Positions 1 to 64,000 are shown, counted from the stretch's first letter. The stretch: DNA of 64,000 nucleotides from an uncultured Lentisphaerales bacterium (GCA_964599645.1 CAZRGQ010000001.1:11135-75134); one strand, 5' to 3'. Program-made: numbers and translations. The notes: generated by a model from the sequence alone, not told the origin.

Positions 1-318
1 CGGCTGAATCTGATAGAAGCCGAGATTGATCCAGCGGTGACTGCCGTTGCGGGCCGGATAGAGGAAGGGCAGCAGGGTGCCGATAAAGCCGCCGATGGCA
101 ATCGGCAGCAGCAGCCAAAGGCTTTTCAGGTTACGGTAGTCGAAGCGTGAGACGATAAAGGCCACCACGATGCTCAACGCCAATGCCAGCCCTTGTCGGA
201 TGACAAAGGCGTTGGGCTTCGCAGGATCGACGGTCGAGCTGGCACTATAGACCAGGATCAGGCCGATAGTGAGCAGGAACAGTAGTGCGATCAGAAAGAT
301 CGAGACAGCTCGCCGCAC
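1..318 (-). CDS. ftsW: FtsW (SEDS family peptidoglycan glycosyltransferase/lipid II flippase), N-terminal part; the gene runs off the window start
   Basis: Minus-strand translation reads ...VRRAVSIFLIALLFLLTIGLILVYSASS...FVIRQGLALALSIVVAFIVSRFDYRNLKSLWLLLPIAIGG..., typical FtsW/RodA N-terminal TM helices. A GTG at 318 sits just downstream of the LysM gene stop (334-336). The position in the dcw cluster fits ftsW. Confidence 0.55.
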   Translation of the reverse strand, partial: MRRAVSIFLIALLFLLTIGLILVYSASSTVDPAKPNAFVIRQGLALALSIVVAFIVSRFDYRNLKSLWLLLPIAIGGFIGTLLPFLYPARNGSHRWINLGFYQIQP

Positions 319-333
319 CGCAACTCCGGAACG

Positions 334-1401
334 TTAGGGGTTCTGGGGTATCTTGAGCACGGTGCCGGGAATCAGCTCTGAGCCGGTGAGGTTGTTGGCC
401 GCCTTGATGGCCGCCGTGCTGACCGACCAGCGGATCGCGACGGAGTAGAGGTCCTCGCCAGCCACTACCGTATGGTTCTGGAAGGTGGCGGGAGCGGTGG
501 TGCCGGCATCAAGCTGCGGTATCGGCGGCGGCGGTGGCGCCGTCGTGGTATCGCTGATTGTGGTGCCGCTTGTCATGTGGACTGCAGCGTCAGGTGCGAC
601 GACCGGCACAGTTGGCGGCGCTATCGGCGCTACCGGCGGCGCAACCGGCGCTGCAGGCGGAGTCACAACCGTTGGCAGGGCGACGGGGGCGGTCGGTGCT
701 TTCACCTCTGTCTCGGCGGGGCGGGGACGCACGGGTGCCGTGGTTTCAGCGGCCTGCGGTTTGACGACCGGCTTTTCAGGGGCAACTGCTGCCTTGCCAC
801 CGGGGATTACCAGCTTCTGGCCGGCGAGAATCTTGTCGCTCGTCAGGTTGTTGGCCTTCTTCAGTGCGGCGGTTTTGATACCGTGGCGCTGTGCAATCAC
901 CGAGAGGCTGTCACCCGATTTAACCGTATAGAGGTTGGCGCCGGCCGGTGGGGTTACGGCCTTGCTCGTGGTGCTCACGGATGGGCGCACCGGTTTGGCG
1001 ATGTCGACCTTGCCGGGAAGCTGAATGGTCTGCCCTACGACGATACGGTTGGGGTTGAGGCCGGGGTTGACTGCGGCCACATCCTGCCAGCGCAGGCCGT
1101 AACGCGCGGCAATCGAAGAGAGCATATCGCCCTCCTTGACGGTGTAGGCGGTGGTAAGTTGAGGCCGTTCGGCTGCCGTCGGGATGGCAATGGGAGTATC
1201 AACCTTGAAGGTGGTGGCAGGTGGGATGACAATATGGGGCTCCAGCGCCACCGGCTCAGGCTCAAGAGCACCGGGCATGGGACGCAGGCGCATATCTTCG
1301 GCCTCACTGCCGCTATAGATGGTGGAACAGCCCTGCAGCAACGCAATGCCCACAACAGCACCGAGCGCGCTCAGGTAGTGACAGGGGTTGATGGTCTTCA
1401 T
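334..1401 (-). CDS. LysM-domain lipoprotein (three LysM repeats separated by Pro-rich linkers), putative peptidoglycan-binding protein
   Basis: N-terminus MKTINPCHYLSALGAVVGIALLQGCST is a lipoprotein signal with lipobox. Three LysM-like units: YTVKEGDMLSSIAARYG...QTIQLP, YTVKSGDSLSVIAQRHG...QKLVIP and HTVVAGEDLYSVAIRW...TVLKIP. Confidence 0.75.
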   Translation of the reverse strand: MKTINPCHYLSALGAVVGIALLQGCSTIYSGSEAEDMRLRPMPGALEPEPVALEPHIVIPPATTFKVDTPIAIPTAAERPQLTTAYTVKEGDMLSSIAARYGLRWQDVAAVNPGLNPNRIVVGQTIQLPGKVDIAKPVRPSVSTTSKAVTPPAGANLYTVKSGDSLSVIAQRHGIKTAALKKANNLTSDKILAGQKLVIPGGKAAVAPEKPVVKPQAAETTAPVRPRPAETEVKAPTAPVALPTVVTPPAAPVAPPVAPIAPPTVPVVAPDAAVHMTSGTTISDTTTAPPPPPIPQLDAGTTAPATFQNHTVVAGEDLYSVAIRWSVSTAAIKAANNLTGSELIPGTVLKIPQNP

Positions 1402-1413
1402 TTTTTCTCTTCC

Positions 1414-2820
1414 TTATTGTAGCATCGCAGCCGATGCTGTGCCCAAAGCATGCACCGAGTGCGCAAAACACTCGCCGCGCTCTTCGAAACTGACAAACTG
1501 GTCGAAACTGGCACACCCCGGCGCGAGGAGAACCGCCTCCCCGGCCTGTGCTCCAGCCGCTGCCGCTCTGACAGCCGCAGGCAGGTCGCCACAGATGACG
1601 GTTGCCACGACCGCTGACCAGACAGCAGCTAGAGAGTGCGCCGATTCGCCTATAAGATAAACTTTTTTGACGCGCTTTGCCAGCAACTCTTTTACAGCCT
1701 CCAAATTTGACTCTTTGAGGCGTCCGCCGGCGATGAGGTGAACCGGGTGGGGAGTCATCTCGACGGCTGCCGCAAGAGCTGTAAGCGAGGTCGCTTTGGA
1801 GTTGTCGATAAAGCTGACCCCCTGATGGCAGGCCACCAGCTCCATGCGATGCGGCAGTGGCTTGAAGCTGCGCAGGCCGGCCTCAATCTGCTGCGGGGTC
1901 AGGCCGCAGGTGTGGAGCGCCGCGCAGATGGCGGCGGCAGCCGGCCCGAGGATGGCGTTGTCGAACCAGGTGTTGGTGCAATTGTAAATGAGCTTGTGGC
2001 CGGTGGTGGAGTTGCTGATGTGTCCTGGAGTGTAGTGCCAGTCGCTGCCGACACCACCGAAGGTGGCGACGGTGACGGCGGAGGGGATATACCTGCCGGC
2101 CTCCGGCAGCGAGGCCGGCAGCAGGGCCAGATCACCCGCCTGCTGCTGTGCAAAGAGTCGGTATTTGGCGGCGGCATAGGCCACCATCGTCCGGTGACGG
2201 TCGAGGTGGTCGGGCTGGATATTGAGCAGCACCGCGATTTCGGGATGGAAAGCCGCAGCCTGCTCCAGTTGGAAGGAGCTGGCTTCCACCACCGCCCAGG
2301 GGCAGGTGGCGTGGTCGAGGACGGCCGCCGAGAGCGGCAAGCCGTAGTTGCCGGCGGCAATCGCCGGCTGGCCGGCCAACGTCAGGGTGTCGGCTGCCAG
2401 ACGCACGGCCGACGACTTGCCCTTGCTGCCGCTGACAGCGAGGATGCGCCCCGGCCAGAGATAGAAGCCGAGATCGAGCTCGGCCACGAGGGGGATGGCG
2501 CGCGCCCGGCAGGCCTGCAGCCAGGGATGGTCAACGGCAAAGGCGGGGCTGACGATCGCCAGCGTATAGGGCGTGGCGGGGAGTGTCGTAGCCGCAGCGT
2601 GGAGTTCGACGCCGAGTGCATCGAGTTGCGGCCGCAGTGGCGCCAGGCGCTCTTCAGAAGCCGCATCGAGCAGGGTCACGCGGTTGCCGCGCAGGCGTAG
2701 GAGACGGGCTGCTGCCAGACCGCTGATGCCGGCTCCGAGGATGGCAACGTGCTGCCCGCGGAAGGCGTTGTGAGGCGGGTTGGCGCTGTTCTGCCGTGGT
2801 TGCTCCGGAGAGTGGCTCAC
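1414..2820 (-). CDS. murD: UDP-N-acetylmuramoylalanine--D-glutamate ligase
   Basis: N-terminal Rossmann motif VAILGAGISGLAAARLL; ATP-binding region AVSGSKGKSS; DHLDRH and FIDNSKATS motifs characteristic of MurD. ATGA overlap with the murF stop. Confidence 0.8.
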   Translation of the reverse strand: MSHSPEQPRQNSANPPHNAFRGQHVAILGAGISGLAAARLLRLRGNRVTLLDAASEERLAPLRPQLDALGVELHAAATTLPATPYTLAIVSPAFAVDHPWLQACRARAIPLVAELDLGFYLWPGRILAVSGSKGKSSAVRLAADTLTLAGQPAIAAGNYGLPLSAAVLDHATCPWAVVEASSFQLEQAAAFHPEIAVLLNIQPDHLDRHRTMVAYAAAKYRLFAQQQAGDLALLPASLPEAGRYIPSAVTVATFGGVGSDWHYTPGHISNSTTGHKLIYNCTNTWFDNAILGPAAAAICAALHTCGLTPQQIEAGLRSFKPLPHRMELVACHQGVSFIDNSKATSLTALAAAVEMTPHPVHLIAGGRLKESNLEAVKELLAKRVKKVYLIGESAHSLAAVWSAVVATVICGDLPAAVRAAAAGAQAGEAVLLAPGCASFDQFVSFEERGECFAHSVHALGTASAAMLQ

Positions 2821-4235
2821 TTGGCAGCCTCCTGCCAGAGGGCCAGGGCGCGTTCGAGGGCGACCCCACGCGAGGCTTTGAGGAGCAGGGCATCGCCGGG
2901 CTGCAGCAGGTCGCTGAGGAGGTGGCCGGCCGTGGTGGTGTCGGCTGTGGTATGAATGGCACCGGCAAAGCCGTGTTCGCGGGCGGCGTCTGCGATCCAG
3001 GCACCGCCCTGGCCCACCCCCACCAGCACGGCGCAGCCGCTCGCGGCTACCGTGCAGCCGATGTCATGGTGAAAGCCGGCGGCTGCCGCGCCCAACTCGC
3101 GCATCTCGCCCAGCAGCAAGACCTGACGTCCGCTGGTGGCGGCGGCGAAGCTCCTGATCGCCGCCGCCATTGAGAGCGGACTGGCATTGTAGGCGTCGTT
3201 GATGACGGTAACGCCGTGGAGCTGCTGCTGCTCCCAGCGCATCGCCATGCCCGGCAGACGCGGCAACGTGGCGGCAATGGCCTCCCAGGTGACACCGCAC
3301 TGACGCGCTGCTGCAAGGGCCAGCAAGGCGTTGAGGATCACATGGCGTCCCGGACGTTGAAGAGTGAGTTGCAGGGGTTGCGCCAAATCGCGGGCATGGA
3401 GTGTAAAGGAGCCGCAGCAGTCGTCGCTCGCGCTGATGTAGTAGTCGGCATCGGTTTGAGTGAGTGAGACGGTGACAAGGCGCGCTGCTGTGGCCTGGCG
3501 CAATAGTTGGAGCCAGGGAGAGTCGGCATCGACTACGGCAAAGCCGCTGGCGGGCGTGGCACGCAACAGTGTCGCCTTCTCAGCGGCAATGGCCGCCACC
3601 GAGGGGAAGTGTTCGAGATGCACGGCACCGATGGTTCCCATGATGGCGGCAGCCGGGGCCAGAATCCGGCAGAGCGGGGCCAGTTCGCCCGGGTGGCTCA
3701 TGCCGAGTTCAAAGACGCCATACCGGGTGCCGGGCACCATCTGGAGCAGGCTGAGCGGCAGACCGACGTCGGTGTTGTAGTTGCCGCAGGTGGCGGCGGT
3801 GGTCGCCTTGGTGGCGAGCAGGGCAGCGGTCCAGCTTGTGAGGGTGCTCTTGCCGACACTGCCGCTGACGCCGATCATGAAGGGGTTGAGCTGCTGGCTC
3901 CAGGCGTGGCCCAGCCGCCCGAGCGCTGTCAGTGTCTGGTCGACACGCAGCAGCGGCAGTCCGGCGCACTCTGCTGGCGCTTGCCAGTCCGCTGCGACCA
4001 TGGCGGCGGCGGCACCGTTGGCAAAGGCGGCCGCCACGTAGTCGTGGCCGTCGACGGTCGCGCCGGGCAGGGCGACGTAGAGGTTGCCGGGGCGGATGGC
4101 ACGGCTATCGTGGACTACGCCGCGCAGCAGGGCGGGCGGGGCCGGCGTCCAATGGCCCTGCGACCAGGCGGCCACCGCAGCGGGGTCGAAGGGACGGTCG
4201 GCCGTCAGGGGCGTTGTGCGGCGTTCAGGCTCCAC
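2817..4235 (-). CDS. murF: UDP-N-acetylmuramoyl-tripeptide--D-alanyl-D-alanine ligase
   Basis: Mur ligase P-loop IGVSGSVGKST and the usual MurF domain order. The ORF extends to 4310, but the likely start is the GTG at 4235, giving a short overlap with the murE stop at 4225. Confidence 0.8.
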   Translation of the reverse strand: MEPERRTTPLTADRPFDPAAVAAWSQGHWTPAPPALLRGVVHDSRAIRPGNLYVALPGATVDGHDYVAAAFANGAAAAMVAADWQAPAECAGLPLLRVDQTLTALGRLGHAWSQQLNPFMIGVSGSVGKSTLTSWTAALLATKATTAATCGNYNTDVGLPLSLLQMVPGTRYGVFELGMSHPGELAPLCRILAPAAAIMGTIGAVHLEHFPSVAAIAAEKATLLRATPASGFAVVDADSPWLQLLRQATAARLVTVSLTQTDADYYISASDDCCGSFTLHARDLAQPLQLTLQRPGRHVILNALLALAAARQCGVTWEAIAATLPRLPGMAMRWEQQQLHGVTVINDAYNASPLSMAAAIRSFAAATSGRQVLLLGEMRELGAAAAGFHHDIGCTVAASGCAVLVGVGQGGAWIADAAREHGFAGAIHTTADTTTAGHLLSDLLQPGDALLLKASRGVALERALALWQEAAK

Positions 4236-5715
4236 GGGTGGCAAGCCTCCGCACCTCTTCACGGTCGTCAAAAGGTGTCTTGTGGTATTGGACCTCCTGA
4301 TAGGTCTCATGCCCCTTGCCGGCGATCAGGAGGGTGTCGCCCTGCGTGACGAGCTGCAGGCCGCGGGCGATGGCGCTGCGGCGCTCAGGTTCGGTCTGCA
4401 GGGTTTTGCCGGGGTGGGCCTGAAGATCGCAGCCGGCTAGGATATCGGCGATGATGGCGGCGGGATCTTCGGTGCGCGGGTTGTCGGAGGTGATGATGAT
4501 GTCGTCGGCCAGTTCAAGGGCCGCGCTGCCCATCAGCGGACGTTTGGTGCGGTCGCGGTCACCACCGCAACCGAAGACGAGCACGAGGCGTCCGGGAGTA
4601 ATCTCGCGCAGTGTGGCGAGGACGTTGCGCAGGGCGTCGTCGGTATGGGCGTAGTCGACAAAGATGGTGGCCGGATGGGGGGTGGCGACCCGTTCGAGCC
4701 GGCCCCAACGCGACTTAATCTGCGGCAGGGTGGCGATGATCAGCTCGAACGGCAGCTCGCAAGCGAGCGCCAGAGCGCTGGCACAGAGGAGGTTGGCGAC
4801 ATTGTAACGTCCCAGCAGGGCGCTTTTGATGGGGGCTGTGCCGCAGGGGGTGTTGAGCGTAAAACGTGTGCCGGCGCCACTGAGTTTGAGGTCGGCAGCG
4901 CTGATATCGGCCGCCGCCGTCAGGCCGTAAGTGACCACCTTAAGCGGCAGTTGGGCGAGCTGTTTGATGAGGCGCTGGCCGTAGGGATCGTCGGCATTGA
5001 TAATGGCAGGGTGTCCGGGGTTGAGAGCCGCCAGTTGCTCAAAGAGGCGCAGCTTGGTGGCGAAGTAGTTTTCAAGATCGTGGTGGTAGTCGAGGTGGTC
5101 GCGGGTCAGGTTGGTGAAGGCGGCGGCGGCAAAGCGGGTGGCCCCGGTGCGGTGTTGAACGAGCGCATGTGACGAGACCTCCATTACAGCGGCCTGGCAA
5201 TGGTCGTCGCGCATGGCGGCGAGGAGCCGCTGCAGCGTAATGGCGTCGGGAGTTGTCCGGCTGGCGGCGATCACCCGTTCGCCGTAGGCATACTCGACGG
5301 TTGAGAGGAGCCCCGTCTTGCGTCCGGCCGCCTGCAACAGGTCGCGCACAACTCCGGCGACGGTCGTCTTGCCGTTGGTACCGGTTACGCCGACCAGCTC
5401 CAGGCGGTGTGACGGCTGGCGGTAGAAGTTGGCTGCCATCTGTGCCACGGCTTGTCGCGCCTCTGCCACTTGAATCCAAGCCAGCTTGGAGGGGGGCGGC
5501 GGCTGGTCGCTGGCGATGGCCACCACGCCGCGGCTGCGGGCCTGCTCGATGTAGCGATAACCGTTATCGTGTGAGCCATGAATGGCCACAAAGAGATCGC
5601 CGCGCCGTGCCAGACGTGAATCGGAGCAGATGCCACTCAACTCCAGATTGGCGGCGGCGGTCGACTTGACGACCTCGACCCCGCTTAACATCTCTGACAG
5701 CTTAATGGCACTCAC
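4225..5715 (-). CDS. murE: UDP-N-acetylmuramoyl-L-alanyl-D-glutamate--2,6-diaminopimelate ligase
   Basis: GVTGTNGKTT P-loop and TSDNPRTEDP (DNPR motif specific to MurE). 4-nt overlap with ftsI. Confidence 0.85.
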   Translation of the reverse strand: MSAIKLSEMLSGVEVVKSTAAANLELSGICSDSRLARRGDLFVAIHGSHDNGYRYIEQARSRGVVAIASDQPPPPSKLAWIQVAEARQAVAQMAANFYRQPSHRLELVGVTGTNGKTTVAGVVRDLLQAAGRKTGLLSTVEYAYGERVIAASRTTPDAITLQRLLAAMRDDHCQAAVMEVSSHALVQHRTGATRFAAAAFTNLTRDHLDYHHDLENYFATKLRLFEQLAALNPGHPAIINADDPYGQRLIKQLAQLPLKVVTYGLTAAADISAADLKLSGAGTRFTLNTPCGTAPIKSALLGRYNVANLLCASALALACELPFELIIATLPQIKSRWGRLERVATPHPATIFVDYAHTDDALRNVLATLREITPGRLVLVFGCGGDRDRTKRPLMGSAALELADDIIITSDNPRTEDPAAIIADILAGCDLQAHPGKTLQTEPERRSAIARGLQLVTQGDTLLIAGKGHETYQEVQYHKTPFDDREEVRRLATRGA

Positions 5716-7442
5716 CAGACGCCTCCACTGCTGTTGTGCGCCATGTTTTCGTAGCGCGCTTCGCTCCCGCTTGGCACCTCCAGATATTGTGCCACGACGG
5801 TAGCGATATGGGCAAAGACTGGCGCCGAAACGACGCCACCGGTATGAAATTTCTGCGGTTTGTCGACCACCACGATGATGCCGAACTCCGGCTGCTCCGC
5901 CGGCACAAAGCCGACAAACGAGGCCCAGTAGTCGGTCTGTGAGTAGCCGCCGCCACCCGGCTGCAGCATCTGGGCGGTGCCGGTCTTGCCGGCCACAGTG
6001 TAGCCTGCAACGGCAGCACGCCGCCCGGTGCCACCTGTGGTAACGCCCTGCAACATACGGCGCATCTCGGCGGCCACTTCAGGACGGATGGGACGGGCGA
6101 TTACCGTCGGGCTGTTTTCCAAGATCACCTCGCCCTGCTGCGTTACCACCTTGCGCACCACATAGGGACGCATTACGCGCCCGCCGTTGGCCAGCGTGCA
6201 GTAGGCGTTCAACATCTGGAGCGGCGTCACCGAGACGCCCTGGCCGATGGCGATTCGTGTCGGTCTTACCGGCTCCCAGCTTGATGATGGAGGCAGCAGG
6301 CCGCGCTCTTCACCCGGCAGATCGATGCCGAGGATATCACCGAAGCCGAAGGCGCGCAGATAGCACTCCATGCGGCGATTGCCGAGCTTCAGGCCGATAA
6401 GCGCTGTGCCGATGTTGCTCGATTTGGCAATAATGGTGCGGACATCGACGCGGCCGTAGACCTTGTCACGCAGTGTGTGGCCGCCGTAGTACCACGATCC
6501 CTGACCGACATCGAAGGTCGAGTCGGGAGTGATCAGCCCCTCATTGAGGGCAGCGGCCACGATAATCGATTTCATCGTGGAGCCGGGGTCATAGATATGG
6601 GCGATGTTTGAGTTTTGCCACTGCTGCGGTATCGTCTGCCGATAGTTGGCCGGCTCGAAGTCCGGGTAGGAGGCCATGGCCAGAATCTCGCCGCTGTTGA
6701 CCAGTTGCACAATCGCACGAGCGGCACAGCCACCGCTGCTCTCCACAGCGGCAGCCAGAGCCTCCTCCACCACCTGCTGCATGTTGCGATCGAGCGTAAG
6801 ATAGACGTGGGCGCCATCGATCGCCTCGGCGGTACTGGTACGCCGGTCGCGGATTTCCCGGCCACGACCATCACGTGTGCCTTCAATCATGCCGTCGGTG
6901 CCTTGCAGATAGCGGTTGTAGTGTTGCTCGATGCCGGCCGAACCCACCTGTTCGCTATTGACAAAGCCGATCACATGCGACATGTTGCGCCCCAGCGGAT
7001 AGTGACGCTCCAGCACCCGCTCGATGCCGACGCCGCTGTAGCAGGATTTGTTGGTCACCAGCGTCAGCACCCGCTCATCATGCACCACCCCTTGTATCGC
7101 GTAACGCGACCGTTTGGCACGCAGATCGTAGAGCACAGCATCGATATCACGTCCGGTAAAGTCGGCAACCGCCTCGGCGATGGCCACTACGTCGTGCTTG
7201 GGATCAACGCTCTTGTAGTCGAGAAAGAGGCGACGCCCCGGATCAGTGGTGGCCACCGGCCGACCACCCCGGTCGTAGATAAAGCCGCGTGCCGCGGTGA
7301 GGGGACGGTGCCAGGAGGTAATGTTGCTGACCTTGTGGTCGCCCAGATGCAGGAGCGTCGCACGTGCCAGCAGCACCAGATACCAGCCTGCCAGCAGCAG
7401 CGGTACTAGCCAAAAGCGGAAAAGCTGTCCTCTATTGGGCAT
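5712..7442 (-). CDS. ftsI: penicillin-binding protein 2 / FtsI-type peptidoglycan D,D-transpeptidase
   Basis: N-terminal TM helix, transpeptidase motifs STMK (SxxK), SSN and KTGT; position after ftsL in the dcw cluster. Confidence 0.85.
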   Translation of the reverse strand: MPNRGQLFRFWLVPLLLAGWYLVLLARATLLHLGDHKVSNITSWHRPLTAARGFIYDRGGRPVATTDPGRRLFLDYKSVDPKHDVVAIAEAVADFTGRDIDAVLYDLRAKRSRYAIQGVVHDERVLTLVTNKSCYSGVGIERVLERHYPLGRNMSHVIGFVNSEQVGSAGIEQHYNRYLQGTDGMIEGTRDGRGREIRDRRTSTAEAIDGAHVYLTLDRNMQQVVEEALAAAVESSGGCAARAIVQLVNSGEILAMASYPDFEPANYRQTIPQQWQNSNIAHIYDPGSTMKSIIVAAALNEGLITPDSTFDVGQGSWYYGGHTLRDKVYGRVDVRTIIAKSSNIGTALIGLKLGNRRMECYLRAFGFGDILGIDLPGEERGLLPPSSSWEPVRPTRIAIGQGVSVTPLQMLNAYCTLANGGRVMRPYVVRKVVTQQGEVILENSPTVIARPIRPEVAAEMRRMLQGVTTGGTGRRAAVAGYTVAGKTGTAQMLQPGGGGYSQTDYWASFVGFVPAEQPEFGIIVVVDKPQKFHTGGVVSAPVFAHIATVVAQYLEVPSGSEARYENMAHNSSGGVW

Positions 7443-7466
7443 AAATCTGCCTCTCCGCCTCCCCGG

Positions 7467-7826
7467 TTAACGTCTGCTGGCCAGTTGTGATGTCGTGCGA
7501 TAGCCACCGTCGCCGCTCCCCTGACGCAGGTGTACCACCTGCTCACCACGCTGCAGCGCCATGTTAAGGCCATGCCGGAGCAGGGCGCACTCAATCTGCT
7601 CTGCGGTCGTGACACGCGCCCACTCGCTCTGCTCTGTGCGCAGCCTGTAGCTGTGGTCGTCGTTCGCCTCCTCCAGCTTCTTGATCTGTTCGCCAAGTGA
7701 GGCCGACATCGTGCCGAAGAGCACGTGGCAGATGCCGAAAAAGGCGAGTACGATCAACACCCCTACCAGTTTGACCGGCAAGGCGCGGGCTTCTGCCCGT
7801 CTTCTGCGATTACGTCTCTTTACCAT
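7467..7826 (-). CDS. ftsL: cell division protein FtsL-like (bitopic, coiled coil)
   Basis: 119 aa with a basic N-terminus, a single TM helix (LVGVLIVLAFFGICHVLF) and a coiled-coil-like region (KKLEEANDD...). Sits between rsmH and ftsI. Confidence 0.5.
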   Translation of the reverse strand: MVKRRNRRRRAEARALPVKLVGVLIVLAFFGICHVLFGTMSASLGEQIKKLEEANDDHSYRLRTEQSEWARVTTAEQIECALLRHGLNMALQRGEQVVHLRQGSGDGGYRTTSQLASRR

Positions 7827-8788
7827 GTGCTCTCCCCTCGCCCGTAGTAAGGAGTCTCCTCCTCCTGAAACCGTTGCACCGCACGCAGACGGGCTGAGCG
7901 GGCGCGCGGATTAAAACTGCACTCTTCAAGTGTGGGACGCAATGAGCGGCGGAAGACCCACGCCATACGTGGCTCCAGCCCGTCCCACTGGGAACCGCCC
8001 TGATACAGTGAGGCATAACGCCCCACATGGCGGCCCATACAACGCTTGACGATCCGGTCGCTCAAGCTTTCAAAAGTCAAAACGGCCAGGCGTCCGCCGG
8101 GTGCGAGACGCTCCATGGCGGCATCGAGGGCGTGACGCAACGCCTCCAGCTCACCGTTCACCTCCATGCGCAGCGCCTGAAAGATGCGTGTTGCCGGGTG
8201 GTGGCGCAGCCCCTGGCGGCGTCCGATAGTCGCCTGCACGAGGTTGGCCAACTGGCCGGTGGTGGTAATCGCCTCATCTTCACGCGCCCGCGCAATGGCC
8301 GTGGCGATGCGGCGCGCCTGCGGCTCCTCGCCCAGTCGGCGGAAGAGTTCGATCAACTCATCAACGCTATACCGGTTGATGATCGTGGCCGCCGTCAGCT
8401 CCTGCCGCTGATCCATGCGCATGTCGAGCGGACCATCCTGCATGAAGCTGAAGCCGCGCTCTGCGCTGTCGAGCTGAAAGGAGGAGACGCCGGTATCGAT
8501 CACAACGCCATCGAGCGCGTGGAAGCCATGCGCATCGGCCAGTTGCCCCAGATCGGCATGGTTGCCCTGCGCGTAAGTAACGCTGCCGGGAAACTGTGAT
8601 AGATACTTGGTCGCCCGTGTGATCGCCTCAGCGTCACGATCAATGCCGAGCAGGCGCACATCGGGTCCGGCGCGCCGCATGATCTCGGCGGCATGGCCAC
8701 CGCCACCGAGGGTAGCATCGAGATACGTGCCTCCCGGCTGTACGTCGAGACTGTCGATCGTCTCCTGTAGCATGACTGATAAATGCAC
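7820..8788 (-). CDS. rsmH: 16S rRNA (cytosine1402-N4)-methyltransferase
   Basis: MHLSVMLQETIDSLDVQPGGTYLDATLGGGGHAAEIM is the canonical RsmH/MraW N-terminus with SAM-binding motif. Follows mraZ. Confidence 0.85.
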   Translation of the reverse strand: MHLSVMLQETIDSLDVQPGGTYLDATLGGGGHAAEIMRRAGPDVRLLGIDRDAEAITRATKYLSQFPGSVTYAQGNHADLGQLADAHGFHALDGVVIDTGVSSFQLDSAERGFSFMQDGPLDMRMDQRQELTAATIINRYSVDELIELFRRLGEEPQARRIATAIARAREDEAITTTGQLANLVQATIGRRQGLRHHPATRIFQALRMEVNGELEALRHALDAAMERLAPGGRLAVLTFESLSDRIVKRCMGRHVGRYASLYQGGSQWDGLEPRMAWVFRRSLRPTLEECSFNPRARSARLRAVQRFQEEETPYYGRGESTW

Positions 8789-8796
8789 AATTACAC

Positions 8797-9222
8797 CTAA
8801 AAGTTGAGTTCTTCTGCGGCCCCGATGATATTGTCGAAGGCCTCCTGCTCGGACGGCACATTTTCAGCCGCCCATACCTGAACACGCGTCAAGGCGCCGA
8901 TCATGATGATGTCGCGTTTGACACCGATACGGTCGAGCAGATTGTCACGAATACGAATGCGTCCCTGATTGTCGACATCCAGCGTCTCTGTGATGGAGCC
9001 GGCCCAGGTCAGAAAATTGGCGGCACGCACATTGGTGAGGGCAGCCGACCGCAGCGGCTCCATACGAGCCTCAATCTCATGTTCCAGGAAGAGGTTGAGA
9101 CAGTTGAGGCGTGCCAGATCGAGCATAACGACTACCTGCTGCGGGTTGCCCATACGGTTACGCAGGGTAGCCGGGATAGTGACGCGCCGCTTCGGATCAA
9201 GACGGTAGGGGTAGCGCCCCAT
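8797..9222 (-). CDS. mraZ: transcriptional regulator MraZ
   Basis: Two SpoVT/AbrB-like halves (GRYPYRLDPKRRVTIPATLR and DNQGRIRIRDNLLDRIGVKRDIIMIGA). The track ORF extends to 9312, but the MraZ-like start is the M at 9222. First gene of the dcw cluster. Confidence 0.75.
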   Translation of the reverse strand: MGRYPYRLDPKRRVTIPATLRNRMGNPQQVVVMLDLARLNCLNLFLEHEIEARMEPLRSAALTNVRAANFLTWAGSITETLDVDNQGRIRIRDNLLDRIGVKRDIIMIGALTRVQVWAAENVPSEQEAFDNIIGAAEELNF

Positions 9223-9400
9223 CAGGGTGCCCACCACTGCCGGTTCGATCAATCTGTCATCGTTCGTTGTCACAATCCTCACTTCTTGACTTTTCGCCCC
9301 ACCATTAAACACTTTTCCCCACCAAACGTCAACCCCCCAGTGAAATTTATTTTTTACCCCCTTTTTTGCCCTGTTAGGGACAGACCCTAATCACACCATG

Positions 9401-9443
9401 TTGACACATAAACAGCAGAGCAAGAGTGGAACGTTGGTATAAT
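9401..9443 (+). promoter_or_regulatory. putative sigma70-type promoter with extended -10 (TGgTATAAT at 9435-9443), upstream of the 9498 gene
   Basis: TGGTATAAT is a perfect extended -10 in an otherwise GC-rich genome and lies 55 nt upstream of the ATG. TTGACA occurs at 9401-9406 but the spacing (31 nt) is too long, so the -35 element is uncertain. Confidence 0.3.
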
Positions 9444-9497
9444 GAAGCAGTTACGGCTCCTTTCATATAGTGTGCGCAACTGCAACCTCTGAGCCCG

Positions 9498-10718
9498 ATG
9501 AGCAGTATTGAGAGAGGCATTGTCCGTGATCTTGCCAAGCGCTACCTTGAGGTAGCGCAGGCGCCTTTGCAGGAGGAGCGGCGCAAACTGTGGCGTGATC
9601 TCAACAGCCTGCGGCGCACCCGTCCGCTCATCTACGTGCGAGCCTTTGCCTGGCATGAGATGCCGGAGGCCGCGACCATCTGTCAAGAGCCGCGCCTGAG
9701 GGGCTACGAGCACCACTTCCGCCATCTCCTCTGCTGGCACTCGCTCGGCGACGACTCGGTTTTCAACCCCTGGGTGGTGGTGCGGCCCCACTTTAGCCAT
9801 CACGGCTGGGGGCTTGATGTCAGGAGAAACCTGACCGGTGTGGCAGGTGGTTCGTATAAAATCGACTATCCGCTCAAAACTCTTGAGGATGCCGGAAAAA
9901 TCATAATGCCACGTCATGCGATCGATGAGGAGGCGACGGCCGACGCCTTGGCCTTTGCCGTGGAGCTGTTGGGCGATATCCTGCCGGTTACACTCGATCG
10001 CTCACCCAACTACACCATGTGGAGTGGCGATCTGGCCACGATTCTCGGTCAACTACGCGGCATTGAAAACATCATGCTCGACATGTATGACAATCCGGCC
10101 TTGCTCCAGCGTCTGATGGAGATGTTGGCGCAGGGGATTGAAGGGGTTCAGGCGGAGGCCGAGGCCGCAGGCGATTGGAGCCTCCTGGGGCACCAGAATC
10201 AGGCCATGCCTTATGCCCATGAACTGCCCGATCCGGCGCCGGATACGAACGGCGTGCAGCGTCAGCAGTTGTGGGGTTTCATGGCCGCCCAGGAGTTTAC
10301 GGCCATCTCGCCTGCGATGCATGAGGAGTTTCTACTCCGCTATCAGTTGCCCATCCTGCAGAAGTTCGGTCTCACCGCCTATGGCTGCTGTGAAGACCTG
10401 ACGCAGAAGATCGGGATGCTACGCCGGATACCGAATCTGCGCCGCATCGCTGTAGCCCCCAGCGCCAATGTGGCGGCATGTGCCGCTCAGATTGGTCACG
10501 ACTACGTTATCAGCTATCGTCCCAGCCCGGTCGATATGGTGTCGTACGACTTCAATCCCGAGCGCATGCGCCGGATACTGACCCGTGATCTCGCAAGCTG
10601 CCGTGGACAGAGCCTCGACATCACCTTGAAGGACGTTGAGACCGTCGGTGGCGACCCCAACCGCGTCCGCACCTGGGTCAGCATCACACGCGAAGTGATC
10701 AACGATCTCTTCGGTTAG
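9498..10718 (+). CDS. hypothetical protein (possibly a uroporphyrinogen-decarboxylase-like / methyltransferase-like TIM-barrel fold; assignment weak)
   Basis: 406-aa ORF with protein-like composition and own promoter/terminator signals. No motif I can assign with confidence. Confidence 0.5.
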   Translation: MSSIERGIVRDLAKRYLEVAQAPLQEERRKLWRDLNSLRRTRPLIYVRAFAWHEMPEAATICQEPRLRGYEHHFRHLLCWHSLGDDSVFNPWVVVRPHFSHHGWGLDVRRNLTGVAGGSYKIDYPLKTLEDAGKIIMPRHAIDEEATADALAFAVELLGDILPVTLDRSPNYTMWSGDLATILGQLRGIENIMLDMYDNPALLQRLMEMLAQGIEGVQAEAEAAGDWSLLGHQNQAMPYAHELPDPAPDTNGVQRQQLWGFMAAQEFTAISPAMHEEFLLRYQLPILQKFGLTAYGCCEDLTQKIGMLRRIPNLRRIAVAPSANVAACAAQIGHDYVISYRPSPVDMVSYDFNPERMRRILTRDLASCRGQSLDITLKDVETVGGDPNRVRTWVSITREVINDLFG

Positions 10719-10736
10719 GGTTGGAAGGTGGAGTGA

Positions 10737-10766
10737 TGCCACCACGTGGCAGAAGATTTGTTTCGC
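10737..10766 (+). terminator. putative intrinsic terminator (hairpin TGCCAC-cac-GTGGCA followed by gaagaTTTGTTT)
   Basis: Perfect 6-bp stem / 3-nt loop 19 nt after the stop of the 9498-10718 gene, followed by a T-rich stretch. Lies between convergent genes. Confidence 0.3.
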
Positions 10767-10790
10767 TGCGTTTGCCCGATGCGACTAGGA

Positions 10791-11501
10791 CTAGCAACGT
10801 ACCTCGCCATCTTCCAGCAGCAGACGCCGGTCACAACGCGCTGCCACAGCCGGGTCGTGGGTCACAATCACCAGGGTGTGGTGGTGCTCTGCGACCAGTG
10901 AGAAGAGCAGGTCAAGCGTCTGACCGCCGGTCTTCAGGTCGAGGTTGCCCGTCGGCTCATCGGCCAGCACCAACCGTGGCCTGTTCATCAGGGCGCGGGC
11001 AATGGCGACGCGTTGCTGCTCGCCGCCTGAAAGCTCCAGCGGACGATGGCAGGCACGCTCGGCCAGTCCCACCTCGGCCAGCAGCTCATGTGCCCGTGCC
11101 CGCAGACCTTGCCGTGGCGCTCTGGAACAGGCCAGCGCCGGCAACATCACGTTCTCCGTCACATCCATCTCGGGCAACAGGTGGTAGGCCTGAAAGACAA
11201 AGCCGACTGCGCTGGCCCTCAGCGCCGCCCGCTTGCGTGGTACCATACCATAGAGCGAAACGCCATCAAGCCGCACGTCGCCGCTATCGGGCGTGTCGAG
11301 ACCACCCAGCAGGTGCAACAGCGTGCTCTTGCCGGCACCGCTGCGCCCCACAATCGCCACCCGTTCGCCGGCCGCTATCTCGATCGATGCATTCCGCAAC
11401 ACCTCCACCACTTTGTGCTGCATGCGATAGCTCTTGTAGAGTCTATCAGCCGCAAGTAGCGGCGGCGGGGGTTGTGGCGCTCTATTGGAGATTCTATTCA
11501 T
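10791..11501 (-). CDS. lolD: ABC transporter ATP-binding protein, LolD/MacB-type
   Basis: Walker [14 protein letters not shown], signature [15 protein letters not shown], Walker [13 protein letters not shown]. Immediately downstream of an FtsX-family permease. Confidence 0.75.
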
Positions 11502-11513
11502 CGCTGACCAGCG

Positions 11514-12743
11514 CTAACTGCGCAGCGCCTCCACCGGATCCATGCGCGCGGCCCGCCACGCCGGGATGATACTTGCCAGAGTGCAGAAGAAGATCACCGA
11601 CACCGCCACCTGTATCACCTCGCCGGGGAGTACGCGCCACGGAATCTCATCGAGGCCGTAGATGTTTTTGGGAAAGACCTCCATGCCGCAACGGGCCAGC
11701 AGATCGACCAGCCGCTGCAAATTATAGAGCACCGCATAGGCCACACCGACACCGACGAGGCTGCCGATTAGACACTGCACCCAGCCGTGGAGCACAAAGG
11801 TCCACATAATCTGCGGCCCTGAAAAACCAAGCGCCTTGAGCAGCCCGATCTCCTTCGTCTTCTGCACCGTAATCACGATCAGTGTATTGGTGACGCAGAA
11901 GATGGCGACGACGGTGATAAACATCAGCAGGATCACCATCATATTCTTCTCGACGGCCAGGGCGGCAAAGAGATCACGATCAACCTCATGCCAGGTGCGG
12001 ACGATGTAGTCGTAGCCGAGCGTACTGCGCACCGCTGCCACCGTGCGGGCAAAGAGCGGCTGATTCTCTGGGGCGGTGGTCTTGACCACGACTGTATAGG
12101 CCCCTTCATTCAACCCCATCAGATCACGTGCCAGGCCGAGCGAGGCGATGATGAAATTGCCGTCAAAGTTGCCCTGCCCCATATTAAAGATACCGGCCAC
12201 CACCACCTCTTCCGGGAAGTGCAGCTCATCGTGGGTCACAAAGCTCACCGGTGAGTGGATCAAGACCCTGTCGCCGACAGCGACCTGCAGGGCATAGGCG
12301 AGATCGACCCCGAGGAGGATGTTGTCGCCCTCAAAATCAAAGCGGCCGGCCACAATCTTCTCTGCCAGCTCAGGGTGGAGCGCTGCCGCGCGCTCAGGGT
12401 CGATGCCCACCACCAGAGGGGCCTGCACCATGCGCTCATGTTCGGCCAGCACCCGCACTTCGATACTGGGCGAGACCGCCTCCACCCCCTCAAGCTCTTT
12501 GAGTCTGCTGGCCAGCTCATCCTCGTGGTGAATCACGCCTTCGTGTGCGGTAATGGTGAGGTGCGGTTTGAAGGCGAGAATCTTCTCGCGCCACATGTCG
12601 CCGAAGCCGGTCATTACAGCCCGCACGATGATCACAATCGCCACCCCCAGCACCACGCCCAGAATTGAAATGACGGTTACTACCGAGGTGAAGCTCCGCT
12701 TCGGCTTCAGATATTTAAGGGCCAGAAAGAGTGGGAAGGACAT
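11514..12743 (-). CDS. FtsX-family ABC transporter permease (LolC/LolE-like lipoprotein-release permease)
   Basis: 409 aa with an N-terminal TM helix, a large periplasmic domain and three C-terminal TM helices (FtsX topology). Adjacent to lolD-like ATPase. Confidence 0.7.
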   Translation of the reverse strand: MSFPLFLALKYLKPKRSFTSVVTVISILGVVLGVAIVIIVRAVMTGFGDMWREKILAFKPHLTITAHEGVIHHEDELASRLKELEGVEAVSPSIEVRVLAEHERMVQAPLVVGIDPERAAALHPELAEKIVAGRFDFEGDNILLGVDLAYALQVAVGDRVLIHSPVSFVTHDELHFPEEVVVAGIFNMGQGNFDGNFIIASLGLARDLMGLNEGAYTVVVKTTAPENQPLFARTVAAVRSTLGYDYIVRTWHEVDRDLFAALAVEKNMMVILLMFITVVAIFCVTNTLIVITVQKTKEIGLLKALGFSGPQIMWTFVLHGWVQCLIGSLVGVGVAYAVLYNLQRLVDLLARCGMEVFPKNIYGLDEIPWRVLPGEVIQVAVSVIFFCTLASIIPAWRAARMDPVEALRS

Positions 12744-12748
12744 GGTTT

Positions 12749-14029
12749 TCAGGAGCGTTCGATAAAGGCCCGCCGGGCGATGTCGCGCCGATAGTGGGCG
12801 CCGTCAAAGGTGATCCTGGCCACCGCCTCGTAGGCGCGGTCAACAGCGCTGCGCATATCGTGGCCACTGGCTGTCACGGCCAACACCCGGCCGCCGCTGG
12901 TGACAACTCCGCCATTGGCCGCCACCGCCGTGCCACCGTGGAAGACGACCACCCGCTCCATTGCGCCGGCCTCAGCCAGACCTCTGATCGGGAGTCCGCG
13001 CGGGAAATCGCCGGGATAGCCCGCTGATGCCATCACCACCGTGGCACAGGGTGCATCGGAAATCTGCAACTGCGCCGGATCGAGGCTGCCTCTGGCACAC
13101 GCCAGCAGCAGGGGTGCCAGATCACTCTCAATTCTGGGCAGCAGCGCCTGCGTCTCGGGATCACCGAAACGGCAGTTGAACTCCAGCACCTTGGGTCCCG
13201 CTTCGCCGATCATCAGACCGGCATAGAGCACGCCGCGATAGATGATGCCGCGGCGCGCCAACTCAGCCACCACCGGACGGATGATCTCCGCCTCTATCCG
13301 CTGCAGCAGTGGTGCGGTCACCACCGGTGCCGGCGAGTAGGCTCCCATACCGCCGGTATTGGGGCCGGCATCGCCGTCAAAAATACGCTTGTGATCCTGT
13401 GATGACGGCAGAAGCGCCACCCGTTCGCCATCAACCAGCGCCAGGATCGAGGCCTCCTCGCCGTCAAGAAACTCTTCGAGCAGCAGTTCGCGACCGGCAC
13501 TGCCAAAGAGCCCCTTGACGAGGATATCGTCAATCGCCGCTTCAGCCTCAGCACGTGTCTGGCAGATGATAACGCCCTTGCCGGCGGCAATGCCATCGGC
13601 CTTGACTACCAGCGGCAGTGTAAAACTATCGAGCGCCCGCCGGGCCGCTGTCGCCCCGGTAAAGGTTTCAGCTCTGGCCGTCGGCACCCCGGCTGCGGCC
13701 ATCACCTCCTTGGCAAAGCGTTTGCTCCCCTCGATCCGGGCGGCGGCCTTGACAGGGCCGAAGACGGCGAGCCCCAGCGCCGCCAGACGATCGGCCACAC
13801 CGGCACAGAGTGGCGCTTCCGGCCCTACGACCGTGAGGTCGGGGCGCTCCGCCGCAGCCCAGGCTGTCAGCTCCTCCAGCTCTTCAGCGCCGATTGGCAC
13901 ATTGGTAGCCACCGCAGCCGTGCCGGCATTGCCGGGGGCACAGTAGAGTTGATGCCGGGCGCTCTCGCGGGAGAGTCGCCAGGCGAGTGCGTGTTCACGT
14001 CCCCCACCGCCGATAATCAGAATCTTCAT
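12749..14029 (-). CDS. purD: phosphoribosylamine--glycine ligase
   Basis: MKILIIGGGGREHALAWRL N-terminus and ATP-grasp motifs throughout. Confidence 0.9.
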   Translation of the reverse strand: MKILIIGGGGREHALAWRLSRESARHQLYCAPGNAGTAAVATNVPIGAEELEELTAWAAAERPDLTVVGPEAPLCAGVADRLAALGLAVFGPVKAAARIEGSKRFAKEVMAAAGVPTARAETFTGATAARRALDSFTLPLVVKADGIAAGKGVIICQTRAEAEAAIDDILVKGLFGSAGRELLLEEFLDGEEASILALVDGERVALLPSSQDHKRIFDGDAGPNTGGMGAYSPAPVVTAPLLQRIEAEIIRPVVAELARRGIIYRGVLYAGLMIGEAGPKVLEFNCRFGDPETQALLPRIESDLAPLLLACARGSLDPAQLQISDAPCATVVMASAGYPGDFPRGLPIRGLAEAGAMERVVVFHGGTAVAANGGVVTSGGRVLAVTASGHDMRSAVDRAYEAVARITFDGAHYRRDIARRAFIERS

Positions 14030-14034
14030 CCCGC

Positions 14035-15261
14035 CTACTCGTGACAGCTCCGCAGAAGATTGAGGAGGCGATCAATTTCAGCCTGTGCCTCAGTGTCGTC
14101 ATCAAAGCGTTTCTCATAGAGCAGCTGGAAACCGCGACGCATCGTCTCGTGGTGCGCCTCACAGCGGAAGAGGTTGAGCAGGATCATCGCCGCCCTGTGG
14201 GCCAGCGTCGCGTCCTCGCCGTCGAGGTTGCCGATCCACTCCGGCAACATCCGCTTGAAGTTTTTGAAGAGCCCACGCGCCTCCTGCTCCCAGATTCGGT
14301 CACGTTCGGCCTCATCTGCCATAATCTCGCTGGTATCACGGATGTAGGTGTAAAAAGCCTCCTGCCCGGCCAGCGAGAGTGGGGCCAGTGTCAGGTCCTC
14401 GAGCTGCTTGAAGGGATGCAGCTTGATAGAGAGCTTGCTGTCGCTTCCCACCACGACCTCGGCGATCACCGAGAGAAACCAGCCGGGCCAGCGCTCAAAC
14501 ATGCTCTCCATCTCTTCGTCCTGACCGGCATGTTCATAGCCGAAGATCAGATTGCCGATGCTGTAGACGATCTCCACCCCTTTATAGACCTCAATTCCCT
14601 GTGGAATATGGGCGTGGTGTGCAATTACCACATCGGCTCCCGCCTCTACCATACGGCGGCACATGTTAACCGTCACTGCCGAGGGGATCGGCTGATGCTC
14701 ATTACCAATATGCATCACGGGGATCACATAGTCATAGAGTCCCTTGGCATGCCGTACCCGATCCTCATTCCAGCCGGGATCGATACGGGCGGCGCCGGGC
14801 GCATCGCCCTCGGCCTGGGCAAACTCCCCCTCGGCAAAGTTGAAGATGGCAAAGCTCTTGCCCTCCAGCTCAAAGACCATCGGCTGGCACGCCTCTTCAT
14901 GGCTCATGCCGGCACCGCAGTAGGGAATACCGGCGTTGTCGAGCGCCTGCAGCGTCTGCTCCAGCCCCTGCACCCCCTGGTCGAGCAGGTGGTTGTTGGC
15001 CATCACAAAGCCATCAAAACCAAACTCTTTGAACCAAGTGGCCAGCTCCGGTGGCGACATGAAGGTCGGTCCGGTCTTGATCTTGGGCTCTTTTTTAGTG
15101 CCCAGCGGCGTCTCAAGATTGCCGATCACCAGGTCGGCGCGCTGGAAAAGAGGACGCACAGCCGCCAGGTACTTCTCACCTCCAGCGGCCATCAGCTTCT
15201 CATCCAACCCCCGTGTGGGGCAGATATCTCCGGCAAACATCAGTGACAACTCTCTAGTCAT
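14035..15261 (-). CDS. CapA/PgsA-family poly-gamma-glutamate synthesis protein (metallophosphoesterase-like)
   Basis: LMFAGDICPTRGL..., VIAHHAHIPQGIEVY and similar motifs typical of CapA. Likely start is MTRELS at 15261, which overlaps the rlmB-like stop. Confidence 0.65.
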   Translation of the reverse strand: MTRELSLMFAGDICPTRGLDEKLMAAGGEKYLAAVRPLFQRADLVIGNLETPLGTKKEPKIKTGPTFMSPPELATWFKEFGFDGFVMANNHLLDQGVQGLEQTLQALDNAGIPYCGAGMSHEEACQPMVFELEGKSFAIFNFAEGEFAQAEGDAPGAARIDPGWNEDRVRHAKGLYDYVIPVMHIGNEHQPIPSAVTVNMCRRMVEAGADVVIAHHAHIPQGIEVYKGVEIVYSIGNLIFGYEHAGQDEEMESMFERWPGWFLSVIAEVVVGSDSKLSIKLHPFKQLEDLTLAPLSLAGQEAFYTYIRDTSEIMADEAERDRIWEQEARGLFKNFKRMLPEWIGNLDGEDATLAHRAAMILLNLFRCEAHHETMRRGFQLLYEKRFDDDTEAQAEIDRLLNLLRSCHE

Positions 15262-16093
15262 GTTCTCTCTCTCCTCTCTCCAACAAAGAACTCCCGGCCT
15301 GCGCTCCCGCTGTGGCACGCTGACGCAAAACCTCATACATCAGCAAGGCCCCCGCCACGCCGGCATTGAGCGAGCTAACCCGGCCCAACATCGGCAAGGC
15401 CGCCACAAAATCACAATTCTCACGCACCAGGCGCCCCAGCCCGGCTCCTTCGTTCCCCACCACCACGGCCACGCGCCCCTTTAAATCGAGTGCGGTGTAG
15501 TCGCGTGCTCCGTCACCGGCCTCCAGCCCGGTCACCCAGCAACCGGCCTGCTTGAGCTGCTCCAGCGCCCGTACCAGATTGACCACTCGCGCCACCCGCA
15601 GATGCTCGGCCGCACCGGCTGAGGCCCGCACCGCCGCCGCAGTCACGCCGGAGGCCCGATCCTGCGGGATCACCACTCCGACCACCCCGGCAGCATCAGC
15701 CGTCCGCAGCAGCGAACCGACATTCTGCGGATCCTCGATATGGTCCAGCACCAGCACCAGCGCCGCCGGATCGTCTGCGACCAGCTTGAGAATCTCCTTG
15801 ATATCGACGTGCGGGTAGCCCGCCACGCGCAACGCCACCCCCTGGTGGTTGACATCCCGCAACTGGCGGTCGAGCTCGTCCCGCGTCACCGGCCGGTAGT
15901 TGATGCCTTGCTCGTGACAGAGCGCCTGCAGTTCAACCAACTCGTCATCACGCTCAACCTGACGCTCGTTGCTAACCGCCAGCCAGGCTTCATAGACCAG
16001 CCTGCGCCCGGCGCGCAACGTCTCAAGCACCGGACGCCGCCCATAGAGCCAGTCACTGCGCCCCTCCTGCCGGCTGCCGCGTCCCCGCTTCAT
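15254..16093 (-). CDS. rlmB: TrmH/SpoU-family RNA 2'-O-methyltransferase (RlmB-like 23S rRNA Gm2251 methyltransferase)
   Basis: SpoU methylase motifs [33 protein letters not shown] and [18 protein letters not shown] overlap with the yggS stop. Confidence 0.7.
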
Positions 16094-16848
16094 GTGATCA
16101 CCCACTCCTGCTCGCTCTCCCCATCGTCTCCACCTGCAGGACGCCACTTGGGACGCCGTCCGAAGAGGGCGGTGCCGAGCCGGATCAATGTCGCGCCCTC
16201 CTCGATTGCCACCTCAAAATCACTGCTCATCCCCATCGAAAGCTGCGGCAAGGCGATACCGAACTCCCGCTCCCACGCATCACGGTGTTGCCGTACCGCG
16301 GCAAAGATGGGGCGGACGGTTTCGGGATCGGGTGCAATCGGCGCCATGGTCATCAAACCGCCAAGAGTGATCTGCCGCAACGCCAACAACTCTTCCAGCA
16401 ACGGTGGCACCTCCTCCGGCTTCAGTCCGAACTTGCTGGCCTCACCTGCCGCATTGATCTCGAGCAGAATCTCGGGGCGCGCTCCCAACTCAGCGGCAAC
16501 ATGATCGATCTGCTGTGCCAGTTTGAGGGAGTCAACCGAGTGGATCACCGGGAAGAGCGCCAATGCCGGGCGCACCTTATTGCGCTGCAGGTGGCCGATC
16601 AGGTGCCACTCGGGACCGGCCACCGACGCCGGAATCTTGGCCGCAGCCTCCTGAACGCGATTCTCGCCCATGATGCCGATACCGGCCTGCCACGCCTCCT
16701 GCACCGCCTCCGGGCCGAAGTTCTTGGTGACTGCAATCAGCGTCACTTCATCAGCACGACGACCGGCACGCTGACAGGCCGACGCCATACGCCGACGAAT
16801 CTCCGCCAGGCGCGTCTCAAAATCAGATTGGGTACTCTCCATGTTCAT
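16090..16848 (-). CDS. yggS: YggS-family pyridoxal-phosphate homeostasis protein
   Basis: [31 protein letters not shown]...[15 protein letters not shown]...[15 protein letters not shown], the alanine-racemase-N fold of YggS. Confidence 0.8.
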
Positions 16849-16931
16849 AAAGCTGTCCCGCTTGGGAACGCTGCTGATCTTAGCACGCCCCTCCACGCGG
16901 CTCAACACCAAACTGGTCTATTGCTGCAACC

Positions 16932-16942
16932 GGGGGGGGGGG
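16932..16942. repeat. homopolymeric G11 tract in the divergent intergenic region (yggS <-> pseudopilin operon)
   Basis: Eleven consecutive G read directly. Flanked by short inverted repeats (ttgctg...cagcaa). Confidence 0.9.
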
Positions 16943-17024
16943 ACAGCAGCGAGTGGTTAAAAACGTGCTGCGGCGGCGACGGCGCGCCGCCCTCCAGAGA
17001 GCTGCGCACCCCGCAGTTGCATCC

Positions 17025-17042
17025 CCCGGCGCATGCGCCGGG
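17025..17042. promoter_or_regulatory. perfect 18-bp palindrome CCCGGCGCATGCGCCGGG (candidate operator)
   Basis: Reverse complement is identical to itself. Located in the 560-bp regulatory region upstream of the pseudopilin operon. Confidence 0.4.
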
Positions 17043-17120
17043 CGGCAGGCTCTTGCCGCCGCAGTGCGTCAGCCCACACACCCTTGGCTGTTAAGGCCTT
17101 TTACCTTTCAACACAGATCG

Positions 17121-17174
17121 CCGGGCAAAATTGCCCCTGCTGCGCAGGGTCGCTAATCGCTCAATTTTGCCCGG
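17121..17174. promoter_or_regulatory. perfect 13-bp inverted repeat pair CCGGGCAAAATTG ... CAATTTTGCCCGG separated by 28 nt (contains an inner CCCTGC-tgc-GCAGGG hairpin)
   Basis: Read directly. About 300 nt upstream of the pseudopilin start. Could be a regulator binding site or an RNA structure. Confidence 0.4.
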
Positions 17175-17392
17175 CTTCGGATGAATCTGGCATTAGCTCC
17201 CGCCTTGGCTCCCTTGCAGCGCCCCGCCTATTCGTGTCAATTGGTGTTCATTCGTGGTTCTATTTACACGCTCTTCTCATTCACACGGCTCTGCAACCGG
17301 GAGTGCAGCAGCGAGGAGGGTAAAAGGCCCGCAGTTGCAGCCCGCTTTCGCTCTTTTCGCAAATATGATAAACAATGCTGCTTGAAATGGGC

Positions 17393-17419
17393 TTGAAAGG
17401 CCGATTTAAATGGTATAAT
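17393..17419 (+). promoter_or_regulatory. putative sigma70 promoter of the pseudopilin operon: -35 TTGAAA (17393-98, duplicated gcttgaaa x2), extended -10 TGgTATAAT (17411-19)
   Basis: AT-rich island in a GC-rich region, same TGGTATAAT motif as at 9435, about 55 nt upstream of the ATG at 17475, with a good RBS (GGGAGAGAG) before the start. Confidence 0.45.
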
Positions 17420-17474
17420 CTCACTGTTGAACATGGGTATGTTTGCTGCTTTAATCAGGGAGAGAGTTTGAGTG

Positions 17475-17915
17475 ATGACGACGATCCACCACCAGAGAGC
17501 GCTAAAGCGCTGCCACAGACGGCTGTCCCGTTGGCACTCTTGTGCCGGTATGTCGTTGGTTGAAGTCGTCGTCTCTTCAGCTATTCTGGCTTTGGCCATC
17601 CTGACAATCTTTGCCACCTTCAGCTATGCGCGGCGCGCAGTAGTCCTGACTGAGGAGCGTCTGGCCTCGATGCATATTGCGCGTCATGCCATGGAGCGTC
17701 TGCGCAACTATCGCTATGACGATACCGAACTAAGCGTCGGCACCAGAAAGCGCCCGTTGCCGGGCTATCAGGAGAATCGTGGTTACTATAGCGTGACCGA
17801 AGACAAGGCCAACGGCGTGAAGACGATCAGGGTGGTGGTCGAGTGGGTCACCCCCTGGCAGGCGCAACGCGAGGTTGAACTATCGACGATGATGAGCAGG
17901 ACTTTTCACGAATGA
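17475..17915 (+). CDS. prepilin-type N-terminal cleavage/methylation domain protein (type IV minor pilin / T2SS pseudopilin-like)
   Basis: Basic leader, then AG|MSLVEVVVSSAILALAILTIF, the class III signal (G|F/M-x-L-x-E plus hydrophobic helix). Confidence 0.6.
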   Translation: MTTIHHQRALKRCHRRLSRWHSCAGMSLVEVVVSSAILALAILTIFATFSYARRAVVLTEERLASMHIARHAMERLRNYRYDDTELSVGTRKRPLPGYQENRGYYSVTEDKANGVKTIRVVVEWVTPWQAQREVELSTMMSRTFHE

Positions 17916-18424
17916 GAGGCGATTTTTTACAGAAGCGGGGTTATACCCTGACCGAAGTGATGGTAGCCGTGGCGCTCTCGGTGCTGATCGCAGCGGGTGC
18001 CTTCTCCCTCTTTTCGGCGATGTTCTCCTACTGGAAAGGGGTCAACTACCGTGTGCAGGCCGACAGTGATATCAACATGACCATGAGCCGGCTGGTGTAT
18101 GGGATGCCGGAGGCACCGGGGTTGCGTAATGTCGTCGGTGATACGGCCAGCCTTACGACGATGGCCAACAACAGCGGCTGGACGCTTAATTACTCCACGC
18201 CGGCCAGCGACGATACCTTTGAGCAGCGGAGCCTTGTGTGGTCACGAGCCGACAAGACGTTGACCTTTAATCCGGGCGCTGTTGTGGTAGGGCAGGATAT
18301 TGTTGAGGCGACAGCCAGTATCGACCGGAATCTCTTCTTGATCACTCTGCGCCTTGAGCGTAGCGAGGGGCGTTATACCGTGCGCCGTGAACTGGAGACA
18401 GAGATTCTATTCCGCAACTTTTAA
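17912..18424 (+). CDS. prepilin-type N-terminal cleavage/methylation domain protein (pseudopilin)
   Basis: KRG|YTLTEVMVAVALSVLIAAGAF is the canonical prepilin peptidase motif. Start codon overlaps the upstream stop. Confidence 0.7.
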   Translation: MRGDFLQKRGYTLTEVMVAVALSVLIAAGAFSLFSAMFSYWKGVNYRVQADSDINMTMSRLVYGMPEAPGLRNVVGDTASLTTMANNSGWTLNYSTPASDDTFEQRSLVWSRADKTLTFNPGAVVVGQDIVEATASIDRNLFLITLRLERSEGRYTVRRELETEILFRNF

Positions 18425-18431
18425 TGGGGAG

Positions 18432-19739
18432 ATGTTAGCCGTGAAGAGAGACAACAACGGCAGAAATGGCGCCACACTGGTGGTTGTAATCGGCATTATG
18501 CTGATCGGCGCACTCATCACGGCTTCGGTGATGGCGCGAGTTAACAGTCGGGTAAATCTGGCTTTCAGGCAGGTCCATCTCGAGGAGGCTTTTCATGTCG
18601 CCGAAGGCGGCGCTGAGCGCGCTGCCGCCACCATCACGGTGCTCGGCTATGGCAACGTGGGGACACGGACAATAAATGGCTCGTTGGGGCGTGGCCACTA
18701 CACTACCAAGATATCGAGTCAGTCACTCAGCGGCGGTTATCAGGTCGATATCATCTCAACCGGCACGGTCAACGGCGTCAGCCGCGTAGTCAAGATGTCG
18801 GGTGTGCAGCGCGTCAGTTGGGCCCGTTATGCCCTCTGGTACAACAAGCAGTCAGCGAAACTCTACATGATACCGGGCGAGAAATTCCATGGTCTCTTCT
18901 ACTCCAAGCCGCTGCTGCGCTTCAGCAACAAACTGCTCGCTGAAAATGGCCAGGTGCGCTTCTATGACCGTGCCTGGACGGGGCAGTCGACGATCCATAA
19001 AGAGTCGGGTGCTGATCCTGTTTTTGACCGTGGGCTGATTTATAGCTACCACTCCACCACAGAGGAGGATATGTTGCGGGATGTCGATTTCGCCACACTC
19101 AAGGCGCAGGCCAATAGTGATATGATCTTCAAGGGACCCACCACCATTGTGCTTAACGGCAAAAAAATGACGGTTACCAACACCGAAAAAGGGTATACCA
19201 ATAAACAGTTGGATATACCGAGTGACGGGCTGATCTATATTCAAAGCTACAACTCCAACTATACCACTTTTAATGGCGATTTGACGGTCAGCGCTCCCGA
19301 CGGCTTGAACGAGCGGGTTACATTGGTGGCTGAGAACGACATCCTGATTCCAGACCATATAAAATATAAAAATGATCCAAGCAAACCCGCCACAGCCAAC
19401 TCTACCGATGCTCTCGGTCTGATCGCCAAAAAGCATGTCAGAGTTACCAATGACTCGCCGAAAAATCTCTATATCTTTGCCCATATCATCTGCCAGAAGG
19501 GCGGCTTCGGGGTTGATAGCTATCAAACCGTCTCCGACAAGGGAACTTTGACGGTCTATGGCGGCATCGTCAATGATACGCGTAACGGAGTTGGTCAAGT
19601 CAGCACCGATAGCCGTGGCAGAGTAACACGCAACGGGTATGCCAAAGACTATATCTTTGACAAGCGCTTTAACAATACCCCGCCACCCTTCTATCCCGAG
19701 ATACCGGATCAACTGGAGTGGAGCCGTTGGGAGGGCTGA
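18432..19739 (+). CDS. PilX-N-like pilus assembly / minor pilin-associated protein (N-terminal hydrophobic helix, large extracellular domain)
   Basis: Start MLAVKRDNNGRNGATLVVVIGIMLIGALITASVMA resembles the PilX N-terminal domain. The track ORF begins earlier (18354), but ATG 18432 follows the upstream stop (18424). Confidence 0.5.
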   Translation: MLAVKRDNNGRNGATLVVVIGIMLIGALITASVMARVNSRVNLAFRQVHLEEAFHVAEGGAERAAATITVLGYGNVGTRTINGSLGRGHYTTKISSQSLSGGYQVDIISTGTVNGVSRVVKMSGVQRVSWARYALWYNKQSAKLYMIPGEKFHGLFYSKPLLRFSNKLLAENGQVRFYDRAWTGQSTIHKESGADPVFDRGLIYSYHSTTEEDMLRDVDFATLKAQANSDMIFKGPTTIVLNGKKMTVTNTEKGYTNKQLDIPSDGLIYIQSYNSNYTTFNGDLTVSAPDGLNERVTLVAENDILIPDHIKYKNDPSKPATANSTDALGLIAKKHVRVTNDSPKNLYIFAHIICQKGGFGVDSYQTVSDKGTLTVYGGIVNDTRNGVGQVSTDSRGRVTRNGYAKDYIFDKRFNNTPPPFYPEIPDQLEWSRWEG

Positions 19740-19744
19740 AGCGT

Positions 19745-20119
19745 ATGTCGTTTGAGTCACATCTGGTACGTCTCGTGCCTCTCACAGCTCTCCTCTTGCT
19801 GCTGGCCGGCTGCAGCGATGCCGGGCGTAAGCCCGGGGCACGAGCCACCTTTCCCAAACTCGATGAGGCGCCACCACCCGCCATGCCACGGCTGACGGCC
19901 CGGATGGCAGCAGAGACGGCCGCAACCGAAGTTGCGCCTCGCAGGGAGGTGGTCGCCAGCGATAGTTGGCTGACGCGTCAAGAGCAGAACGCGTCGCAGG
20001 TCAAGGCGGCCAGAGAGTATGCCGCCCGCATGGGAACCAACGATCCCTTCGCCATGAGTGAGGTCGAGCTGGCGGAGCTGGCCGAGTTTCTCAAGGATGG
20101 GACCGTCGAGGCTTATTAG
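19745..20119 (+). CDS. small lipoprotein, last gene of the pseudopilin operon
   Basis: MSFESHLVRLVPLTALLLLLAGCSD is a lipoprotein signal with LAGC lipobox. Convergent with, and 3-nt overlapping, the pglE-like gene stop. Confidence 0.55.
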   Translation: MSFESHLVRLVPLTALLLLLAGCSDAGRKPGARATFPKLDEAPPPAMPRLTARMAAETAATEVAPRREVVASDSWLTRQEQNASQVKAAREYAARMGTNDPFAMSEVELAELAEFLKDGTVEAY

Positions 20120-21255
20120 CCTGCCATGCAGTTGTGGCAGATGGCGACGATCCGGGCCAGCTCAGCCTCGCTCAGTCCCGCCCCTGAGGGGAGGCAGAGT
20201 CCCTGCCGGAAGAGCCGCTCTGCGACACTGCCGCCATAACATTTGACGCCGGCAAAGACCGGCTGCAGGTGCATCGGTTGCCAGACGGGGCGCGACTCGA
20301 TCGCCGCTTGCGCCAGCGCCAAACGGAGCTGCTCCGGGGTTACGCGGCTCTTGGTGGCGTCGATCACCATCACGGAGAGCCAGTGGTTGGGCTGGCTGTA
20401 GTCGGCCTGCGGCATCCAGGAGATAGCCTCGTTATCGGCAAAGGCGCTGCGGTAGTAGTCGGCAATCCGCTGCTTGCGGCGTAGAATCTCCGGCAGATGG
20501 GCGAGCTGTCCCACGCCGATGGCAGCCGAGATGTTGCTGAGGCGGTAGTTGAAGCCGAGCTCGCGGTGCTCATACCAGGGGGTGGCCTCACGCGCCTGTT
20601 GCGAACGCCAGGCAGCACGCGCTACCAGTTCGCTGTCGTGTGAAGCGAGCAGGCCGCCGCCGGAGGTGGTGATGATCTTGTTGCCGTTGAAGGAGTAGAC
20701 GGCCGCCAGGCCGGCAGCGCCGGCCATACGCCCTTTGTAGCGTGAACCGACCGCCTCGGCGGCGTCGATAATCAAGGGTACACCGTACTCTTGGCAGAGC
20801 TCTTCCAGCCGGTCGTAATCGCAGCACTCGCCATAGAGGTCGACGGCCACCACCGCCTTGGGCAATTTGTTGCTACGTGCCGCATCGCGCAGCGCCTCGG
20901 CCAGCAGCGCGGGATCGAGGCTCCAGTTGCTGCTGCCGGAGTCGATAAAAACCGGCTCGGCGCCGCGATGCACAGCCGGTGCAATCGAGGCGATAAAGGT
21001 GAGGTCGGAGCAGAAGACACGGTCGCCGCGCCCGAGATTCAACTCGTGAAAGAGGAGGTCGAGCGCCGCCGTGCCGCTGCTGAGGGCGGCCACGTGCGGG
21101 ATGCCGCAGAGCTCGCTGCAGCGCTGCTCAAAGAGGGTGACCATCGGCCCGGTCGGTGCGATGTAGTTGGAGGCCAGAGCGGCGGCGATCTGCCCGGCTT
21201 CATCACCACCCAGCCACGGCGGTGAGAGAAATATCCTGGGGGGGGGAGTCTGCAT
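20116..21255 (-). CDS. DegT/DnrJ/EryC1/StrS-family PLP-dependent sugar aminotransferase (PglE-like, UDP-4-keto-6-deoxy-GlcNAc aminotransferase type)
   Basis: Start MQTPPPRIFLSPPWLGGDE...NYIAPTGPMVTLFEQ closely parallels the Campylobacter PglE N-terminus MRFFLSPPHMGGNE...NYIAPLG...FEQ, and the DegT fold runs throughout. The upstream track ORF extension is GC noise. Confidence 0.75.
   Translation of the reverse strand: MQTPPPRIFLSPPWLGGDEAGQIAAALASNYIAPTGPMVTLFEQRCSELCGIPHVAALSSGTAALDLLFHELNLGRGDRVFCSDLTFIASIAPAVHRGAEPVFIDSGSSNWSLDPALLAEALRDAARSNKLPKAVVAVDLYGECCDYDRLEELCQEYGVPLIIDAAEAVGSRYKGRMAGAAGLAAVYSFNGNKIITTSGGGLLASHDSELVARAAWRSQQAREATPWYEHRELGFNYRLSNISAAIGVGQLAHLPEILRRKQRIADYYRSAFADNEAISWMPQADYSQPNHWLSVMVIDATKSRVTPEQLRLALAQAAIESRPVWQPMHLQPVFAGVKCYGGSVAERLFRQGLCLPSGAGLSEAELARIVAICHNCMAG
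21238..21246. repeat. homopolymeric C9 tract (G9 on the + strand) encoding PPP at codons 4-6 of the pglE-like gene; candidate phase-variation tract
   Basis: Nine consecutive G at 21238-21246, confirmed by the protein reading T-P-P-P-R. Confidence 0.85.
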
Positions 21256-21860
21256 CAGCGTAACCTCACCAGTCGCTCGCTGTCGGCCAGGTCGCGCAGC
21301 GCCACAGCGCCGGCACCCAGCGTGGCCCAGGCACCGATCACGACTCCCGGTATGGTGACGGCATTGGAGCCGAGGAGCGCGCCGCTCCCGACGCGGCACC
21401 CGCCCGAGAGACGTACGCCGGGGCAGAGTTGGGCGCCATCGGCCACCCTGCAGTCGTGGCCGACGCTGGTGTGGTGGTTGACGATAACATGCTCAGCCAG
21501 CTCTGTACGGCAGGAGATCACGACGCCGGCTGCCACCAGTGTGCCGGCGCCGAGCACGACATCGGGGGCGATGATGGCGCTGGGATCGATGATCGATACC
21601 GCACGCCAGCCGAGAGCAGTGGCGCGCGCAGCCACTGCGAGGCGTCTGCGGTTGTCGCCGATCGCAACGTGAAAGGCAACCGCCGGCGGCAGAGTGGCGG
21701 CCGCAGCCTCAGGCTTGCCGAGGAGTCGCCTGCCTGCCAGAGTGCCGCTCGCCTTGTCGGGTGCGTCGTCACAGAGGCCCACGACCTCCATGCCGGCCCG
21801 CCCGGCCAGCCAGGCCACCTCGACACCCAAACCACCTGCACCGATAATTATCACCTGCAT
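21255..21860 (-). CDS. hexapeptide-repeat sugar N-acetyltransferase, NeuD/PglD family
   Basis: N-terminal Rossmann-like MQVIIIGAGGLGVEVA followed by a left-handed beta-helix repeat region (VIVNHHTSVGHDCRVADGAQLCPGVRLSGGCRVGSGALLGSNAVTIPGVVIG). ATGA overlap with pglE-like. Confidence 0.7.
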   Translation of the reverse strand: MQVIIIGAGGLGVEVAWLAGRAGMEVVGLCDDAPDKASGTLAGRRLLGKPEAAAATLPPAVAFHVAIGDNRRRLAVAARATALGWRAVSIIDPSAIIAPDVVLGAGTLVAAGVVISCRTELAEHVIVNHHTSVGHDCRVADGAQLCPGVRLSGGCRVGSGALLGSNAVTIPGVVIGAWATLGAGAVALRDLADSERLVRLR

Positions 21861-21864
21861 CGTC

Positions 21865-22431
21865 TCACCCCGTAAACTCTTCCATGGTGGCCGCTGTGGC
21901 CGCCGCAATCCCCTCACGCCGTACTACCTTGATGACCGTCAGCCATAAAATCTTCAGATCGAGCCGGAACGAGCGGTGCGTCACATACCAGACATCGAGC
22001 GCCAGCCGTTCCGGCCATGTCAGCAAGTTGCGCCCCTTTACCTGCGCCCAGCCGGTAATGCCGGGGCGCACCTCATGGCGGCGGCGCTGCTCGCTGGAGT
22101 AGCGTGGCAGATAACGCACCGGCAGGGGGCGCGGACCGACCAGCGACATCTCGCCGCGCAAGACGTTGAGCAACTGCGGCAGCTCATCCAGACTGCTGCT
22201 GCGCAGCCAGCCTCCGAAGCGGGTCAGGCGTTCACTGTCGCTGCCTTCTCCAAGGCGCATGGTACGGAATTTGAGCAGCATAAAGGTGGCGTCGCGCCAG
22301 CCGATACGCTCTTGGCGAAAGAGCACCGGGCGTCCCTCCACGCCCCAAACCAGCAGCGCCAGTAGCGCCAACAACGGCAGCCAGAGCGGCAGGGTCACGA
22401 CTACCAGCAGCAGATCGAAGAGGCGCTTCAC
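21865..22431 (-). CDS. small monotopic phosphoglycosyl transferase (bacterial sugar transferase, PglC/WbaP-C-terminal type)
   Basis: MKRLFDLLLVVVTLPLWLPLLALLALLVWGVEGRPVLFRQERIG...FRTMR...SLDELPQLLNVLRGEMSLVGPRPLP, the signature of initiating PGTs. Confidence 0.8.
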   Translation of the reverse strand: MKRLFDLLLVVVTLPLWLPLLALLALLVWGVEGRPVLFRQERIGWRDATFMLLKFRTMRLGEGSDSERLTRFGGWLRSSSLDELPQLLNVLRGEMSLVGPRPLPVRYLPRYSSEQRRRHEVRPGITGWAQVKGRNLLTWPERLALDVWYVTHRSFRLDLKILWLTVIKVVRREGIAAATAATMEEFTG

Positions 22432-24035
22432 CGCACGATCCTCCGGTAGAGTACGCCTTCGCGTTGCCAGGAGTCGACCTGCTCCAGCAGCCAGGCGGGG
22501 GTGTAACTCTCCCCCGGCGAGACGACGTAGATGGCCGCCCCGCCTTGCAACGCCTGCTGCAGCGCGCTGCGTTCTGCCGCCTCATTCCAAGGGGTGACAA
22601 GATGCCACTCTCTGTCATAGGGCAGGAGACCGGCGGCGCCGGCCGCCAGCAGAGCGCCAGCCGCCGTGGCATCAGCCACCAGCCACTCTCCGTGCTCCAT
22701 CTGGTCGACGACCGCAGTGATGAAGCGGGCTGCCGACTGCTCATGCTGCTGCCACGGTTGCGCCCAGTAGGCGACTTCGTTGCGTCCCGGCAGGGCACGG
22801 GCACGTGTCAGGTCGATACCGGTCCGGGCAATGGCCGCTGGCATCAGGAGCGGTATGCCAAGCTGTGTCAGCAGCGCGAGGCTGAGGAGGAGTGCGCCAC
22901 GCTGCAGGGCGCGGCGGCCGCTGCCGAGCCAGGCGGGGAGCCCCAGACCGGCCCAGAGCGCCAGCAGGCCAAGCGTCGGCAGGATAAAGGTGGCCTGATC
23001 AGGCACAAAGTAGCGTAGCCAGAAGAGTGCATGCAGCAGGGTGGCTGCCAGCAGCAGGCGGGTGGCGGCGTCAGTGCGATAACGACGCAGCCCGAGCGCG
23101 GCCATGAACGGCAGCGGGTTCAGCAGACTGAGTGCGGCCAGGCCCCAGTTGAAACCGACCTGACGCCAGTTTCGCGGCCAGAGGCCGACCACATAGCTCT
23201 GATAGCGATCACCGAAGAGGAGCCCTTGCAGCGTCTTGAGCAGCGCGCCGGAGGCGTGCCACTCCTGCAGCGCCAGCAGCAGCAGCGGAGCCGCTGCCAC
23301 CAGCCAGACACCTGCCAGCAGCCAGGGCAGAGAGCGGTGTCTGCTCAGGGCGGCCGTGGCGGGTACGGCATCACGCCGGCGCCTGACCTGATCTATTACA
23401 GCGAGCGCCAGATAGAGCGCCAGGTTGAGCAGCGCCAGATTGTGGATGGCGAAGTGGAGTCCGTTGAGCGCCGCCAGCGCCACCAGCCAGCGCCGGCTGC
23501 TCTCCCGTGGCGTCACTGTCGTGGTTGTCGCGGCTGCCACCGCTCTGGCCGCAGTGCGGCTCTGGTAGTAGCGCCAGAGGAGATAGAGCTCACCCAGCAT
23601 GGCCGCCAACGACCAGGTATAGACCTCGGCCATAGTTGCGAGCCACCAGCACATCTGGGTACCGCCCAGCAGCACCATCGCCAGCAGGGCGCTGCCAAGG
23701 TGACCCGTGACAGCCAGCAGCAGCCGTCCCAGCAAGGCCAACGCCACCACCATGCCGAGGCCACTGAAGAGGTTGATGGCATAGAGGCGCAAGCCGAAGG
23801 GCCAGAGGGCGGCGAAGTTGCGGGCCGCTGCAATGTAGAGCGGGTGGGCACGAGCCAGTCCGCCATGCCAGATGTAGTCACCGATCAACACCCGATATTG
23901 GAATTCGCCGCTATCCTGCCAGGCCACCCCACGCTGGGCGGTGGCGGCGTAGAGCAGCAGAAAGAGGGCCACCGGCAGCCAGAAGAGCAGCCGTTGCCAT
24001 CCGTCAAGCTGCTGTCTCTGCTGTGCACTACTCAT
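22428..24035 (-). CDS. DUF2723-family polytopic membrane protein (GT-C-fold, TMEM260/protein O-mannosyltransferase-like)
   Basis: WQDSGEFQYRVL...GLARAHPLY resembles the DUF2723 signature (W-x-DSGE ... HPPGYPLY). At least 10 predicted TM helices and a C-terminal soluble domain. Start MSSAQQ at 24035 gives ATGA overlap with the holA stop. Confidence 0.55.
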   Translation of the reverse strand: MSSAQQRQQLDGWQRLLFWLPVALFLLLYAATAQRGVAWQDSGEFQYRVLIGDYIWHGGLARAHPLYIAAARNFAALWPFGLRLYAINLFSGLGMVVALALLGRLLLAVTGHLGSALLAMVLLGGTQMCWWLATMAEVYTWSLAAMLGELYLLWRYYQSRTAARAVAAATTTTVTPRESSRRWLVALAALNGLHFAIHNLALLNLALYLALAVIDQVRRRRDAVPATAALSRHRSLPWLLAGVWLVAAAPLLLLALQEWHASGALLKTLQGLLFGDRYQSYVVGLWPRNWRQVGFNWGLAALSLLNPLPFMAALGLRRYRTDAATRLLLAATLLHALFWLRYFVPDQATFILPTLGLLALWAGLGLPAWLGSGRRALQRGALLLSLALLTQLGIPLLMPAAIARTGIDLTRARALPGRNEVAYWAQPWQQHEQSAARFITAVVDQMEHGEWLVADATAAGALLAAGAAGLLPYDREWHLVTPWNEAAERSALQQALQGGAAIYVVSPGESYTPAWLLEQVDSWQREGVLYRRIVR

Positions 24036-25162
24036 CTGGTTGCGGCACCCTGGCGTGGCGGTTGACGTCCGATAGCCCGCAGGAGGTAGGTTTCGGTAAG
24101 CCACTCCTGCGGCAGCGAGGAGGAGACGAGCTTCTCGCGCAACTCGATAATCAGGTGGCGCGCCACACGCAGTTCACGCAGCCGCCAGGTGGCCGCCTGG
24201 GTCACCAGTTTGCCGAGACGGAAGGCGGGCCAGCGCCGCATATCCTTCTCCTGGCCATCGAACCACGCTGTAATCTCCGGCGGCATGGTGCCCCAACGCA
24301 GGCCGCCATAGCCTTCAGAGGTGGCCCATTTGCGGTCGAGCAGTTCACGCACCGTCAGGAGTTCGCTGACGCGTGTATCGAGCGAGGTGGCGAGGCGGAT
24401 GGGGCTTTCTGCTTGCGACAACTGCACTCGCAGCTCTTTGATGAAGTCGGCGCTGCGCCGCAGCGCAAAGGAGTCGAGCAGGTCCCACACCTCGGCGGTG
24501 GCGCCGCTGGCGACGATATCGGTAATATCCTTAACCGTTACCTTGGTGCGTTCACCGCAGTAGCAACGCAGTTTCTCCAGCTCGCTGACGATGGTGCGGG
24601 TGTCGTAGCCGGTGCGGTCGAGGAGGGCCTGGAGTACGCTGGAGTCGAGCTGGAGGCCGGTCTGCGGCAGCCAGCCTTCGATAAAGGTCTTGGCACGAGC
24701 CTCATGCTGTCGCGGTTTCAGATTGTTGCCGAAATCTTTGATCTCGCAGTGAGGCGCATTGAAGGCCTTAAAGAGGGCGGTGGCGCGGTTGATTTTGAAG
24801 GTGGTCAGAATCAGGCGCTGTCCCTCGGGGAGTCCCTGCTTGATCAGGTTGGTCAGGTCGGCCACGAGGCTGGTAGTGGTGGCGCTGCGGCTGATGCGGT
24901 CGATCGAGAGGAAGGAGGGCTCACGGAGCCAGACCAGCTTGTTGCCGCCGCCGAAGAGGCCGTCGGTCGTCAGGGCCTCACAGCAGGCGCGGATGGCACG
25001 GCTGCTCTCATCGACTGTTTCAACTCGTGCATCGACCGTTTCCAGCCCGAAATCACGCTCGGCGGGCGGCACGAAGGCATCGATCAAGCGGCGCGCCTCC
25101 AACAACACCTGGAAGTCGTCGTCGCCACAGATCAGATAGCACGATTTGGCGGGAGTAGTCAT
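24032..25162 (-). CDS. holA: DNA polymerase III delta subunit
   Basis: N-terminus ...YLICGDDDFQVLLEARRLIDAF..., length and overall pattern are typical of HolA. Confidence 0.65.
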   Translation of the reverse strand: MTTPAKSCYLICGDDDFQVLLEARRLIDAFVPPAERDFGLETVDARVETVDESSRAIRACCEALTTDGLFGGGNKLVWLREPSFLSIDRISRSATTTSLVADLTNLIKQGLPEGQRLILTTFKINRATALFKAFNAPHCEIKDFGNNLKPRQHEARAKTFIEGWLPQTGLQLDSSVLQALLDRTGYDTRTIVSELEKLRCYCGERTKVTVKDITDIVASGATAEVWDLLDSFALRRSADFIKELRVQLSQAESPIRLATSLDTRVSELLTVRELLDRKWATSEGYGGLRWGTMPPEITAWFDGQEKDMRRWPAFRLGKLVTQAATWRLRELRVARHLIIELREKLVSSSLPQEWLTETYLLRAIGRQPPRQGAATR

Positions 25163-28053
25163 CCTTGATGCTGTTTATGGGGTGGCGGGTTGTGCAGTAC
25201 CATGCGGGCGTGGCGCGCAAAGTGGCCACGGATATCGTGGCTGTAGAGGCTGAGGCGCTGCGCCGCAAGCCCCTCGTGATCGCCGCAGCGGTAGAGGGCG
25301 CGGGCGAGGTAGAGTTCGCGCAGCGCCTCATTGCGCGTGGTATTGTCGATGGTGCTGGCGGGGATGTTGGCCAGTTCGGCACGCAGCGAGGTCCAGGCGT
25401 GGTTGGAGAGTTCGGGCTGTTGCAACTGCGCTGCCAAGGCGACGGCAAAGTCGTTATCGGGAAAGGTTTCGCAGTAGATGGCCACGGCACGGATATGGGA
25501 GAGGGCCGGATCGCACCCCAGCTCTCCGATCTTCCGCAGGACGGCTGCCTTTGCCTGACCAACGCGCGAGAGAGCCAGCAGGATGATGATGTCGTCGAGC
25601 CGGCTGGCGCTGCGCCCGAACTGATGCATGCCGCAGTAGTTCCAGCCCTCGTCCCAGTCGCTGCTGTTGAGCTTGTCGATCAGGAGCGCAGCGGCTGTGG
25701 TATCGCCGATGATGGCGAGCATCTGGGCGGCACGCAGCTTGAGTTCGGGATCGTTCTCAATCGCAAAGCGTTGACGCAGCAGCAGCCGTGAAGGTTCGGG
25801 ATCGCTCAGCAGGGCGGCCAGTTCGGCATGGATGGCAAGCGAGCCGTTGGCCGCCGAACGCAGGATGGCATGTGGCACGGTGGTGGTGTCGCTGTGCAGC
25901 AGCGTCGTCTGGGGCAGGATGCCGCAGGCGACGAGGCGGCGTTGCAGTTCACGGATGTTGATGCGCCGCACCTCGGAACGGTGGCTGAGCGCCAGCGTGG
26001 CGGCCAGACCGGCGGCGTAGGCCTGGTTTTGCACATCGGCCTGCATGCGCAGCACCGGCATGACGTCGCGTTCTGCGCTGATGCCGAGGCCGGTCACCAG
26101 CAGACCCGCCAGCCCCTTGGGCTGCAGAGCCCGTAGCGGCAGCCAGGCGTCGAGCGGCGTACGGTCGGGCGGGAGTGCATGGAAGATGGGTGTCACAGTG
26201 AATCCATGACTATCAAAATTGCTGCGGCTGAGGCAGATGGCGTCCGACCAGGTATGGCCGCCGTAGACAGCCAGGGTGGTGACGGTGACGTCGCCGACGA
26301 TCTGGCGGCGTTCGCGGGTATCGACGAGCGGCGCGATCTCGAAGTGGTCGCTGAAACGGCGGCGGGCGACAACGAAGGCACGGGTGACATCGTCGAGATC
26401 AGAGTCGTCGATGAAGGTGTAGTCGGTATTGTGGGTGGCGGGTATGAATGGGCGTGAAGGCAGCCCGCTACCTTGAATGGCGAGATCGTAGTCGCTGACG
26501 ACGCGGCACTCGGCGCCTGCTGCCGCAGCGACATCGGCGTTGCCGGTGGCGTCGATAACAAAGCCGGCGCGTACCACACCGCGTCCCCAGGGAGTGTTGA
26601 CGATAACGCCCCCAACGCGATCATTGGCCTTGGTCACGCCCGATACCAGCGCCTGGTACCAGACCGTGCCCCCTGCCGCCAGCAGCTCGCGGCGCAGCCA
26701 CTCGCTCTTGTGGTTGGCGGGCCAGACCCGAGGGTTGAAGCTCTCGTTATCGCCCCACATCTCACGCAGTCCGGCGGTAACTTCGGCGGTAAAGCCTTCG
26801 CGGTTGCCGTAGTAGTAGCAGGTGATGGCGCCGATGGTGCCGACGCCGCCGAGGTCATGTTGTGCTTCGAGCAATAGCACTTTGGCGCCATTGCGGGCGG
26901 CGGCAATGGCCGCCGCAGCGCCGGCAGTACCACCGCCGGCCACCACGACATCGAAGTCGCCTAGTTGCGGCAGTCCGCCCGATTCGAGAAGCAGATGGTT
27001 CTCTGTCGGGCGCGGATGGAGTGGCGGCTCGCAGAGGAGCGGGTCGCGCAGACCGGCCCAGACGGGGTGGCACTCGGCAATCTCGACCGGCTGGCCGGTC
27101 TTGATGGCGGCACCAAGGCGTTCGCCCAACAGCAGCATATTGGCCGGTTGGGTGAGGTGTGCCACATCTTTGCGCACGATGGCCGCTGCAGAACCCAAAA
27201 CAGAGAGTCCTTTGAGTGAGGTATGGAAGGCCTCCAGCGGCAGGGTGGCCGCACTGCACCAGTGATGTAACGGGGTATCGTCCAGATAGTCGGGCGGCAA
27301 CCAGTCGGCCCGTTCACTGTACCAGACAGCCTCCCTGTGCCAGGTACGGCTACGCAACTGCGCTTCAGCCGCTGCCACGGCCGCCGGCGTCAGACCGGTC
27401 AGCGGTTGTGGCAGCATATAACGCCACGCCTTGCGTACGGCCTGCTGTCCATGCTCGGTTACAGCCACCTCGCCCAGCGGTTGGGCCAGCAGCATGGCAT
27501 CATCCTGCCGGAGCTGTGTCAGGTCGTGCTCCGGACCGATCACCACACGCGAAAAGACGATCTCCTCATCGGTTATCCAGGGGGTGAAGGCGACACCGGC
27601 CAGACGGGCGCAGAGGGCCGCCGGGGTGACATCGATCACCTGGCGCGCCGTCACCACAAAGGGGCCGCTGCGGCTGGTAAAGAGGAGTCCGGCCAGCTCG
27701 CCGTTGGCATCGCAGAGGAGGCTGGCCGGCGTGCAGCCGAAGCGGAAGTTGACGTTGGCCTCGATCAGGGCATTGTCGAGCTGCGCCTTGACCCGGGCCG
27801 GCCGCAGAAAGGTGCGGCGGCTGCCATCCTTGCGGGCCAGGATGGTGCGCGCCAGCGCTGTCTCCAGCGGCAGCGAAGCGTCGGGCCAGAGGCGTCCCGT
27901 AGCGCAGATATCTTCACCGGCATAGGGTTCGGCCGCCCCCAGGAAGACCTTGCGGCCGGCGCGGGCGGCAGCCGTGGCAGCCGCCACACCGCCGCTGGCG
28001 CCGCCTACGACAATTAAATCTGCCTGTGCATAAACTGGAACTGAAAGATGCAT
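25159..28053 (-). CDS. large FAD-dependent oxidoreductase with two tandem FAD-binding domains and a C-terminal HEAT-like repeat region
   Basis: Two dinucleotide-binding motifs: ADLIVVGGASGGVAAATAAARAGRKV near the N-terminus, and DVVVAGGGTAGAAAAIAAARNGAKVLLLE mid-protein. 964 aa. Confidence 0.6.
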   Translation of the reverse strand: MHLSVPVYAQADLIVVGGASGGVAAATAAARAGRKVFLGAAEPYAGEDICATGRLWPDASLPLETALARTILARKDGSRRTFLRPARVKAQLDNALIEANVNFRFGCTPASLLCDANGELAGLLFTSRSGPFVVTARQVIDVTPAALCARLAGVAFTPWITDEEIVFSRVVIGPEHDLTQLRQDDAMLLAQPLGEVAVTEHGQQAVRKAWRYMLPQPLTGLTPAAVAAAEAQLRSRTWHREAVWYSERADWLPPDYLDDTPLHHWCSAATLPLEAFHTSLKGLSVLGSAAAIVRKDVAHLTQPANMLLLGERLGAAIKTGQPVEIAECHPVWAGLRDPLLCEPPLHPRPTENHLLLESGGLPQLGDFDVVVAGGGTAGAAAAIAAARNGAKVLLLEAQHDLGGVGTIGAITCYYYGNREGFTAEVTAGLREMWGDNESFNPRVWPANHKSEWLRRELLAAGGTVWYQALVSGVTKANDRVGGVIVNTPWGRGVVRAGFVIDATGNADVAAAAGAECRVVSDYDLAIQGSGLPSRPFIPATHNTDYTFIDDSDLDDVTRAFVVARRRFSDHFEIAPLVDTRERRQIVGDVTVTTLAVYGGHTWSDAICLSRSNFDSHGFTVTPIFHALPPDRTPLDAWLPLRALQPKGLAGLLVTGLGISAERDVMPVLRMQADVQNQAYAAGLAATLALSHRSEVRRINIRELQRRLVACGILPQTTLLHSDTTTVPHAILRSAANGSLAIHAELAALLSDPEPSRLLLRQRFAIENDPELKLRAAQMLAIIGDTTAAALLIDKLNSSDWDEGWNYCGMHQFGRSASRLDDIIILLALSRVGQAKAAVLRKIGELGCDPALSHIRAVAIYCETFPDNDFAVALAAQLQQPELSNHAWTSLRAELANIPASTIDNTTRNEALRELYLARALYRCGDHEGLAAQRLSLYSHDIRGHFARHARMVLHNPPPHKQHQG

Positions 28054-28265
28054 CGTCTCTAACCTCTGGTTGTCGCCTTAGAGTATGCTGCCAGCGGCAG
28101 GTTTTTGCAAGAGCAAGATTGTTGTGCAGAGAGTTCCGAGTGCGATCCACAATAGTGGATACGCACCAGAAATTCAGAAGCCAGACCCCAATATTCGACA
28201 TGAACAAAAAGGACGCTGCCCGCACGGCATGCCTCCTCTGCTCTCTCCCTCCTCATCCGCTAAGC

Positions 28266-28502
28266 TCAGGGCCCTGTTGCAAGTGCCGCACTCAGATAGC
28301 GCCGTCTAAGTTCCTCTATGATAAAGCGGATGTTATTCCAACCATCAACCGCCTCTTCATAAACCTTTTCAACAGTTGCAGCCTCCATCTCAGGCGTTAC
28401 CAGCGGGACAAATGAGTCGAGTTGATCAATAACCGGCTGCAGCATCTCACGATAGAATACAGGTGTAAGGCTGGTTTGCTCCGGCAGCGATATAGCCTTC
28501 AT
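28266..28502 (-). CDS. small hypothetical protein (78 aa, MKAISLPEQ...), or the C-terminal part of a frameshifted larger gene
   Basis: Protein-like composition begins only at the internal ATG (28502); upstream of it the frame is R/W/C-rich noise. Confidence 0.35.
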   Translation of the reverse strand: MKAISLPEQTSLTPVFYREMLQPVIDQLDSFVPLVTPEMEAATVEKVYEEAVDGWNNIRFIIEELRRRYLSAALATGP

Positions 28503-29040
28503 AGCTGCCAGCCCCCAGGAGCCGGGCCTCCACCTCAGCGGCCCGTTCGTCGTAGGCATCCAAACGCAGGTGAATGCCGTTGGGATCGCAGAGCAGTGAA
28601 ATCTCAGTCGGTTTGTAGTCACGACTCTCTGCCCCATCTGTCATGATGCCGGTGCCACGGTCGCCTGTGCCGACGTCTGTCACCAGAAAGTCCATATTGC
28701 CACCGAATTTACGGTCAAAAAGTTGACGTTGCGGTGGATTTGCCAAGCTGCCCCAACTGTGTAATCCGCTGATCTCCTCATTAACGTATGTGACGTGATA
28801 GAGTTTTCTCTCCTCCGCCACGTAGAGGCTGTCGCGCAGTGCGGCCAGCTGATGTACTGCTGCATCCTGCCGTGCCATCAGCGCTGCCGCACCAACCGAG
28901 TTCAAACGCTCAACTCGTATCTTTTCACCTATCTCATGTTTTTTGGCCAGCAACTCCTCTTGCGCCAGCAGGCGCCCGGCCGCCCCCTCACCGCTCTCTC
29001 CCTCTTGCCATTGACGGAACATCACGGCCAGCAACTCCAT
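28447..29040 (-). CDS. hypothetical protein (198 aa from MELLAVMFRQ...); alternatively the middle segment of a frameshifted gene
   Basis: Good coding composition. The track ORF starts on TTG at 29100, overlapping the upstream gene by 32 nt in another frame. Confidence 0.4.
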   Translation of the reverse strand: MELLAVMFRQWQEGESGEGAAGRLLAQEELLAKKHEIGEKIRVERLNSVGAAALMARQDAAVHQLAALRDSLYVAEERKLYHVTYVNEEISGLHSWGSLANPPQRQLFDRKFGGNMDFLVTDVGTGDRGTGIMTDGAESRDYKPTEISLLCDPNGIHLRLDAYDERAAEVEARLLGAGSYEGYIAAGANQPYTCILS

Positions 29041-29068
29041 CTCATAGCGCTCCGCCGCTGCCAACTTC

Positions 29069-30910
29069 TCATAGCTTGCCACCGCTGTATGAGATCTCAA
29101 TTATGGTCGATTCAAGTGCCTTATGTGCCAGACGCTTAAGCAGCGTTGCATAACGGATGTCGTCAATCCCCTCACGGAACCCCTCCCACTGCAGCGTGTC
29201 GAGCACACCATGGCTGATACCATAGAAGAGTGACATGGGACGGTAAGTCAGCCTGTCGTCGTTATACAGGTTGATCGCATGAGCGTAGTTGAAAATTCTG
29301 CTGTAGTTTGCCAGGTAGAGAGCCATTCCGTTCTGACGTCGGTTGAAGGCCGGATTCTCGACACCTGTATGCATCTGCGCATAAGAGCCGAGCGCCACCT
29401 TGCCGATCATGTTCCACTTGGTGGTGAAGACATCATTCTCCGGCGCTTTGGCAACACTATGCCAATCGTAGAGATAGCCTGCTTTGTGAAAGATATTGCC
29501 ACCACCGTAGATATTAAACTTGATCCCCTCCTGCTGATAGGCACGAAAGATGGGACGCGCATCCATTATCCAGCCCGGACCCGGCTCATCACCGTATTGC
29601 AGTACCAGAGTATGTTTCCCGGCCACTTTATCAAACCAACGTGATATCAACTGCGCCCCGCTTCTCAGTTGCAGATGGGTTCCCCCCACCCCCTCTACAC
29701 GTGAGCCACCGAAGATGATATCGCTATCCATGCCGGCTTCACGCATTGCGTCAATAGCGAATTTCGTATTGACATTGCGATTCTCATTCTCAACCCTGAT
29801 CAGATAGATCGTTTGGTTATGCTGTGCCATGTTGCGCAGCATGGCACGCAACTGATCCCGCGCCAACTGCAGATCACCGCCATTTGCCTCCATCAGCATC
29901 TCCAACGATATATAGCTGCCCATTGTTACCAGAAAATCGCGCTCCAGGTCGAAGTTGGTCTTGGGTGTCGGCAATTCAAAGGGAAGAATCCGTATTACAA
30001 CCGGCACCTCCCCCAGCTCCTGCTCCGCGTGCAATAGCTTGACTGCTCCGTGATAGATACCGGGTTCACTCTCAGCCGAGCTCTGGACGGTCAGCATAAA
30101 AGTAGTGAAGCATCCGCTGTTCAAGGTCACCGGCTGTAAGCTGTCAGCATCGCGGAAGGAGGGGTGCATAGCTTTAAAGACGGTTGGGACACGACGGTAG
30201 TCGGCATAAGGGACGTCCATATCGCGTGGTGGGTTGATCCACTCGTAACTGACGTTGCCATCATCTCCGTAGATGCGAGCATAGTTGGCCGTGCTTGCTT
30301 CATCCACTCTGATCAGCTCTTCATCATTCACAAGCAGCTCAGGCACCAGCTTGAAACCGGTATCGCCGAAGTAGCTGTACCAGGCATTCCTGTTCTGATA
30401 CCATATTTTTACCAGCTTCAGATCCAGTTGGTGCGGCTGCAAGCGAGCCCCCGACGCCGCCTTGAAGGGAGTCAGCCTGAACTCCACCTTGCCCAGATCG
30501 CGCAGGGGGTAGATCGTAAAGGCTCCCGGCTCATACTCACCCTGAGCCATCACAATACGCACTGGCGCTGCCACCTCGCCATCCACCGGATAGGCCTCGT
30601 GAAGGCGCTGCATCTCACTCAATGGTGGCACCGCATAGTGTACATGGGAGTCGACTCCCTCCTCACCAACCAGCTCCGCTGCCACCCTCACGGCATTGAT
30701 GGCGAGTTTACGCTGTTCCGGCGCGCTCTTGCCCGCAAACCGCTCCAGATGGCTCCGTAGTGCAGCACTCTTGACCGTTGCCATCAACTCTGGCAACTGC
30801 TTCAGATAGCACTGCTCTTGGTATTCGCTTAACAGCTCCACCTGAGCCACTCCTCGCAAACTGCAAACGACACCAAACCACAGCGCCACCCCAGCTATCC
30901 TGATCCTCAT
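29069..30910 (-). CDS. secreted hypothetical protein, probably a glycoside-hydrolase-like protein (no family assigned)
   Basis: Signal peptide MRIRIAGVALWFGVVCSLRGVAQ. 613 aa with a composition typical of CAZyme-like secreted enzymes. Confidence 0.55.
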   Translation of the reverse strand: MRIRIAGVALWFGVVCSLRGVAQVELLSEYQEQCYLKQLPELMATVKSAALRSHLERFAGKSAPEQRKLAINAVRVAAELVGEEGVDSHVHYAVPPLSEMQRLHEAYPVDGEVAAPVRIVMAQGEYEPGAFTIYPLRDLGKVEFRLTPFKAASGARLQPHQLDLKLVKIWYQNRNAWYSYFGDTGFKLVPELLVNDEELIRVDEASTANYARIYGDDGNVSYEWINPPRDMDVPYADYRRVPTVFKAMHPSFRDADSLQPVTLNSGCFTTFMLTVQSSAESEPGIYHGAVKLLHAEQELGEVPVVIRILPFELPTPKTNFDLERDFLVTMGSYISLEMLMEANGGDLQLARDQLRAMLRNMAQHNQTIYLIRVENENRNVNTKFAIDAMREAGMDSDIIFGGSRVEGVGGTHLQLRSGAQLISRWFDKVAGKHTLVLQYGDEPGPGWIMDARPIFRAYQQEGIKFNIYGGGNIFHKAGYLYDWHSVAKAPENDVFTTKWNMIGKVALGSYAQMHTGVENPAFNRRQNGMALYLANYSRIFNYAHAINLYNDDRLTYRPMSLFYGISHGVLDTLQWEGFREGIDDIRYATLLKRLAHKALESTIIEISYSGGKL

Positions 30911-30960
30911 TTTGATCCTTTCAACTTACAACCGACAGAAAATTTTACACCAGCATTTTG

Positions 30961-31027
30961 AGGCTCTTGCAAAACCCCCTGTACGCTGTGCCTGACGGCT
31001 TGCGTACAGAGGATTTTGCAGGAGCCT
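30961..31027. promoter_or_regulatory. 26-bp imperfect inverted repeat (23/26 match) with a 15-nt spacer in the divergent promoter region
   Basis: Left arm AGGCTCTTGCAAAACCCCCTGTACGC (30961-30986) versus the reverse complement of GCGTACAGAGGATTTTGCAGGAGCCT (31002-31027). Confidence 0.4.
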
Positions 31028-31393
31028 CGCCATAGCGACCGTTTTCCTGGTGACCGTTTTTCTGTCCCTCACCGTTACTCACTCCTTAACAGCCTCCCTT
31101 TTGCAAATTGCTGTTCGCCGCACATTGACTTGCAGAGGCGGATGCAATACGCTTCTCACTACTGTTCAGAGCATGACCTTAATACCCATCAGCGCATCTC
31201 TGTCCCCGGTTTGCGGCGTAGGGACAGAGAACAACCGACATCGTCATTCTCTGTCCCCCCAGCGGCTTCTCTGTCCCTTGCTATCTTGCGGTTCTCTTAT
31301 CGCGCCTCCTATGCCTCCCCCCCCTGTCACTGAGCGATTACGGTGTTATGCTTTGCGCACTCACTCATCTGTGCTATGGTATTTTCAAGTGCC

Positions 31394-31786
31394 ATGAAGG
31401 ATAAAACCATGAATCAACTCTTCGAGTATCGCCCGGTGGCGGTCGTCGGGGCGAGCGCCAAGCCGGAACGCTACAGCAACAAGGCGATCAAGATGCTGCT
31501 GGATGAGGGATACACGGTGGTGCCGGTACACCCCACACTCAAGAGCATCGAGGGGGTAGATGTTGTCGGCTCGCTCGCTGAAACCTCAGGGATCGATACC
31601 GTCACACTCTATCTCAATGCAGCCAGGCAGACAGGATTGGGTGACGAGCTTGTCAAACAAGGGGTGCGGCGGGTAATCTTCAATCCGGGCACCGAAAACG
31701 AAGAGCTAATGGCACATTTACGCCGCCATGACGTCGAGGTTGTCGCGGCATGTACCCTCGTCATGTTGCGCACCGGCCAATTTTAA
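31394..31786 (+). CDS. CoA-binding domain protein (YccU/YneT-like)
   Basis: NQLFEYRPVAVVGASAKPERYSNKAIKMLLDEGYTVVPVHP is the CoA_binding_2 Rossmann signature. Confidence 0.7.
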   Translation: MKDKTMNQLFEYRPVAVVGASAKPERYSNKAIKMLLDEGYTVVPVHPTLKSIEGVDVVGSLAETSGIDTVTLYLNAARQTGLGDELVKQGVRRVIFNPGTENEELMAHLRRHDVEVVAACTLVMLRTGQF

Positions 31787-31866
31787 TTTAACCGTGGCAA
31801 ACATGCCCCTGTATCAGGCAAGCCTGTCAGAAGAAACCGATGCAGGCAAATTGAATGGAGTTTAAC

Positions 31867-33876
31867 ATGATGTTTGTCCGTAGTTTGGCCGATTTGCCCG
31901 ACGCGCTCTTTAGCGGTACGGGGCGCTGGCGTCCTTTTGCGACGGCCAGCGACCGGAGAGCTTGGGAGTCGTTGCCACAGGAGGTGGTCGATAAGGTGGT
32001 GTGTGCCGCACATGAAATTGTGGGGACTCCCTGGGCGACGCTGCCAGCCGGCGATATGATGGCTTTCAGGCGGGATGGTAATCGCAGGCGTTACGAAAAG
32101 GCCTATTTTGAGCGGCGTCGACGTGTGGCAACACTGGTTGTGGCCGAGTGTTGCCGCAACCAGGGCGAGTTTCTCGATGAGCTTATCAATGGACTCTGGC
32201 TGATCTGCGAAGAGAGTTCCTGGGCCGTTCCGGCGCATCTGCCTGATGTGCCGGGGCATGGCGGCTTGCCTGAGCGTGATAAACCGGTGGTCGATCTCTT
32301 CGCCGCCGATACCGCGAGTCTGCTGGCGTGGAGCAACTACCTGCTGGAAGATCAGTTACGCAGCCTCTCGACGGTTGTACCTGAACGCATTTATGCGGAG
32401 TTGGCGCAACGGCTTTTTGATCCGGCCGTTGAGCGCGATGACTATTGGTGGATGGGGTTAGCCACGCCACCCAGGAAATTGAACAACTGGACCCCCTGGA
32501 TTGTCTCCAACTGGCTGGGGGCGCTCCTCTTGAGCGACCGTCACGAGGCCAGGCGTATCGCCGGACTCTACAAGGCGGTGGCCTGCCTCGATCGCTACAT
32601 GCTGCAGATGCCGCTGGATGGTGGTTGTGACGAGGGGCCGAGCTATTGGGGGCGGGCGGGCGCCTCGCTCTTTGATGCGCTGGAGATTCTGCTGAGCGCA
32701 TCGGAAGGCAGATTGAACTTCTACGACAAACCGCAAATCAAGGCATTGGGGAGCTACCTGGCCAAGGTGCATATCGCCGGCCCCTGGTTTGTCAATTTTG
32801 CCGACGGCCCGGCACGTGTTGATGTCTGGGCGCCGGGGGTCTATGGCTACGGTGTGCGTACCGGAGATGAGGCTCTGATGCGACTCGGAGTCGCCTTGCA
32901 GCAGCGTCACTACCCTCCTCTGCCGTGGGCAAAGTATCACGACCTCTTCCGTACACTGCAGAGTCTCTTCACCTTCAGGATTGCACCCACGGCGACGGCG
33001 TCAGCGCCGGCCATCAGAGATGCATGGTTTCCCGAGACTGAGGTGATGACGGCCAGAGAGTCCCAAGGTGAGGACAAAGGGTGGTTTGTGGCGGCCAAGG
33101 GCGGACACAACAATGAGCGCCATAATCACAACGACATCGGCTCTTTCATCGTCTATCGCGACGGCCAACCGCTGCTGGTTGACGCAGGGGTGGGAGTCTA
33201 TACGCGCCAGACTTTCAGCCCTGAACGCTACTCGATCTGGACGATGCGGTCTGATTACCACAACTATCTGCCAGCCTTTGCTGGAGTTGTGCAGTCGCCC
33301 GGTGTAGAGTTCGCCGCCCGCAAGGTGGCTTATACAGCCAACGAAGAGCGCGCAACGCTCTCGCTGGAGCTTGCGGCAGCCTATCCGCCCGAGGCACAAG
33401 TGGCGGAGTGGCAGCGCAAAATCTCGTTAAACCGCAGCCGTGGCGTCGTCGTAAGCGACTCCTATCGACTGAACGGAGAGGTGGGTGAGATCACCTTTTC
33501 ACTGCTGACACCCTCCAGGATTGAGTTGGTGGGAGCAGGGTGCGCGATTCTAAGCGGGCGCCCATTGCCGCAAGGCGCAGAGAGCGGCAGCGGTCGGCTG
33601 GAGTTTGAGATACCGGGAGTCACGCTTGCGGTCGAAGAGGTGGTGACGGAAGACGATGAACGCCTGAGCGCCGTCTGGGGAGCCTCGCTCTACCGGCTGG
33701 TGGTACGGGTGGCAAAACCGGCACGTACAGGGGAGTGGCTGTTGTCGATAAGGCAACCTGCTCACAGCCCCCGGCTACTGCACGGTGGGGCTGACGGTGA
33801 GCGATGGCAGCGCAACGGCTGTCACGACAGCAAACAACCTGCTCTACGTCGTGCCAGCACAGCTCTACGTCTCTGA
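31867..33876 (+). CDS. heparinase II/III-like family protein (polysaccharide-lyase-like), apparently cytoplasmic; C-terminal end uncertain
   Basis: Heparinase II/III-like overall pattern. RBS GGAG sits 6 nt before ATG 31867. No signal peptide. The last ~30 codons before the stop look like read-through. Confidence 0.45.
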   Translation: MMFVRSLADLPDALFSGTGRWRPFATASDRRAWESLPQEVVDKVVCAAHEIVGTPWATLPAGDMMAFRRDGNRRRYEKAYFERRRRVATLVVAECCRNQGEFLDELINGLWLICEESSWAVPAHLPDVPGHGGLPERDKPVVDLFAADTASLLAWSNYLLEDQLRSLSTVVPERIYAELAQRLFDPAVERDDYWWMGLATPPRKLNNWTPWIVSNWLGALLLSDRHEARRIAGLYKAVACLDRYMLQMPLDGGCDEGPSYWGRAGASLFDALEILLSASEGRLNFYDKPQIKALGSYLAKVHIAGPWFVNFADGPARVDVWAPGVYGYGVRTGDEALMRLGVALQQRHYPPLPWAKYHDLFRTLQSLFTFRIAPTATASAPAIRDAWFPETEVMTARESQGEDKGWFVAAKGGHNNERHNHNDIGSFIVYRDGQPLLVDAGVGVYTRQTFSPERYSIWTMRSDYHNYLPAFAGVVQSPGVEFAARKVAYTANEERATLSLELAAAYPPEAQVAEWQRKISLNRSRGVVVSDSYRLNGEVGEITFSLLTPSRIELVGAGCAILSGRPLPQGAESGSGRLEFEIPGVTLAVEEVVTEDDERLSAVWGASLYRLVVRVAKPARTGEWLLSIRQPAHSPRLLHGGADGERWQRNGCHDSKQPALRRASTALRL

Positions 33877-36058
33877 CGGCAATAGCACCGCAGAGTTTCC
33901 CTACGCCACACCAACCACGGCAGCGGCCACGATTGCAGCGGCCATTGAGGCGGCTCGTGATGGTGCCGCAGTTGCGGTGCTGCCCGGTGACTACCTGCTG
34001 GATGAGTCGCTGGAGATCGCCAAGGCGATCGAGGTCTACACCACCGCCGGCCCCGATGCCACCCGACTCTACAAGACCAAAACAGACGTCGTGATGTTGC
34101 GCCTGGGGCATCGGGAAGCTCTCTTCCACAGCTTTAATTTCGATGGCGGACGTCCCAACGTCGTCTACCTTTGGGATAACGGTGGCACCGTCAGCAACTG
34201 CTATATCCAGAACGGCTTCTACACCGCCGGCAGCGGCGTCGGGGTACGCGCCCGGGCTGGTCTGGTGACCCACTGCCGCATTAACAATAACAGTTCGGAT
34301 CGTGAAGGCAAAGGCGTCGGTGTCTATCTGGAGGGACCGGCCACAGTTGAGAACTGCCTGATCTACGCCAACCGGGGTACCCATGCCAATCTCAATGGCG
34401 GCGTCTACCTGGAAAAAGGCGCCACGATTCGCAACTGCACCATCGCCAAGAATCAGGCGCCCCACGGCGGTGGCGTCTATGCCGTGGCTGGCGCGACCAT
34501 CGAAAACTGCATTATCTACGGCAACGATGCCACCGCCCTGCACGGCGAGGGCGACCCCGACTGGTATGGCAGCGCCGCCACCTTCCGTAACAACTGTACA
34601 CCGATAGCTGTCGGCAGCGACTGCATTACCGCCGTGCCGGGCTTTATCGACTTTGCCGGTAACGACTATCGCCTCAGCCCCGCTTCACCCTGCGTTGACG
34701 CCGGAGTCGAAGTGCCCCATTTTGTGGCAGCGACCGACTTCTATGGCAACCCGCGACTGCTGGGCAGTGGCATCGATATCGGTGCCCATGAGGTGGAGAT
34801 TACCGCTGCCGGATGTGGCATCATTACCGATGTTGAGCAGGTGCTGGAGGGGACGGAGGTGGTGTTGACGGGAACAGCCTACGGCTTTGACGAGGGCGCT
34901 ACGTTGACCTACGAGTGGGACTTTGACGGCGATGGGGTGGCCGACGCCTTTGGCAGAGTGGTAACCAACAGCTTCCCGCCCGGCTACGTCACGGTGGGGC
35001 TGAGCGTCAGCGATGGCATTGCGACTGCCACCGTTGCAGAGGAGAACCTGCTGCTGGTGAGTCCGTTAAATCTCTACGTGGTGCCCGAGAACCCCAATGC
35101 CAGTCACCCCTACAGCAGTTGGGAGACGGCAGCCGATGATATCCAGGAGGCGATCGACACCGCCTTCGATGGCTCAACAGTCTGGCTCGGCAGTGGTCTG
35201 CACAGGCCGACGGCGACGGTTAACCTCGCCAAGGGGGTGGTGCTGCAGGGAACCAACACGGCTACTACGTTGATTACGCCAACGTCCGCAACCCGTATCC
35301 TCTATGTCTCGCATCCTGCGGCAGTGGTACAACGTCTGACATTGACCGGCAGCCAGAGCGGCGTCAAACTCGATCGTGCCGGCGGACGGCTGTCAGAGCT
35401 GGTGATCACCAACAACAGCTATAGTGCCGGTGGACTCTACGGTCAAGGTATCTGGATCTATGCCGGTACGGTAGAGCGCTGCATGGTAGTCGACAACCAG
35501 TTGCGCGGCCAATCTTACACGGCCGGAATTCGGATTGAGGCGCAGGTGGCACCCGAAGACCCGCCGGTATTGATCGAAAACTGCCTTGTGGCTCACAACG
35601 GCAGTTCACATGCGAGCGGCGAAACGGCCGGTATTTACGCCAGACAGGGGGTGGTGCGCAACTGCACGGTGGTGGGCAACACAACGGCTAACGGCAGCTA
35701 TGGTGCCGGGATTCATGCCGAGGCGGCGGCGACCATCGAGAACTGCATTGTGGTCGATAATCTCAACAGCGCCAAGGCCGCCCTGAACAACTGGGGCGGG
35801 ACGAGCGCCTCCTTCAGTTACACCTGCAGCGAGCCCGACCTGGGCGGCACAGGTTGCTTCAGCGCCGATCCCCTCTTTGTCGATGCAGGCAACTACCGCC
35901 TGCAGGCGGTCTCGCCGTGCGTCGATGCGGGGCTGACGCTCGAAGCGATGTACCTGCAATGCGACTTGGCAGGCAAGCCGCGTGTGCGGCAGCGAGGCGT
36001 TGATCTCGGCGCATACGAATATCTGCCACCGGCAGCGACGGTGCTACTGCTAAGGTAG
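33785..36058 (+). CDS. right-handed parallel beta-helix repeat protein with PKD-like domain, internally duplicated (~350-aa module x2)
   Basis: Module 1: VGLTVSDGSATAV...NLLYVVPAQLYVSDGNS...YRLSPASPCVDAGVE...GNPRLLGSGIDIGAHE. Module 2: YEWDFDGDGVAD...VGLSVSDGIATATV...NLLLVSPLNLYVVPENP...YRLQAVSPCVDAGLT...GKPRVRQRGVDLGAYE. GTG start, no signal peptide. Confidence 0.55.
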   Translation: MGLTVSDGSATAVTTANNLLYVVPAQLYVSDGNSTAEFPYATPTTAAATIAAAIEAARDGAAVAVLPGDYLLDESLEIAKAIEVYTTAGPDATRLYKTKTDVVMLRLGHREALFHSFNFDGGRPNVVYLWDNGGTVSNCYIQNGFYTAGSGVGVRARAGLVTHCRINNNSSDREGKGVGVYLEGPATVENCLIYANRGTHANLNGGVYLEKGATIRNCTIAKNQAPHGGGVYAVAGATIENCIIYGNDATALHGEGDPDWYGSAATFRNNCTPIAVGSDCITAVPGFIDFAGNDYRLSPASPCVDAGVEVPHFVAATDFYGNPRLLGSGIDIGAHEVEITAAGCGIITDVEQVLEGTEVVLTGTAYGFDEGATLTYEWDFDGDGVADAFGRVVTNSFPPGYVTVGLSVSDGIATATVAEENLLLVSPLNLYVVPENPNASHPYSSWETAADDIQEAIDTAFDGSTVWLGSGLHRPTATVNLAKGVVLQGTNTATTLITPTSATRILYVSHPAAVVQRLTLTGSQSGVKLDRAGGRLSELVITNNSYSAGGLYGQGIWIYAGTVERCMVVDNQLRGQSYTAGIRIEAQVAPEDPPVLIENCLVAHNGSSHASGETAGIYARQGVVRNCTVVGNTTANGSYGAGIHAEAAATIENCIVVDNLNSAKAALNNWGGTSASFSYTCSEPDLGGTGCFSADPLFVDAGNYRLQAVSPCVDAGLTLEAMYLQCDLAGKPRVRQRGVDLGAYEYLPPAATVLLLR

Positions 36059-36163
36059 GGCAGCGGATACTTGCAATCGTCAGAGTTAGCGGTTATTCTG
36101 ACACCACTAACGGCGCATTGGGTTGTCGGTTGACGGCAGCCGTGCGACGCATTGAGGGGTATT

Positions 36164-36940
36164 ATGAAGTTTGGTGTTTGTGGCTCTCCCGAGCTGGCAC
36201 CGGCGGCGGCCGCTGCCGGTTATGACTATCTGGAGTGGTCGGTGCAGACATTCCTGCAGCCGCAGGCTGATGAGGCGGCCTTTGCAGCAGCGTGGGAGCT
36301 GGTCAAGGCCGCGCCACTGCCGATACCGGTCTGCAACATGTTTCTGCCGGCCAGCTTGAAGGTCACCGGCCCTGAGGTCGATCTGGCGGCGCTTGAGGCC
36401 TATGTGGCAATCGCCTGTGAACGCGCCGGCCGCGCCGGTGTCGATACAATTGTCTTCGGTTCCGGCGGCGCTCGGGCGGTGCCCGAGGGGTTTGCCCACA
36501 GCCGTGCCACGAGTCAGATCGTTGAATTCCTGCAACGTGTCGCCCCCCTGGCGGCCGCACATGGGGTAGTCATCGTAATCGAACCGCTCCGCTATCAGGA
36601 GTGCAACATCCTCAATACTGTGGCCGAGAGCGCAGCCGTCGCCCGCCTTGTCGACCGCCCCTCTATCAAGCTGTTGGTCGATGGTTACCACTGGGCCTGC
36701 AATGGGGAGAGCGAAGAGGATCTCAGCGCGGCTGCGCCGCTCTTCCGCCACATGCATGTGGCCACCAAAGCCAACCGCATGCCGCCCGGCAGTGAGCCTT
36801 GTGAGGCTCTGCCCCGCTTTCTAAAGATGGTGGGCAGCATCGGCTATACGGGGCGTCTCTCTTACGAGGGTCGCCTGGCCGACCCGGCTGTCGAGCTGCC
36901 GCGCGCACTCGAGATGATGCGTAGCGGCACTGCCCGATAA
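36164..36940 (+). CDS. sugar phosphate isomerase/epimerase (xylose-isomerase-like TIM barrel)
   Basis: MKFGVCG...DYLEW... pattern and length fit the AP-endonuclease-2/xylose-isomerase-like TIM-barrel family. Confidence 0.55.
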   Translation: MKFGVCGSPELAPAAAAAGYDYLEWSVQTFLQPQADEAAFAAAWELVKAAPLPIPVCNMFLPASLKVTGPEVDLAALEAYVAIACERAGRAGVDTIVFGSGGARAVPEGFAHSRATSQIVEFLQRVAPLAAAHGVVIVIEPLRYQECNILNTVAESAAVARLVDRPSIKLLVDGYHWACNGESEEDLSAAAPLFRHMHVATKANRMPPGSEPCEALPRFLKMVGSIGYTGRLSYEGRLADPAVELPRALEMMRSGTAR

Positions 36941-37770
36941 TGCGCATCGATTGTCACGTACACGCCTTTGCCGAGGCTATCGTCGAGCGCGCCATGACGG
37001 CCTTGCGCGCCGAATTGCCGTCCGACCATGTCTCTGATGATGGACGCCTCGATACACTGGTGGCCCATCTCGACCGGCTTGAGTTTGACCACGCCATCGT
37101 GGCCTCCATCGCCACCAAACCGAGCCAGTTTGAGGTGATCCGGCAGTGGAGCAGCAGCATTCGTAACGGCGCGCTGGGAGCGGGGGCAGCAGAGAAGCTG
37201 ATCCCCTTCCTCTCGGTGCATCCGTCCGATCCCGCACGTTTCAAGCATATCGAAGAGACGGCCAGAGGCGGCTTCAAGGGCCTGAAGCTGCACCCCTACT
37301 ACCAGTCGTTTTCACTGGCCGATGGTGTCATCAGCGAGATGCTGCAGTGTGCCGCCGACAACAACCTCGTGGTGCTGCTGCACACCGGCTACGATATCGC
37401 CTTTGCGCGTGAGCCCGTGGCCGATCCGGCCAAGCTGCTGCGGCTGACTGAAAAATTACCCGATCTCAAGCTGATCGCCGCCCACTTCGGCGGCTGGGAC
37501 GACTGGGAGGCTGTCGCACACCACCTCATCGGTGCGCCCATCGCCCTTGATATCTCAATGGCACGCGGTTTTCTAGACCCGGAACGTATGCACGAGATGC
37601 TGTTGCGCCACTCCCCCGACCTGTTGCTTTACGGCAGCGACTGGCCCTGGAACGGCCAGGACGCAGACCTTGAGCTGCTCCACTCCTTCAACTTGCCACC
37701 AGCGCTCATGCAAGCCATTATGGGCGATAACGCCGCGCGTCTGCTGGCACTTAAACATGAGGTAGCATAA
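36940..37770 (+). CDS. amidohydrolase-2 family metal-dependent hydrolase (TIM barrel)
   Basis: MRIDCHVHAF (HxH metal-binding start), ...LHTGYD..., ...AAHFGGWDDW.... Start overlaps the upstream stop. Confidence 0.65.
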   Translation: MRIDCHVHAFAEAIVERAMTALRAELPSDHVSDDGRLDTLVAHLDRLEFDHAIVASIATKPSQFEVIRQWSSSIRNGALGAGAAEKLIPFLSVHPSDPARFKHIEETARGGFKGLKLHPYYQSFSLADGVISEMLQCAADNNLVVLLHTGYDIAFAREPVADPAKLLRLTEKLPDLKLIAAHFGGWDDWEAVAHHLIGAPIALDISMARGFLDPERMHEMLLRHSPDLLLYGSDWPWNGQDADLELLHSFNLPPALMQAIMGDNAARLLALKHEVA

Positions 37771-37771
37771 C

Positions 37772-38629
37772 GTGAATCAATCAGCCCCCCCTCCCCAGCT
37801 CCGCGATCTGCAAGAGCGCTTCCAAACTGAAGGCACGCTCTGTGATGTAGCCCCCACACTGGCGGCCCTCTGGGGCTTGCCGCCGCCGGCCGAGGCTCAG
37901 GGAACGCCACTGCCACGCGTCTTGCAGGCGGCCGGCGAGCGGCTGCCGGCCGACACACCGCTGCAACGCACCCTGATCTTCTGTCCCGATGCCGTTGGCG
38001 ACATCATCCATCAGGCCTACCCGGACTACTTTGCCAACATACAAACAGTGGCTGATATCAAGACGAGCTGCACCTCGGTAATGCCGAGTGTCACACCCGT
38101 CTGCTTCGGTTCGATCTTTACCGGCGCCATGCCGGCTGTGCATGGCATTCAGGAGTATGCCAAGCCGGTGATCAAGATCGAGACATTGCACGACGTCTTC
38201 CATAATGCCGGACTGCGCGTCGCCTCGATCGCCGTCAACAACTGCAGCATCGACAAAATCTTCCGCGACCGCAAAATCACCTACATCTCGGCCCGCAGCA
38301 ATGCCGAGGCCTTCGACTTTACCACCGCCCTGATCGAGCGTGACGCCTATGACGTGATTATCAGCTACGATGGTGGCTACGACAGCAGCATCCACAAACA
38401 TGGCTGCCGTGCCCCGGAATCGCTCGAAATGTTGCGTCTGGCTCTGCAGCGCTACGCCGACCTGGTAGCCTTGACCGACAAATATTGGCAACCCTACCAC
38501 CGTCTGGTAACCTTTACCCCCGACCACGGTTGTCACGACGTGCCCGAGACCGGCAAGGGCAAGCACGGCAGTGACAGCTTCGACGACATCGTGCTTAACC
38601 ACTACTACCGCTTCAGAGCAGGAGCATAA
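37772..38629 (+). CDS. alkaline-phosphatase-superfamily enzyme, type I phosphodiesterase / nucleotide pyrophosphatase (NPP)-like
   Basis: LIFCPDAVGD (metal Asp), MPSVTPVCFGSIFTGAMPAVHGI (Thr nucleophile TxP and TG..P..HGI motif) and TFTPDHGCHD (DHG metal motif). Only 285 aa. Confidence 0.55.
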   Translation: MNQSAPPPQLRDLQERFQTEGTLCDVAPTLAALWGLPPPAEAQGTPLPRVLQAAGERLPADTPLQRTLIFCPDAVGDIIHQAYPDYFANIQTVADIKTSCTSVMPSVTPVCFGSIFTGAMPAVHGIQEYAKPVIKIETLHDVFHNAGLRVASIAVNNCSIDKIFRDRKITYISARSNAEAFDFTTALIERDAYDVIISYDGGYDSSIHKHGCRAPESLEMLRLALQRYADLVALTDKYWQPYHRLVTFTPDHGCHDVPETGKGKHGSDSFDDIVLNHYYRFRAGA

Positions 38630-38631
38630 CC

Positions 38632-39564
38632 ATGCAATGGTACAAAGGTACACTACACTGCCACACCAACCACAGTGACGGACTCGCCAAACCGTTTCAA
38701 GTAGGCCACTTCTACCGTATACAGGGACACGACTTCCTCGGTGTCTCCGACCACAACCGCTACACTCCCACCGAGCTCTATGCCGCTTCATCCGGGCTGC
38801 TGGGTGTCCCCTGTTGCGAGTATAGCGACTATATGAGTTGTCACGTCCTCTCCATCGGTGTTACAGAGGATCTCCGCCCCGGGCCGCGTGATGGCGCAAC
38901 GAAGTATATTCCGCACGAACTGCTGCAAGAGGGGATCGACAAGACACTCGCCGCCGGTGGCCTCCCCGTCGTCTGCCATCCCCTCTGGAACTGGGCTGTC
39001 GACGCCGACGACATGTTGCAGCTTAAAAACTGCCACCACTTTGAGGTCTGCAACGCCGGCCCCAGCTGCAACGCCTTTCCCATTCCAGGTTATGAGCCGA
39101 TCGATGAGCTCTGGGACCGCCTCCTGAGCGCCGGGCATCGCTACTACGGGCTGGCCAACGACGACGCCCACGAATACTTCTATCCGCCGATCCTCCGCGC
39201 CGACATGGGTGGCATCGGCTACAACGTGGTCCGCATTCCCGAATTGACCGTGGAACACGTCATCGAAGCGATCCGACATGGACGCTTCTACGCCTCCAGC
39301 GGCATCCATCTGGCTGAATATCGCGTCACCGGCAATGGCATCACGATCAAGCTGCAGCAGCAACAGAAGGAGCGCACCGTCTTCCAATTCTTCGGCCACG
39401 GTGGCCGCGAATTGAAAAAGGTAGTCGGCCAGGAGGCCGACTACACCTTTAACGGTGACGAAAACTACGTCCGCATCCGCATTGCATCAACCGCCGGTCT
39501 CTGGGCCTGGACCCAGCCGGTATTTCTCGACGACCTGGCAGACGCCATCAACTGGACCAAGTGA
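38632..39564 (+). CDS. PHP-domain metal-dependent phosphoesterase
   Basis: GTLHCHTNHSDG is the PHP motif I (HxH...SDG), with further His/Asp residues downstream. Confidence 0.6.
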   Translation: MQWYKGTLHCHTNHSDGLAKPFQVGHFYRIQGHDFLGVSDHNRYTPTELYAASSGLLGVPCCEYSDYMSCHVLSIGVTEDLRPGPRDGATKYIPHELLQEGIDKTLAAGGLPVVCHPLWNWAVDADDMLQLKNCHHFEVCNAGPSCNAFPIPGYEPIDELWDRLLSAGHRYYGLANDDAHEYFYPPILRADMGGIGYNVVRIPELTVEHVIEAIRHGRFYASSGIHLAEYRVTGNGITIKLQQQQKERTVFQFFGHGGRELKKVVGQEADYTFNGDENYVRIRIASTAGLWAWTQPVFLDDLADAINWTK

Positions 39565-39565
39565 G

Positions 39566-41032
39566 ATGAAGAGAGAGAGCTTCCCCTTTGCCACACGTGA
39601 CAGCGAATATATCGCGCTACAGCTTGCGCCGGAGCAACTCGGGTTTGTGCCGGAGACGATGTGGAACCCCAGCCCGACCCGCACCCACCGCACCGCCCCC
39701 TGGGAGCTGCCCAAAGAGCTTACCATCAGTATCTTCGGCAATGAAGATACGAGCGCCAAGTTCTCGCCACCACCCTTTGCCGTTGTAGTGGCTGGCCAGG
39801 GCCGCAGCGCACTGGTGAGCGTGGTGGCCGAACGCGGCTGGCACCTCTTCAACGGCGTCGATTTTGCCGCCGACAGCTCCGGCGTCACGATCACGATCGA
39901 TCTCGAGGGCCAGAACCCGGCCGACGAGGTGGCAGCCCGCGTCAAGGCTACCATCACCTCCGCCACCCCCGGCGAAAGCAACCTCGCACTACTGACACGC
40001 GGTCTGGCGGCCGACTACCCGGAGGCAACACCGCCGGCCGGCGCCACCACTCCCGAGTGGTGGAGTCGCCCCATCTACTGCGGCTGGGGTGACCAGGTCT
40101 CCACCTCGATGTGGCTTGAGGGTATCGGCAACGAGATGCGTGCCAACGCCTACTGCATCCAGGGGCTCTACGAGCGTTGGATCAAGCGTCTGGAGGAGGC
40201 TGAGGTCCCCTTTGGCACCATCATCATCGACGCCGGCTGGTCGCCCCCCGGCACCATGGTGCCGCTCACGGCCCAGTGGCCCGACCTCAAGGGCTTTATC
40301 GCCCGCCAACATGCCGCCGGACGCAAAGTACTGCTCTGGATCGCCACCTGGCTTAGCGACGGCTTGCCCGCAGAGTGGTGCGTCCACGTCAATGGCACCC
40401 GCCTGATTGCCGATGCCAGCCATCCCGACTACCGCAAATTCCTGCAACAACGCGTCCGCGACCTGATCTCGCCCGACGGCCTCGATGCCGACGGCTTCAA
40501 GATCGACCAACTCGCCTTCTCCCCCTCACGCCGTCAACCGCGCGGCCGTATCTACCTCGACAAGTTTATCGATGTCGACCCGCCGGCAGAGCCGATCAAA
40601 ACGGCCGGCCCCGGCTGGGGTGTCGAACTGCTGCACCAACTGCAGCACGATATCTACAGCGCGGCCAAGGAGGTCAAGCCCGACAGCCTCATCACCAGCA
40701 GCACCGTCCACCCCTATTTTCACGACACCTTCGATATGGTGCGCCTCCACGACATGGGTTCGGTGGCCGCCGATATCTTCGCCGCCATGGGGGCGCGAGC
40801 CGACATGGCTCTTGCAGCCCTGCCCGGCAAGCTGATCGACACCGACGACTGGATTCACACCAACTACGCCCTCTGGCAGGATTACACCGCCAACAGCCGC
40901 CGTATCGGTGTGCCCTGTATCTTTTACGCTGAGCGCTTTATGCTCAACTGGCGGGCCGAACCTGCCACCAAATTGATCCCGCTTGAAGATCTGCGCACCA
41001 TCGGCAACGTCTGGCGCGCACAAAAGGGATAA
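39566..41032 (+). CDS. putative glycoside hydrolase (TIM-barrel, alpha-galactosidase/GH114-like; family not assigned)
   Basis: IIIDAGW and KVLLWIATW motifs resemble catalytic-barrel strands of clan GH-D-like enzymes. Start 2 nt after the upstream stop. Confidence 0.4.
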   Translation: MKRESFPFATRDSEYIALQLAPEQLGFVPETMWNPSPTRTHRTAPWELPKELTISIFGNEDTSAKFSPPPFAVVVAGQGRSALVSVVAERGWHLFNGVDFAADSSGVTITIDLEGQNPADEVAARVKATITSATPGESNLALLTRGLAADYPEATPPAGATTPEWWSRPIYCGWGDQVSTSMWLEGIGNEMRANAYCIQGLYERWIKRLEEAEVPFGTIIIDAGWSPPGTMVPLTAQWPDLKGFIARQHAAGRKVLLWIATWLSDGLPAEWCVHVNGTRLIADASHPDYRKFLQQRVRDLISPDGLDADGFKIDQLAFSPSRRQPRGRIYLDKFIDVDPPAEPIKTAGPGWGVELLHQLQHDIYSAAKEVKPDSLITSSTVHPYFHDTFDMVRLHDMGSVAADIFAAMGARADMALAALPGKLIDTDDWIHTNYALWQDYTANSRRIGVPCIFYAERFMLNWRAEPATKLIPLEDLRTIGNVWRAQKG

Positions 41033-41063
41033 CAACAAATCCGTAAACGACGCTGCCCTGAAG

Positions 41064-42833
41064 ATGACATACGGTGAATTACCCCACAAGGCTGGCGGAG
41101 GTGTCGGAGAGTACCAGTGGCATATCTGGTCTCTGCTGGCAGCCTCTTTTTTAATAGCTTCGCTGCTCCATCTGCCGATACCGAAGCTGCTGCCACTGAC
41201 GCCATGGCGCATAGTGCTTCTCGTGCTGTTGGCTGTCGCGCTCTTGCGGCCTAAAACAGTGCTGCCGCTCAGACAGCGATTCGAACAGCTCTACAAAACA
41301 GCATTCCGCAGATATCTGCTTATATTGTTCATCTGCGGTACACTCTTCTACGTCTTGCTTGCCTGGCTGATCTTCGACGGTTTACCGGTGCTCGATGATG
41401 ACGCCTCGGCCTTGATACAGGCACGCATCTTCGCCAGCGGCCGCATCCTGCTGCCACTCCCGCCACAACCGCAATTTTTCTGGATTCACTGTTTCCTGAG
41501 CGCCTATCAAGGGCTCAACTACATGTGCAGCATGTATCCGGTGGGCCATCCCTTGCTGCTGTTGCCGGGGGTGCTCCTGCATGTACCGTGGCTGACCATA
41601 CCGCTGTTTGGCGGCCTGCTGGTAGTGTTGACGGCCGTTACCGGCCAGGCGCTCTTTGGAGAGCGTGTAGGCCGGCTGGCCGGCCTGCTGGCTCTCTGCA
41701 GCCCCTTTGTGGCAGAGCTTTCGGCGACCCACCTCAATAACGTACCGACGGCGACCCTGCTGCTGTTCACTCTCTGGCAGGTAGTGCTCCTGATCCGGCG
41801 CGGCAAGGTGCGGCACAGTTGGCTGGCAGGTGCCGCTTTAGGGCTGGCGCTGTTAACCCGCCCGGCCACAGCGGCTGTGATGGGCGCGATCATCGCCCTG
41901 GGGCCATTGTGGTATTGGCGACGCATGCTCCGTTTTTGGAAACTGCTGATTCCGGCGGTATTGCCGGTATTGTTGGCGATGGTGCTCTACTTTGCCTATA
42001 CCCAGCACATTACCGGCGACTGGCGTCTGCCCGGCCATACCCTCGGCTTGGGACTTCGGGGAAAAATGGGGTTTATCAGATTCAATGAACTACGGGCTCA
42101 CACCTTGGCTGGTGGTTGGCACATAACCCTGTTGCGGCTTGGTGCCATTAATGCAAAACTGCTTGGATGGCCACTGCCAGCCCTCTTTGCACCTCTGACA
42201 GCAGTTTTTTTGCGTCGGGCTGACCGCCGCGATCTCTGGCTGCTCTTAATGCCTCTGGGCCTGTTGGCCACCTACCTATTCTTCTGGTACTATGAAGAGG
42301 AGTTTCCGGCTCGTTATATCTTCAGTAGTATGCCAATGTTGCTGATACTGTCGGCACGTGGTCTCCTCCTGCTGGCAGAGCGCCTGCACCTGCACCCCCG
42401 AAAACTGCTGGCCCCGCTCATGCTCTGCAATCTCCTGCTCTTTTTGCCAGCCCACCTCTCCTCCTTCAAAGGCAGCCATTGGGACGTCGAAAACCTGTTG
42501 CACCGCACAATTAAAATTTCAGGCATCAGCAATGCCATTGTCTATATCGATGCTTTCCGTTGCCTTGATGGACGATCTGATGACGAGAACGACTTCTTTG
42601 CCACCGGCTTCATACGTAACAATCTCGACTTCAATGGCGACATCATCTACGCCCGCAACCTGCGTCAAGACAACCACCTGCTGGCGGCAGAATACCCCGA
42701 CCGGTCATACTATCTATACCGGTATGATCGCCAACGCCACAAGGCTCTCCTCTATCGCCTTGAGTTTGATGGTGAAGAGCAACATGTGACCCACCTGCAT
42801 CTGCCCGCAAAGTTTATCATCAACCCCGACTAG
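41064..42833 (+). CDS. polytopic membrane protein, putative GT-C glycosyltransferase (ArnT/PMT family 39-like)
   Basis: At least 11 hydrophobic helices with a large loop after TM1 and a C-terminal soluble domain. Resembles ArnT/PMT-type transferases but there is no decisive motif. Confidence 0.4.
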   Translation: MTYGELPHKAGGGVGEYQWHIWSLLAASFLIASLLHLPIPKLLPLTPWRIVLLVLLAVALLRPKTVLPLRQRFEQLYKTAFRRYLLILFICGTLFYVLLAWLIFDGLPVLDDDASALIQARIFASGRILLPLPPQPQFFWIHCFLSAYQGLNYMCSMYPVGHPLLLLPGVLLHVPWLTIPLFGGLLVVLTAVTGQALFGERVGRLAGLLALCSPFVAELSATHLNNVPTATLLLFTLWQVVLLIRRGKVRHSWLAGAALGLALLTRPATAAVMGAIIALGPLWYWRRMLRFWKLLIPAVLPVLLAMVLYFAYTQHITGDWRLPGHTLGLGLRGKMGFIRFNELRAHTLAGGWHITLLRLGAINAKLLGWPLPALFAPLTAVFLRRADRRDLWLLLMPLGLLATYLFFWYYEEEFPARYIFSSMPMLLILSARGLLLLAERLHLHPRKLLAPLMLCNLLLFLPAHLSSFKGSHWDVENLLHRTIKISGISNAIVYIDAFRCLDGRSDDENDFFATGFIRNNLDFNGDIIYARNLRQDNHLLAAEYPDRSYYLYRYDRQRHKALLYRLEFDGEEQHVTHLHLPAKFIINPD

Positions 42834-42898
42834 CATAAGCTGGTCGCACTTTACCCCCCCGGCTGCATACGTGCCGCGCAACAACGGGAGTTCTGCCT

Positions 42899-44995
42899 GT
42901 GAGAAGTAACACCACCATCCACTCTATTGCCCGCTGCCTGGTAGCGGCTGCGGTTGCCACGGCACCAACCTTTGCCCAAACCGGCGAGACAGCGTCCAAT
43001 AGAGTTGTTACCGTCGCATTCGACAAGCCGGCCAGCGGTCATCTCTACCTGAACGATGGCAGCGACGCAACCCCTGCCACCACCTTCAAAATCGAAATGG
43101 TGCCCGAGGGGCTCCGTTTCGACTTCCTGGCAGAAGGGGCAGTGGAGCTGCAAGGCGATTTTGAGTTCTACTTCCAGGCCGCCGGCGAGCCGGTCGAGGG
43201 CAACCACTACCAGTTCTATACCAACTTCAAGCGGCTTGAGGCCCATTTAACCGCAGCCGAGCAGGAGCTGTTGGCGGCACGCGGGATTTCTGGCGACTTC
43301 CATCCCGCCCTGCGCCCCCACTACTCCTATTTTACCCAACCGACCAAGCGCTTTCAGGTCTTGCGGGAGTTCAAGACGAGCCTCACAGCCGCTGGCAGCA
43401 GTGCCAAGGTAGAGGTCTTCATCCCCTGGAATGCGCTCTATCACATTCTCCCCTATACGCCGGATGGCAAGGGTCAGGAGTGGCGCTTCTCGGCCTTCCG
43501 CAACGCCGACGGTGTGCGCTCGGCCTGGCAGGGAGCTTTGAAAAAACCGGCCACCTGGGGACGACTGCGCTTTGCCGACATTACCGAGTCAGAGTTGGCC
43601 CAACTCTACCGTACCATTGCCACACAGAACAGCCGGAGCGGCAAAAAGCCGCGCTTCGATCCGACCCTCTTCGCCAGCGACTCCCTGCCTGCCGCTCTGG
43701 CAAAGGTTGAGCGCGCACGCGCCCTGATTGAGCAACGCCTGCCAGCCGCTGATACCACGCTGCAGCCTGCTGCCATGGCAGCCCTCGCCGCCGGGAGCGC
43801 AGAGCTCCACAACTGGCGCGAAGTCATTGCCACCATCCACACCGGCACCCGCATGGAGTGGGCAGGGTGGACGCTTGAGTCGGTGGAGCGCAAGGCCGAC
43901 GGCGCGGAGAGCGCTACTCCCCTCCCCTTCGTAGCGAAAAGCGGCTATCTCCACCTCAGCAGCAGCAACAAACCGGCACCCGGCGTCTGCCGCGACAACT
44001 CGCTCCCCGCCAACGACGCCGGTGCGACGCGGTACCTGCGCCTCACTTATACCTTCACCAACGATCACGCTGATGCCATCTGGCTAACTGATCTCTGTGC
44101 CACGCTACGCACTGCGGACGAGCGCAAGCTGTTGCTCACAGTTGCCCTCAACGATGCCAAACTGCTCACAGAACACGACCCGGCAGTAGCCCCTACCAAC
44201 CTCCCCCTGCCGGCCATCAAGCAGGGCGACAAGCTGGTGCTCACACTGCGTGAAGCAGCCGGCCGGGCAGTCACCTTCTCCCTCTTCGGCCGCCTCGAGG
44301 CTCTCCGCTTCGGACTGGAGCCGCGCCAGGCCATCAACCATAACGCCCCCCTGCCGACCGACAAGTTTCTTCCGGTCAAGCGCGACCATGAGTACGACAT
44401 GCATCACATCAACATCTTTGCCGGCGAGCAATCGACACTACTGCTCGAAAAGCCACGCGTTATTCAATATGGCGGCTGGTTTGAAATCGGTTTCGTGCTC
44501 CACGAGCGCGAGCTCCGCAATGAGCTCTACCAGAAGTATCGCCTCGCCCAGTCGGGCAACATTATGGAGCATATGCTGATAACCAACTTCAAGATCGCCA
44601 ACACCCCGCTCGACTACCTGAAGCCGGAGTTGATCATCATCAGCGCCGATACCGCCTATCCGGCCAGCTTCTTTACAGCGGAGCAGGTCTGTGCCGCCTA
44701 CGATGAGTCGCTCGCGCTGATCCGCTCTCGCCTGCCCGAGGTCAAAATCGTCATGCTCGGCATTGTGCCCCGCGACCGCCAACTGCCACGCCTTACCAAG
44801 CTCAACCAGAAGCTGATGGAGTGGGCTGCGGCCAACAAGATTACCTACCGCGACCTCTTCCCCGTTTTTATTGACGAAGCTGGCCGGGTCCGCGACGAAC
44901 TCTTCCGCACCCCGCCCGGCTATATGTCCAGCGCAGGTTATCGGCTCTGGATCGAGCAGATCATCCCCGACCTCAAAGCCGTTAAAGACGCTTAG
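42899..44995 (+). CDS. secreted SGNH/GDSL-family hydrolase (putative carbohydrate esterase) with N-terminal carbohydrate-binding-like domain
   Basis: Signal peptide MRSNTTIHSIARCLVAAAVATAPTFAQ. The C-terminal ~200 aa have SGNH-hydrolase features (IIISADTAY..., ...KIVMLGIVP...). Confidence 0.5.
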   Translation: MRSNTTIHSIARCLVAAAVATAPTFAQTGETASNRVVTVAFDKPASGHLYLNDGSDATPATTFKIEMVPEGLRFDFLAEGAVELQGDFEFYFQAAGEPVEGNHYQFYTNFKRLEAHLTAAEQELLAARGISGDFHPALRPHYSYFTQPTKRFQVLREFKTSLTAAGSSAKVEVFIPWNALYHILPYTPDGKGQEWRFSAFRNADGVRSAWQGALKKPATWGRLRFADITESELAQLYRTIATQNSRSGKKPRFDPTLFASDSLPAALAKVERARALIEQRLPAADTTLQPAAMAALAAGSAELHNWREVIATIHTGTRMEWAGWTLESVERKADGAESATPLPFVAKSGYLHLSSSNKPAPGVCRDNSLPANDAGATRYLRLTYTFTNDHADAIWLTDLCATLRTADERKLLLTVALNDAKLLTEHDPAVAPTNLPLPAIKQGDKLVLTLREAAGRAVTFSLFGRLEALRFGLEPRQAINHNAPLPTDKFLPVKRDHEYDMHHINIFAGEQSTLLLEKPRVIQYGGWFEIGFVLHERELRNELYQKYRLAQSGNIMEHMLITNFKIANTPLDYLKPELIIISADTAYPASFFTAEQVCAAYDESLALIRSRLPEVKIVMLGIVPRDRQLPRLTKLNQKLMEWAAANKITYRDLFPVFIDEAGRVRDELFRTPPGYMSSAGYRLWIEQIIPDLKAVKDA

Positions 44996-45069
44996 CTAAA
45001 ACAGGCTCGTGATACGACGCGAGGCGATCTTGCAATAGATCAGCACGATCTTTTTTTAACCGCCAGCAC

Positions 45070-45099
45070 TTGGCAGCAGGGGTAGAAATTGGTACTATG
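45070..45099 (+). promoter_or_regulatory. putative sigma70 promoter TTGGCA-N18-TACTAT ending 5 nt before the ATG of the EEP gene (near-leaderless transcript)
   Basis: Read directly. No Shine-Dalgarno between the -10 and the ATG at 45105. Confidence 0.3.
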
Positions 45100-45104
45100 A
45101 ATAG

Positions 45105-46157
45105 ATGAAAACCTCTATCACTACCTTGATGGCCCTCTCAACGCTGCTACTGTTATCCGCCACACAGCCTCGCCTTGCGGCAGCTACGGAGAGTGCCGGG
45201 CAAGAGCTGGTCGTGCTTACCTGGAATGTGGAGAACCTCTTTGATGCCGAGGATGATCCCGACAATCCTGGTGATGATGCCTATACGCCGCAGGGCTGGA
45301 CACGCTGGACCGAGGCGCGTTACCGCCACAAACTGACCAACCTGGCCGAGGTGGTTTCGGAGTTGGTGCCCGATATCTTCTGTCTGGTCGAGGTGGAAAA
45401 CCGGCGGGTGCTGGAGGATCTCGCCAACCTGTTGCGGGTCAAACACAGCTTCGACCTGCCCTTTATCACCCATCGCGACTGCGGCGACCTCCGCGGCATC
45501 GATACCGCCATCATGAGCAAATTTGAACCGACGAATGTTGTCTGGCTCAAGCCGTTGGCCGTGCAGCGTGATATCATCGTGGCCGATTTCAGTGTCAACG
45601 GCAAGCCGCTGGCCATTATCCTGAATCACTGGAAGTCGCACTTTGGCAAGAAGGCTGAGTCCGACGCCATCCGCGAGTTGGAGGCGCGTACCGTGCGTGC
45701 CGAGGTGGAGCGGCGCCTGCAGGAGGACAAAGCGGCCGCCATCATCGTGACCGGCGATTTCAACGACAACGTCGAGAGCGTGATACCGCTGATACATGGC
45801 GGCTTTTCACTCGACTACGACGCCGTACTGCAGGATGGCCGCCTCCTCTACAATCTCTCCGCCGAGCTACCGCACAACCAGCGTGGCACCTACTACTACC
45901 ATCGCGACAAACGCTGGAACAGTTTCGATATGTTTGCCATCTCGCGCGGTCTGCTGACCAACGGCGTGCCGGCCTCTGCCTGGCAGATCAATCCTGCCAC
46001 CTTTAGCATCCATGCCCCCGAAAAGCTGCGACAGGAGGATGGCTCCCCCTACCCCTTCCGCCGCCTGCGTACCCGTGAGGGGGTTAAAATCTTCTCCGGC
46101 TATTCGGATCACTTTCCGATCGTTGTCACGGTCTCCGAGCGCGAGAGTGAAGAGTAG
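45105..46157 (+). CDS. endonuclease/exonuclease/phosphatase (EEP) family protein, secreted
   Basis: Signal peptide, then LVVLTWNVENLFD (EEP motif I). ...ILNHWKSH..., ...TGDFND..., ...SDHFPIVV... are further EEP motifs. Confidence 0.75.
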   Translation: MKTSITTLMALSTLLLLSATQPRLAAATESAGQELVVLTWNVENLFDAEDDPDNPGDDAYTPQGWTRWTEARYRHKLTNLAEVVSELVPDIFCLVEVENRRVLEDLANLLRVKHSFDLPFITHRDCGDLRGIDTAIMSKFEPTNVVWLKPLAVQRDIIVADFSVNGKPLAIILNHWKSHFGKKAESDAIRELEARTVRAEVERRLQEDKAAAIIVTGDFNDNVESVIPLIHGGFSLDYDAVLQDGRLLYNLSAELPHNQRGTYYYHRDKRWNSFDMFAISRGLLTNGVPASAWQINPATFSIHAPEKLRQEDGSPYPFRRLRTREGVKIFSGYSDHFPIVVTVSERESEE

Positions 46158-46220
46158 CAACCCAAAATTGCAAGGGTTGGCGCATGAAAAGAGGTAGAGA
46201 TGTGTGACAATTCCGGCAAA

Positions 46221-46982
46221 ATGGGGAGCAAGAGCGTGCCACATGTAGAGGAGCCGTTTTCACGGGTCGGTCTGCTCTTTGGCCCGGCGGCCCTGCCGCG
46301 ACTTGCCGATTCCGCCATACTGGTAGTGGGGCTTGGCGCTGTCGGGTCGTTCGCGGTTGAGGCGCTGGCGCGCTCCGGCGTCGGCACCCTCTATCTGGCC
46401 GATGCCGATGTGGTGGAGCCTTCCAATATCAACCGCCAGCTCTACGCCCTTGCAACTACCATCGGCGCTGCGAAGGCTACATTGGCTGCGGCCCGTGTGG
46501 CGGAGATCGCTCCCGCCTGCCGCGTCAAACCGTTTGCCGAATTTGTCACGGCAGAAAAATTGCCCCGCTTTATGGCGCTCAAACCCGATCTGGTCGTCGA
46601 TGCGATCGACATTATGCGCGACAAGGTGTCGCTCATCTGTGCCGCTTTGTCGCAGGGGATTCCGGTGGTGAGCAGCATGGGAGCGGCCAGACGTTACGAT
46701 GCCACCAAAGTGAGGGTTGGAGCGCTGGCTGAGGTTACAGGGTGTCCGTTGGCCAAAAGGCTGCGTCGTGAATTGCGACATGCGCCGGGCTGCAGTGAAG
46801 CTATGATAGAGCCTTTGCGTTGCGTCTATTCAACCGAAAAGGTGGAGCCCACTCCGCATCTGAGTGGAACTCTACAGCTAGCGAAGCCGCGTGTCATGGG
46901 CAGTCTGGTCTCCGTAACCGGCACCTTTGGGCTGGTTGCCGCCGGTGAAGCACTGCGCCTGCTACTCTCTCCGGCGGAGTAA
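46221..46982 (+). CDS. tcdA: tRNA threonylcarbamoyladenosine dehydratase (ThiF/MoeB-family E1-like)
   Basis: ILVVGLGAVGSFAVEALARSGVGTLYLADADVVEPSNINRQ is the ThiF/TcdA nucleotide-binding signature. Confidence 0.75.
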   Translation: MGSKSVPHVEEPFSRVGLLFGPAALPRLADSAILVVGLGAVGSFAVEALARSGVGTLYLADADVVEPSNINRQLYALATTIGAAKATLAAARVAEIAPACRVKPFAEFVTAEKLPRFMALKPDLVVDAIDIMRDKVSLICAALSQGIPVVSSMGAARRYDATKVRVGALAEVTGCPLAKRLRRELRHAPGCSEAMIEPLRCVYSTEKVEPTPHLSGTLQLAKPRVMGSLVSVTGTFGLVAAGEALRLLLSPAE

Positions 46983-46992
46983 AAACAAAAAA

Positions 46993-47020
46993 GCCAGCCA
47001 AGACTTGCGTCGTGGCTGGC
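46993..47020. terminator. hairpin GCCAGCC-N14-GGCTGGC preceded by an A-rich tract (AAAAACAAAAAA); possible bidirectional or antisense-oriented intrinsic terminator after tcdA
   Basis: Read directly. The T-tract is on the minus strand only. Confidence 0.3.
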
Positions 47021-47179
47021 AAGAGGAACGCGGAACAGGCCGTCTGTGTGTGGTCAGAGCCTGTTCTTGCACCACCGGGAAGGAGGTGGACCCGTTTGTG
47101 GTGCACGCTCTCACGTTCCGCCACTATTCAAGCAGGTAGTGTGCCAAGAGATGCTTACATCCCCGGCTCTTTTATGCTA

Positions 47180-47207
47180 TGGTTGTGGCTCAATGGTTGT
47201 GGCTCAA
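47180..47207. repeat. tandem direct repeat 2 x 14 nt (TGGTTGTGGCTCAA) immediately upstream of the RBS of the 1161-aa gene
   Basis: Read directly; a third partial unit (TGG) follows. Candidate direct-repeat binding site for a response regulator. Confidence 0.6.
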
Positions 47208-47235
47208 TGGAACTAACTCTTCACAGGAGAACATC

Positions 47236-50200
47236 ATGAACTCTTCTCTCTCTGCCTTTACGATTACACTGCTGCTGCTCGCCGCCGGAGTCGGGGCCGC
47301 TCCCGGGATCACTGCCAACACCACCACCACGAAGTGGCAAGCGGTAGAGATAGTGGCGGAGGGCCACGAGCAGGTAGTGCAGCGTCCTGAAGAGTGTGAC
47401 AGCCTCCGTTTCAGCTTTATAGTCGGCTCTACCAACCAGAGTCTCTTGCGTATCATACGCAGCGACGGCAGTCAGGTCAGGGTGCCACTGTTCAATCAGG
47501 ACGACAAACGCTCATACTTCGGCAAACAGCCAAAGGTTGACCCTGAGGCAGCGCCCGCGCCTGCGCTCGACGACGCTGCCCTGCTCTTCAGACCGTGGCT
47601 GGCAGCTCATGTGCGTCCGTTGTTGCGTCGCTATACCGAGAAGCAGCAGGAGGAGTTGCAAGCGCGTTGGCAGACTCTGCCGCCGGCCTCGCAACAGACC
47701 TTTACCCTGGAGTTGCGCCAGCAGGAGGGCTTCTTCGAGCGCTATCTCAATGGACACTACATCGGTTACGACAAAGGCAGTTTCGACTCTGTCTGGCTTA
47801 AGCTGCCTGACGGCGGGCGGGTTTTTGACGCCGTAGCCGGCAACGCCTGGCGCGACGACCGGTTTCTGCCGCTGGAGATGGCATGGCTGGCACGTCCGGG
47901 AGCCTTCTCCAATGCGGTGCTCTCGCTCGACAGCGGCCTGCAGCAGATCGACGGGGTGCCGCTACAGGTTGCCCACGGCAGCGCCAGCGCCGACGTCGGT
48001 GTCGTGCGCCAGATGAAGGGCTCGTGGATGTTGGAGGTGGATGAACACCTCTCACGCACACCGTTCGACGGCATGCCGGAGAGCATTATCACCACCGTGC
48101 CGGCAGCCTACTACAGCCGCGCCTGGGTCTTGTGCGGTTTCAATCCTGCCAAAGGAGTCGATCCGATTGTAACGGCCAAGATGACACGCCACGCCCGGTC
48201 GGGGCGCGGTGGCGCCATCAGCAGCACGACGGTTGAGCTGCCACGCCAACGCGGCGACAAACTGCCCGCCAACGTGCGGGAGGTAGGTGAGATCAGACTG
48301 GAGGGCACCAACCTGCCGCTCTATCTGGTGGAGTTTGACCTCAAGCCGGGCGAGATACTCGACCTGCTGGCGATGGAGGAGGACAAGACAGCACGCATGA
48401 TGAGTCAGCCCTATCTCGATATCGACTTCATGGGTAAACCGGGACGGGTGGGAGCCCAGTGGGATGGCAGCAAGAAGCCCGACAACAAGTCGCAGAGCGG
48501 AGTACACCTCTTCGGGATCACACTTGAAAAGATGCCGCTCAAAATGAAGCTGATCCAGTCGGAACCGGGCAACATCTTCCACAACAGTGAAGAGCCGGTA
48601 GTCGGCGTCGAGTTACAGGCCACCGCCCCCGACGCCAACGGTAACCTGCGCTGGACTATTTGTGATGATGGCGGCCGGGAGTTGCAGCAGCAGAGCATCA
48701 AGGTGAGCTTCGGACGGGTTGGTGACCAGCAGAGTCTGAAACTGCCGCTACTCGTTTCCCGGCCCGGTTGGTACGGACTCAGGCTGGAGCTGATAGCCCC
48801 CGATGGCAGAGTCTGGCTACGCCATGAGGCGGCCTTTGCCCAGTTGGGGACCGACACCCGCCAGGCCGGTTATGAGTCGCCCTTCGGCTCTTCATGGTTT
48901 GCCGGCACGCACCACAGTGGCGGCGAGATGGAGATCGCCGGCAAGCTCTTCCTCAAGGCGGGGCTGCGTCAGGGGCAACTGCTGCGGGCCAAGTTTGATG
49001 AGGCCGATTTTGCCCCCTGGAAGGTGACGCAAAATGCCATCCCCTGGCGCATCCGGCCCAAATCGTTCGCCGATAGAGAGGCGGCCAAAGACGAGCTCGA
49101 GCCGCAGGTGCGGGAGCTGCTGCAGCGCTTCCCCCACTGCAACAGCGCCACCATTTTCCATGAGAGCTACAGCAGCAAGCTGCCGGCAGAGCTCTTCGGC
49201 GCGAGCAGCGTTGAAGATGAGGCACAGCTTGCCAAGATTCAAAAGATGGTGGAGCTGGGCAACTTCATGGGCGAATTCTACCGGGAGAGGTTTCCACAGG
49301 TCAGACTGGTGGTGGGCAACACGACCCACTCCTCAACGATTATCTCGGCGCTCTTGCGCCACGGTTTGAAGCCTGAATATATCGATGCCATCGGTATCGA
49401 GGTGGTCGGGCAGAGTTTTCTGCCCGAGCGTCTGACCGGCGGCGGCATTCAGGGGGCCTGGCTGGCGCGCGAGACGGCACGACGTCTGGGACATGAGATA
49501 CCGTTAACGGCCTGTCCCGAGTTTATCTATCGGCTCGACCGGACTCTGGGGCAACGCCGTCAGGCCGAATTCTATGCCCGTGACGTCCTGATCTCGCTCG
49601 CCTACGGCTTCGACCGCGTCACCCCCTCCCTCCTGATGGACGTCGGCAACTCCTACTACAACACCCTCTGGGGTGGCAGCGGCCTCTGCCAGCGCTATCC
49701 GCTGATCTACCCCAAACAGTCTTACGTGGCACTGGCCACCCTGACACGAGTTCTTGACCGCGCCGCGCTGGTGGAGCAGGTGCCGACCGGCTCCCACACC
49801 GTCTATGCCCTGCGCTTCAAACGGGCCGATGGCAATCAGGTGCTGGCGCTCTGGACCCCCGTTGGTGCCGCGACGCTGGAGCTGGAGTTTGAGCAGCGCA
49901 CGGCCATTGAGACTATCGGACTCCTCGGAGCCGGCAACCAGAGCCGCGAGGCACGCCGGCAGCAGGTCGTCGCCACGACTGCGCCCTGCTATGTGGTGAG
50001 CAGTCAGCCGGCTACGGCTGTAAACCTGCTGGAGCGCCGCTACGATCCACCACCGGCCACCTTCAAACCTCTGGAGTCGCTCAGCTCGACCAACACCTGG
50101 CAGTTGAGTGTTGGCGACCCCAAAGTGGAGAGCAAGAGCTACAATCTGCCCTATCGCAAGCCGGGCAGCTTCAAACTGAGCGAAGTAAAAGACGCTGAAC

Positions 50201-50664
50201 GCGGCGCTTGCCTTGAGGTGGAGCTGTTGCGCAGTGAGGCTGCCGAGGCGCTGGTGAGCGAATATACCTTTGTCGAACTGAAGGAGCCGCTGGCCGTACC
50301 GGATCAGCCTAGCGATATCGGACTCTGGCTCAAGGGCGACTCCGGCTGGGGCAAGGTGATCTTCGAAATTGAGGATGCCAAAGGCAAACGGTGGCGTACT
50401 GAAGGGCCCTACCACGATTGGCCGGGCGAGCTCTACATCGGTTTCGACGGCTGGCGCTTTATGCGTTATCCAATCGACGGCTACAGTAGCGAGATCAACC
50501 CCTCACCTACCGGGCGCTGGGGTGGTGCCTACGATGCCAAGCCGGCCATGCCGCTCAAACTGCGGGGTCTCTACCTGGCGCTCAACCGCCAGGCGCTCGG
50601 CCTGACAGAGATGCGCCCGGCTGCCGCCGTGATCCGCATTCAGGATATCGGCTTTGTCTACTGA
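47236..50664 (+). CDS. large secreted hypothetical protein (1142 aa from MNSS...), no recognisable domain
   Basis: RBS AGGAGA 6 nt before ATG 47236. Signal peptide MNSSLSAFTITLLLLAAGVGAAPG. Consistent coding composition to the stop at 50664. Confidence 0.7.
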   Translation: MNSSLSAFTITLLLLAAGVGAAPGITANTTTTKWQAVEIVAEGHEQVVQRPEECDSLRFSFIVGSTNQSLLRIIRSDGSQVRVPLFNQDDKRSYFGKQPKVDPEAAPAPALDDAALLFRPWLAAHVRPLLRRYTEKQQEELQARWQTLPPASQQTFTLELRQQEGFFERYLNGHYIGYDKGSFDSVWLKLPDGGRVFDAVAGNAWRDDRFLPLEMAWLARPGAFSNAVLSLDSGLQQIDGVPLQVAHGSASADVGVVRQMKGSWMLEVDEHLSRTPFDGMPESIITTVPAAYYSRAWVLCGFNPAKGVDPIVTAKMTRHARSGRGGAISSTTVELPRQRGDKLPANVREVGEIRLEGTNLPLYLVEFDLKPGEILDLLAMEEDKTARMMSQPYLDIDFMGKPGRVGAQWDGSKKPDNKSQSGVHLFGITLEKMPLKMKLIQSEPGNIFHNSEEPVVGVELQATAPDANGNLRWTICDDGGRELQQQSIKVSFGRVGDQQSLKLPLLVSRPGWYGLRLELIAPDGRVWLRHEAAFAQLGTDTRQAGYESPFGSSWFAGTHHSGGEMEIAGKLFLKAGLRQGQLLRAKFDEADFAPWKVTQNAIPWRIRPKSFADREAAKDELEPQVRELLQRFPHCNSATIFHESYSSKLPAELFGASSVEDEAQLAKIQKMVELGNFMGEFYRERFPQVRLVVGNTTHSSTIISALLRHGLKPEYIDAIGIEVVGQSFLPERLTGGGIQGAWLARETARRLGHEIPLTACPEFIYRLDRTLGQRRQAEFYARDVLISLAYGFDRVTPSLLMDVGNSYYNTLWGGSGLCQRYPLIYPKQSYVALATLTRVLDRAALVEQVPTGSHTVYALRFKRADGNQVLALWTPVGAATLELEFEQRTAIETIGLLGAGNQSREARRQQVVATTAPCYVVSSQPATAVNLLERRYDPPPATFKPLESLSSTNTWQLSVGDPKVESKSYNLPYRKPGSFKLSEVKDAERGACLEVELLRSEAAEALVSEYTFVELKEPLAVPDQPSDIGLWLKGDSGWGKVIFEIEDAKGKRWRTEGPYHDWPGELYIGFDGWRFMRYPIDGYSSEINPSPTGRWGGAYDAKPAMPLKLRGLYLALNRQALGLTEMRPAAAVIRIQDIGFVY

Positions 50665-50671
50665 GGTTTGA

Positions 50672-50790
50672 TGAGGGTTGTGCTGGCGGAGAAAGTCTCC
50701 GCTCGTGCAAATCCCCCTGGAGGGTTGTGCTTCCGCACAACCACGGCAGTGCAGAAGCACTGCCCTCCATTACCTCAGCTCGTGCAAATA
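50672..50790. mobile_element. REP/BIME-like compound palindromic element adjacent to the RAYT gene
   Basis: Three consecutive perfect hairpins: GCGGAG-aaagt-CTCCGC (50686-50702), GGTTGTGC-ttcc-GCACAACC (50723-50742) and GGCAGTGC-agaa-GCACTGCC (50745-50764). An outer stem TGGAGGG/CCCTCCA (50718-24 / 50763-69) encloses the last two. Direct repeats GAGGGTTGTGCT x2 and GCTCGTGCAAAT x2 flank the unit. Confidence 0.6.
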
Positions 50791-50812
50791 CCATACCCTG
50801 ACTATCCACGAC

Positions 50813-51307
50813 CTAGCAGTCATGCCACGCCAATTTATGCATCTCCCCTTGGTATGGCCAATCTTCTATCTTCTTAACCAGCTTCTTTTCCAGCGGATTT
50901 GCCGAAACATACTCCCACTTCTCGCGATAACTTTCGCCTCTACGCAACTGTCTGTCCCAGATATCAACCTGCCACAGGGGGCGCTCCTCTTGTCGCGGCC
51001 ATCGCCTAGATGCCAGCGATTTCCAATACTTGCACCAGTCACGTACCGGCGTTGGCGGGAAAGTCGCCGGAGCGCAAAAGAGATGTATATGATCTGGCAT
51101 CAGCAGATAGCGACCAACCAGCCAATAGGTCGCCTGCGACCATACCTCTACCAGACAGTCGTGAGCCTGCTTATCGGCAAAGAGAGTTTTGCGCTTATGG
51201 GAACAGAGGGTGAGCCAGATGATAATCGATTGGTTGCCACTCTCAAAAAGAGGCATACGGGCCGGACGTCGGCGTTGGGGTTTGTTCTGTTTGTCAGGTA
51301 AGGGCAT
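50813..51307 (-). mobile_element. IS200/IS605-like Y1 (HUH) transposase of the REP-associated tyrosine transposase (RAYT) type
   Basis: YLLMPDHIHLFCAP (HUH motif) and ...EKWEYVSANPLEKKLV (catalytic Tyr region). 164 aa, alternative start at 51256. Flanked by the palindromic element. Confidence 0.7.
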
Positions 51308-51413
51308 ATACTAAAGATCAGGCATTCCATAACTCCTATTCAGTATAGCTTGAGCGGAATCATGCTGAACTACAAATTTGCACTGCACCCTTTTCAAGAA
51401 ACTCCAACAACCC

Positions 51414-51676
51414 CTAATTCCCCCGATACTCTTGAATAAGACGATGAAACAGCTTGTTAAGCTCGTTTACTACGCCAGCATCCCCGGGCTGCTTTGTAAA
51501 CTCCACAGGGTCGCTCTCCAATTCTCTATCAATGAATGCGTTAAGCAGCGGAACTGTGGGGGCTAGCCCCAAGCTCTACTGCCCGACTCAATTGCAAAGA
51601 GAATACGCACACCGTGCTCTGCCCCAACATTTTTAAGGCGTCGCAGAATCTCAAATCTGGTGCTTTCTGGAATCAT
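51414..51676 (-). pseudogene. remnant of a PF10127-type (RlaP-like) predicted nucleotidyltransferase gene, disrupted by an in-frame stop plus frameshift
   Basis: Minus-strand translation MIPESTRFEILRRLKNVGAEHGVRILFAIESGSRAWG* matches the conserved N-terminus (..ILYAxESGSRAxG) of that family. A second frame continues ...LNAFIDRELESDPVEFTKQPGDAGVVNELNKLFHRLIQEYRGN*. About 85 codons total against ~250 expected. Confidence 0.5.
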
Positions 51677-51688
51677 GGGATCTAGGAG

Positions 51689-52861
51689 CTAATCTGTTGT
51701 CACGTTAACTTGACCATTCATCAGCATCGGAAGCAGCCAGTCGCGGAGTTGTTCGAGCTTGGTTGATTCTTGGCGGTTTTTGACGATTTTATGGAGTATT
51801 GGATTCAGTATTGTGTCCAGTTGATTGATTAGACTTTGAGGAGGCAGAGGTAATCTGCTCATCTCTAAGTGGTCTTTTGTAATATGTCCCATAGTTGTTT
51901 TTCGTAGTTCAGCTACCATTTTGAAATAATCTAAGTAACCGAGTAGGACAAAATAAAAGAATGATTTTGGGTACGACTCAGAGGTGACTTTATAAATGTG
52001 TTGGTTCAAAACGCCAGTTCCGCCTGTCCAAAGTTTTACATCAAGAGTTGCAGACCATGAGAAGAGAACATCTGCGTCATGTATGATTAGATCAGATGGC
52101 ACGTTGGCTGTTACAACATCAGAGCTTTCATCAAGTCCAGAGGAGAATTCGCGAATTTTAATAACTTTATAGACGCCCTTTTCATTGGCTTGTGGGAAGT
52201 ACTTTTGGCAAGCAATACCGTTGGTAAAAGTAGCAATATCTACAAGAGAACCTACCTCCCATCCTTCAGGAATCTTTCGTTTCAGGGTGGAGTTGTAGGT
52301 CATTTTGCCGCCGGAGGTTTTGTAGGGCTTACCGTTGGCATCGAGAAAGTCGAACTGCACAAACCAGTAGTCGTAGAGCGTTTTTGCCATCGCCTCCAGC
52401 TCGGCGTTGATGCGGTTGTTGAGTTCGATTTTGTCATCGAGAGCGGAGAGGACATTAGCAATTTTCTTTTGTTCTAGAACATCTTCGACAACAGGAATGA
52501 CCATTGAATGTAATTCATTTCTATTAACGCCAGGAACTGTGCTTTTATCGGAAGTTTTGATACGCCCAAGGCAATTCATCAGATAATAAATGTACTTTGG
52601 ATCGTTACCTTTAAAGTCTGTTATATACAAAGAAGTGTTATGAGGCCAAAAGTTTTCTTTTATGAAATATGCTGTTCCTAAACTGCCAGTTCGTCCTGTT
52701 ACAACGCCGGGTGCTATTACTTTGTATTCATTATGGCAGCCAGATACACCTGATGAACTAACGACTGGGAATGGACCATGTTTTCTGTCTTTTTCTGTTA
52801 GATCATAGCCACGCTTCCAGTTTATAACATCACCCATTTTCCTTGGAACAACTTTTCTCAT
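51689..52861 (-). CDS. hsdS: type I restriction-modification system specificity subunit
   Basis: Two target-recognition domains separated by conserved repeats; the pattern matches HsdS. Lies downstream of hsdM. Confidence 0.8.
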   Translation of the reverse strand: MRKVVPRKMGDVINWKRGYDLTEKDRKHGPFPVVSSSGVSGCHNEYKVIAPGVVTGRTGSLGTAYFIKENFWPHNTSLYITDFKGNDPKYIYYLMNCLGRIKTSDKSTVPGVNRNELHSMVIPVVEDVLEQKKIANVLSALDDKIELNNRINAELEAMAKTLYDYWFVQFDFLDANGKPYKTSGGKMTYNSTLKRKIPEGWEVGSLVDIATFTNGIACQKYFPQANEKGVYKVIKIREFSSGLDESSDVVTANVPSDLIIHDADVLFSWSATLDVKLWTGGTGVLNQHIYKVTSESYPKSFFYFVLLGYLDYFKMVAELRKTTMGHITKDHLEMSRLPLPPQSLINQLDTILNPILHKIVKNRQESTKLEQLRDWLLPMLMNGQVNVTTD

Positions 52862-53384
52862 ACTTCACCCCCGCCAACTGCTGTTAACCATGCCTTTCCA
52901 TTCTGCGGCAGCCGATATTTTTGTAAACGGCTTTGTTCTCCAGTCAGCACGTGCAACATGCGCGCCACTTGTGCGATTACTTGATTGGTTACTTGGAGGG
53001 TTACTTGGAGGGTGGCCCTTTCAGAGCTATCCCGATTCTGCGACAGATGCTGACTTTCTTTGCCACTTTTTATACTCAACCTCTTGCACTTACGGCCCGG
53101 ACGTAGATTCGCTCTCCATTGGACAATGGCACTCAATGATTGATGTAATGAGGATGGCGACAGGCCTGTTGTCAAAAGGTAGGGCGCGTCTCTCCGAGAC
53201 CGCCGCGGACGGCTACGGAGAGCCGTCCCTACCTGCGCAAAAGCAAGAGCATGTGAAGTGGTAGCGTAAAATCCTCCGCAGTTTTCAGAGCCATTCTCTG
53301 CCACCGACTCTGCCCTTGACTCTGCCCTTGACTCTGCCACCGACTTGTGCAGCGACTTTGTCACCGACTCTGCCCATAGCCTAT
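52862..53384. repeat. ~0.5-kb insert between hsdM and hsdS, flanked by 28-bp imperfect direct repeats (52858-52885 / 53385-53412, 25/28 identical) that duplicate the hsdM 3' end
   Basis: Contains 12-nt tandem arrays: TTACTTGGAGGG and variants x3 at 52977-53012, and GACTCTGCCCTT and variants x3-4 at 53305-53376. The overlapping 176-aa ORF (52858-53388) is low-complexity (AESRAESRAES..., LQVTLQVT...). Confidence 0.6.
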
Positions 53385-55015
53385 TCATACTTCACTCCCG
53401 CTAACTGCCGTTTGATCTCGGCTTCTAACTGGTGGGACTCAGCAAACAGCTTATCAAGATTTCGGGTAAAGCCTTGCATCTTCTGGGCGAACTCTTCGGG
53501 GGTAATGTCAACATACTCGATTTTAACTTCAAAGTATTGACCGGCACTCAGGCTGTAGTTTTTGGCTTTGATGTCATCATAGCTGACGGCGACAGAAAAG
53601 TCATCAAGGCTTTGTTTGCTGTTGAAGGTGTCAATAATCTGCTGTTCTTCGGCACTGGTGAGGACGGTCTTCTGGTTCTTACCGTCTTTGACCTTTTCAC
53701 CAAGGTTGGAGGCATCCACCAGAATCACCTCGCCCTTATTGCCGGCATCAATAAAGAGTACCGAGACATTGGTGCCGGTGGTGGCAAAGATGTTGGAGGG
53801 CATGGAGACGACACCAGCCAGCATCTGGTCGTCAACCAGCTTTTGGCGAATTTTTTTGTCGATACCCGACTGCGCCGTAATAAAGCCGGTGGGGACGACT
53901 ACCGCCGCTTTGCCACCGGGTTTGAGCGAGGCGATGATGTGCTGCAAGAAGAGCTGGTAAATCGCCATCTTGTCTTTGGCTTTATTGGGGACAGCGGGGA
54001 TACCGGCAAAGAAACGCTCTTTATTCTCTTTGCTCTCAAGCGCATCACGAAAATCGCTGAAATCGAGTTTGAAGGGTGGATTGGAGACCACATAGTCGAA
54101 GCGTCTGAGCGCCCGCCTCTCTTTGTGGTAAGGGTACAGGATGGTGTTGCCCTGAATCACATTGGGGATGGAGTGTACCAGATTGTTCAAAATCAGGTTG
54201 AGGCGCAGCAGATTGGTCGATTTTTGCGAAATATCCTGCGTGTAGATGCTGCAACGGTCACTACCGATGGCGTGGGAGATGTTCATCAGTAGCGTGCCGG
54301 AGCCGGCGGAGGGATCGTAGCAGGTGACGTTTCTGATAGTGCCGCGCTTTGACTCAGGTACCAGAATATCAGCCATGATGCGCGCTACGGCGTGCGGCGT
54401 GAAGTATTCGGCGTATTTGCCGCCTGAGTTGCTGTTGTAGTCTTTGATCAGGTACTCAAAGATGACGGCGTAGAAATCGAATTTCTGGGTGAAGATACGC
54501 TCAAAGCTGAACTCCACCAGTTTGTTGATAATGGCGCGGCAGAAATCGTCGCGCCTGGAGGGATCGGCGATATATTCGCTGAGGCGGTCGAAGAGCACCA
54601 CCTTGGCACCGCCATCGGTTTTGACCGCAAAGACGTCGTTGTTGGTGATGGCGATATCGATCAGGGTATCGTCAAAGAGCTTGGCAAAATCGGGCGCGTT
54701 TTGCTGACTGAAGAGGTGGCTGATAAAATGCTGCGGTTTCAGACGTGCGGTGTCGCCACCCATCTGTAGTTGCAGCATTTCCAAATCATCGGCACTCATG
54801 GCACTCAGCGCCTCTTCCCAGTTTTCTGCCCGGGCGATCGCAGGGTCTATTTTTTTGGCCTCAAAGGCGAATTTATCGTTGAGAAACTTATACAAAAAAG
54901 TTTGGGTGATAATTTTAAACTCGTTGCCATCGTTGCCCAGGCCATAGTTGGCGCAAATACTTTTCAGGCTATCGATAAGCGCTTTGGTCTTTTGCTGAAA
55001 CTCAAGTTCTCTCAT
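53381..55015 (-). CDS. hsdM: type I restriction-modification system DNA methyltransferase subunit (N6-adenine)
   Basis: SAM-binding motif and catalytic VVSNPPF (NPPF) motif. 544 aa. Confidence 0.85.
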   Translation of the reverse strand: MRELEFQQKTKALIDSLKSICANYGLGNDGNEFKIITQTFLYKFLNDKFAFEAKKIDPAIARAENWEEALSAMSADDLEMLQLQMGGDTARLKPQHFISHLFSQQNAPDFAKLFDDTLIDIAITNNDVFAVKTDGGAKVVLFDRLSEYIADPSRRDDFCRAIINKLVEFSFERIFTQKFDFYAVIFEYLIKDYNSNSGGKYAEYFTPHAVARIMADILVPESKRGTIRNVTCYDPSAGSGTLLMNISHAIGSDRCSIYTQDISQKSTNLLRLNLILNNLVHSIPNVIQGNTILYPYHKERRALRRFDYVVSNPPFKLDFSDFRDALESKENKERFFAGIPAVPNKAKDKMAIYQLFLQHIIASLKPGGKAAVVVPTGFITAQSGIDKKIRQKLVDDQMLAGVVSMPSNIFATTGTNVSVLFIDAGNKGEVILVDASNLGEKVKDGKNQKTVLTSAEEQQIIDTFNSKQSLDDFSVAVSYDDIKAKNYSLSAGQYFEVKIEYVDITPEEFAQKMQGFTRNLDKLFAESHQLEAEIKRQLAGVKYE

Positions 55016-55045
55016 TCTCTCTTGCCCTCTAAAAAATCGTTGCCA

Positions 55046-58000
55046 CTAACAGGCTTGTCCGCCGGTATTGTACTCTCGCATATACTCCCGCACCACCAAC
55101 TGGTTGATATAGTGTGAGACTTCGGCGTTGAGCGGGATATCTTGCTCACCTTTGAAACGCCGGATGACAAATGGCATCATCTGGAGTTCAAAATAGCTTT
55201 CGTTATCGAGTATCTGGCTGTTGTTAAGTACTTGCTCGTCGGCATCCTGCTTGATGCCCTGCAAGGCCCCGAATATTTTGCGTTCAGAATCACACAGATC
55301 ATTAGCCTGTTGCTGACGCTCCAGTAGACGCTTGTGCAGTCGCGCATATTTGGTGTCGCCACTATATTTTTGCCGCAAGAGGCTGTTCTGTCGATTAAGC
55401 TCCTTGATACGTTCATGAATTTTATTCAGCACCACAATGTTGGCACTCATCTCTGTCTGGGTCACTTCACTGAGTTTTTTCTTCTTAAAGAGTCGTTCAA
55501 GCTCCTCTTTCAGGGTGATAAACTGCGGGTCTTGCTGGTCAAAATTGCTCCCCAGGGCTTCGCGTGTCCTCCGCAGGGTATCTTTCAGCTCATCGGCCAG
55601 CTTCAACTCCTCTTCGCCGATTTTTACAAACTTGAATACCACCTCTTCGAGGGCGCGGTTAAGCAGGTTGGTGGTCTCCTCTCCGCTCTCCAGGCTCTGC
55701 TTGAGGTTGAGCAGGTCAAGATGGTTGCTGACTTCACGATACAAGATGTTGAGTGCAGTAAAATCGAGTTTATCGAGCTCTTCATAGTTGCCTTGCAGAC
55801 GAATGACGTTATACAGACTGCGGGCATCGGCCAGTGCTTTTTTGAGTGCCAGTACACTTTCTCTATTTTGCATCTGGCTAATTTGAATGGAAAACTCTTC
55901 AAGATTTTCGGTGTCAAAGTGGAATAAGAGATCCTTGATGTGCTCAATCTCCTGCTGAATCTCCTCCGGCGACTTAAAGAGTTGCGAGTAGTGCTCCATT
56001 TCATCACCCAGCTCGCTTTGCAACTCGTCAAAATAGGCCTTATTGGTGGCATCAAACTCCTGGCGAATGTCGGCAAAATCGACCACATAACCGTAGCGGA
56101 AGGCTTTGTAGGTGCGGTTGACACGGGTTAAGGCTTGCAGCAGATTTTGTTTGCGAATCACACGCCCCAGGTAAATCTTCTTGAGTCTCGGTGCATCAAA
56201 GCCGGTAAGGAGCATGTTATAGACAAAGAGAAGGTCGATCTTGCCTGCCTTGAAATCTTCGATCCACGCTTTGCGCTCCTCTTTGGTGCCGACATCGTGC
56301 AGGATCAAGGCGGCACTGCGGATCTTTTGCGCCTGTTTTTTTGATGCCATATAACTCATGGAAATCTCTTCCGCCGCTTTTAATAGAAGAGGTTCTTCGC
56401 TTCTTGTTTTACTGAACAAAAGAGATGGCTTGGCAAAGAAGGCATTAAAAATCGCAAACAACTGTTTGGCCTGCTCTGAACTGTCGCAAATCACCATGGC
56501 GCCGATGCTGGCGTCATTAAACGCGCCCCGGCTGGCTTCAAAGTCGCTGACAATGTAGTCGAGCATGGGCGCCACAAAGCTGGGATGGGCATAGATGTGC
56601 TTCCGCTCCACATCACCCATTTTGACCTCAGCCTCTTCTAGCGCCTGCTGCAGTTGCAGCTTGTATTGAGTCGAGATCTCTTCGCGAATCAAGCGCAGGG
56701 TATAGCCATCGGCAATGGAGGCATTGTAGTAGTATTTGTGAATATAGTCGCCGAATAGGTCGCGTGAGCTGTAGTCTGCCGCTTTATGGGGGCCGGAATA
56801 ATAGTCTCTTCCCAGCAACGGGGTGCCGGTTAAGCCGATTTTAATGGCTGTTCGATCGGACTCGTTTAAGTTGGCTAAAAAGCTGCCATGCGGGTTGTAG
56901 CTACGGTGTACTTCATCGAGAAAGTAGACGCGCTGAATGGCGACGTCATAATCTTTGGTGCTCACCACATCCGGGTCGTCTTTAAATTTTTGAATATTGA
57001 CGACGGTAATTTCAGGTGTACCCGAGTGGTTATGAAGCGCCTGTGTTGCTTTGATAGCACGGCTAAACTCTTCACGCGAGTTGACCGTATGTACCACCAG
57101 GTTACGTGCGGTAAACTCCCGCTGCGCCTGTTGCAGCAAATCGAGCCGGTCAACGATGAAGTAGAACTTGGGAATGATATTTCGCTTCTGGAAATAATCG
57201 GTCAAAAAATGGACGTTGTAGTAAGCCAATGCGGTTTTGCCACTCCCCTGAGTGTGCCAGATAATCCCTTTTTTGATGCCGTCATTCAGCTTCTGCTCAA
57301 TAGCTTTCGTGGCAAAGAGCTGCGGGTAGCGCATAATGTGCTTTTGGATGCCGCTATTTTCGTTGACGTAAGTAAGAGCAAAACGCAGGATAAAAGCGAG
57401 GCGTTCGCGGCTAAGTAAAGAGGTGCAGAGACGGTTGGTCGGACGCTCAGGCTGTTTGTTGGTCAGGAACTCGGGGTTGTTCTTGATGACTTCCAGATTG
57501 TTGTCTTTTAAAACCTCACGTTCTGCTTCATCTGATAACGGCTTAAGCAATGCCGTAAGATTGAAGACCTCCTCTTCACGGAAGTAGTTAAAGCCGGGGT
57601 TATGATAAGAGCTGCTGGCATAAAAAGCCCCCTGTAGGGGCTCAGGGTCGCTATTGTCGTACTCCATGTTATTGGAGAAGATCATAAACTGGGTGATATT
57701 GACAAAGCGTCGGAATTTAGGGTTCTGAAAGCGCCTGGTGATGCGCTCACGCTCGGCAATAATACCATCACGGTTATTCGGTTTTTTAACTTCGATAAAG
57801 ATCAATGGCATACCGTTGATCAGCAGGGTGATATCGGGCCGAAACTCCTCACCGCCATGCTGATAGGTCAATTCGGTGACGACATGGAAGCTGTTGTGAT
57901 TAAAATTGTCAAAATCAAGCAACTTGATATTGGAGCGTTCTGTTAGCTGCTCAAAGAAGGCGCGGCCTAAATCTTCGTTATCGAGCTTCAGCTTCACCTC

Positions 58001-58192
58001 ATCCAGCAAGCGAACAGCATCGGCAGGCGCCAATCCCGGATTAATGTTTGCTACTGCTTTGCAAAAGAGTGCGGGAAAGATATTGGTCTCTGCATCCCAA
58101 TGCCCGTTTTTGAGCGACAAGTAGTCGTAGCCAAGCCGCATTAAATGCAAAATGGCAGGAATCTTCACCCGGCTGTCTTCGTTGAAACTCAA
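55046..58192 (-). CDS. hsdR: type I restriction enzyme R subunit (SF2 helicase/endonuclease)
   Basis: Walker A HTQGSGKTALAYY, DEAH box FLDEVHRS and N-terminal nuclease region. 1048 aa. Confidence 0.85.
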   Translation of the reverse strand: MSFNEDSRVKIPAILHLMRLGYDYLSLKNGHWDAETNIFPALFCKAVANINPGLAPADAVRLLDEVKLKLDNEDLGRAFFEQLTERSNIKLLDFDNFNHNSFHVVTELTYQHGGEEFRPDITLLINGMPLIFIEVKKPNNRDGIIAERERITRRFQNPKFRRFVNITQFMIFSNNMEYDNSDPEPLQGAFYASSSYHNPGFNYFREEEVFNLTALLKPLSDEAEREVLKDNNLEVIKNNPEFLTNKQPERPTNRLCTSLLSRERLAFILRFALTYVNENSGIQKHIMRYPQLFATKAIEQKLNDGIKKGIIWHTQGSGKTALAYYNVHFLTDYFQKRNIIPKFYFIVDRLDLLQQAQREFTARNLVVHTVNSREEFSRAIKATQALHNHSGTPEITVVNIQKFKDDPDVVSTKDYDVAIQRVYFLDEVHRSYNPHGSFLANLNESDRTAIKIGLTGTPLLGRDYYSGPHKAADYSSRDLFGDYIHKYYYNASIADGYTLRLIREEISTQYKLQLQQALEEAEVKMGDVERKHIYAHPSFVAPMLDYIVSDFEASRGAFNDASIGAMVICDSSEQAKQLFAIFNAFFAKPSLLFSKTRSEEPLLLKAAEEISMSYMASKKQAQKIRSAALILHDVGTKEERKAWIEDFKAGKIDLLFVYNMLLTGFDAPRLKKIYLGRVIRKQNLLQALTRVNRTYKAFRYGYVVDFADIRQEFDATNKAYFDELQSELGDEMEHYSQLFKSPEEIQQEIEHIKDLLFHFDTENLEEFSIQISQMQNRESVLALKKALADARSLYNVIRLQGNYEELDKLDFTALNILYREVSNHLDLLNLKQSLESGEETTNLLNRALEEVVFKFVKIGEEELKLADELKDTLRRTREALGSNFDQQDPQFITLKEELERLFKKKKLSEVTQTEMSANIVVLNKIHERIKELNRQNSLLRQKYSGDTKYARLHKRLLERQQQANDLCDSERKIFGALQGIKQDADEQVLNNSQILDNESYFELQMMPFVIRRFKGEQDIPLNAEVSHYINQLVVREYMREYNTGGQAC

Positions 58193-58229
58193 TCCAAGTT
58201 CCCTTACAAATCAACAAATGGTAACAAGA

Positions 58230-59129
58230 TTACAGCCAACCTTGCTCTTTCAGCCAGGCGGCGCAGTCGTTGCTCCAGCGACTGACGCTGCCCGGCTCTG
58301 TCAGCGCCAGTCCCAGGCCGTGGCGGCCTTCCGGGTAGATATGGAGGGCAAAGGAGACGCCGGCGGCGGCCAGGGCGCCGGCGTAGAGCAGGGCGTTGGG
58401 CACCAGGACTGCGCCGTCGTTGGCCGTCTGCCAGATAAAGGCGGGCGGGTGGGCCTGCGTCACGCTCTTTTCCAATGAGAGGCGCTTGTAGAGCTCACTA
58501 TCGGGAGCGGGACCCAGCAGGTTGTCAAATGAGCCGCGGTGGCCGTAAATGCCATTGCTGATCACGGCATAACAGGCGATCAGGAGGTTGGCGCGAGCCG
58601 AGTGGCGCTCTACCGGATCGTCAGCTTCGGCCGTGCCGTCGGCGCCGAAGGTGGCTACCGAAGCCGCCAGGTGGCCACCGGCGCTGAAGCCCAGGATCCC
58701 GACACGTGCTGGATCGACGCCCCAGGCGATGGCGTTGGCACGTACCAGGCGCAGTGTGCGCCGGGCGTCGTCGAGCGGCGCTGGAAAATGCCACGGTTTG
58801 ACCCGGTAGTGGCAGACAGCCGCATGCAGCCCCAGGCTGTTGAGCCAGAGAGCAATCGGCTCGCCCTCATGGTCGGCCCGCATAGTGTAAGCGCCGCCGG
58901 GACAGACCACCACCAGTGGCCGGGGCTTTGACCTGTCGGCCAGCAGGTAGGGCACCATAAAGGGGCGTTCGGCATCCGCCGCCAGCAGCTCTGCTGCCAG
59001 ATTGGTGGTTGGTCGGGCGACCTTGAGCCCCAGCGCCAGCTCACCTGGGCTGTTTGGCTGGCGCTCGCCCTGGGCCAGCAGTTGATCATCGCTCCAGAGA
59101 GCTAGGGCTTGACGTTTGCAGCTATCCAT
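58230..59129 (-). CDS. alpha/beta-hydrolase-fold esterase (BD-FAE-like)
   Basis: VVCPGGAYTMRADHEGEPIALWLNSLGLHAAVCHYRV and nucleophile elbow GFSAGGHLAA (GxSxG). Confidence 0.7.
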   Translation of the reverse strand: MDSCKRQALALWSDDQLLAQGERQPNSPGELALGLKVARPTTNLAAELLAADAERPFMVPYLLADRSKPRPLVVVCPGGAYTMRADHEGEPIALWLNSLGLHAAVCHYRVKPWHFPAPLDDARRTLRLVRANAIAWGVDPARVGILGFSAGGHLAASVATFGADGTAEADDPVERHSARANLLIACYAVISNGIYGHRGSFDNLLGPAPDSELYKRLSLEKSVTQAHPPAFIWQTANDGAVLVPNALLYAGALAAAGVSFALHIYPEGRHGLGLALTEPGSVSRWSNDCAAWLKEQGWL

Positions 59130-59135
59130 TGTTTC

Positions 59136-60530
59136 TCACTTCCTTCCGGTTGCACTTCTGCCATCCGCTGCCGGCAGCTCAATGCCGAGTCGTTTGATTT
59201 TGCGAAAAAGTGTGCTCTTGTGAATGCCGAGCCGCTTGGCGGCGGCCAGGCGGTTGTAGTGGCATTCGGCCAGCGCCTGGCGAATCGCGACGGCCTCGGC
59301 TGCCCCGGTCTGTAAGGCGATGCTGCTATCGCTGGTGGCAGGCCTCTCCTGATCCGACTGTATCCCCGGCGGCAGGTGTGCCACACCGATCAACCCTTCA
59401 TGGGTGAGGACAAAGGCCCGTTCGATAATATTCTCCAACTCACGCACGTTGCCGGGAAAGTTATGGGCCAGCAGCAGCGCCAATGCTGCCGGTGCGATCC
59501 CGGCGATCCGGCGTTCCAGCCGCCGGTTGAAACGGGCGATAAAGTGCTCCACCAGCAGCGGGATATCTTCGCGGCGTTCACGCAGCGGCGGCAGCGTCAG
59601 CTCCACCACGTTGAGGCGGTAGTAGAGGTCGTCACGAAACTTGCCTGTGGCCACCAGTTGCGCCAGGTCGCGGTGTGAAGCGGCGATCAGCCGCACATCG
59701 CTGGCCACGCTGCGACTCGAACCGAGCGGTTCATAACTATGCTCCTGCAGCACCCGCAGCAGCCGTACCTGCATCGCCGCCGAGACGTCGCCGATCTCAT
59801 CGAGGAAGAGCGTCCCGCCCTCGGCCAGGGCAAAGCGTCCGGCGCGCTCGCTGACAGCGCCGGTAAAGGCCCCCTTGACGTGACCAAAGAGCTCCGACTC
59901 CAGCAGGGTATCGGGCAAAGCGCCGCAGTTGACCGCCACAAAGGGGCCTGCATGGCGCTGGCTGTGGCTGTGGAGCGCCCGCGCCAGCAACTCTTTGCCT
60001 GTCCCCGTCTCGCCGCCGATCAGGATCGGGGCCTCGCTCAGGGCGAGTTGGGGCAACAGCTCGTGAATCCGGCGTAGAGCCGGGGACCGGCTGATCAGAT
60101 CGCCGATCTGAAAGCGCCCCTCCAGCTCCTTGCGCAGCTCGGTCACGAGGCTCAGGTCGCGGAATGTCTCGGCGCCTCCGATAGTATTGCCGGACGCATC
60201 GCGCAGAATGGCAGTTGAAACTGAGATTGGAATGCGCTCGCCGGCTGTATTGATGATAAAGGCCGTCCGATCGATCACCGGCTCGCCACTGAGTAGCGTC
60301 TGTCGCAGGGCACAATCGGTCTCACACATGCTGGCACGGAAGACCTCGCTGCAACGCTGGCCCAGCGCCTCTTGCCGGCTGACACCGGTAATCGCCTCGG
60401 CGGCGCGGTTGAAGTAGGTAATCTGCCAGTTGCTGTCGACGGTGAAGACACCATCGGAGATCGATTCAAGAATCGCCGCAGCATTCAGATTGGCAGGCAG
60501 CAACTCCTCTCGCTCGTGACCGGCACTCAT
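59136..60530 (-). CDS. sigma-54-dependent transcriptional activator (PAS sensor, AAA+ sigma54-interaction domain, Fis-type HTH)
   Basis: Walker [15 protein letters not shown] motif, ESELFGH, and C-terminal [25 protein letters not shown]. Confidence 0.85.
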
Positions 60531-60591
60531 CTGCCGCTCCGATCAGAGCCCGGGCTACGCTCGTATCCAGCCATAGCGTGCGCAATAGCCT

Positions 60592-61611
60592 TCAAGGCTG
60601 ACCTGCTCCCTGCGACAGGCGGCGGCCCCCGGCGGCAGCATCGACCTCCAGCAAGATGCCATGCCGTGATGGTGTGACGTGCCGGGCACGGGCACGCACC
60701 TCAAGCCGCCAGTTGTTACGCCGCGACGGCCACTCGGCGATCTCCAGGGGAAACATGCCGGGTATCGAGCGGGTGCGTAGCGCCGGGAGCTGCTCTTCCG
60801 GCTGTGCCAGATTGAGAAAGGGGGTTACAGCCGCCTGCCAGGCCGCACCGCTCTGCAAGCCGTCGCCGGCACGGGTGGTGCGTTTGTCGAGGTCAAAGAG
60901 CGGCAAGGGGATGATCTCCATGGCATTCACCGCGACACCGATCCGGGCCAACGGCACCCAGCGTGCGGCCTCGCCCCGACTCTCCAGCACCTCATCATCG
61001 GTAGCGCCGAGATTCCGAGCAGCGGCGCTGCCGGCACCCGCATCGGCCTCGTCATCTATGGCGGCCGCCGCAGCCGCCGGGGGCTCATAGTGCAACACCT
61101 CCTGCCAACGGGCACGCAGCAGCTCCGGTTCGGCGATCAACTCACCGGCCTCCAGCAGCAGCGGTTGCAGCTTAGCGGCAAAGTCGCCATCGAGACGCCG
61201 GATCGCAGCAGCACGCGTCTCATCCTCGGAGCGCAGCGCTTTGTTGCAGAGGTCGATAGTGCGCTCCAGCGCCGGGCGTACGCGCTCAGGGAAGGAAAAG
61301 CTCCCCCCCGTCTCCAGCTCGGCCAGAGCCGTCTCGAAGAGTTTAACCGCCTGGCTGGCATCGACCTGCCGGGTGGTGTTGCCGGCGATCCGTGCCTGTT
61401 GCAAGCGGCGCTGATGCTCCTCCAGTTCGCGTGTCAGCAAGGTGTGCAGCTCCTCTTTGCGCCGCACGTCGATCGCCTCCCGTTGCGGCCGATACTCCTG
61501 GCGCAGAGCCTGAATTTCAGCCCGCCCCAGGTCGGCCTTTTCGGCCCATAGCGGCCACTGCCACAAGAGCGTCAGCAGCAGGGTAAACAGAAGATGGCGT
61601 TGATAGTACAT
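60592..61611 (-). CDS. secreted hypothetical protein with coiled-coil region
   Basis: Signal peptide MYYQRHLLFTLLLTLLWQWPLWAEK, then a charged helical region. No identifiable domain. Confidence 0.5.
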   Translation of the reverse strand: MYYQRHLLFTLLLTLLWQWPLWAEKADLGRAEIQALRQEYRPQREAIDVRRKEELHTLLTRELEEHQRRLQQARIAGNTTRQVDASQAVKLFETALAELETGGSFSFPERVRPALERTIDLCNKALRSEDETRAAAIRRLDGDFAAKLQPLLLEAGELIAEPELLRARWQEVLHYEPPAAAAAAIDDEADAGAGSAAARNLGATDDEVLESRGEAARWVPLARIGVAVNAMEIIPLPLFDLDKRTTRAGDGLQSGAAWQAAVTPFLNLAQPEEQLPALRTRSIPGMFPLEIAEWPSRRNNWRLEVRARARHVTPSRHGILLEVDAAAGGRRLSQGAGQP

Positions 61612-61659
61612 CGCTTCATGTCGGCCGCGGCACCATCGGAGGTGGCACAGAGCCGATGC

Positions 61660-62328
61660 TCAGATATCGTCCGGCAGTTCAATCCGGATTGTGCGCCCCA
61701 ATTTGGCCTCATCCAGCGGCGTCGCGATTGTCGGCATCTGCAGCTCGCTATCGGCCACCGGTGTCGCGGCCGGCGCGGCAACCGGGGCGGCAGCAGGAGC
61801 CGGGGTGGGCGAGCGGCCCCACAAGGTACCGGGTTCGGAGACGTACGGCACCTCGATGCTGCCACTGCAGGCCGGGCATTGTGCGAGAGTGCCGGCCATA
61901 TCGAAGGGTGCCTCGATCTCCTGCCCACAACCGCCGCAGCGAAACGACACCAGTCCCTCGGGGTTATACTGATCACTCTCGGTTGCCGCTGGTGGTGGCG
62001 GCGGCGTCGTGGCATCCTCCTCGACAAACTGCACCATTCCCGGCTTCATCGGTGCAACTGCATGCTTGGCCTTGCTGAGCGCCCGGACGCGCAACGCATC
62101 GCGCTCGGCGATGTAGATACGCTGCCCGGAACGCGGGATGCGTCCGTAGCGCCCCTTGCGGCGTACGACGTCGAGTTTGCAGATGCCCGGCAGGATAAAT
62201 CCATCGCGGGCCTCACGGTAGGCAATCTGGGCCAGTTGTGCCAAAAGAGTCTCAACCCGCGTCTTGGGAATGTCGGCTGCTGCTGCCAGCTCAGCAACCA
62301 GATCGGCTTTCAAGTATTTTTCGCTCAT
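61660..62328 (-). CDS. HU/IHF-family DNA-binding domain fused to a Pro-rich linker and a C-terminal zinc-ribbon (CxxC...CxxC) domain
   Basis: MSEKYLKADLVAELAAAADIPKTRVETLLAQLAQIAYREARDGFILPGICKLDVVRRKGRYGRIPRSGQRIYIAERDALRVRA matches the HU fold pattern (G.F.V..R..R.GRNP.TG..I.I). C-terminal FRCGGCGQEIEAPFDMAGTLAQCPACSGS. Start at M28 (62328). Confidence 0.6.
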   Translation of the reverse strand: MSEKYLKADLVAELAAAADIPKTRVETLLAQLAQIAYREARDGFILPGICKLDVVRRKGRYGRIPRSGQRIYIAERDALRVRALSKAKHAVAPMKPGMVQFVEEDATTPPPPPAATESDQYNPEGLVSFRCGGCGQEIEAPFDMAGTLAQCPACSGSIEVPYVSEPGTLWGRSPTPAPAAAPVAAPAATPVADSELQMPTIATPLDEAKLGRTIRIELPDDI

Positions 62329-62496
62329 GGACAAGTTGCTCTTTCTCTTAAGAGTTGCGTACAATAAAACAGTTAACGCCATTATGCCGCACCGGCGATG
62401 AAATGGCAACCCGTAATCGATTGCCTTTTCCTTTTGTAAGTTTCAATTGCCAAACCGGGCTTAAAATAGGATCATTGCCGCCTTCACTGAGTTTTA

Positions 62497-63024
62497 ATGA
62501 TGAAAAACGTACCAAGACCGCCCATAGAGCTGCGTGAGGTTGTCACGCCGGACGCAATCGCGACAACAGCCGCGCTGGCGCATGAGGTGTGGCACGAATT
62601 CTATAGTGCCATCCTCACGACGGCCCAGATCGACTACATGCTGGCCAAATATCAGAGCCCCGCAGCCATTGCGGCGCAACTGCATGAGGGGACGCGTTAC
62701 TTTCTGGCTTGCGCCGGCAGAGAGCCGGCCGGTTACTATGCTACCGAACTGTTGCGGGGAGAGGCCGTGCTCTTTATCAGCAAACTCTACCTCAAGGCGC
62801 GTTGGCGCCGCCATGGCATCGGAGGGCTGATGTTGACGCATATCTGCCAACTGGGCGCCGCCGCTCAAGCCGCCACACTGCGCCTGACGGTCAATAAAAA
62901 CAACCCCACTCTGGCATGGTATCATCGGCAAGGCTTTCACCGGGCCGCCTCGGTCGTCAGCGATATCGGCGGCGGCTTCGTTATGGACGACTACATTATG
63001 GAGCGTGCCGTACCGCAGGAGTGA
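62497..63024 (+). CDS. GNAT-family N-acetyltransferase
   Basis: RRHGIGGLMLTHI (acetyl-CoA-binding Q/RxxGxG/A motif) and ...WYHRQGF... near the C-terminus. Confidence 0.65.
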   Translation: MMKNVPRPPIELREVVTPDAIATTAALAHEVWHEFYSAILTTAQIDYMLAKYQSPAAIAAQLHEGTRYFLACAGREPAGYYATELLRGEAVLFISKLYLKARWRRHGIGGLMLTHICQLGAAAQAATLRLTVNKNNPTLAWYHRQGFHRAASVVSDIGGGFVMDDYIMERAVPQE

Positions 63025-63123
63025 ATATAGTATCGCACTCTCTGCCTGAAAGTGATAAATTAGCGCTTCGTTTGGTTGCCGTAGTGGCAGATAGCTCTCT
63101 CTTCAATGACTAAAGGTAGCTCC

Positions 63124-64000
63124 ATGAAAGTTTTGGTTACCGGTGGCACCGGTTTTACAGGCAAGGCACTTGTCCGACGGCTTCTCGACCTGGGACATCA
63201 GGTCGTGGCGTTGGATTACAAGGAGGGACTCAAAACCGAGGAGTTGCGCAAGTGGGGTGCTGAGGTGGTCATCGGAACGGTCACCGACCGTGACTGCGTG
63301 CGCCGCTGCATGGAGGGGGTTGATGTGGTGCAACATATCGCCGCAGCCTTCCGCGAAATGAATGTTCCCGAACAGCACTACTGGGATGTCAACGTTGGCG
63401 GCACCCGCATCTGCCTCGAAGAGGCCATGGCAGCCAAGGTCAAGAAGTTCATCTACTGCAGCACCTGCGGCGTCCACGGCAACGTCAAAAACCCGCCGAC
63501 CGACGAGGATCACAATATCGCTCCCGCCGACTACTATCAGCAGACCAAGTATGAGGCTGAACCGGTCACGCTGGAGTTCGTCCGTAAAGGGTTGAAGGCG
63601 ACCATTATCCGCCCCTCGGCCATCTATGGACCGGGTGATCCCGAACGCTTCCTGATGATCTTCAAGCGTGTGGCCAAGGGTCGTTTCCCGATGTTCGGCA
63701 GCGGCAATACTCTCTACCATCCCGTCTATATCGACAACCTGATCGATATCTTCATTCTCGCCATGGATGAGCAGAAGGGCAACGGCCGCACCTATCTGGC
63801 CGCCGATGCCGAGTACGTGCCGATCGAAGACCTCGTGCGCCGTACCGGAGTAGCGATGGGCATCGACGTCAAGATCAACCACTATCCGATCTGGCCCGTG
63901 ATCGCCGCCGGTCACTTCTTTGAGAAACTCTGCAAGCCCTTCAAAATCGCCCCTCCCATCTTCCCCCGGCGCGTCGACTGGTATCGTCAGAACCGTGCTT
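63124..64000 (+). CDS. NAD-dependent epimerase/dehydratase (SDR family), 3' end beyond the window
   Basis: MKVLVTGGTGFTGKALVRRLLDLGHQVVALD (GxxGxxG Rossmann) and ...YQQTKYEAE (YxxxK catalytic dyad). The frame is open to the window end. Confidence 0.75.
   Translation, partial: MKVLVTGGTGFTGKALVRRLLDLGHQVVALDYKEGLKTEELRKWGAEVVIGTVTDRDCVRRCMEGVDVVQHIAAAFREMNVPEQHYWDVNVGGTRICLEEAMAAKVKKFIYCSTCGVHGNVKNPPTDEDHNIAPADYYQQTKYEAEPVTLEFVRKGLKATIIRPSAIYGPGDPERFLMIFKRVAKGRFPMFGSGNTLYHPVYIDNLIDIFILAMDEQKGNGRTYLAADAEYVPIEDLVRRTGVAMGIDVKINHYPIWPVIAAGHFFEKLCKPFKIAPPIFPRRVDWYRQNRA

Follow-up and report, generated by a model that had tools for sequence, protein, structure and literature searches.

The N-glycosylation locus of Campylobacter jejuni couples the sugar enzymes PglF/E/D/C to the oligosaccharyltransferase (OST) PglB, and Campylobacter PglB/PglC are a known case of genetic coupling between a GT-C glycosyltransferase and a PglC-type phosphoglycosyl transferase (PGT). 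In the ArnB/A/C/D/T pathway for lipid A aminoarabinose, one operon covers DegT-type amination, an N-acyl step, loading onto the lipid carrier and transfer by a GT-C enzyme, ArnT. Mycobacterial arabinogalactan assembly (WecA, the DPPR synthase UbiA/Rv3806c, and AftA/AftB/Emb) relies on periplasmic GT-C enzymes working with a primer on a diphosphate lipid and a donor on a monophosphate lipid. Human TMEM260 (CAZy GT117) is a protein O-mannosyltransferase of IPT domains (PMC10214176). Bacillus subtilis uses a PglC-type PGT to prime an exopolysaccharide (EPS) with the bacillosamine-type sugar diNAcBac (EpsC/N/M/L; PMC10653937), and a further point of comparison is provided by Haft's EpsH exosortase/PEP-CTERM polysaccharide loci. 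Literature searches returned no description of a DUF2723-type GT-C as a component of either of the latter two systems. The searchable literature also held no published function for bacterial DUF2723/TMEM260-like proteins, as an earlier note on this DNA had stated.

The locus reported here resembles that of C. jejuni in having a PglD-type acetyltransferase and a GT-C protein in one operon, but the operon lacks the glycosyltransferases PglA/J/H/I and the flippase PglK, and its GT-C protein does not belong to the STT3/PglB family. In the window (the whole 64-kb stretch of DNA analyzed, from a Kiritimatiellota-type bacterium), six genes form a tightly packed run at 20116-28053 on the minus strand:

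25159-28053, minus strand: FAD-dependent oxidoreductase, first gene of the run (964 aa; PF12831, 217.7 bits)
24032-25162, minus strand: holA, DNA polymerase III delta (TIGR01128, 135 bits; cut-off 80)
22428-24035, minus strand: membrane protein, here called MEM (535 aa; 11-TM GT-C; PF11028, 18.5 bits)
21865-22431, minus strand: PglC-like small monotopic PGT (188 aa; PF02397, 200 bits)
21255-21860, minus strand: PglD/NeuD-type sugar N-acetyltransferase (201 aa; TIGR03570, 185.1 bits)
20116-21255, minus strand: PglE-like PLP-dependent sugar 4-aminotransferase of the DegT type (379 aa; PF01041, 283 bits)

All five minus-strand genes, holA through pglE, that the earlier note had named are present. 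It had also described all five as joined by stop/start overlaps, which holds for three of the four junctions: holA/MEM (ATGA), MEM/pglC (GTGA, with the GTG start of pglC on the MEM stop) and pglD/pglE (TGATG, in which 1 nt is common to the pglD stop and the pglE ATG at 21255). pglC and pglD do not overlap and are separated by a 4-nt spacer. The FAD oxidoreductase gene lies upstream of holA and is ATGA-coupled to it. A promoter/terminator scan of 19600-28600 gave intragenic consensus matches only, and no usable operon boundaries. holA is a member of the packed run but lies outside the glycosylation module. Homologues of holA and of the FAD oxidoreductase were found near MEM in 0 of 80 related loci scanned; both are thus ruled out as functional partners and are incidental neighbors.

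Profile matches and solved relatives support the PglC/D/E-like identities first proposed for the three sugar enzymes. The aminotransferase, which had been likened to PglE, indeed has C. jejuni PglE as its best solved relative (1o61, 267 bits; 4ztc, 264 bits). Among NCBIfam models it scores best against the LegC family (TIGR04181, 317 bits, below the cut-off of 420), which raises the question of a legionaminic acid pathway, a grouping for which the earlier note had allowed. We reject this because NeuB/NeuC/NeuA-type (LegI/G/F) genes were found neither in the operon nor in related loci with annotated genes, and because the enzymes are coupled to a PGT, for which such a pathway has no need. The acetyltransferase exceeds the TIGR03570 cut-off of 160.8 and also matches PglD_N (43.7 bits) and Hexapep (56.8 bits); its best solved relatives are the acetyltransferase domain of Neisseria PglB (4m98, 90 bits), PerB, VioB and C. 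jejuni PglD. Campylobacter concisus PglC (8g1n, 166 bits) is the best solved relative of the PGT; their alignment spans the entire PGT, which has both the Asp-Glu catalytic pair (SLDELPQL) and a PRP motif (GPRPL) that, with PF02397, are features of PglC-type small monotopic PGTs.

The UDP-diNAcBac-specific PglC subgroup is marked by a five-residue aromatic box and a GLLLP loop motif (Anderson et al. 2023, PMC10186338). Four of the five box positions are present here (Y106, Y110, W138 and F184), with C. concisus F154 replaced by Leu. Unlike in the C. jejuni system, the GLLLP loop is deleted when the 8g1n alignment is read against that description, and the E117-K196 salt bridge is seemingly charge-swapped (R105/E183). 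This partial diNAcBac fingerprint would count against the reading that we favor below. The earlier note had seen no adjacent PglF-like 4,6-dehydratase, and we found none anywhere in the 64-kb window. Relatives do encode a membrane-anchored PglF-type dehydratase, as C. jejuni does, and it is adjacent in about 20 related loci.

The family-level evidence supports placing MEM among GT-C glycosyltransferases of the TMEM260/DUF2723 lineage, in a divergent bacterial branch. The original assignment of MEM to DUF2723 stands for the family rather than for the protein itself, which scores 18.5 bits (E = 0.0018) against PF11028 (TMEM260-like/DUF2723), below the Pfam gathering cut-off of 24.2. PF11028 is matched at E <= 0.01 by 28 of 38 MEM homologues (best 2.9e-11), and a distant homologue (L079) reaches 27.9 bits. 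Despite the sub-threshold score, the polytopic GT-C fold with its conserved N-terminal TM module supports this lineage. The best Foldseek match is ArnT, AftB and AftA are among the structural matches, and in fold MEM resembles PMT and ArnT at least as closely as it does STT3B and AglB. Across the family the only Pfam matches are PF11028 and PMT_2, with none to STT3 (PF02516), and the MEM sequence contains neither WWDYG nor WWD.

MEM shares with TMEM260 a topology of 11 TM helices followed by a C-terminal domain, periplasmic here and luminal in TMEM260, and a conserved Asp that opens the first extracytoplasmic loop. By the positive-inside rule this loop of MEM is periplasmic. Two regions stand out:

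23901..23921, minus strand: MEM codons W39-Q40-D41-S42-G43-E44-F45, start of the first periplasmic loop
22431..22820, minus strand: MEM residues 406-535, the periplasmic C-terminal region, a conserved stretch followed by a small alpha/beta domain

W39, Q40, D41, S42 and G43 are invariant in all 38 homologues, and D41 is also retained in 10 of 10 distant-clade sequences checked. D41 is a putative catalytic Asp by position, not by superposition, matching Asp52 of TMEM260 and Asp77 of PMT1 (PMC10214176). The periplasm-facing invariants (D41, H64, E137, H198, R341, D346, R413 and R418) are identical across clades in which MEM is paired with a PGT alone, with a PGT and UbiA, or with a GT2. The conserved C-terminal stretch reads R413-x2-P416-x-R418-x-E420...Y423-W424...P427-W428. 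Unlike TMEM260, MEM has no TPR-containing domain after the 11-TM module, and the genes that accompany it suggest an Und-PP-linked amino sugar in place of Dol-P-Man and a protein acceptor.

The earlier note had proposed looking for conserved proximity between this GT-C protein and pglC/D/E homologues, and such linkage is widespread: at least one same-strand pgl-type gene occurs within 7 kb of MEM in 42 of the 76 related loci with usable flanks. Linkage is retained in at least five gene orders, given here with pgl genes by letter and X for exosortase:

MEM-C-D-E: this window
C-D-MEM-E: related loci, gaps of 2-99 nt
C-D-E-F-X-MEM: related loci
E-F-X-MEM: related loci
MEM-C-ATPgrasp-...-E: related loci

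In related loci MEM often sits in the interval from pglD to pglE, 2-135 nt away from its neighbors, or overlaps pglC, and linkage reaches clades only ~26% identical to MEM, some of them labelled as other phyla. Of the 37 members of the Kiritimatiellia ortholog clade, about 25 show this linkage; the remainder fall into two to three nested subclades, suggesting secondary loss. Conservation over many genomes and several gene orders indicates that MEM and PglC/D/E very probably share one pathway.

It could still be that the neighbors function independently, with MEM a TMEM260/PMT-like protein O-glycosyltransferase or other envelope glycosyltransferase that draws on a housekeeping polyprenyl-P-sugar, PglC/D/E serving an unrelated O-antigen, capsule or EPS pathway with its own ligase, and adjacency reflecting operon packing. 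Since holA and the FAD oxidoreductase gene sit in the same overlapping run, genes of this operon need not have a function in common. About one-third of orthologues are unlinked, among housekeeping genes, which counts against the one-module reading favored below, and diNAcBac-type priming sugars serve ordinary EPS pathways, as with B. subtilis EpsL (PMC10653937). Yet neither holA nor the FAD gene is conserved beside MEM in any related locus, whereas the pgl linkage persists through rearrangement and into divergent clades, with MEM often inside the pgl gene set. Genes for Wzx, Wzy and WaaL are also absent from the operon and from the minimal loci described below. We consider independent functions improbable.

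Our preferred reading, to which we assign a probability of roughly 40%, is that MEM and PglC/D/E make up one lipid-carrier glycosylation module in which MEM would add a sugar from a polyprenyl-monophosphate donor to the Und-PP-sugar primed by PglC. A PglF-type 4,6-dehydratase, presumably encoded elsewhere in this genome, would form UDP-4-keto-6-deoxy-HexNAc; amination by PglE and N-acetylation by PglD would then yield a UDP-2,4-diacetamido-2,4,6-trideoxyhexose of the bacillosamine type. PglC would move the sugar-1-phosphate onto undecaprenyl phosphate, a flippase would flip the lipid-linked sugar, and MEM would act on it at the periplasmic face. Such elongation has precedents in the ALG mannosyltransferases, which act on Dol-PP-glycans, and in AftA, which acts on decaprenyl-PP-linked galactan. 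To our knowledge, all characterized GT-C enzymes of the MEM fold class except STT3/PglB/AglB use polyprenyl-P-monosaccharides, and the named top structural matches of MEM agree with this.

The genomic partners of MEM (PGT, UbiA-like, GT2) give indirect hints of a polyprenyl-phosphate-linked sugar donor. In a distant clade (L072 and L076-79), where MEM is the sole polytopic GT-C-sized protein, the MEM gene is immediately preceded by a UbiA-family gene and immediately followed by pglC. The UbiA-family protein scores 231.5 bits against NF008977 (decaprenyl-phosphate phosphoribosyltransferase; cut-off 234). This row of a DPPR-synthase-like UbiA, MEM and PglC recalls arabinogalactan assembly and would count for a monophosphate donor. 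A sister clade of short MEM paralogues is paired with a GT2. The same periplasmic invariants in sister clades carrying UbiA or GT2 would point, at least as strongly as to a diphosphate donor, to a reaction in which a polyprenyl monophosphate carries the donated sugar and the PglC product accepts it.

Other observations count against elongation. The UbiA-bearing relatives are only ~26% identical to MEM. Searches against PDB sequences and NCBIfam identified the GT2 beside the short paralogues only as a generic GT2; because it is not a demonstrated polyprenyl-phosphate glycosyltransferase, the argument from a partner switch is weak for that clade. Neither the window nor the Kiritimatiellia loci have a GT2 or UbiA polyprenyl-P-sugar synthase linked to MEM, a difference from arabinogalactan assembly, from which this system also departs in its primer enzyme (a monotopic PglC, not WecA) and in occurring outside Actinobacteria. 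Extended Kiritimatiellia loci do encode an AftB-like and a GT87 protein. The Arn pathway differs in that ArnC is a GT2 making Und-P-sugar, whereas the PGT here would make Und-PP-sugar, and no ArnA or ArnD equivalent is present. The operon has no gene for a flippase or final ligase, so elongation needs more unlinked genes than direct transfer by MEM.

Such direct transfer, the model put forward in the earlier note, would make MEM OST- or ligase-like: an Und-PP-diNAcBac-like sugar, or a short glycan built on it, would serve as donor, and Und-PP would be released as the sugar or glycan passes to its final acceptor, either Ser/Thr/Asn of a protein or a lipid or glycan of the envelope. This requires the fewest unlinked genes because the minimal loci (this window, L007, L017, L031 and L038), in which PglC/D/E are accompanied by no membrane transferase other than MEM, contain no second lipid-sugar synthase or other ligase. 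It would fit the PglB/PglC precedent, and the periplasmic invariants include several Arg and acidic residues that may bind a diphosphate-metal group. However, MEM lacks the STT3 hallmarks, and its homology lies on the PMT_2/TMEM260 side of the clan, whose characterized members, TMEM260 included, use monophosphate donors. The pairing of the same active-site residues with DPPR-synthase-like UbiA or GT2 in sister clades also argues against it, and no candidate acceptor was found. We regard OST-like transfer as possible but doubtful, and slightly favor elongation.

In relatives the module lies beside EpsH-EpsI exosortases and GT4 enzymes, as in the loci of Haft. An EpsH-EpsI exosortase gene occurs within 7 kb of MEM in 22 loci, most often as the next gene after pglE or pglF. 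Exosortase genes are generally near EPS loci, and the adjacency may therefore be generic. The MEM-pglC operon of L072 itself encodes PEP-CTERM proteins (PF07589, 30.9 and 22 bits), and PEP-CTERM ORFs are also near the operon in L074 and L078, the Pfam confirmation being in L072. In distant clades a PylC-like ATP-grasp ligase takes the place of PglD.

These associations admit a further role, which could overlay either elongation or OST-like transfer. PIG-U is a GT-C-fold subunit of GPI transamidase; by analogy, the MEM-PglC/D/E(/F) module could build and install, or present in a PIG-U-like manner, a lipid-linked amino sugar to which exosortase attaches cleaved PEP-CTERM proteins, making this sugar their long-sought attachment point. 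Veith et al. (2020; PMC7468200) have speculated that exosortases link proteins to a sugar modified with an amino acid. With the ATP-grasp ligase, the product could be an amino sugar bearing an amino acid, similar to the T9SS linking sugar, and the free amine of that amino acid would then be the nucleophile. PglD, by contrast, would cap the 4-amine, the possible nucleophile. The 64-kb window, unlike the EpsH loci, contains no exosortase, nor any PEP-CTERM-like ORF, and no PEP-CTERM ORFs were found in Kiritimatiellia loci. This role is the least probable of those weighed here; if real, it would amount to a bacterial parallel to both GPI anchoring and the T9SS linking sugar.

With elongation preferred, the MEM module is a promising candidate for a variant of lipid-carrier glycosylation in the cell envelope. 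Its conserved context offers a concrete, lab-testable hypothesis for bacterial relatives of TMEM260 (GT117/DUF2723) and suggests that Kiritimatiellota and neighboring groups, which are abundant in guts, sediments and wastewater and almost unstudied biochemically, use an as yet undescribed route of envelope glycosylation. The recurrent exosortase/PEP-CTERM association bears on what exosortase substrates become attached to, and a GT-C enzyme acting on Und-PP-bacillosamine, if confirmed, could serve glycoengineering.

Pseudopilin genes at 17472-19739 adjoin the run and are convergent to it. Pilin glycosylation, which their proximity might suggest, is unsupported given this orientation and the absence of these genes from two annotated related loci (L084 and L085). 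Elsewhere in the window, the second GT-C protein noted earlier is encoded at 40983-42833 and matches PMT_2 (32 bits), and the SDR gene reported from 63124 onward encodes a generic SDR epimerase truncated by the window end.

Six closely packed minus-strand genes occupy positions 20116-28053 of the window, and the same gene calls were made independently on metagenomic contigs with an identical protein:

25159-28053, minus strand, FAD oxidoreductase, 964 aa (PF12831, 217.7 bits)
24032-25162, minus strand, holA, 376 aa (TIGR01128, 135 bits)
22428-24035, minus strand, membrane protein, here MEM, 535 aa (PF11028, 18.5 bits)
21865-22431, minus strand, PglC-like phosphoglycosyl transferase (PGT), 188 aa (PF02397, 200 bits)
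21255-21860, minus strand, PglD/NeuD-type acetyltransferase, 201 aa (TIGR03570, 185 bits; cut-off 160.8)
20116-21255, minus strand, DegT aminotransferase, 379 aa (PF01041, 283 bits)

The FAD oxidoreductase heads the run and is ATGA-coupled to holA; the junctions from it to the aminotransferase are, in order, ATGA, ATGA, GTGA, a 4-nt spacer, and TGATG. An earlier note described overlap coupling from holA to the DegT gene, which is borne out at the ATGA, GTGA, and TGATG junctions but not between pglC and pglD, where the spacer lies. The run ends at the aminotransferase because the next downstream gene is convergent. The rest of the window encodes mainly housekeeping functions (mraW, purD, SpoU methylase, yggS, FtsX, pseudopilins), along with some polysaccharide-degradation genes. 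The absence of a PglF-like dehydratase beside the run, remarked on earlier, extends to the entire 64 kb, and no exosortase was identified within the window.

Linkage of MEM to pgl-type genes is conserved in several gene orders. Scanning one genome per species yielded 80 loci with a MEM homologue, whose neighbors were identified by tblastn with the window proteins; in 42 of the 76 with usable flanks, one or more pgl-type genes lie on the same strand no more than 7 kb away. Most frequently, MEM stands between pglD and pglE (pglC-pglD-MEM-pglE), separated from its neighbors by 2-135 nt, and a membrane-anchored PglF-type dehydratase (CoA_binding_3 plus Polysacc_synt_2) comes next in about 20 loci. 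Other orders are MEM-C-D-E (as in the window), C-D-E-F-exosortase-MEM, E-F-exosortase-MEM and, in one close relative, PGT-GT4-...-MEM. Neither holA nor the FAD gene has a counterpart in any of the 80 loci, so both are incidental neighbors of the MEM module, and holA drops out of the co-operonic system in which it had been placed. Unlinked MEM orthologues, flanked by housekeeping genes, form two to three nested subclades in a neighbor-joining tree, one of them mostly rumen derived, which looks like secondary loss of linkage. Overall, these comparisons indicate that the MEM-pgl system is real and conserved, and it is an uncharacterized system that is directly testable. Independent functions for MEM and PglC/D/E are unlikely.

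Several further features of the related loci were noted. In the nearest relatives MEM is immediately preceded by a conserved 169-aa ORF (69-79% identity between loci; L086, 6135-6644; L001, L087, L032); the ORF has no Pfam or NCBIfam match and no transmembrane (TM) segment, and it is missing in the window, where holA takes its position. In five loci (L008, L012, L013, L050, L054) the aminotransferase tblastn match breaks near query residue 174, with 160-330 nt between its parts, which suggests an insertion in the enzyme of some relatives; the L085 product has 411 aa versus 379 aa in the window. In the 6.1-Mb L084 genome, a linked MEM orthologue coexists with a canonical DUF2723 protein of 1099 aa that has TPR repeats (21182-21527). 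Its neighbors are hexokinase and TilS, with no sugar-nucleotide genes; therefore, the pgl linkage appears specific to the MEM subfamily.

MEM had been taken for a DUF2723 glycosyltransferase of the GT-C fold. The fold assignment stands, and 28 of 38 aligned homologues match PF11028 (TMEM260-like/DUF2723) at E <= 0.01 (best 2.9e-11), but MEM alone scores 18.5 bits, under the 24.2-bit cut-off. By these profile matches, MEM is a sub-threshold member of PF11028, at the family level only. PMT_2 is matched by 4 of the 38, and no NCBIfam model matched MEM. A search of 5.8 billion proteins recovered 143 homologues, mostly at 37-50% identity, and those with a named organism are Kiritimatiellia MAGs; when a profile was run against 1.84 billion cluster representatives, 427 matched at E <= 1e-30 and 6402 at E <= 1e-3. 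AlphaFold2 modeled MEM with high confidence (pLDDT 90.8, pTM 0.92), and the model's best 17 Foldseek matches in the PDB are all GT-C enzymes, with ArnT at the top. By helix positions and the positive-inside rule, MEM has 11 TM helices, with its N-terminus inside and its C-terminus outside. All invariant residues (W39-Q40-D41-S42-G43, H64-P65, E137, H198, R341-Y342, D346-Q347, R413, P416, R418, E420, Y423-W424, P427-W428) map to the periplasmic side, and D41 occupies the position of TMEM260 Asp52 and PMT1 Asp77 as placed in the TMEM260 paper (PMC10214176). TMEM260 has a TPR domain, whereas the C-terminal 130 residues of MEM fold into a small alpha/beta domain for which no significant structural relative was found.

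The three sugar enzymes are PglC/D/E-like, as first read. The best solved relatives of the aminotransferase are Campylobacter jejuni PglE structures (1o61, 267 bits; 4ztc, 264 bits), and the acetyltransferase is nearest to the Neisseria PglB acetyltransferase domain (4m98), followed by PerB, VioB, and C. jejuni PglD. Over its whole length the PGT aligns with Campylobacter concisus PglC (8g1n, 166 bits), and both the Asp-Glu dyad and the PRP motif are retained. The published UDP-diNAcBac fingerprint of PglC comprises an aromatic box, a C-terminal salt bridge, and a GLLLP loop (PMC10186338); the window PGT keeps four of five aromatic-box positions, appears to have the salt bridge charge-swapped, and lacks the loop. 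These relatives and the partial fingerprint make a bacillosamine-type 2,4-diacetamido-2,4,6-trideoxyhexose the probable product. A legionaminic acid pathway, raised earlier as an alternative, was rejected: NeuB/C/A-type genes are absent from the gene run and the annotated related loci, and the coupled PGT has no role there.

We consider it about 75% probable that MEM and PglC/D/E act in one lipid-carrier pathway, in which PglC would prime an undecaprenyl diphosphate-linked sugar and MEM would act on the primed lipid at the periplasmic side, much as in pgl, arn, and arabinogalactan-type pathways. The relatives bear on what MEM may do there. In a distant clade (L072, L076-L079; about 26% identity to MEM; bins labeled Anaerolineales or Phycisphaerae), the conserved row is SDR, UbiA-family gene, MEM, PglC, PylC-like ATP-grasp, and Glycos_transf_4, with a DegT aminotransferase about 4-5 kb beyond. 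The UbiA-family gene (8615-9889 in L072) immediately precedes MEM, and its score on the decaprenyl-phosphate phosphoribosyltransferase model is 231.5 bits (cut-off 234); PglC follows MEM by 0-9 nt in most of these loci. In L072 and L079, the two loci checked, MEM is the sole polytopic protein of GT-C size. The ATP-grasp ligase occupies the PglD position. One Phycisphaerae locus has PglF, SDR, ATP-grasp, HAD, and MEM consecutively. Gut Kiritimatiellaeota (L057, L063, L065-L069; e.g., L069, 9959-11889) have short MEM paralogues (372 aa in L069) that retain the active-site residues and, as seen in L069, lack the C-terminal domain; each is followed by a generic GT2 gene (9-nt overlap to 133-nt gap). 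The periplasmic invariants are identical in all these clades.

In the transfer proposed in the earlier note, the PglC-made lipid-linked sugar would be the donor and MEM the final transferase, as in an oligosaccharyltransferase. MEM is the only candidate for that step in minimal loci, and a PGT coupled to a GT-C enzyme is otherwise known from PglC/PglB. MEM does not belong to the STT3 family, and this transfer is possible but rather doubtful. We tentatively favor elongation, with MEM adding a sugar from a polyprenyl-monophosphate donor to the PglC-primed lipid, because all characterized GT-C enzymes of this class except STT3, to our knowledge, use monophosphate donors, because MEM homology falls on the PMT/TMEM260 side of the clan, and because in the sister clade a GT-C enzyme with this active site is paired with PglC and a DPPR-synthase-like enzyme. 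This UbiA-like/MEM/PglC set follows the same scheme of primer, donor, and GT-C enzyme as arabinogalactan synthesis.

In 22 loci, an exosortase gene is located 7 kb or less from the MEM homologue; it encodes an EpsH-EpsI fusion that falls into none of the classified types. Extended loci additionally hold GT4, GT87, an AftB-like protein, and a WecA-like transferase. Two PEP-CTERM proteins are encoded within the L072 MEM-pglC operon (7601-8401 and 13209-14228; PF07589, 30.9 and 22 bits). Such proteins also occur in or near this operon in L074 and L078. Given the exosortase association, the product of either transfer or elongation could serve as an attachment point for PEP-CTERM proteins, which we regard as improbable; the general idea of exosortase conjugation was raised by Veith et al. 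2020 in work on the T9SS linking sugar (PMC7468200). Full-text literature searches returned no bacillosamine-exosortase link, and for DUF2723 only the TMEM260 paper (PMC10214176), where "distant homologs in bacteria" are mentioned.

Elsewhere in the window, three to four pseudopilin-like genes with the prepilin N-terminal motif (17472-19739, plus strand) are convergent with the aminotransferase gene end; they give a weak N_methyl match in the matching contig, and none appear in the two annotated related loci (L084, L085). The second GT-C membrane protein mentioned earlier was confirmed at 40983-42833 (plus strand; PMT_2, 32 bits; about 10 TM segments), preceded by an amidohydrolase, a phosphodiesterase-like protein, and two ORFs without Pfam matches and followed by a GDSL-lipase-domain protein. 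Around 50000-58200, a probable island of horizontal origin has a GC content of 0.47-0.52, down from about 0.62, and contains a type I restriction-modification specificity subunit (Methylase_S, 51689-52861) beside two large ORFs (53381-55015, 55046-58192). A heparinase II/III-like protein and a right-handed beta-helix/PKD protein (31855-36058, plus strand) are as expected for a polysaccharide-degrading Kiritimatiellota-type organism.

Follow-up and report, generated by a model that had tools for sequence, protein, structure and literature searches.

The polysaccharide-degradation loci of PVC bacteria are a natural point of comparison for the seven genes (g1-g7) of an uncultured Lentisphaerales bacterium described here, in which a co-directional string of hydrolase genes likewise lies beside genes for heparinase II/III-like and beta-helix proteins. 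The individual products also have described counterparts. The nearest known proteins to g3 are a Xanthomonas NPP (2GSN/7MW8), PafA (5TJ3) and phosphonoacetate hydrolase (1EI6), while g5 can be set beside the clan GH-D enzymes YicI (8T7Z), MalA (2G3M), a Bacteroides GH31 alpha-galactosidase (8J53) and the Thermus GH36 enzyme TtGalA (6LCJ). The members of PF04909, to which g2 belongs, are mostly lactonases, decarboxylases and hydratases. The named members of the CehA/McbA family, which g4 matches, come from soil bacteria and hydrolyse carbaryl (PMC8292978).

Organization of the gene string

The window, that is, the whole 64,000-nucleotide stretch of DNA that was analysed, contains the following genes in and around the string:

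31855-33876, + strand: heparinase II/III-like gene (PF07940, 32 bits), upstream
about 33785-36058, + strand: double beta-helix/PKD gene (PF13229, 79.6 bits, plus a choice-of-anchor Q domain), upstream
36164-36940, + strand: g1, 258 aa, xylose-isomerase-like TIM barrel
36940-37770, + strand: g2, 276 aa, Amidohydro_2 metal-dependent hydrolase
37772-38629, + strand: g3, 285 aa, compact AP-superfamily enzyme, NPP/PafA-like, apparently circularly permuted
38632-39564, + strand: g4, 310 aa, predicted PHP-type CehA/McbA family metallohydrolase
39566-41032, + strand: g5, 488 aa, compact GH31/GH36-like (clan GH-D-like) protein
41064-42833, + strand: g6, 589 aa, GT-C (PMT_2, GT39/ArnT-like) polytopic membrane glycosyltransferase
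42899-44995, + strand: g7, 698 aa, secreted, with a degenerate SGNH-fold domain at the C-terminus
45105-46157, + strand: secreted EEP nuclease/phosphatase-like protein (PF19580, 179.6 bits), downstream
46200-46982, + strand: ThiF-family gene (PF00899, 127 bits), downstream

An ORF check of the sequence between 36164 and 44995 confirmed all seven genes, and the start of g1 at 36164 is the same in independent gene calls. The heparinase II/III-like and beta-helix genes reported upstream in a preliminary description of this DNA are indeed present, separated from the longest g1 ORF by 93 nt and from the ATG at 36164 by 105 nt. Direct reading of the junctions likewise bore out the closely spaced or overlapping boundaries reported there. 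The g1 stop and the g2 ATG overlap by 1 nt at 36940, and the next three gaps are 1 nt (g2|g3, 37770/37772), 2 nt (g3|g4, 38629/38632) and 1 nt (g4|g5, 39564/39566), with the Shine-Dalgarno-like motifs for g3 and g4 sitting within the preceding gene. The g5|g6 gap is 31 nt if the ATG at 41064 is taken as the start of g6, the start chosen by independent gene calling on this organism's other contigs; a TTG at 40983 is an alternative start. The g6|g7 gap is 65 nt.

Because g1-g5 form a tightly packed, co-directional string, their co-transcription is plausible, and the whole of g1-g7 is probably co-transcribed. That said, at least eight further junctions elsewhere in the window are overlapping or no wider than 2 nt, so the spacing of g1-g5 represents normal operon packing here and carries no special signal. 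Examples of such junctions are found among mur/fts, pseudopilin and restriction-modification genes. Genes unrelated to the string (for a CoA-binding protein, the EEP nuclease-like protein and ThiF) lie in the same directon too, and within g1-g7 there is no transporter, regulator, kinase or dehydrogenase, none of which favours the earlier view of a dedicated unit.

The predicted cytoplasmic enzymes g1, g2 and g4

The g1 product matches PF01261 (AP_endonuc_2) at 96.1 bits, well above the cut-off of 31.1, and its relatives in the PDB include a putative sugar isomerase (3kws, 7e-14) and D-tagatose/psicose 3-epimerases (about 1e-7). Every NCBIfam equivalog, among them those for IolO, psicose 3-epimerase and hydroxypyruvate isomerase, scored far under its cut-off (at most 60 bits vs 300). 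We therefore assign g1 at the level of the superfamily only, as a predicted cytoplasmic TIM barrel akin to the ketose 3-epimerases and sugar isomerases.

PF04909 (Amidohydro_2) aligns over the full length of g2 (91.8 bits vs a cut-off of 26.4), and an HxH metal motif occupies residues 6-8 (MRIDCHVHAF, with CHVH at residues 5-8). The best solved relative reaches no better than E 0.06, and neither the NCBIfam models nor solved structures give a subfamily, leaving g2 as a putative Amidohydro_2 hydrolase.

For g4, NF038032 matches at 103.6 bits against a cut-off of 80, residues 2-298 aligning with positions 1-313 of the 315-position profile, and the motif HCHTNHSDG is visible at the N-terminus. 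Neither a Pfam match nor a solved relative was found. This protein is predicted to be a cytoplasmic PHP-type CehA/McbA metallohydrolase, a PHP-fold hydrolase of the tri-metal type.

The g3 family

The one unusual member of the string is g3, which comes from a large uncharacterised family of proteins of about 285 aa, comprising more than 1,200 clusters and at least 597 species, all built around an intact two-metal/Thr core. Across 29 sequences there is no variation at seven residues, D73, T108, D204, H208, D251, H252 and H265; they comprise the Thr nucleophile and the six ligands of a two-metal site, and their motifs align with those of PafA, ENPP7 and PhnA. The core has the AP-type alpha/beta fold, and there is no signal peptide in the sequence. 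Taken together, g3 is predicted to be a two-metal phosphoryl-transfer enzyme of the AP superfamily, with Thr108 as its likely nucleophile. Judged by the register of the alignment, the position 21 residues past the nucleophile is held by a nearly invariant Tyr129.

The order of the core elements is not collinear with that of the superfamily: a D-x-x-P-T helix lies at residues 23-33 and not after the last metal ligand, and the N-terminal segment CDVAPTLAALWGL is indeed present. A profile built from the N-terminal segment of the family alone (A4, 49 residues) matches iPGM at residues 493-519 of 534 (best E 0.0025), and also PafA at 505-534 of 549 and sulfatases at 334-357. Since the helix at the N-terminus of g3 thus corresponds to the one that closes the core of canonical members at its C-terminal end, circular permutation is supported by the sequence comparison. 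The preliminary description had noted that in canonical NPPs this segment lies near the C-terminus, as the profile agrees, and had offered truncation or permutation as explanations. Permutation is supported; truncation is not, as the length of 285 aa and the metal and nucleophile residues are features of the whole family.

The g5 family

The fold of g5, an N-terminal beta-sandwich followed by a (beta/alpha)8 barrel, is GH31/GH36-like, though PF01055 scores only 15.8 bits against a gathering score of 23.5 and no NCBIfam model matches. The family is strongly conserved across phyla (50-63% identity), and no signal peptide is present in the sequence. Two invariant aspartates follow barrel strands, D314 after the strand at 310-313 and D396 after that at 391-393. 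Their positions, after strands 4 and 6, make Asp314 the candidate nucleophile and Asp396 the candidate acid/base of a putative cytoplasmic, clan GH-D-like retaining alpha-glycosidase. Distant homologues of g5 occur in sugar-uptake loci, with ABC transporter, LacI, GH38 and kinase genes.

The predicted envelope proteins g6 and g7

The g6 product matches PF13231 (PMT_2) at 32.3 bits (cut-off 26.1), shows about 11 hydrophobic spans in a crude hydropathy scan and carries an LDDD motif after the third span. Only 18 homologues were found, and the contexts of its relatives include UbiA, GT2 with GtrA, a second PMT_2 gene and a polysaccharide deacetylase. As a GT-C transferase, g6 would take a polyprenyl-phosphate sugar donor and act in the envelope.

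A signal-peptide-like N-terminus, a conserved N-terminal domain and a C-terminal degenerate SGNH-fold domain make up g7. PF13472 (Lipase_GDSL_2) reaches 29.3 bits, under its cut-off of 32.9, and covers profile positions 40-178 only. In an alignment with relatives (A3), which keep GDSITDG, GISGD, GTNN and DxLHP, g7 and its closest relatives read GGWFEIG, SGNIME, SADTAY and PPGYM at those positions, so that not one of catalytic blocks I (GDS), II (G), III (GxND) and V (DxxH) is retained. The loss of these blocks and the score under cut-off place g7 in a pseudo-enzyme branch; it is predicted to be inactive as an esterase and to be a secreted protein whose SGNH domain probably serves as a binding or scaffold module. 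Six of the seven folds assigned in the preliminary description hold.

Conservation of the neighborhood

To what extent other organisms keep these genes together was assessed from four anchors. Homologues of g3 at 35-50% identity were examined in 80 species-representative genomes, with more than 2 kb on both sides in 60 of the 80 loci. At the tblastn threshold, none of these 80 flanks held a homologue of g2, g4, g5, g6 or g7; a g1-like gene was found in two and a heparinase-like gene in one, and a more sensitive phmmer re-check added distant g4-like PHP genes in two loci. The commonest true neighbor family of g3 homologues appears in only 8 of the 80. Among the closest relatives, that at 67% identity adjoins leuD/leuB/Rex, that at 54% an ABC transporter and NAD synthase, and that at 49% nadC. 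Some g3 homologues have Gfo/Idh/MocA, GH2 or FGGY genes nearby, and one Eubacteriales locus places the homologue between AP_endonuc_2, esterase and His_Phos_1 genes.

The picture is similar for the other anchors. Eighty metagenome loci were examined for g5, including two of 21 kb at 62% identity; many were short, with only 28 of the 80 extending more than 2 kb on both sides. A distant PHP gene occurs in two or three of them (three by the first screen, two by phmmer), and no other member of the string was found in the 80. Both g5 and g7 are absent from all four g6 contexts (34-60% identity). The surroundings of the closest relatives of g5 (62%), g6 (60%) and g7 (47%) are unrelated to the string. 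For the nearest g7 homologue, at 47% identity, the 363 nt present upstream contain nothing g6-like, and an SDR gene follows downstream.

All told, the anchors cover the five junctions from g2|g3 to g6|g7, and none of these five is kept in the roughly 165 loci examined from other organisms (80 g3, 80 g5, four g6 and one g7 contexts). The g1-g7 arrangement is repeated only in contigs of the same organism, and no other lineage sampled retains it as a unit.

Interpretation of the gene string

Our verdict is that g1-g7 is an ordinary lineage-specific operon. It is probably best described as a lineage-specific, likely co-transcribed string of seven independently distributed families, and not as a conserved multi-step pathway. 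We infer five cytoplasmic metal-dependent enzymes (g1-g5) and two envelope products (g6 and g7); every substrate named below is a suggestion. As to function, the furthest we would go is to regard g1-g5 as co-expressed accessory enzymes of this species, acting in the cytoplasm on sugars and phospho-esters, and to place g6 and g7 in the modification of envelope glycans. There is a real, if loose, carbohydrate theme, given the g5 homologues in sugar-uptake loci and the g3 homologues near carbohydrate genes. What is noteworthy in the string is the single genes g3 and g5.

The preliminary description had suggested that the operon breaks down or remodels a glycan that is phosphorylated, acetylated and possibly also N-acylated, for example a teichoic-acid-like polymer or a phosphoglycan. 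Spelled out for an O-acetylated envelope glycan, this model would have all seven genes acting together, with the two phosphoesterases cutting phosphodiester links, the SGNH protein removing acetyl groups and the amidohydrolase N-acyl groups. It is true that the string combines two phosphoesterase folds with a GT-C protein and a secreted protein of SGNH fold, and, as had been claimed, no described operon matches the set. Lacking the Ser, Gly/Asn and Asp-His blocks, however, g7 is unlikely to deacetylate anything, which removes the acetyl clue; the N-acyl clue came only from the Pfam name Amidohydro_2, which is not known as a family of sugar N-deacetylases. Moreover, g3, g4 and g5 have no signal peptides and would therefore not be expected to contact an envelope polymer, and the g6 relatives adjoin polyprenyl-phosphate sugar genes, not phosphoesterases. 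As no other sampled organism keeps the genes together, g1-g7 provides no evidence of a new glycan pathway, and we consider such a coherent pathway highly improbable. It would also be possible to split the string into an envelope glycosylation pair, with g6 as the GT-C and g7 as its dead SGNH-fold, glycan-binding partner, and g1-g5 as unrelated passengers on the same transcript. The two are the sole envelope proteins of the string, each is preceded by a longer spacer (31 and 65 nt) than any within g1-g5, which sets the pair apart, and P0259 and P0260, the closest relatives of g7, have lost the catalytic residues too, suggesting that a non-catalytic role has been kept. This arrangement is nonetheless improbable: a g7 homologue follows the g6 homologue in none of four contexts, and the stretch upstream of the nearest g7 homologue agrees.

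Lineage-specific catabolic operons do exist, and four consecutive junctions of at most 2 nt joining five cytoplasmic enzymes give g1-g5 the look of a functional one. Such a genuine, recently assembled operon might act on an imported alpha-linked glycoside or phospho-sugar: g5 would cleave the glycoside, a phosphate would be removed or moved by g3, g4 or both, g1 would epimerise or isomerise the released ketose or aldose, and g2 would open a lactone or hydrolyse a related intermediate. The oligosaccharide would come from the upstream heparinase-like and beta-helix proteins, whose polysaccharide-lyase-like genes are compatible with a glycan-degrading locus. The internal Shine-Dalgarno-like motifs, the intact catalytic residues of g3, the GH31/GH36 fold of g5 and the sugar ABC/LacI/GH38/kinase loci of distant g5 homologues all fit. 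Against this stand junctions conserved in none of the loci from other organisms, the missing transporter, kinase, dehydrogenase and regulator, and the occurrence of each family alone in varied, partly housekeeping contexts, with a substrate that is not derivable from the sequences; we regard it as possible, if somewhat unlikely. A more specific proposal would make g1-g5 a route, specific to this lineage and assembled recently, by which a phosphorylated alpha-glycoside is processed in the cytoplasm. In it g5, as founder of a new clan GH-D glycosidase family, would be followed by g3, a minimal, permuted phosphoesterase of the AP superfamily that carries Tyr where canonical members have the phosphoryl-binding Asn, and then by the PHP hydrolase g4. 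A weaker form is limited to the enzymes. Both forms are speculative, and we think the proposal unlikely. Were the weaker one true, g3 and g5 would each stand for a new and uncharacterised enzyme family of new specificity, whatever the operon means.

Comparison with known systems

The g1-g7 string differs from the PVC polysaccharide-degradation loci in having no transporter, regulator or sulfatase, in not being conserved between species and in encoding mostly cytoplasmic enzymes. With the CehA/McbA family (NCBIfam NF038032), g4 shares a full-length match and the PHP-type N-terminal H-x-H...D motif, but it has no link to carbamates. In its Pfam match, polytopic membrane topology and acidic motif in the first loops, g6 resembles GT-C proteins of the PMT_2/GT39/ArnT type; its subfamily is very small, and polyprenyl-phosphate sugar synthase genes adjoin its relatives but not g6 itself. 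Homology of g7 to SGNH/GDSL proteins (PF13472) covers its C-terminal 150 residues, and the canonical blocks of that family are kept in relatives of the same architecture.

The departures are greatest for the two noteworthy genes. Known NPP/PafA-type enzymes have 380-550 aa, whereas g3 has 285 and lacks both cap and insertion domains; the helix D(V/L)(A/T)PT(L/V)xxLxG, which ends the canonical core, is N-terminal in g3, and the protein is predicted to be cytoplasmic in this organism. In PafA, the residue 21 positions after the nucleophile is an Asn (N100) that contacts the transferred phosphoryl group, where the g3 family, by register, has its Tyr. Compared with GH31 and GH36, g5 reaches the threshold of no sequence model and is shortened (488 aa vs about 700) by the absence of the C-terminal beta-sandwich domains, and its family is unusually conserved across phyla.

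The g1-g7 gene string and its setting

Seven plus-strand open reading frames, g1 to g7, run from 36164 to 44995. The gene string and the junctions of the preliminary description stand, on ORF calls and on direct reading of the sequence, from which the following junctions were taken:

36940, plus strand: g1/g2 junction, the ATG of g2 sharing 1 nt with the stop codon of g1
g2/g3, plus strand: gap of 1 nt
g3/g4, plus strand: gap of 2 nt
g4/g5, plus strand: gap of 1 nt
g5/g6, plus strand: gap of 31 nt, taking the ATG at 41064 as the g6 start
g6/g7, plus strand: gap of 65 nt

Independent gene calls for some 20 contigs from this organism place the starts identically, giving products of 258, 276, 285, 310, 488, 589 and 698 aa for g1 to g7, and the starts of g3, g4 and g7 are preceded at 9-10 nt by SD-like motifs (GAGG, AGGAG and GGGAG). 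Such spacing is unexceptional for the window, because at least eight further co-directional junctions, found among the mur/fts, pseudopilin-like and restriction-modification genes and in a glycan-synthesis pair, overlap or leave a gap of 2 nt or less. Promoters and terminators predicted across 31-47.5 kb are as numerous as shuffling leads one to expect, and so say nothing about where transcripts begin or end. Searches of the entire window for Rfam families and tRNAs gave no matches, so no riboswitch points to a ligand. Long antisense ORFs are typical of high-GC coding DNA, and two on the minus strand, one of 336 aa within g3 (37781-38791) and one of 203 aa within g4 (38788-39399), were set aside as artefacts of this kind with no homology support; in 10 loci, g3 homologues are likewise faced by such an artefact.

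At about 60% GC, the window comes from the chromosome of a PVC-type bacterium and carries housekeeping genes (mraZ-rsmH-ftsI-mur ligases, purD and others); its proteins have their closest relatives in Lentisphaerae, Oligosphaeraceae and Kiritimatiellia. Its landmarks outside the gene string are these:

334-1401: LysM protein, next after the division cluster
1414-9312, minus strand: partial division/cell-wall cluster (MraZ, RsmH/MraW, FtsI-type PBP, three Mur ligases)
20116-22431, minus strand: DegT/DnrJ/EryC1 aminotransferase and Bac_transf initiating sugar transferase, about 14 kb upstream of g1-g7
29069-30910, minus strand: protein of 613 aa, N-terminus hydrophobic and signal-like, zero Pfam matches
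47179-50664, plus strand: protein of 1161 aa, N-terminus hydrophobic and signal-like, zero Pfam matches
51689-58192, minus strand: complete type I restriction-modification system, GC 47-49% against about 60% elsewhere
51689-52861, minus strand: its specificity subunit
53381-55015, minus strand: its N6 methylase
55046-58192, minus strand: its HsdR helicase-nuclease

The division and cell-wall cluster confirms a chromosomal, peptidoglycan-making PVC host. The restriction-modification stretch is probably a horizontally acquired island, and the aminotransferase and sugar-transferase pair, which belongs to glycan biosynthesis, is unrelated to g1-g7.

Products of the individual genes

The g1 gene encodes a TIM barrel of the xylose-isomerase-like kind (PF01261, 96 bits). 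Among solved proteins, a putative sugar isomerase and ketose 3-epimerases come nearest to it, and no equivalog model comes close to its cut-off. The g2 product matches Amidohydro_2 over its full length (92 bits), and comparisons with curated models and solved relatives allowed no subfamily assignment. The fourth gene encodes a CehA/McbA-type PHP metallohydrolase, again at full length (103.6 bits against a cut-off of 80), and a literature search on CehA/McbA PHP proteins yielded nothing relevant besides a review of carbamate hydrolases. No curated sequence model reaches its cut-off on g5, which belongs to a strongly conserved, GH31/GH36-like family, a candidate new glycoside-hydrolase family of PVC bacteria and Omnitrophica. 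A profile match identifies g6 as a GT-C membrane protein of the PMT_2 type, with about 11 hydrophobic spans. By reading of the sequences, g7 has a predicted signal peptide and g1-g5 have none.

The SGNH-fold protein g7 is most plausibly a secreted pseudo-esterase. Its Pfam SGNH match is under the gathering score and confined to the second half of the model, and an exhaustive search recovered a small family of full-length relatives. In their alignment the distant members retain GDSITDG, GISGD, GTNN and DxLHP, positions at which g7 and its closest relatives carry GGWFEIG, SGNIME, SADTAY and PPGYM. With these motifs replaced, g7 has lost its Ser nucleophile, its oxyanion residues and its Asp-His pair alike, and the clue to an acetylated glycan that had been drawn from this gene falls with them. 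The dead domain illustrates the hazard of taking domain names for activities.

Conservation of the neighbourhood

Comparative genomics anchored on g3, g5, g6 and g7 argues against g1-g7 as a functional unit. The anchor g3, an NPP-like enzyme of the alkaline-phosphatase (AP) superfamily, was followed through 80 loci from 80 species, of which 60 have flanks exceeding 2 kb in both directions. At the tblastn threshold no homologue of g2, g4, g5, g6 or g7 occurs in these loci, a g1-like gene occurs in two and a heparinase-like gene in one; a more sensitive phmmer re-check concurs, its sole additions being distant PHP genes resembling g4 at two loci. When all g3 neighbours were clustered, no partner family exceeded 8 of the 80 loci. 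The closest g3 relative (67% identity) adjoins leuD/leuB and Rex, the second-closest (54%) an ABC transporter and NAD synthase, and the third-closest (49%) nadC. A link of g3 to NAD, suggested by the last two, was rejected, as the 80-locus clustering gives it no support.

The other anchors tell the same story. Around g5, 80 metagenome loci include a distant PHP gene several kb off in two or three cases and no other member, and two 21-kb loci at 62% identity hold none of the other string members. Homologues of g6 number only 18, and in the four contexts surveyed, which feature UbiA, GT2 with GtrA, a polysaccharide deacetylase and additional PMT_2 genes, g5 and g7 homologues are absent. Nothing resembling g6 lies upstream of the nearest g7 homologue (47% identity), and the gene on its downstream side is an SDR. 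For the g1/g2 junction, the only g2 relatives with annotated context come from plasmid records of Rhodococcus and haloarchaea; their identity of 28% or less makes them too remote to be counted, their contexts are unrelated and no TIM-barrel gene lies beside them. The g1-g7 arrangement is repeated solely on contigs of the same organism. These include a frameshifted copy on an ENA contig of 0.79x coverage (L172), in the order beta-helix-g1-g2-g3-g4-g5-g6 with genes fragmented by apparent frameshifts, which was rejected as independent evidence of synteny, since the assembly has low coverage and represents this strain or one very close to it. The pathway unit proposed in the preliminary description is not borne out: apart from a few g1-like and distant PHP genes, the partner genes are lacking from the g3-, g5- and g6-anchored loci, as is a g6-like gene from beside the nearest g7 homologue.

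What the neighbours do offer is hints about single enzymes. Distant g5 homologues (31-41% identity; loci L131-L171) repeatedly have as neighbours permeases of sugar ABC transporters, a solute-binding protein and LacI, and also a GH38-like mannosidase and FGGY/ROK kinases, in up to 16 of about 41 loci; the neighbour families are named from a reading of cluster-representative sequences. A role in oligosaccharide catabolism seems likely for this distant branch; the close g5 homologues, by contrast, have no conserved context. Certain g3 homologues lie near Gfo/Idh/MocA, GH2 or FGGY genes. A g1-like gene occurs in the flanks of only three g3-anchored loci (L059, L076 and L078), and solely in L078 is it co-directional and within about 1.2 kb; there, in a Eubacteriales MAG, AP_endonuc_2, glucuronyl-esterase-like, g3-homologous and His_Phos_1 genes run in one direction (4256-7722). 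Such hints fit a part for single enzymes in sugar or phospho-sugar metabolism, but define no pathway.

What the gene string represents

On balance we favour a lineage-specific, probably co-transcribed string in which five metal-dependent enzymes of the cytoplasm are joined by a GT-C transferase and a pseudo-SGNH protein. It is embedded in a longer directon, where genes for a CoA-binding protein, heparinase II/III-like, beta-helix and EEP nuclease-like proteins and ThiF are also found. A species-restricted but true catabolic operon for an alpha-glycoside or phospho-sugar, a proposal with which the sugar-related neighbours of single enzymes are compatible and to which the comparative loci lend no partner genes, is possible but doubtful. 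That g6, a membrane protein, and g7, with its predicted signal peptide, form a separate envelope module is unlikely, their homologues having been found apart.

Hardly credible, finally, is the catabolism or remodelling of a phosphorylated, acetylated and possibly N-acylated glycan, as first proposed. It is opposed by g7's inactive SGNH domain, by the predicted placing of g3-g5 in the cytoplasm and by the kind of family that Amidohydro_2 (g2) is. No known operon fits the string, in keeping with that proposal; despite this, nothing speaks positively for a new system, because conservation is absent. Since comparative genomics gives a functional unit no support, g1-g7 carries little weight as a pathway and is not to be pursued as a candidate new glycan system. 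The novelty sits in single families, the GH31/GH36-like g5 and the compact, circularly permuted g3.

A compact, apparently permuted AP-superfamily enzyme

A search with g3 gathered 1,208 clusters at E <= 0.001, and relatives are encoded in at least 597 species-representative genomes. It is a large family with a wide spread among Lentisphaerae, Planctomycetes and Clostridia of the gut and of anaerobic digesters. Nearly all of the best 120 clusters have lengths of 265-330 aa, so that g3, for which truncation had been suggested, is of typical size and no truncated form. Three planctomycete members (P0013, P0020 and P0097 in the family alignment A1) bear a hydrophobic, signal-like N-terminal extension that is absent from the g3 of the window and from most Lentisphaerae and Clostridia members. 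The family may act on opposite sides of the membrane depending on lineage.

The alternative proposal for g3, circular permutation, is upheld at the level of sequence by profiles of the full family and of the N-terminal segment. In the full-family profile, positions 19-54 match PafA 500-535 and the final 30 residues of iPGM, while positions 104-128 match PafA 63-87 and positions 195-257 match PafA 284-346. A profile of the N-terminal 49 residues, run against all PDB sequences, gave 22 matches, 18 of them to the AP superfamily, and in all 18 the segment aligns to the core-closing helix, for example in:

iPGM: residues 493-519 of 534 (E 0.0025)
sulfatases: residues 334-357
PafA: residues 505-534 of 549

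We infer that the N-terminal helix of g3 is equivalent in three dimensions to the canonical C-terminal core helix. Moving residues 1-62 of g3 to the C-terminus left the PF01663 score essentially as it was (31.0 to 33.1 bits), as did the same operation on two relatives (35.6 to 35.7 and 33.8 to 33.7 bits); the Pfam model probably gains little from this helix, and it is the profile of the N-terminal segment that is informative. The searchable literature yielded no description of circular permutation in the AP superfamily, and the g3 family would offer a compact model for how this much-studied superfamily tolerates a change of topology. The family appears to be a pared-down AP-superfamily core, circularly permuted, whose active site is complete. 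There is one putative difference from PafA: where PafA has Asn at position 100, the g3 family has, by register, a nearly invariant Tyr129, 21 residues past the nucleophile, which would replace it.
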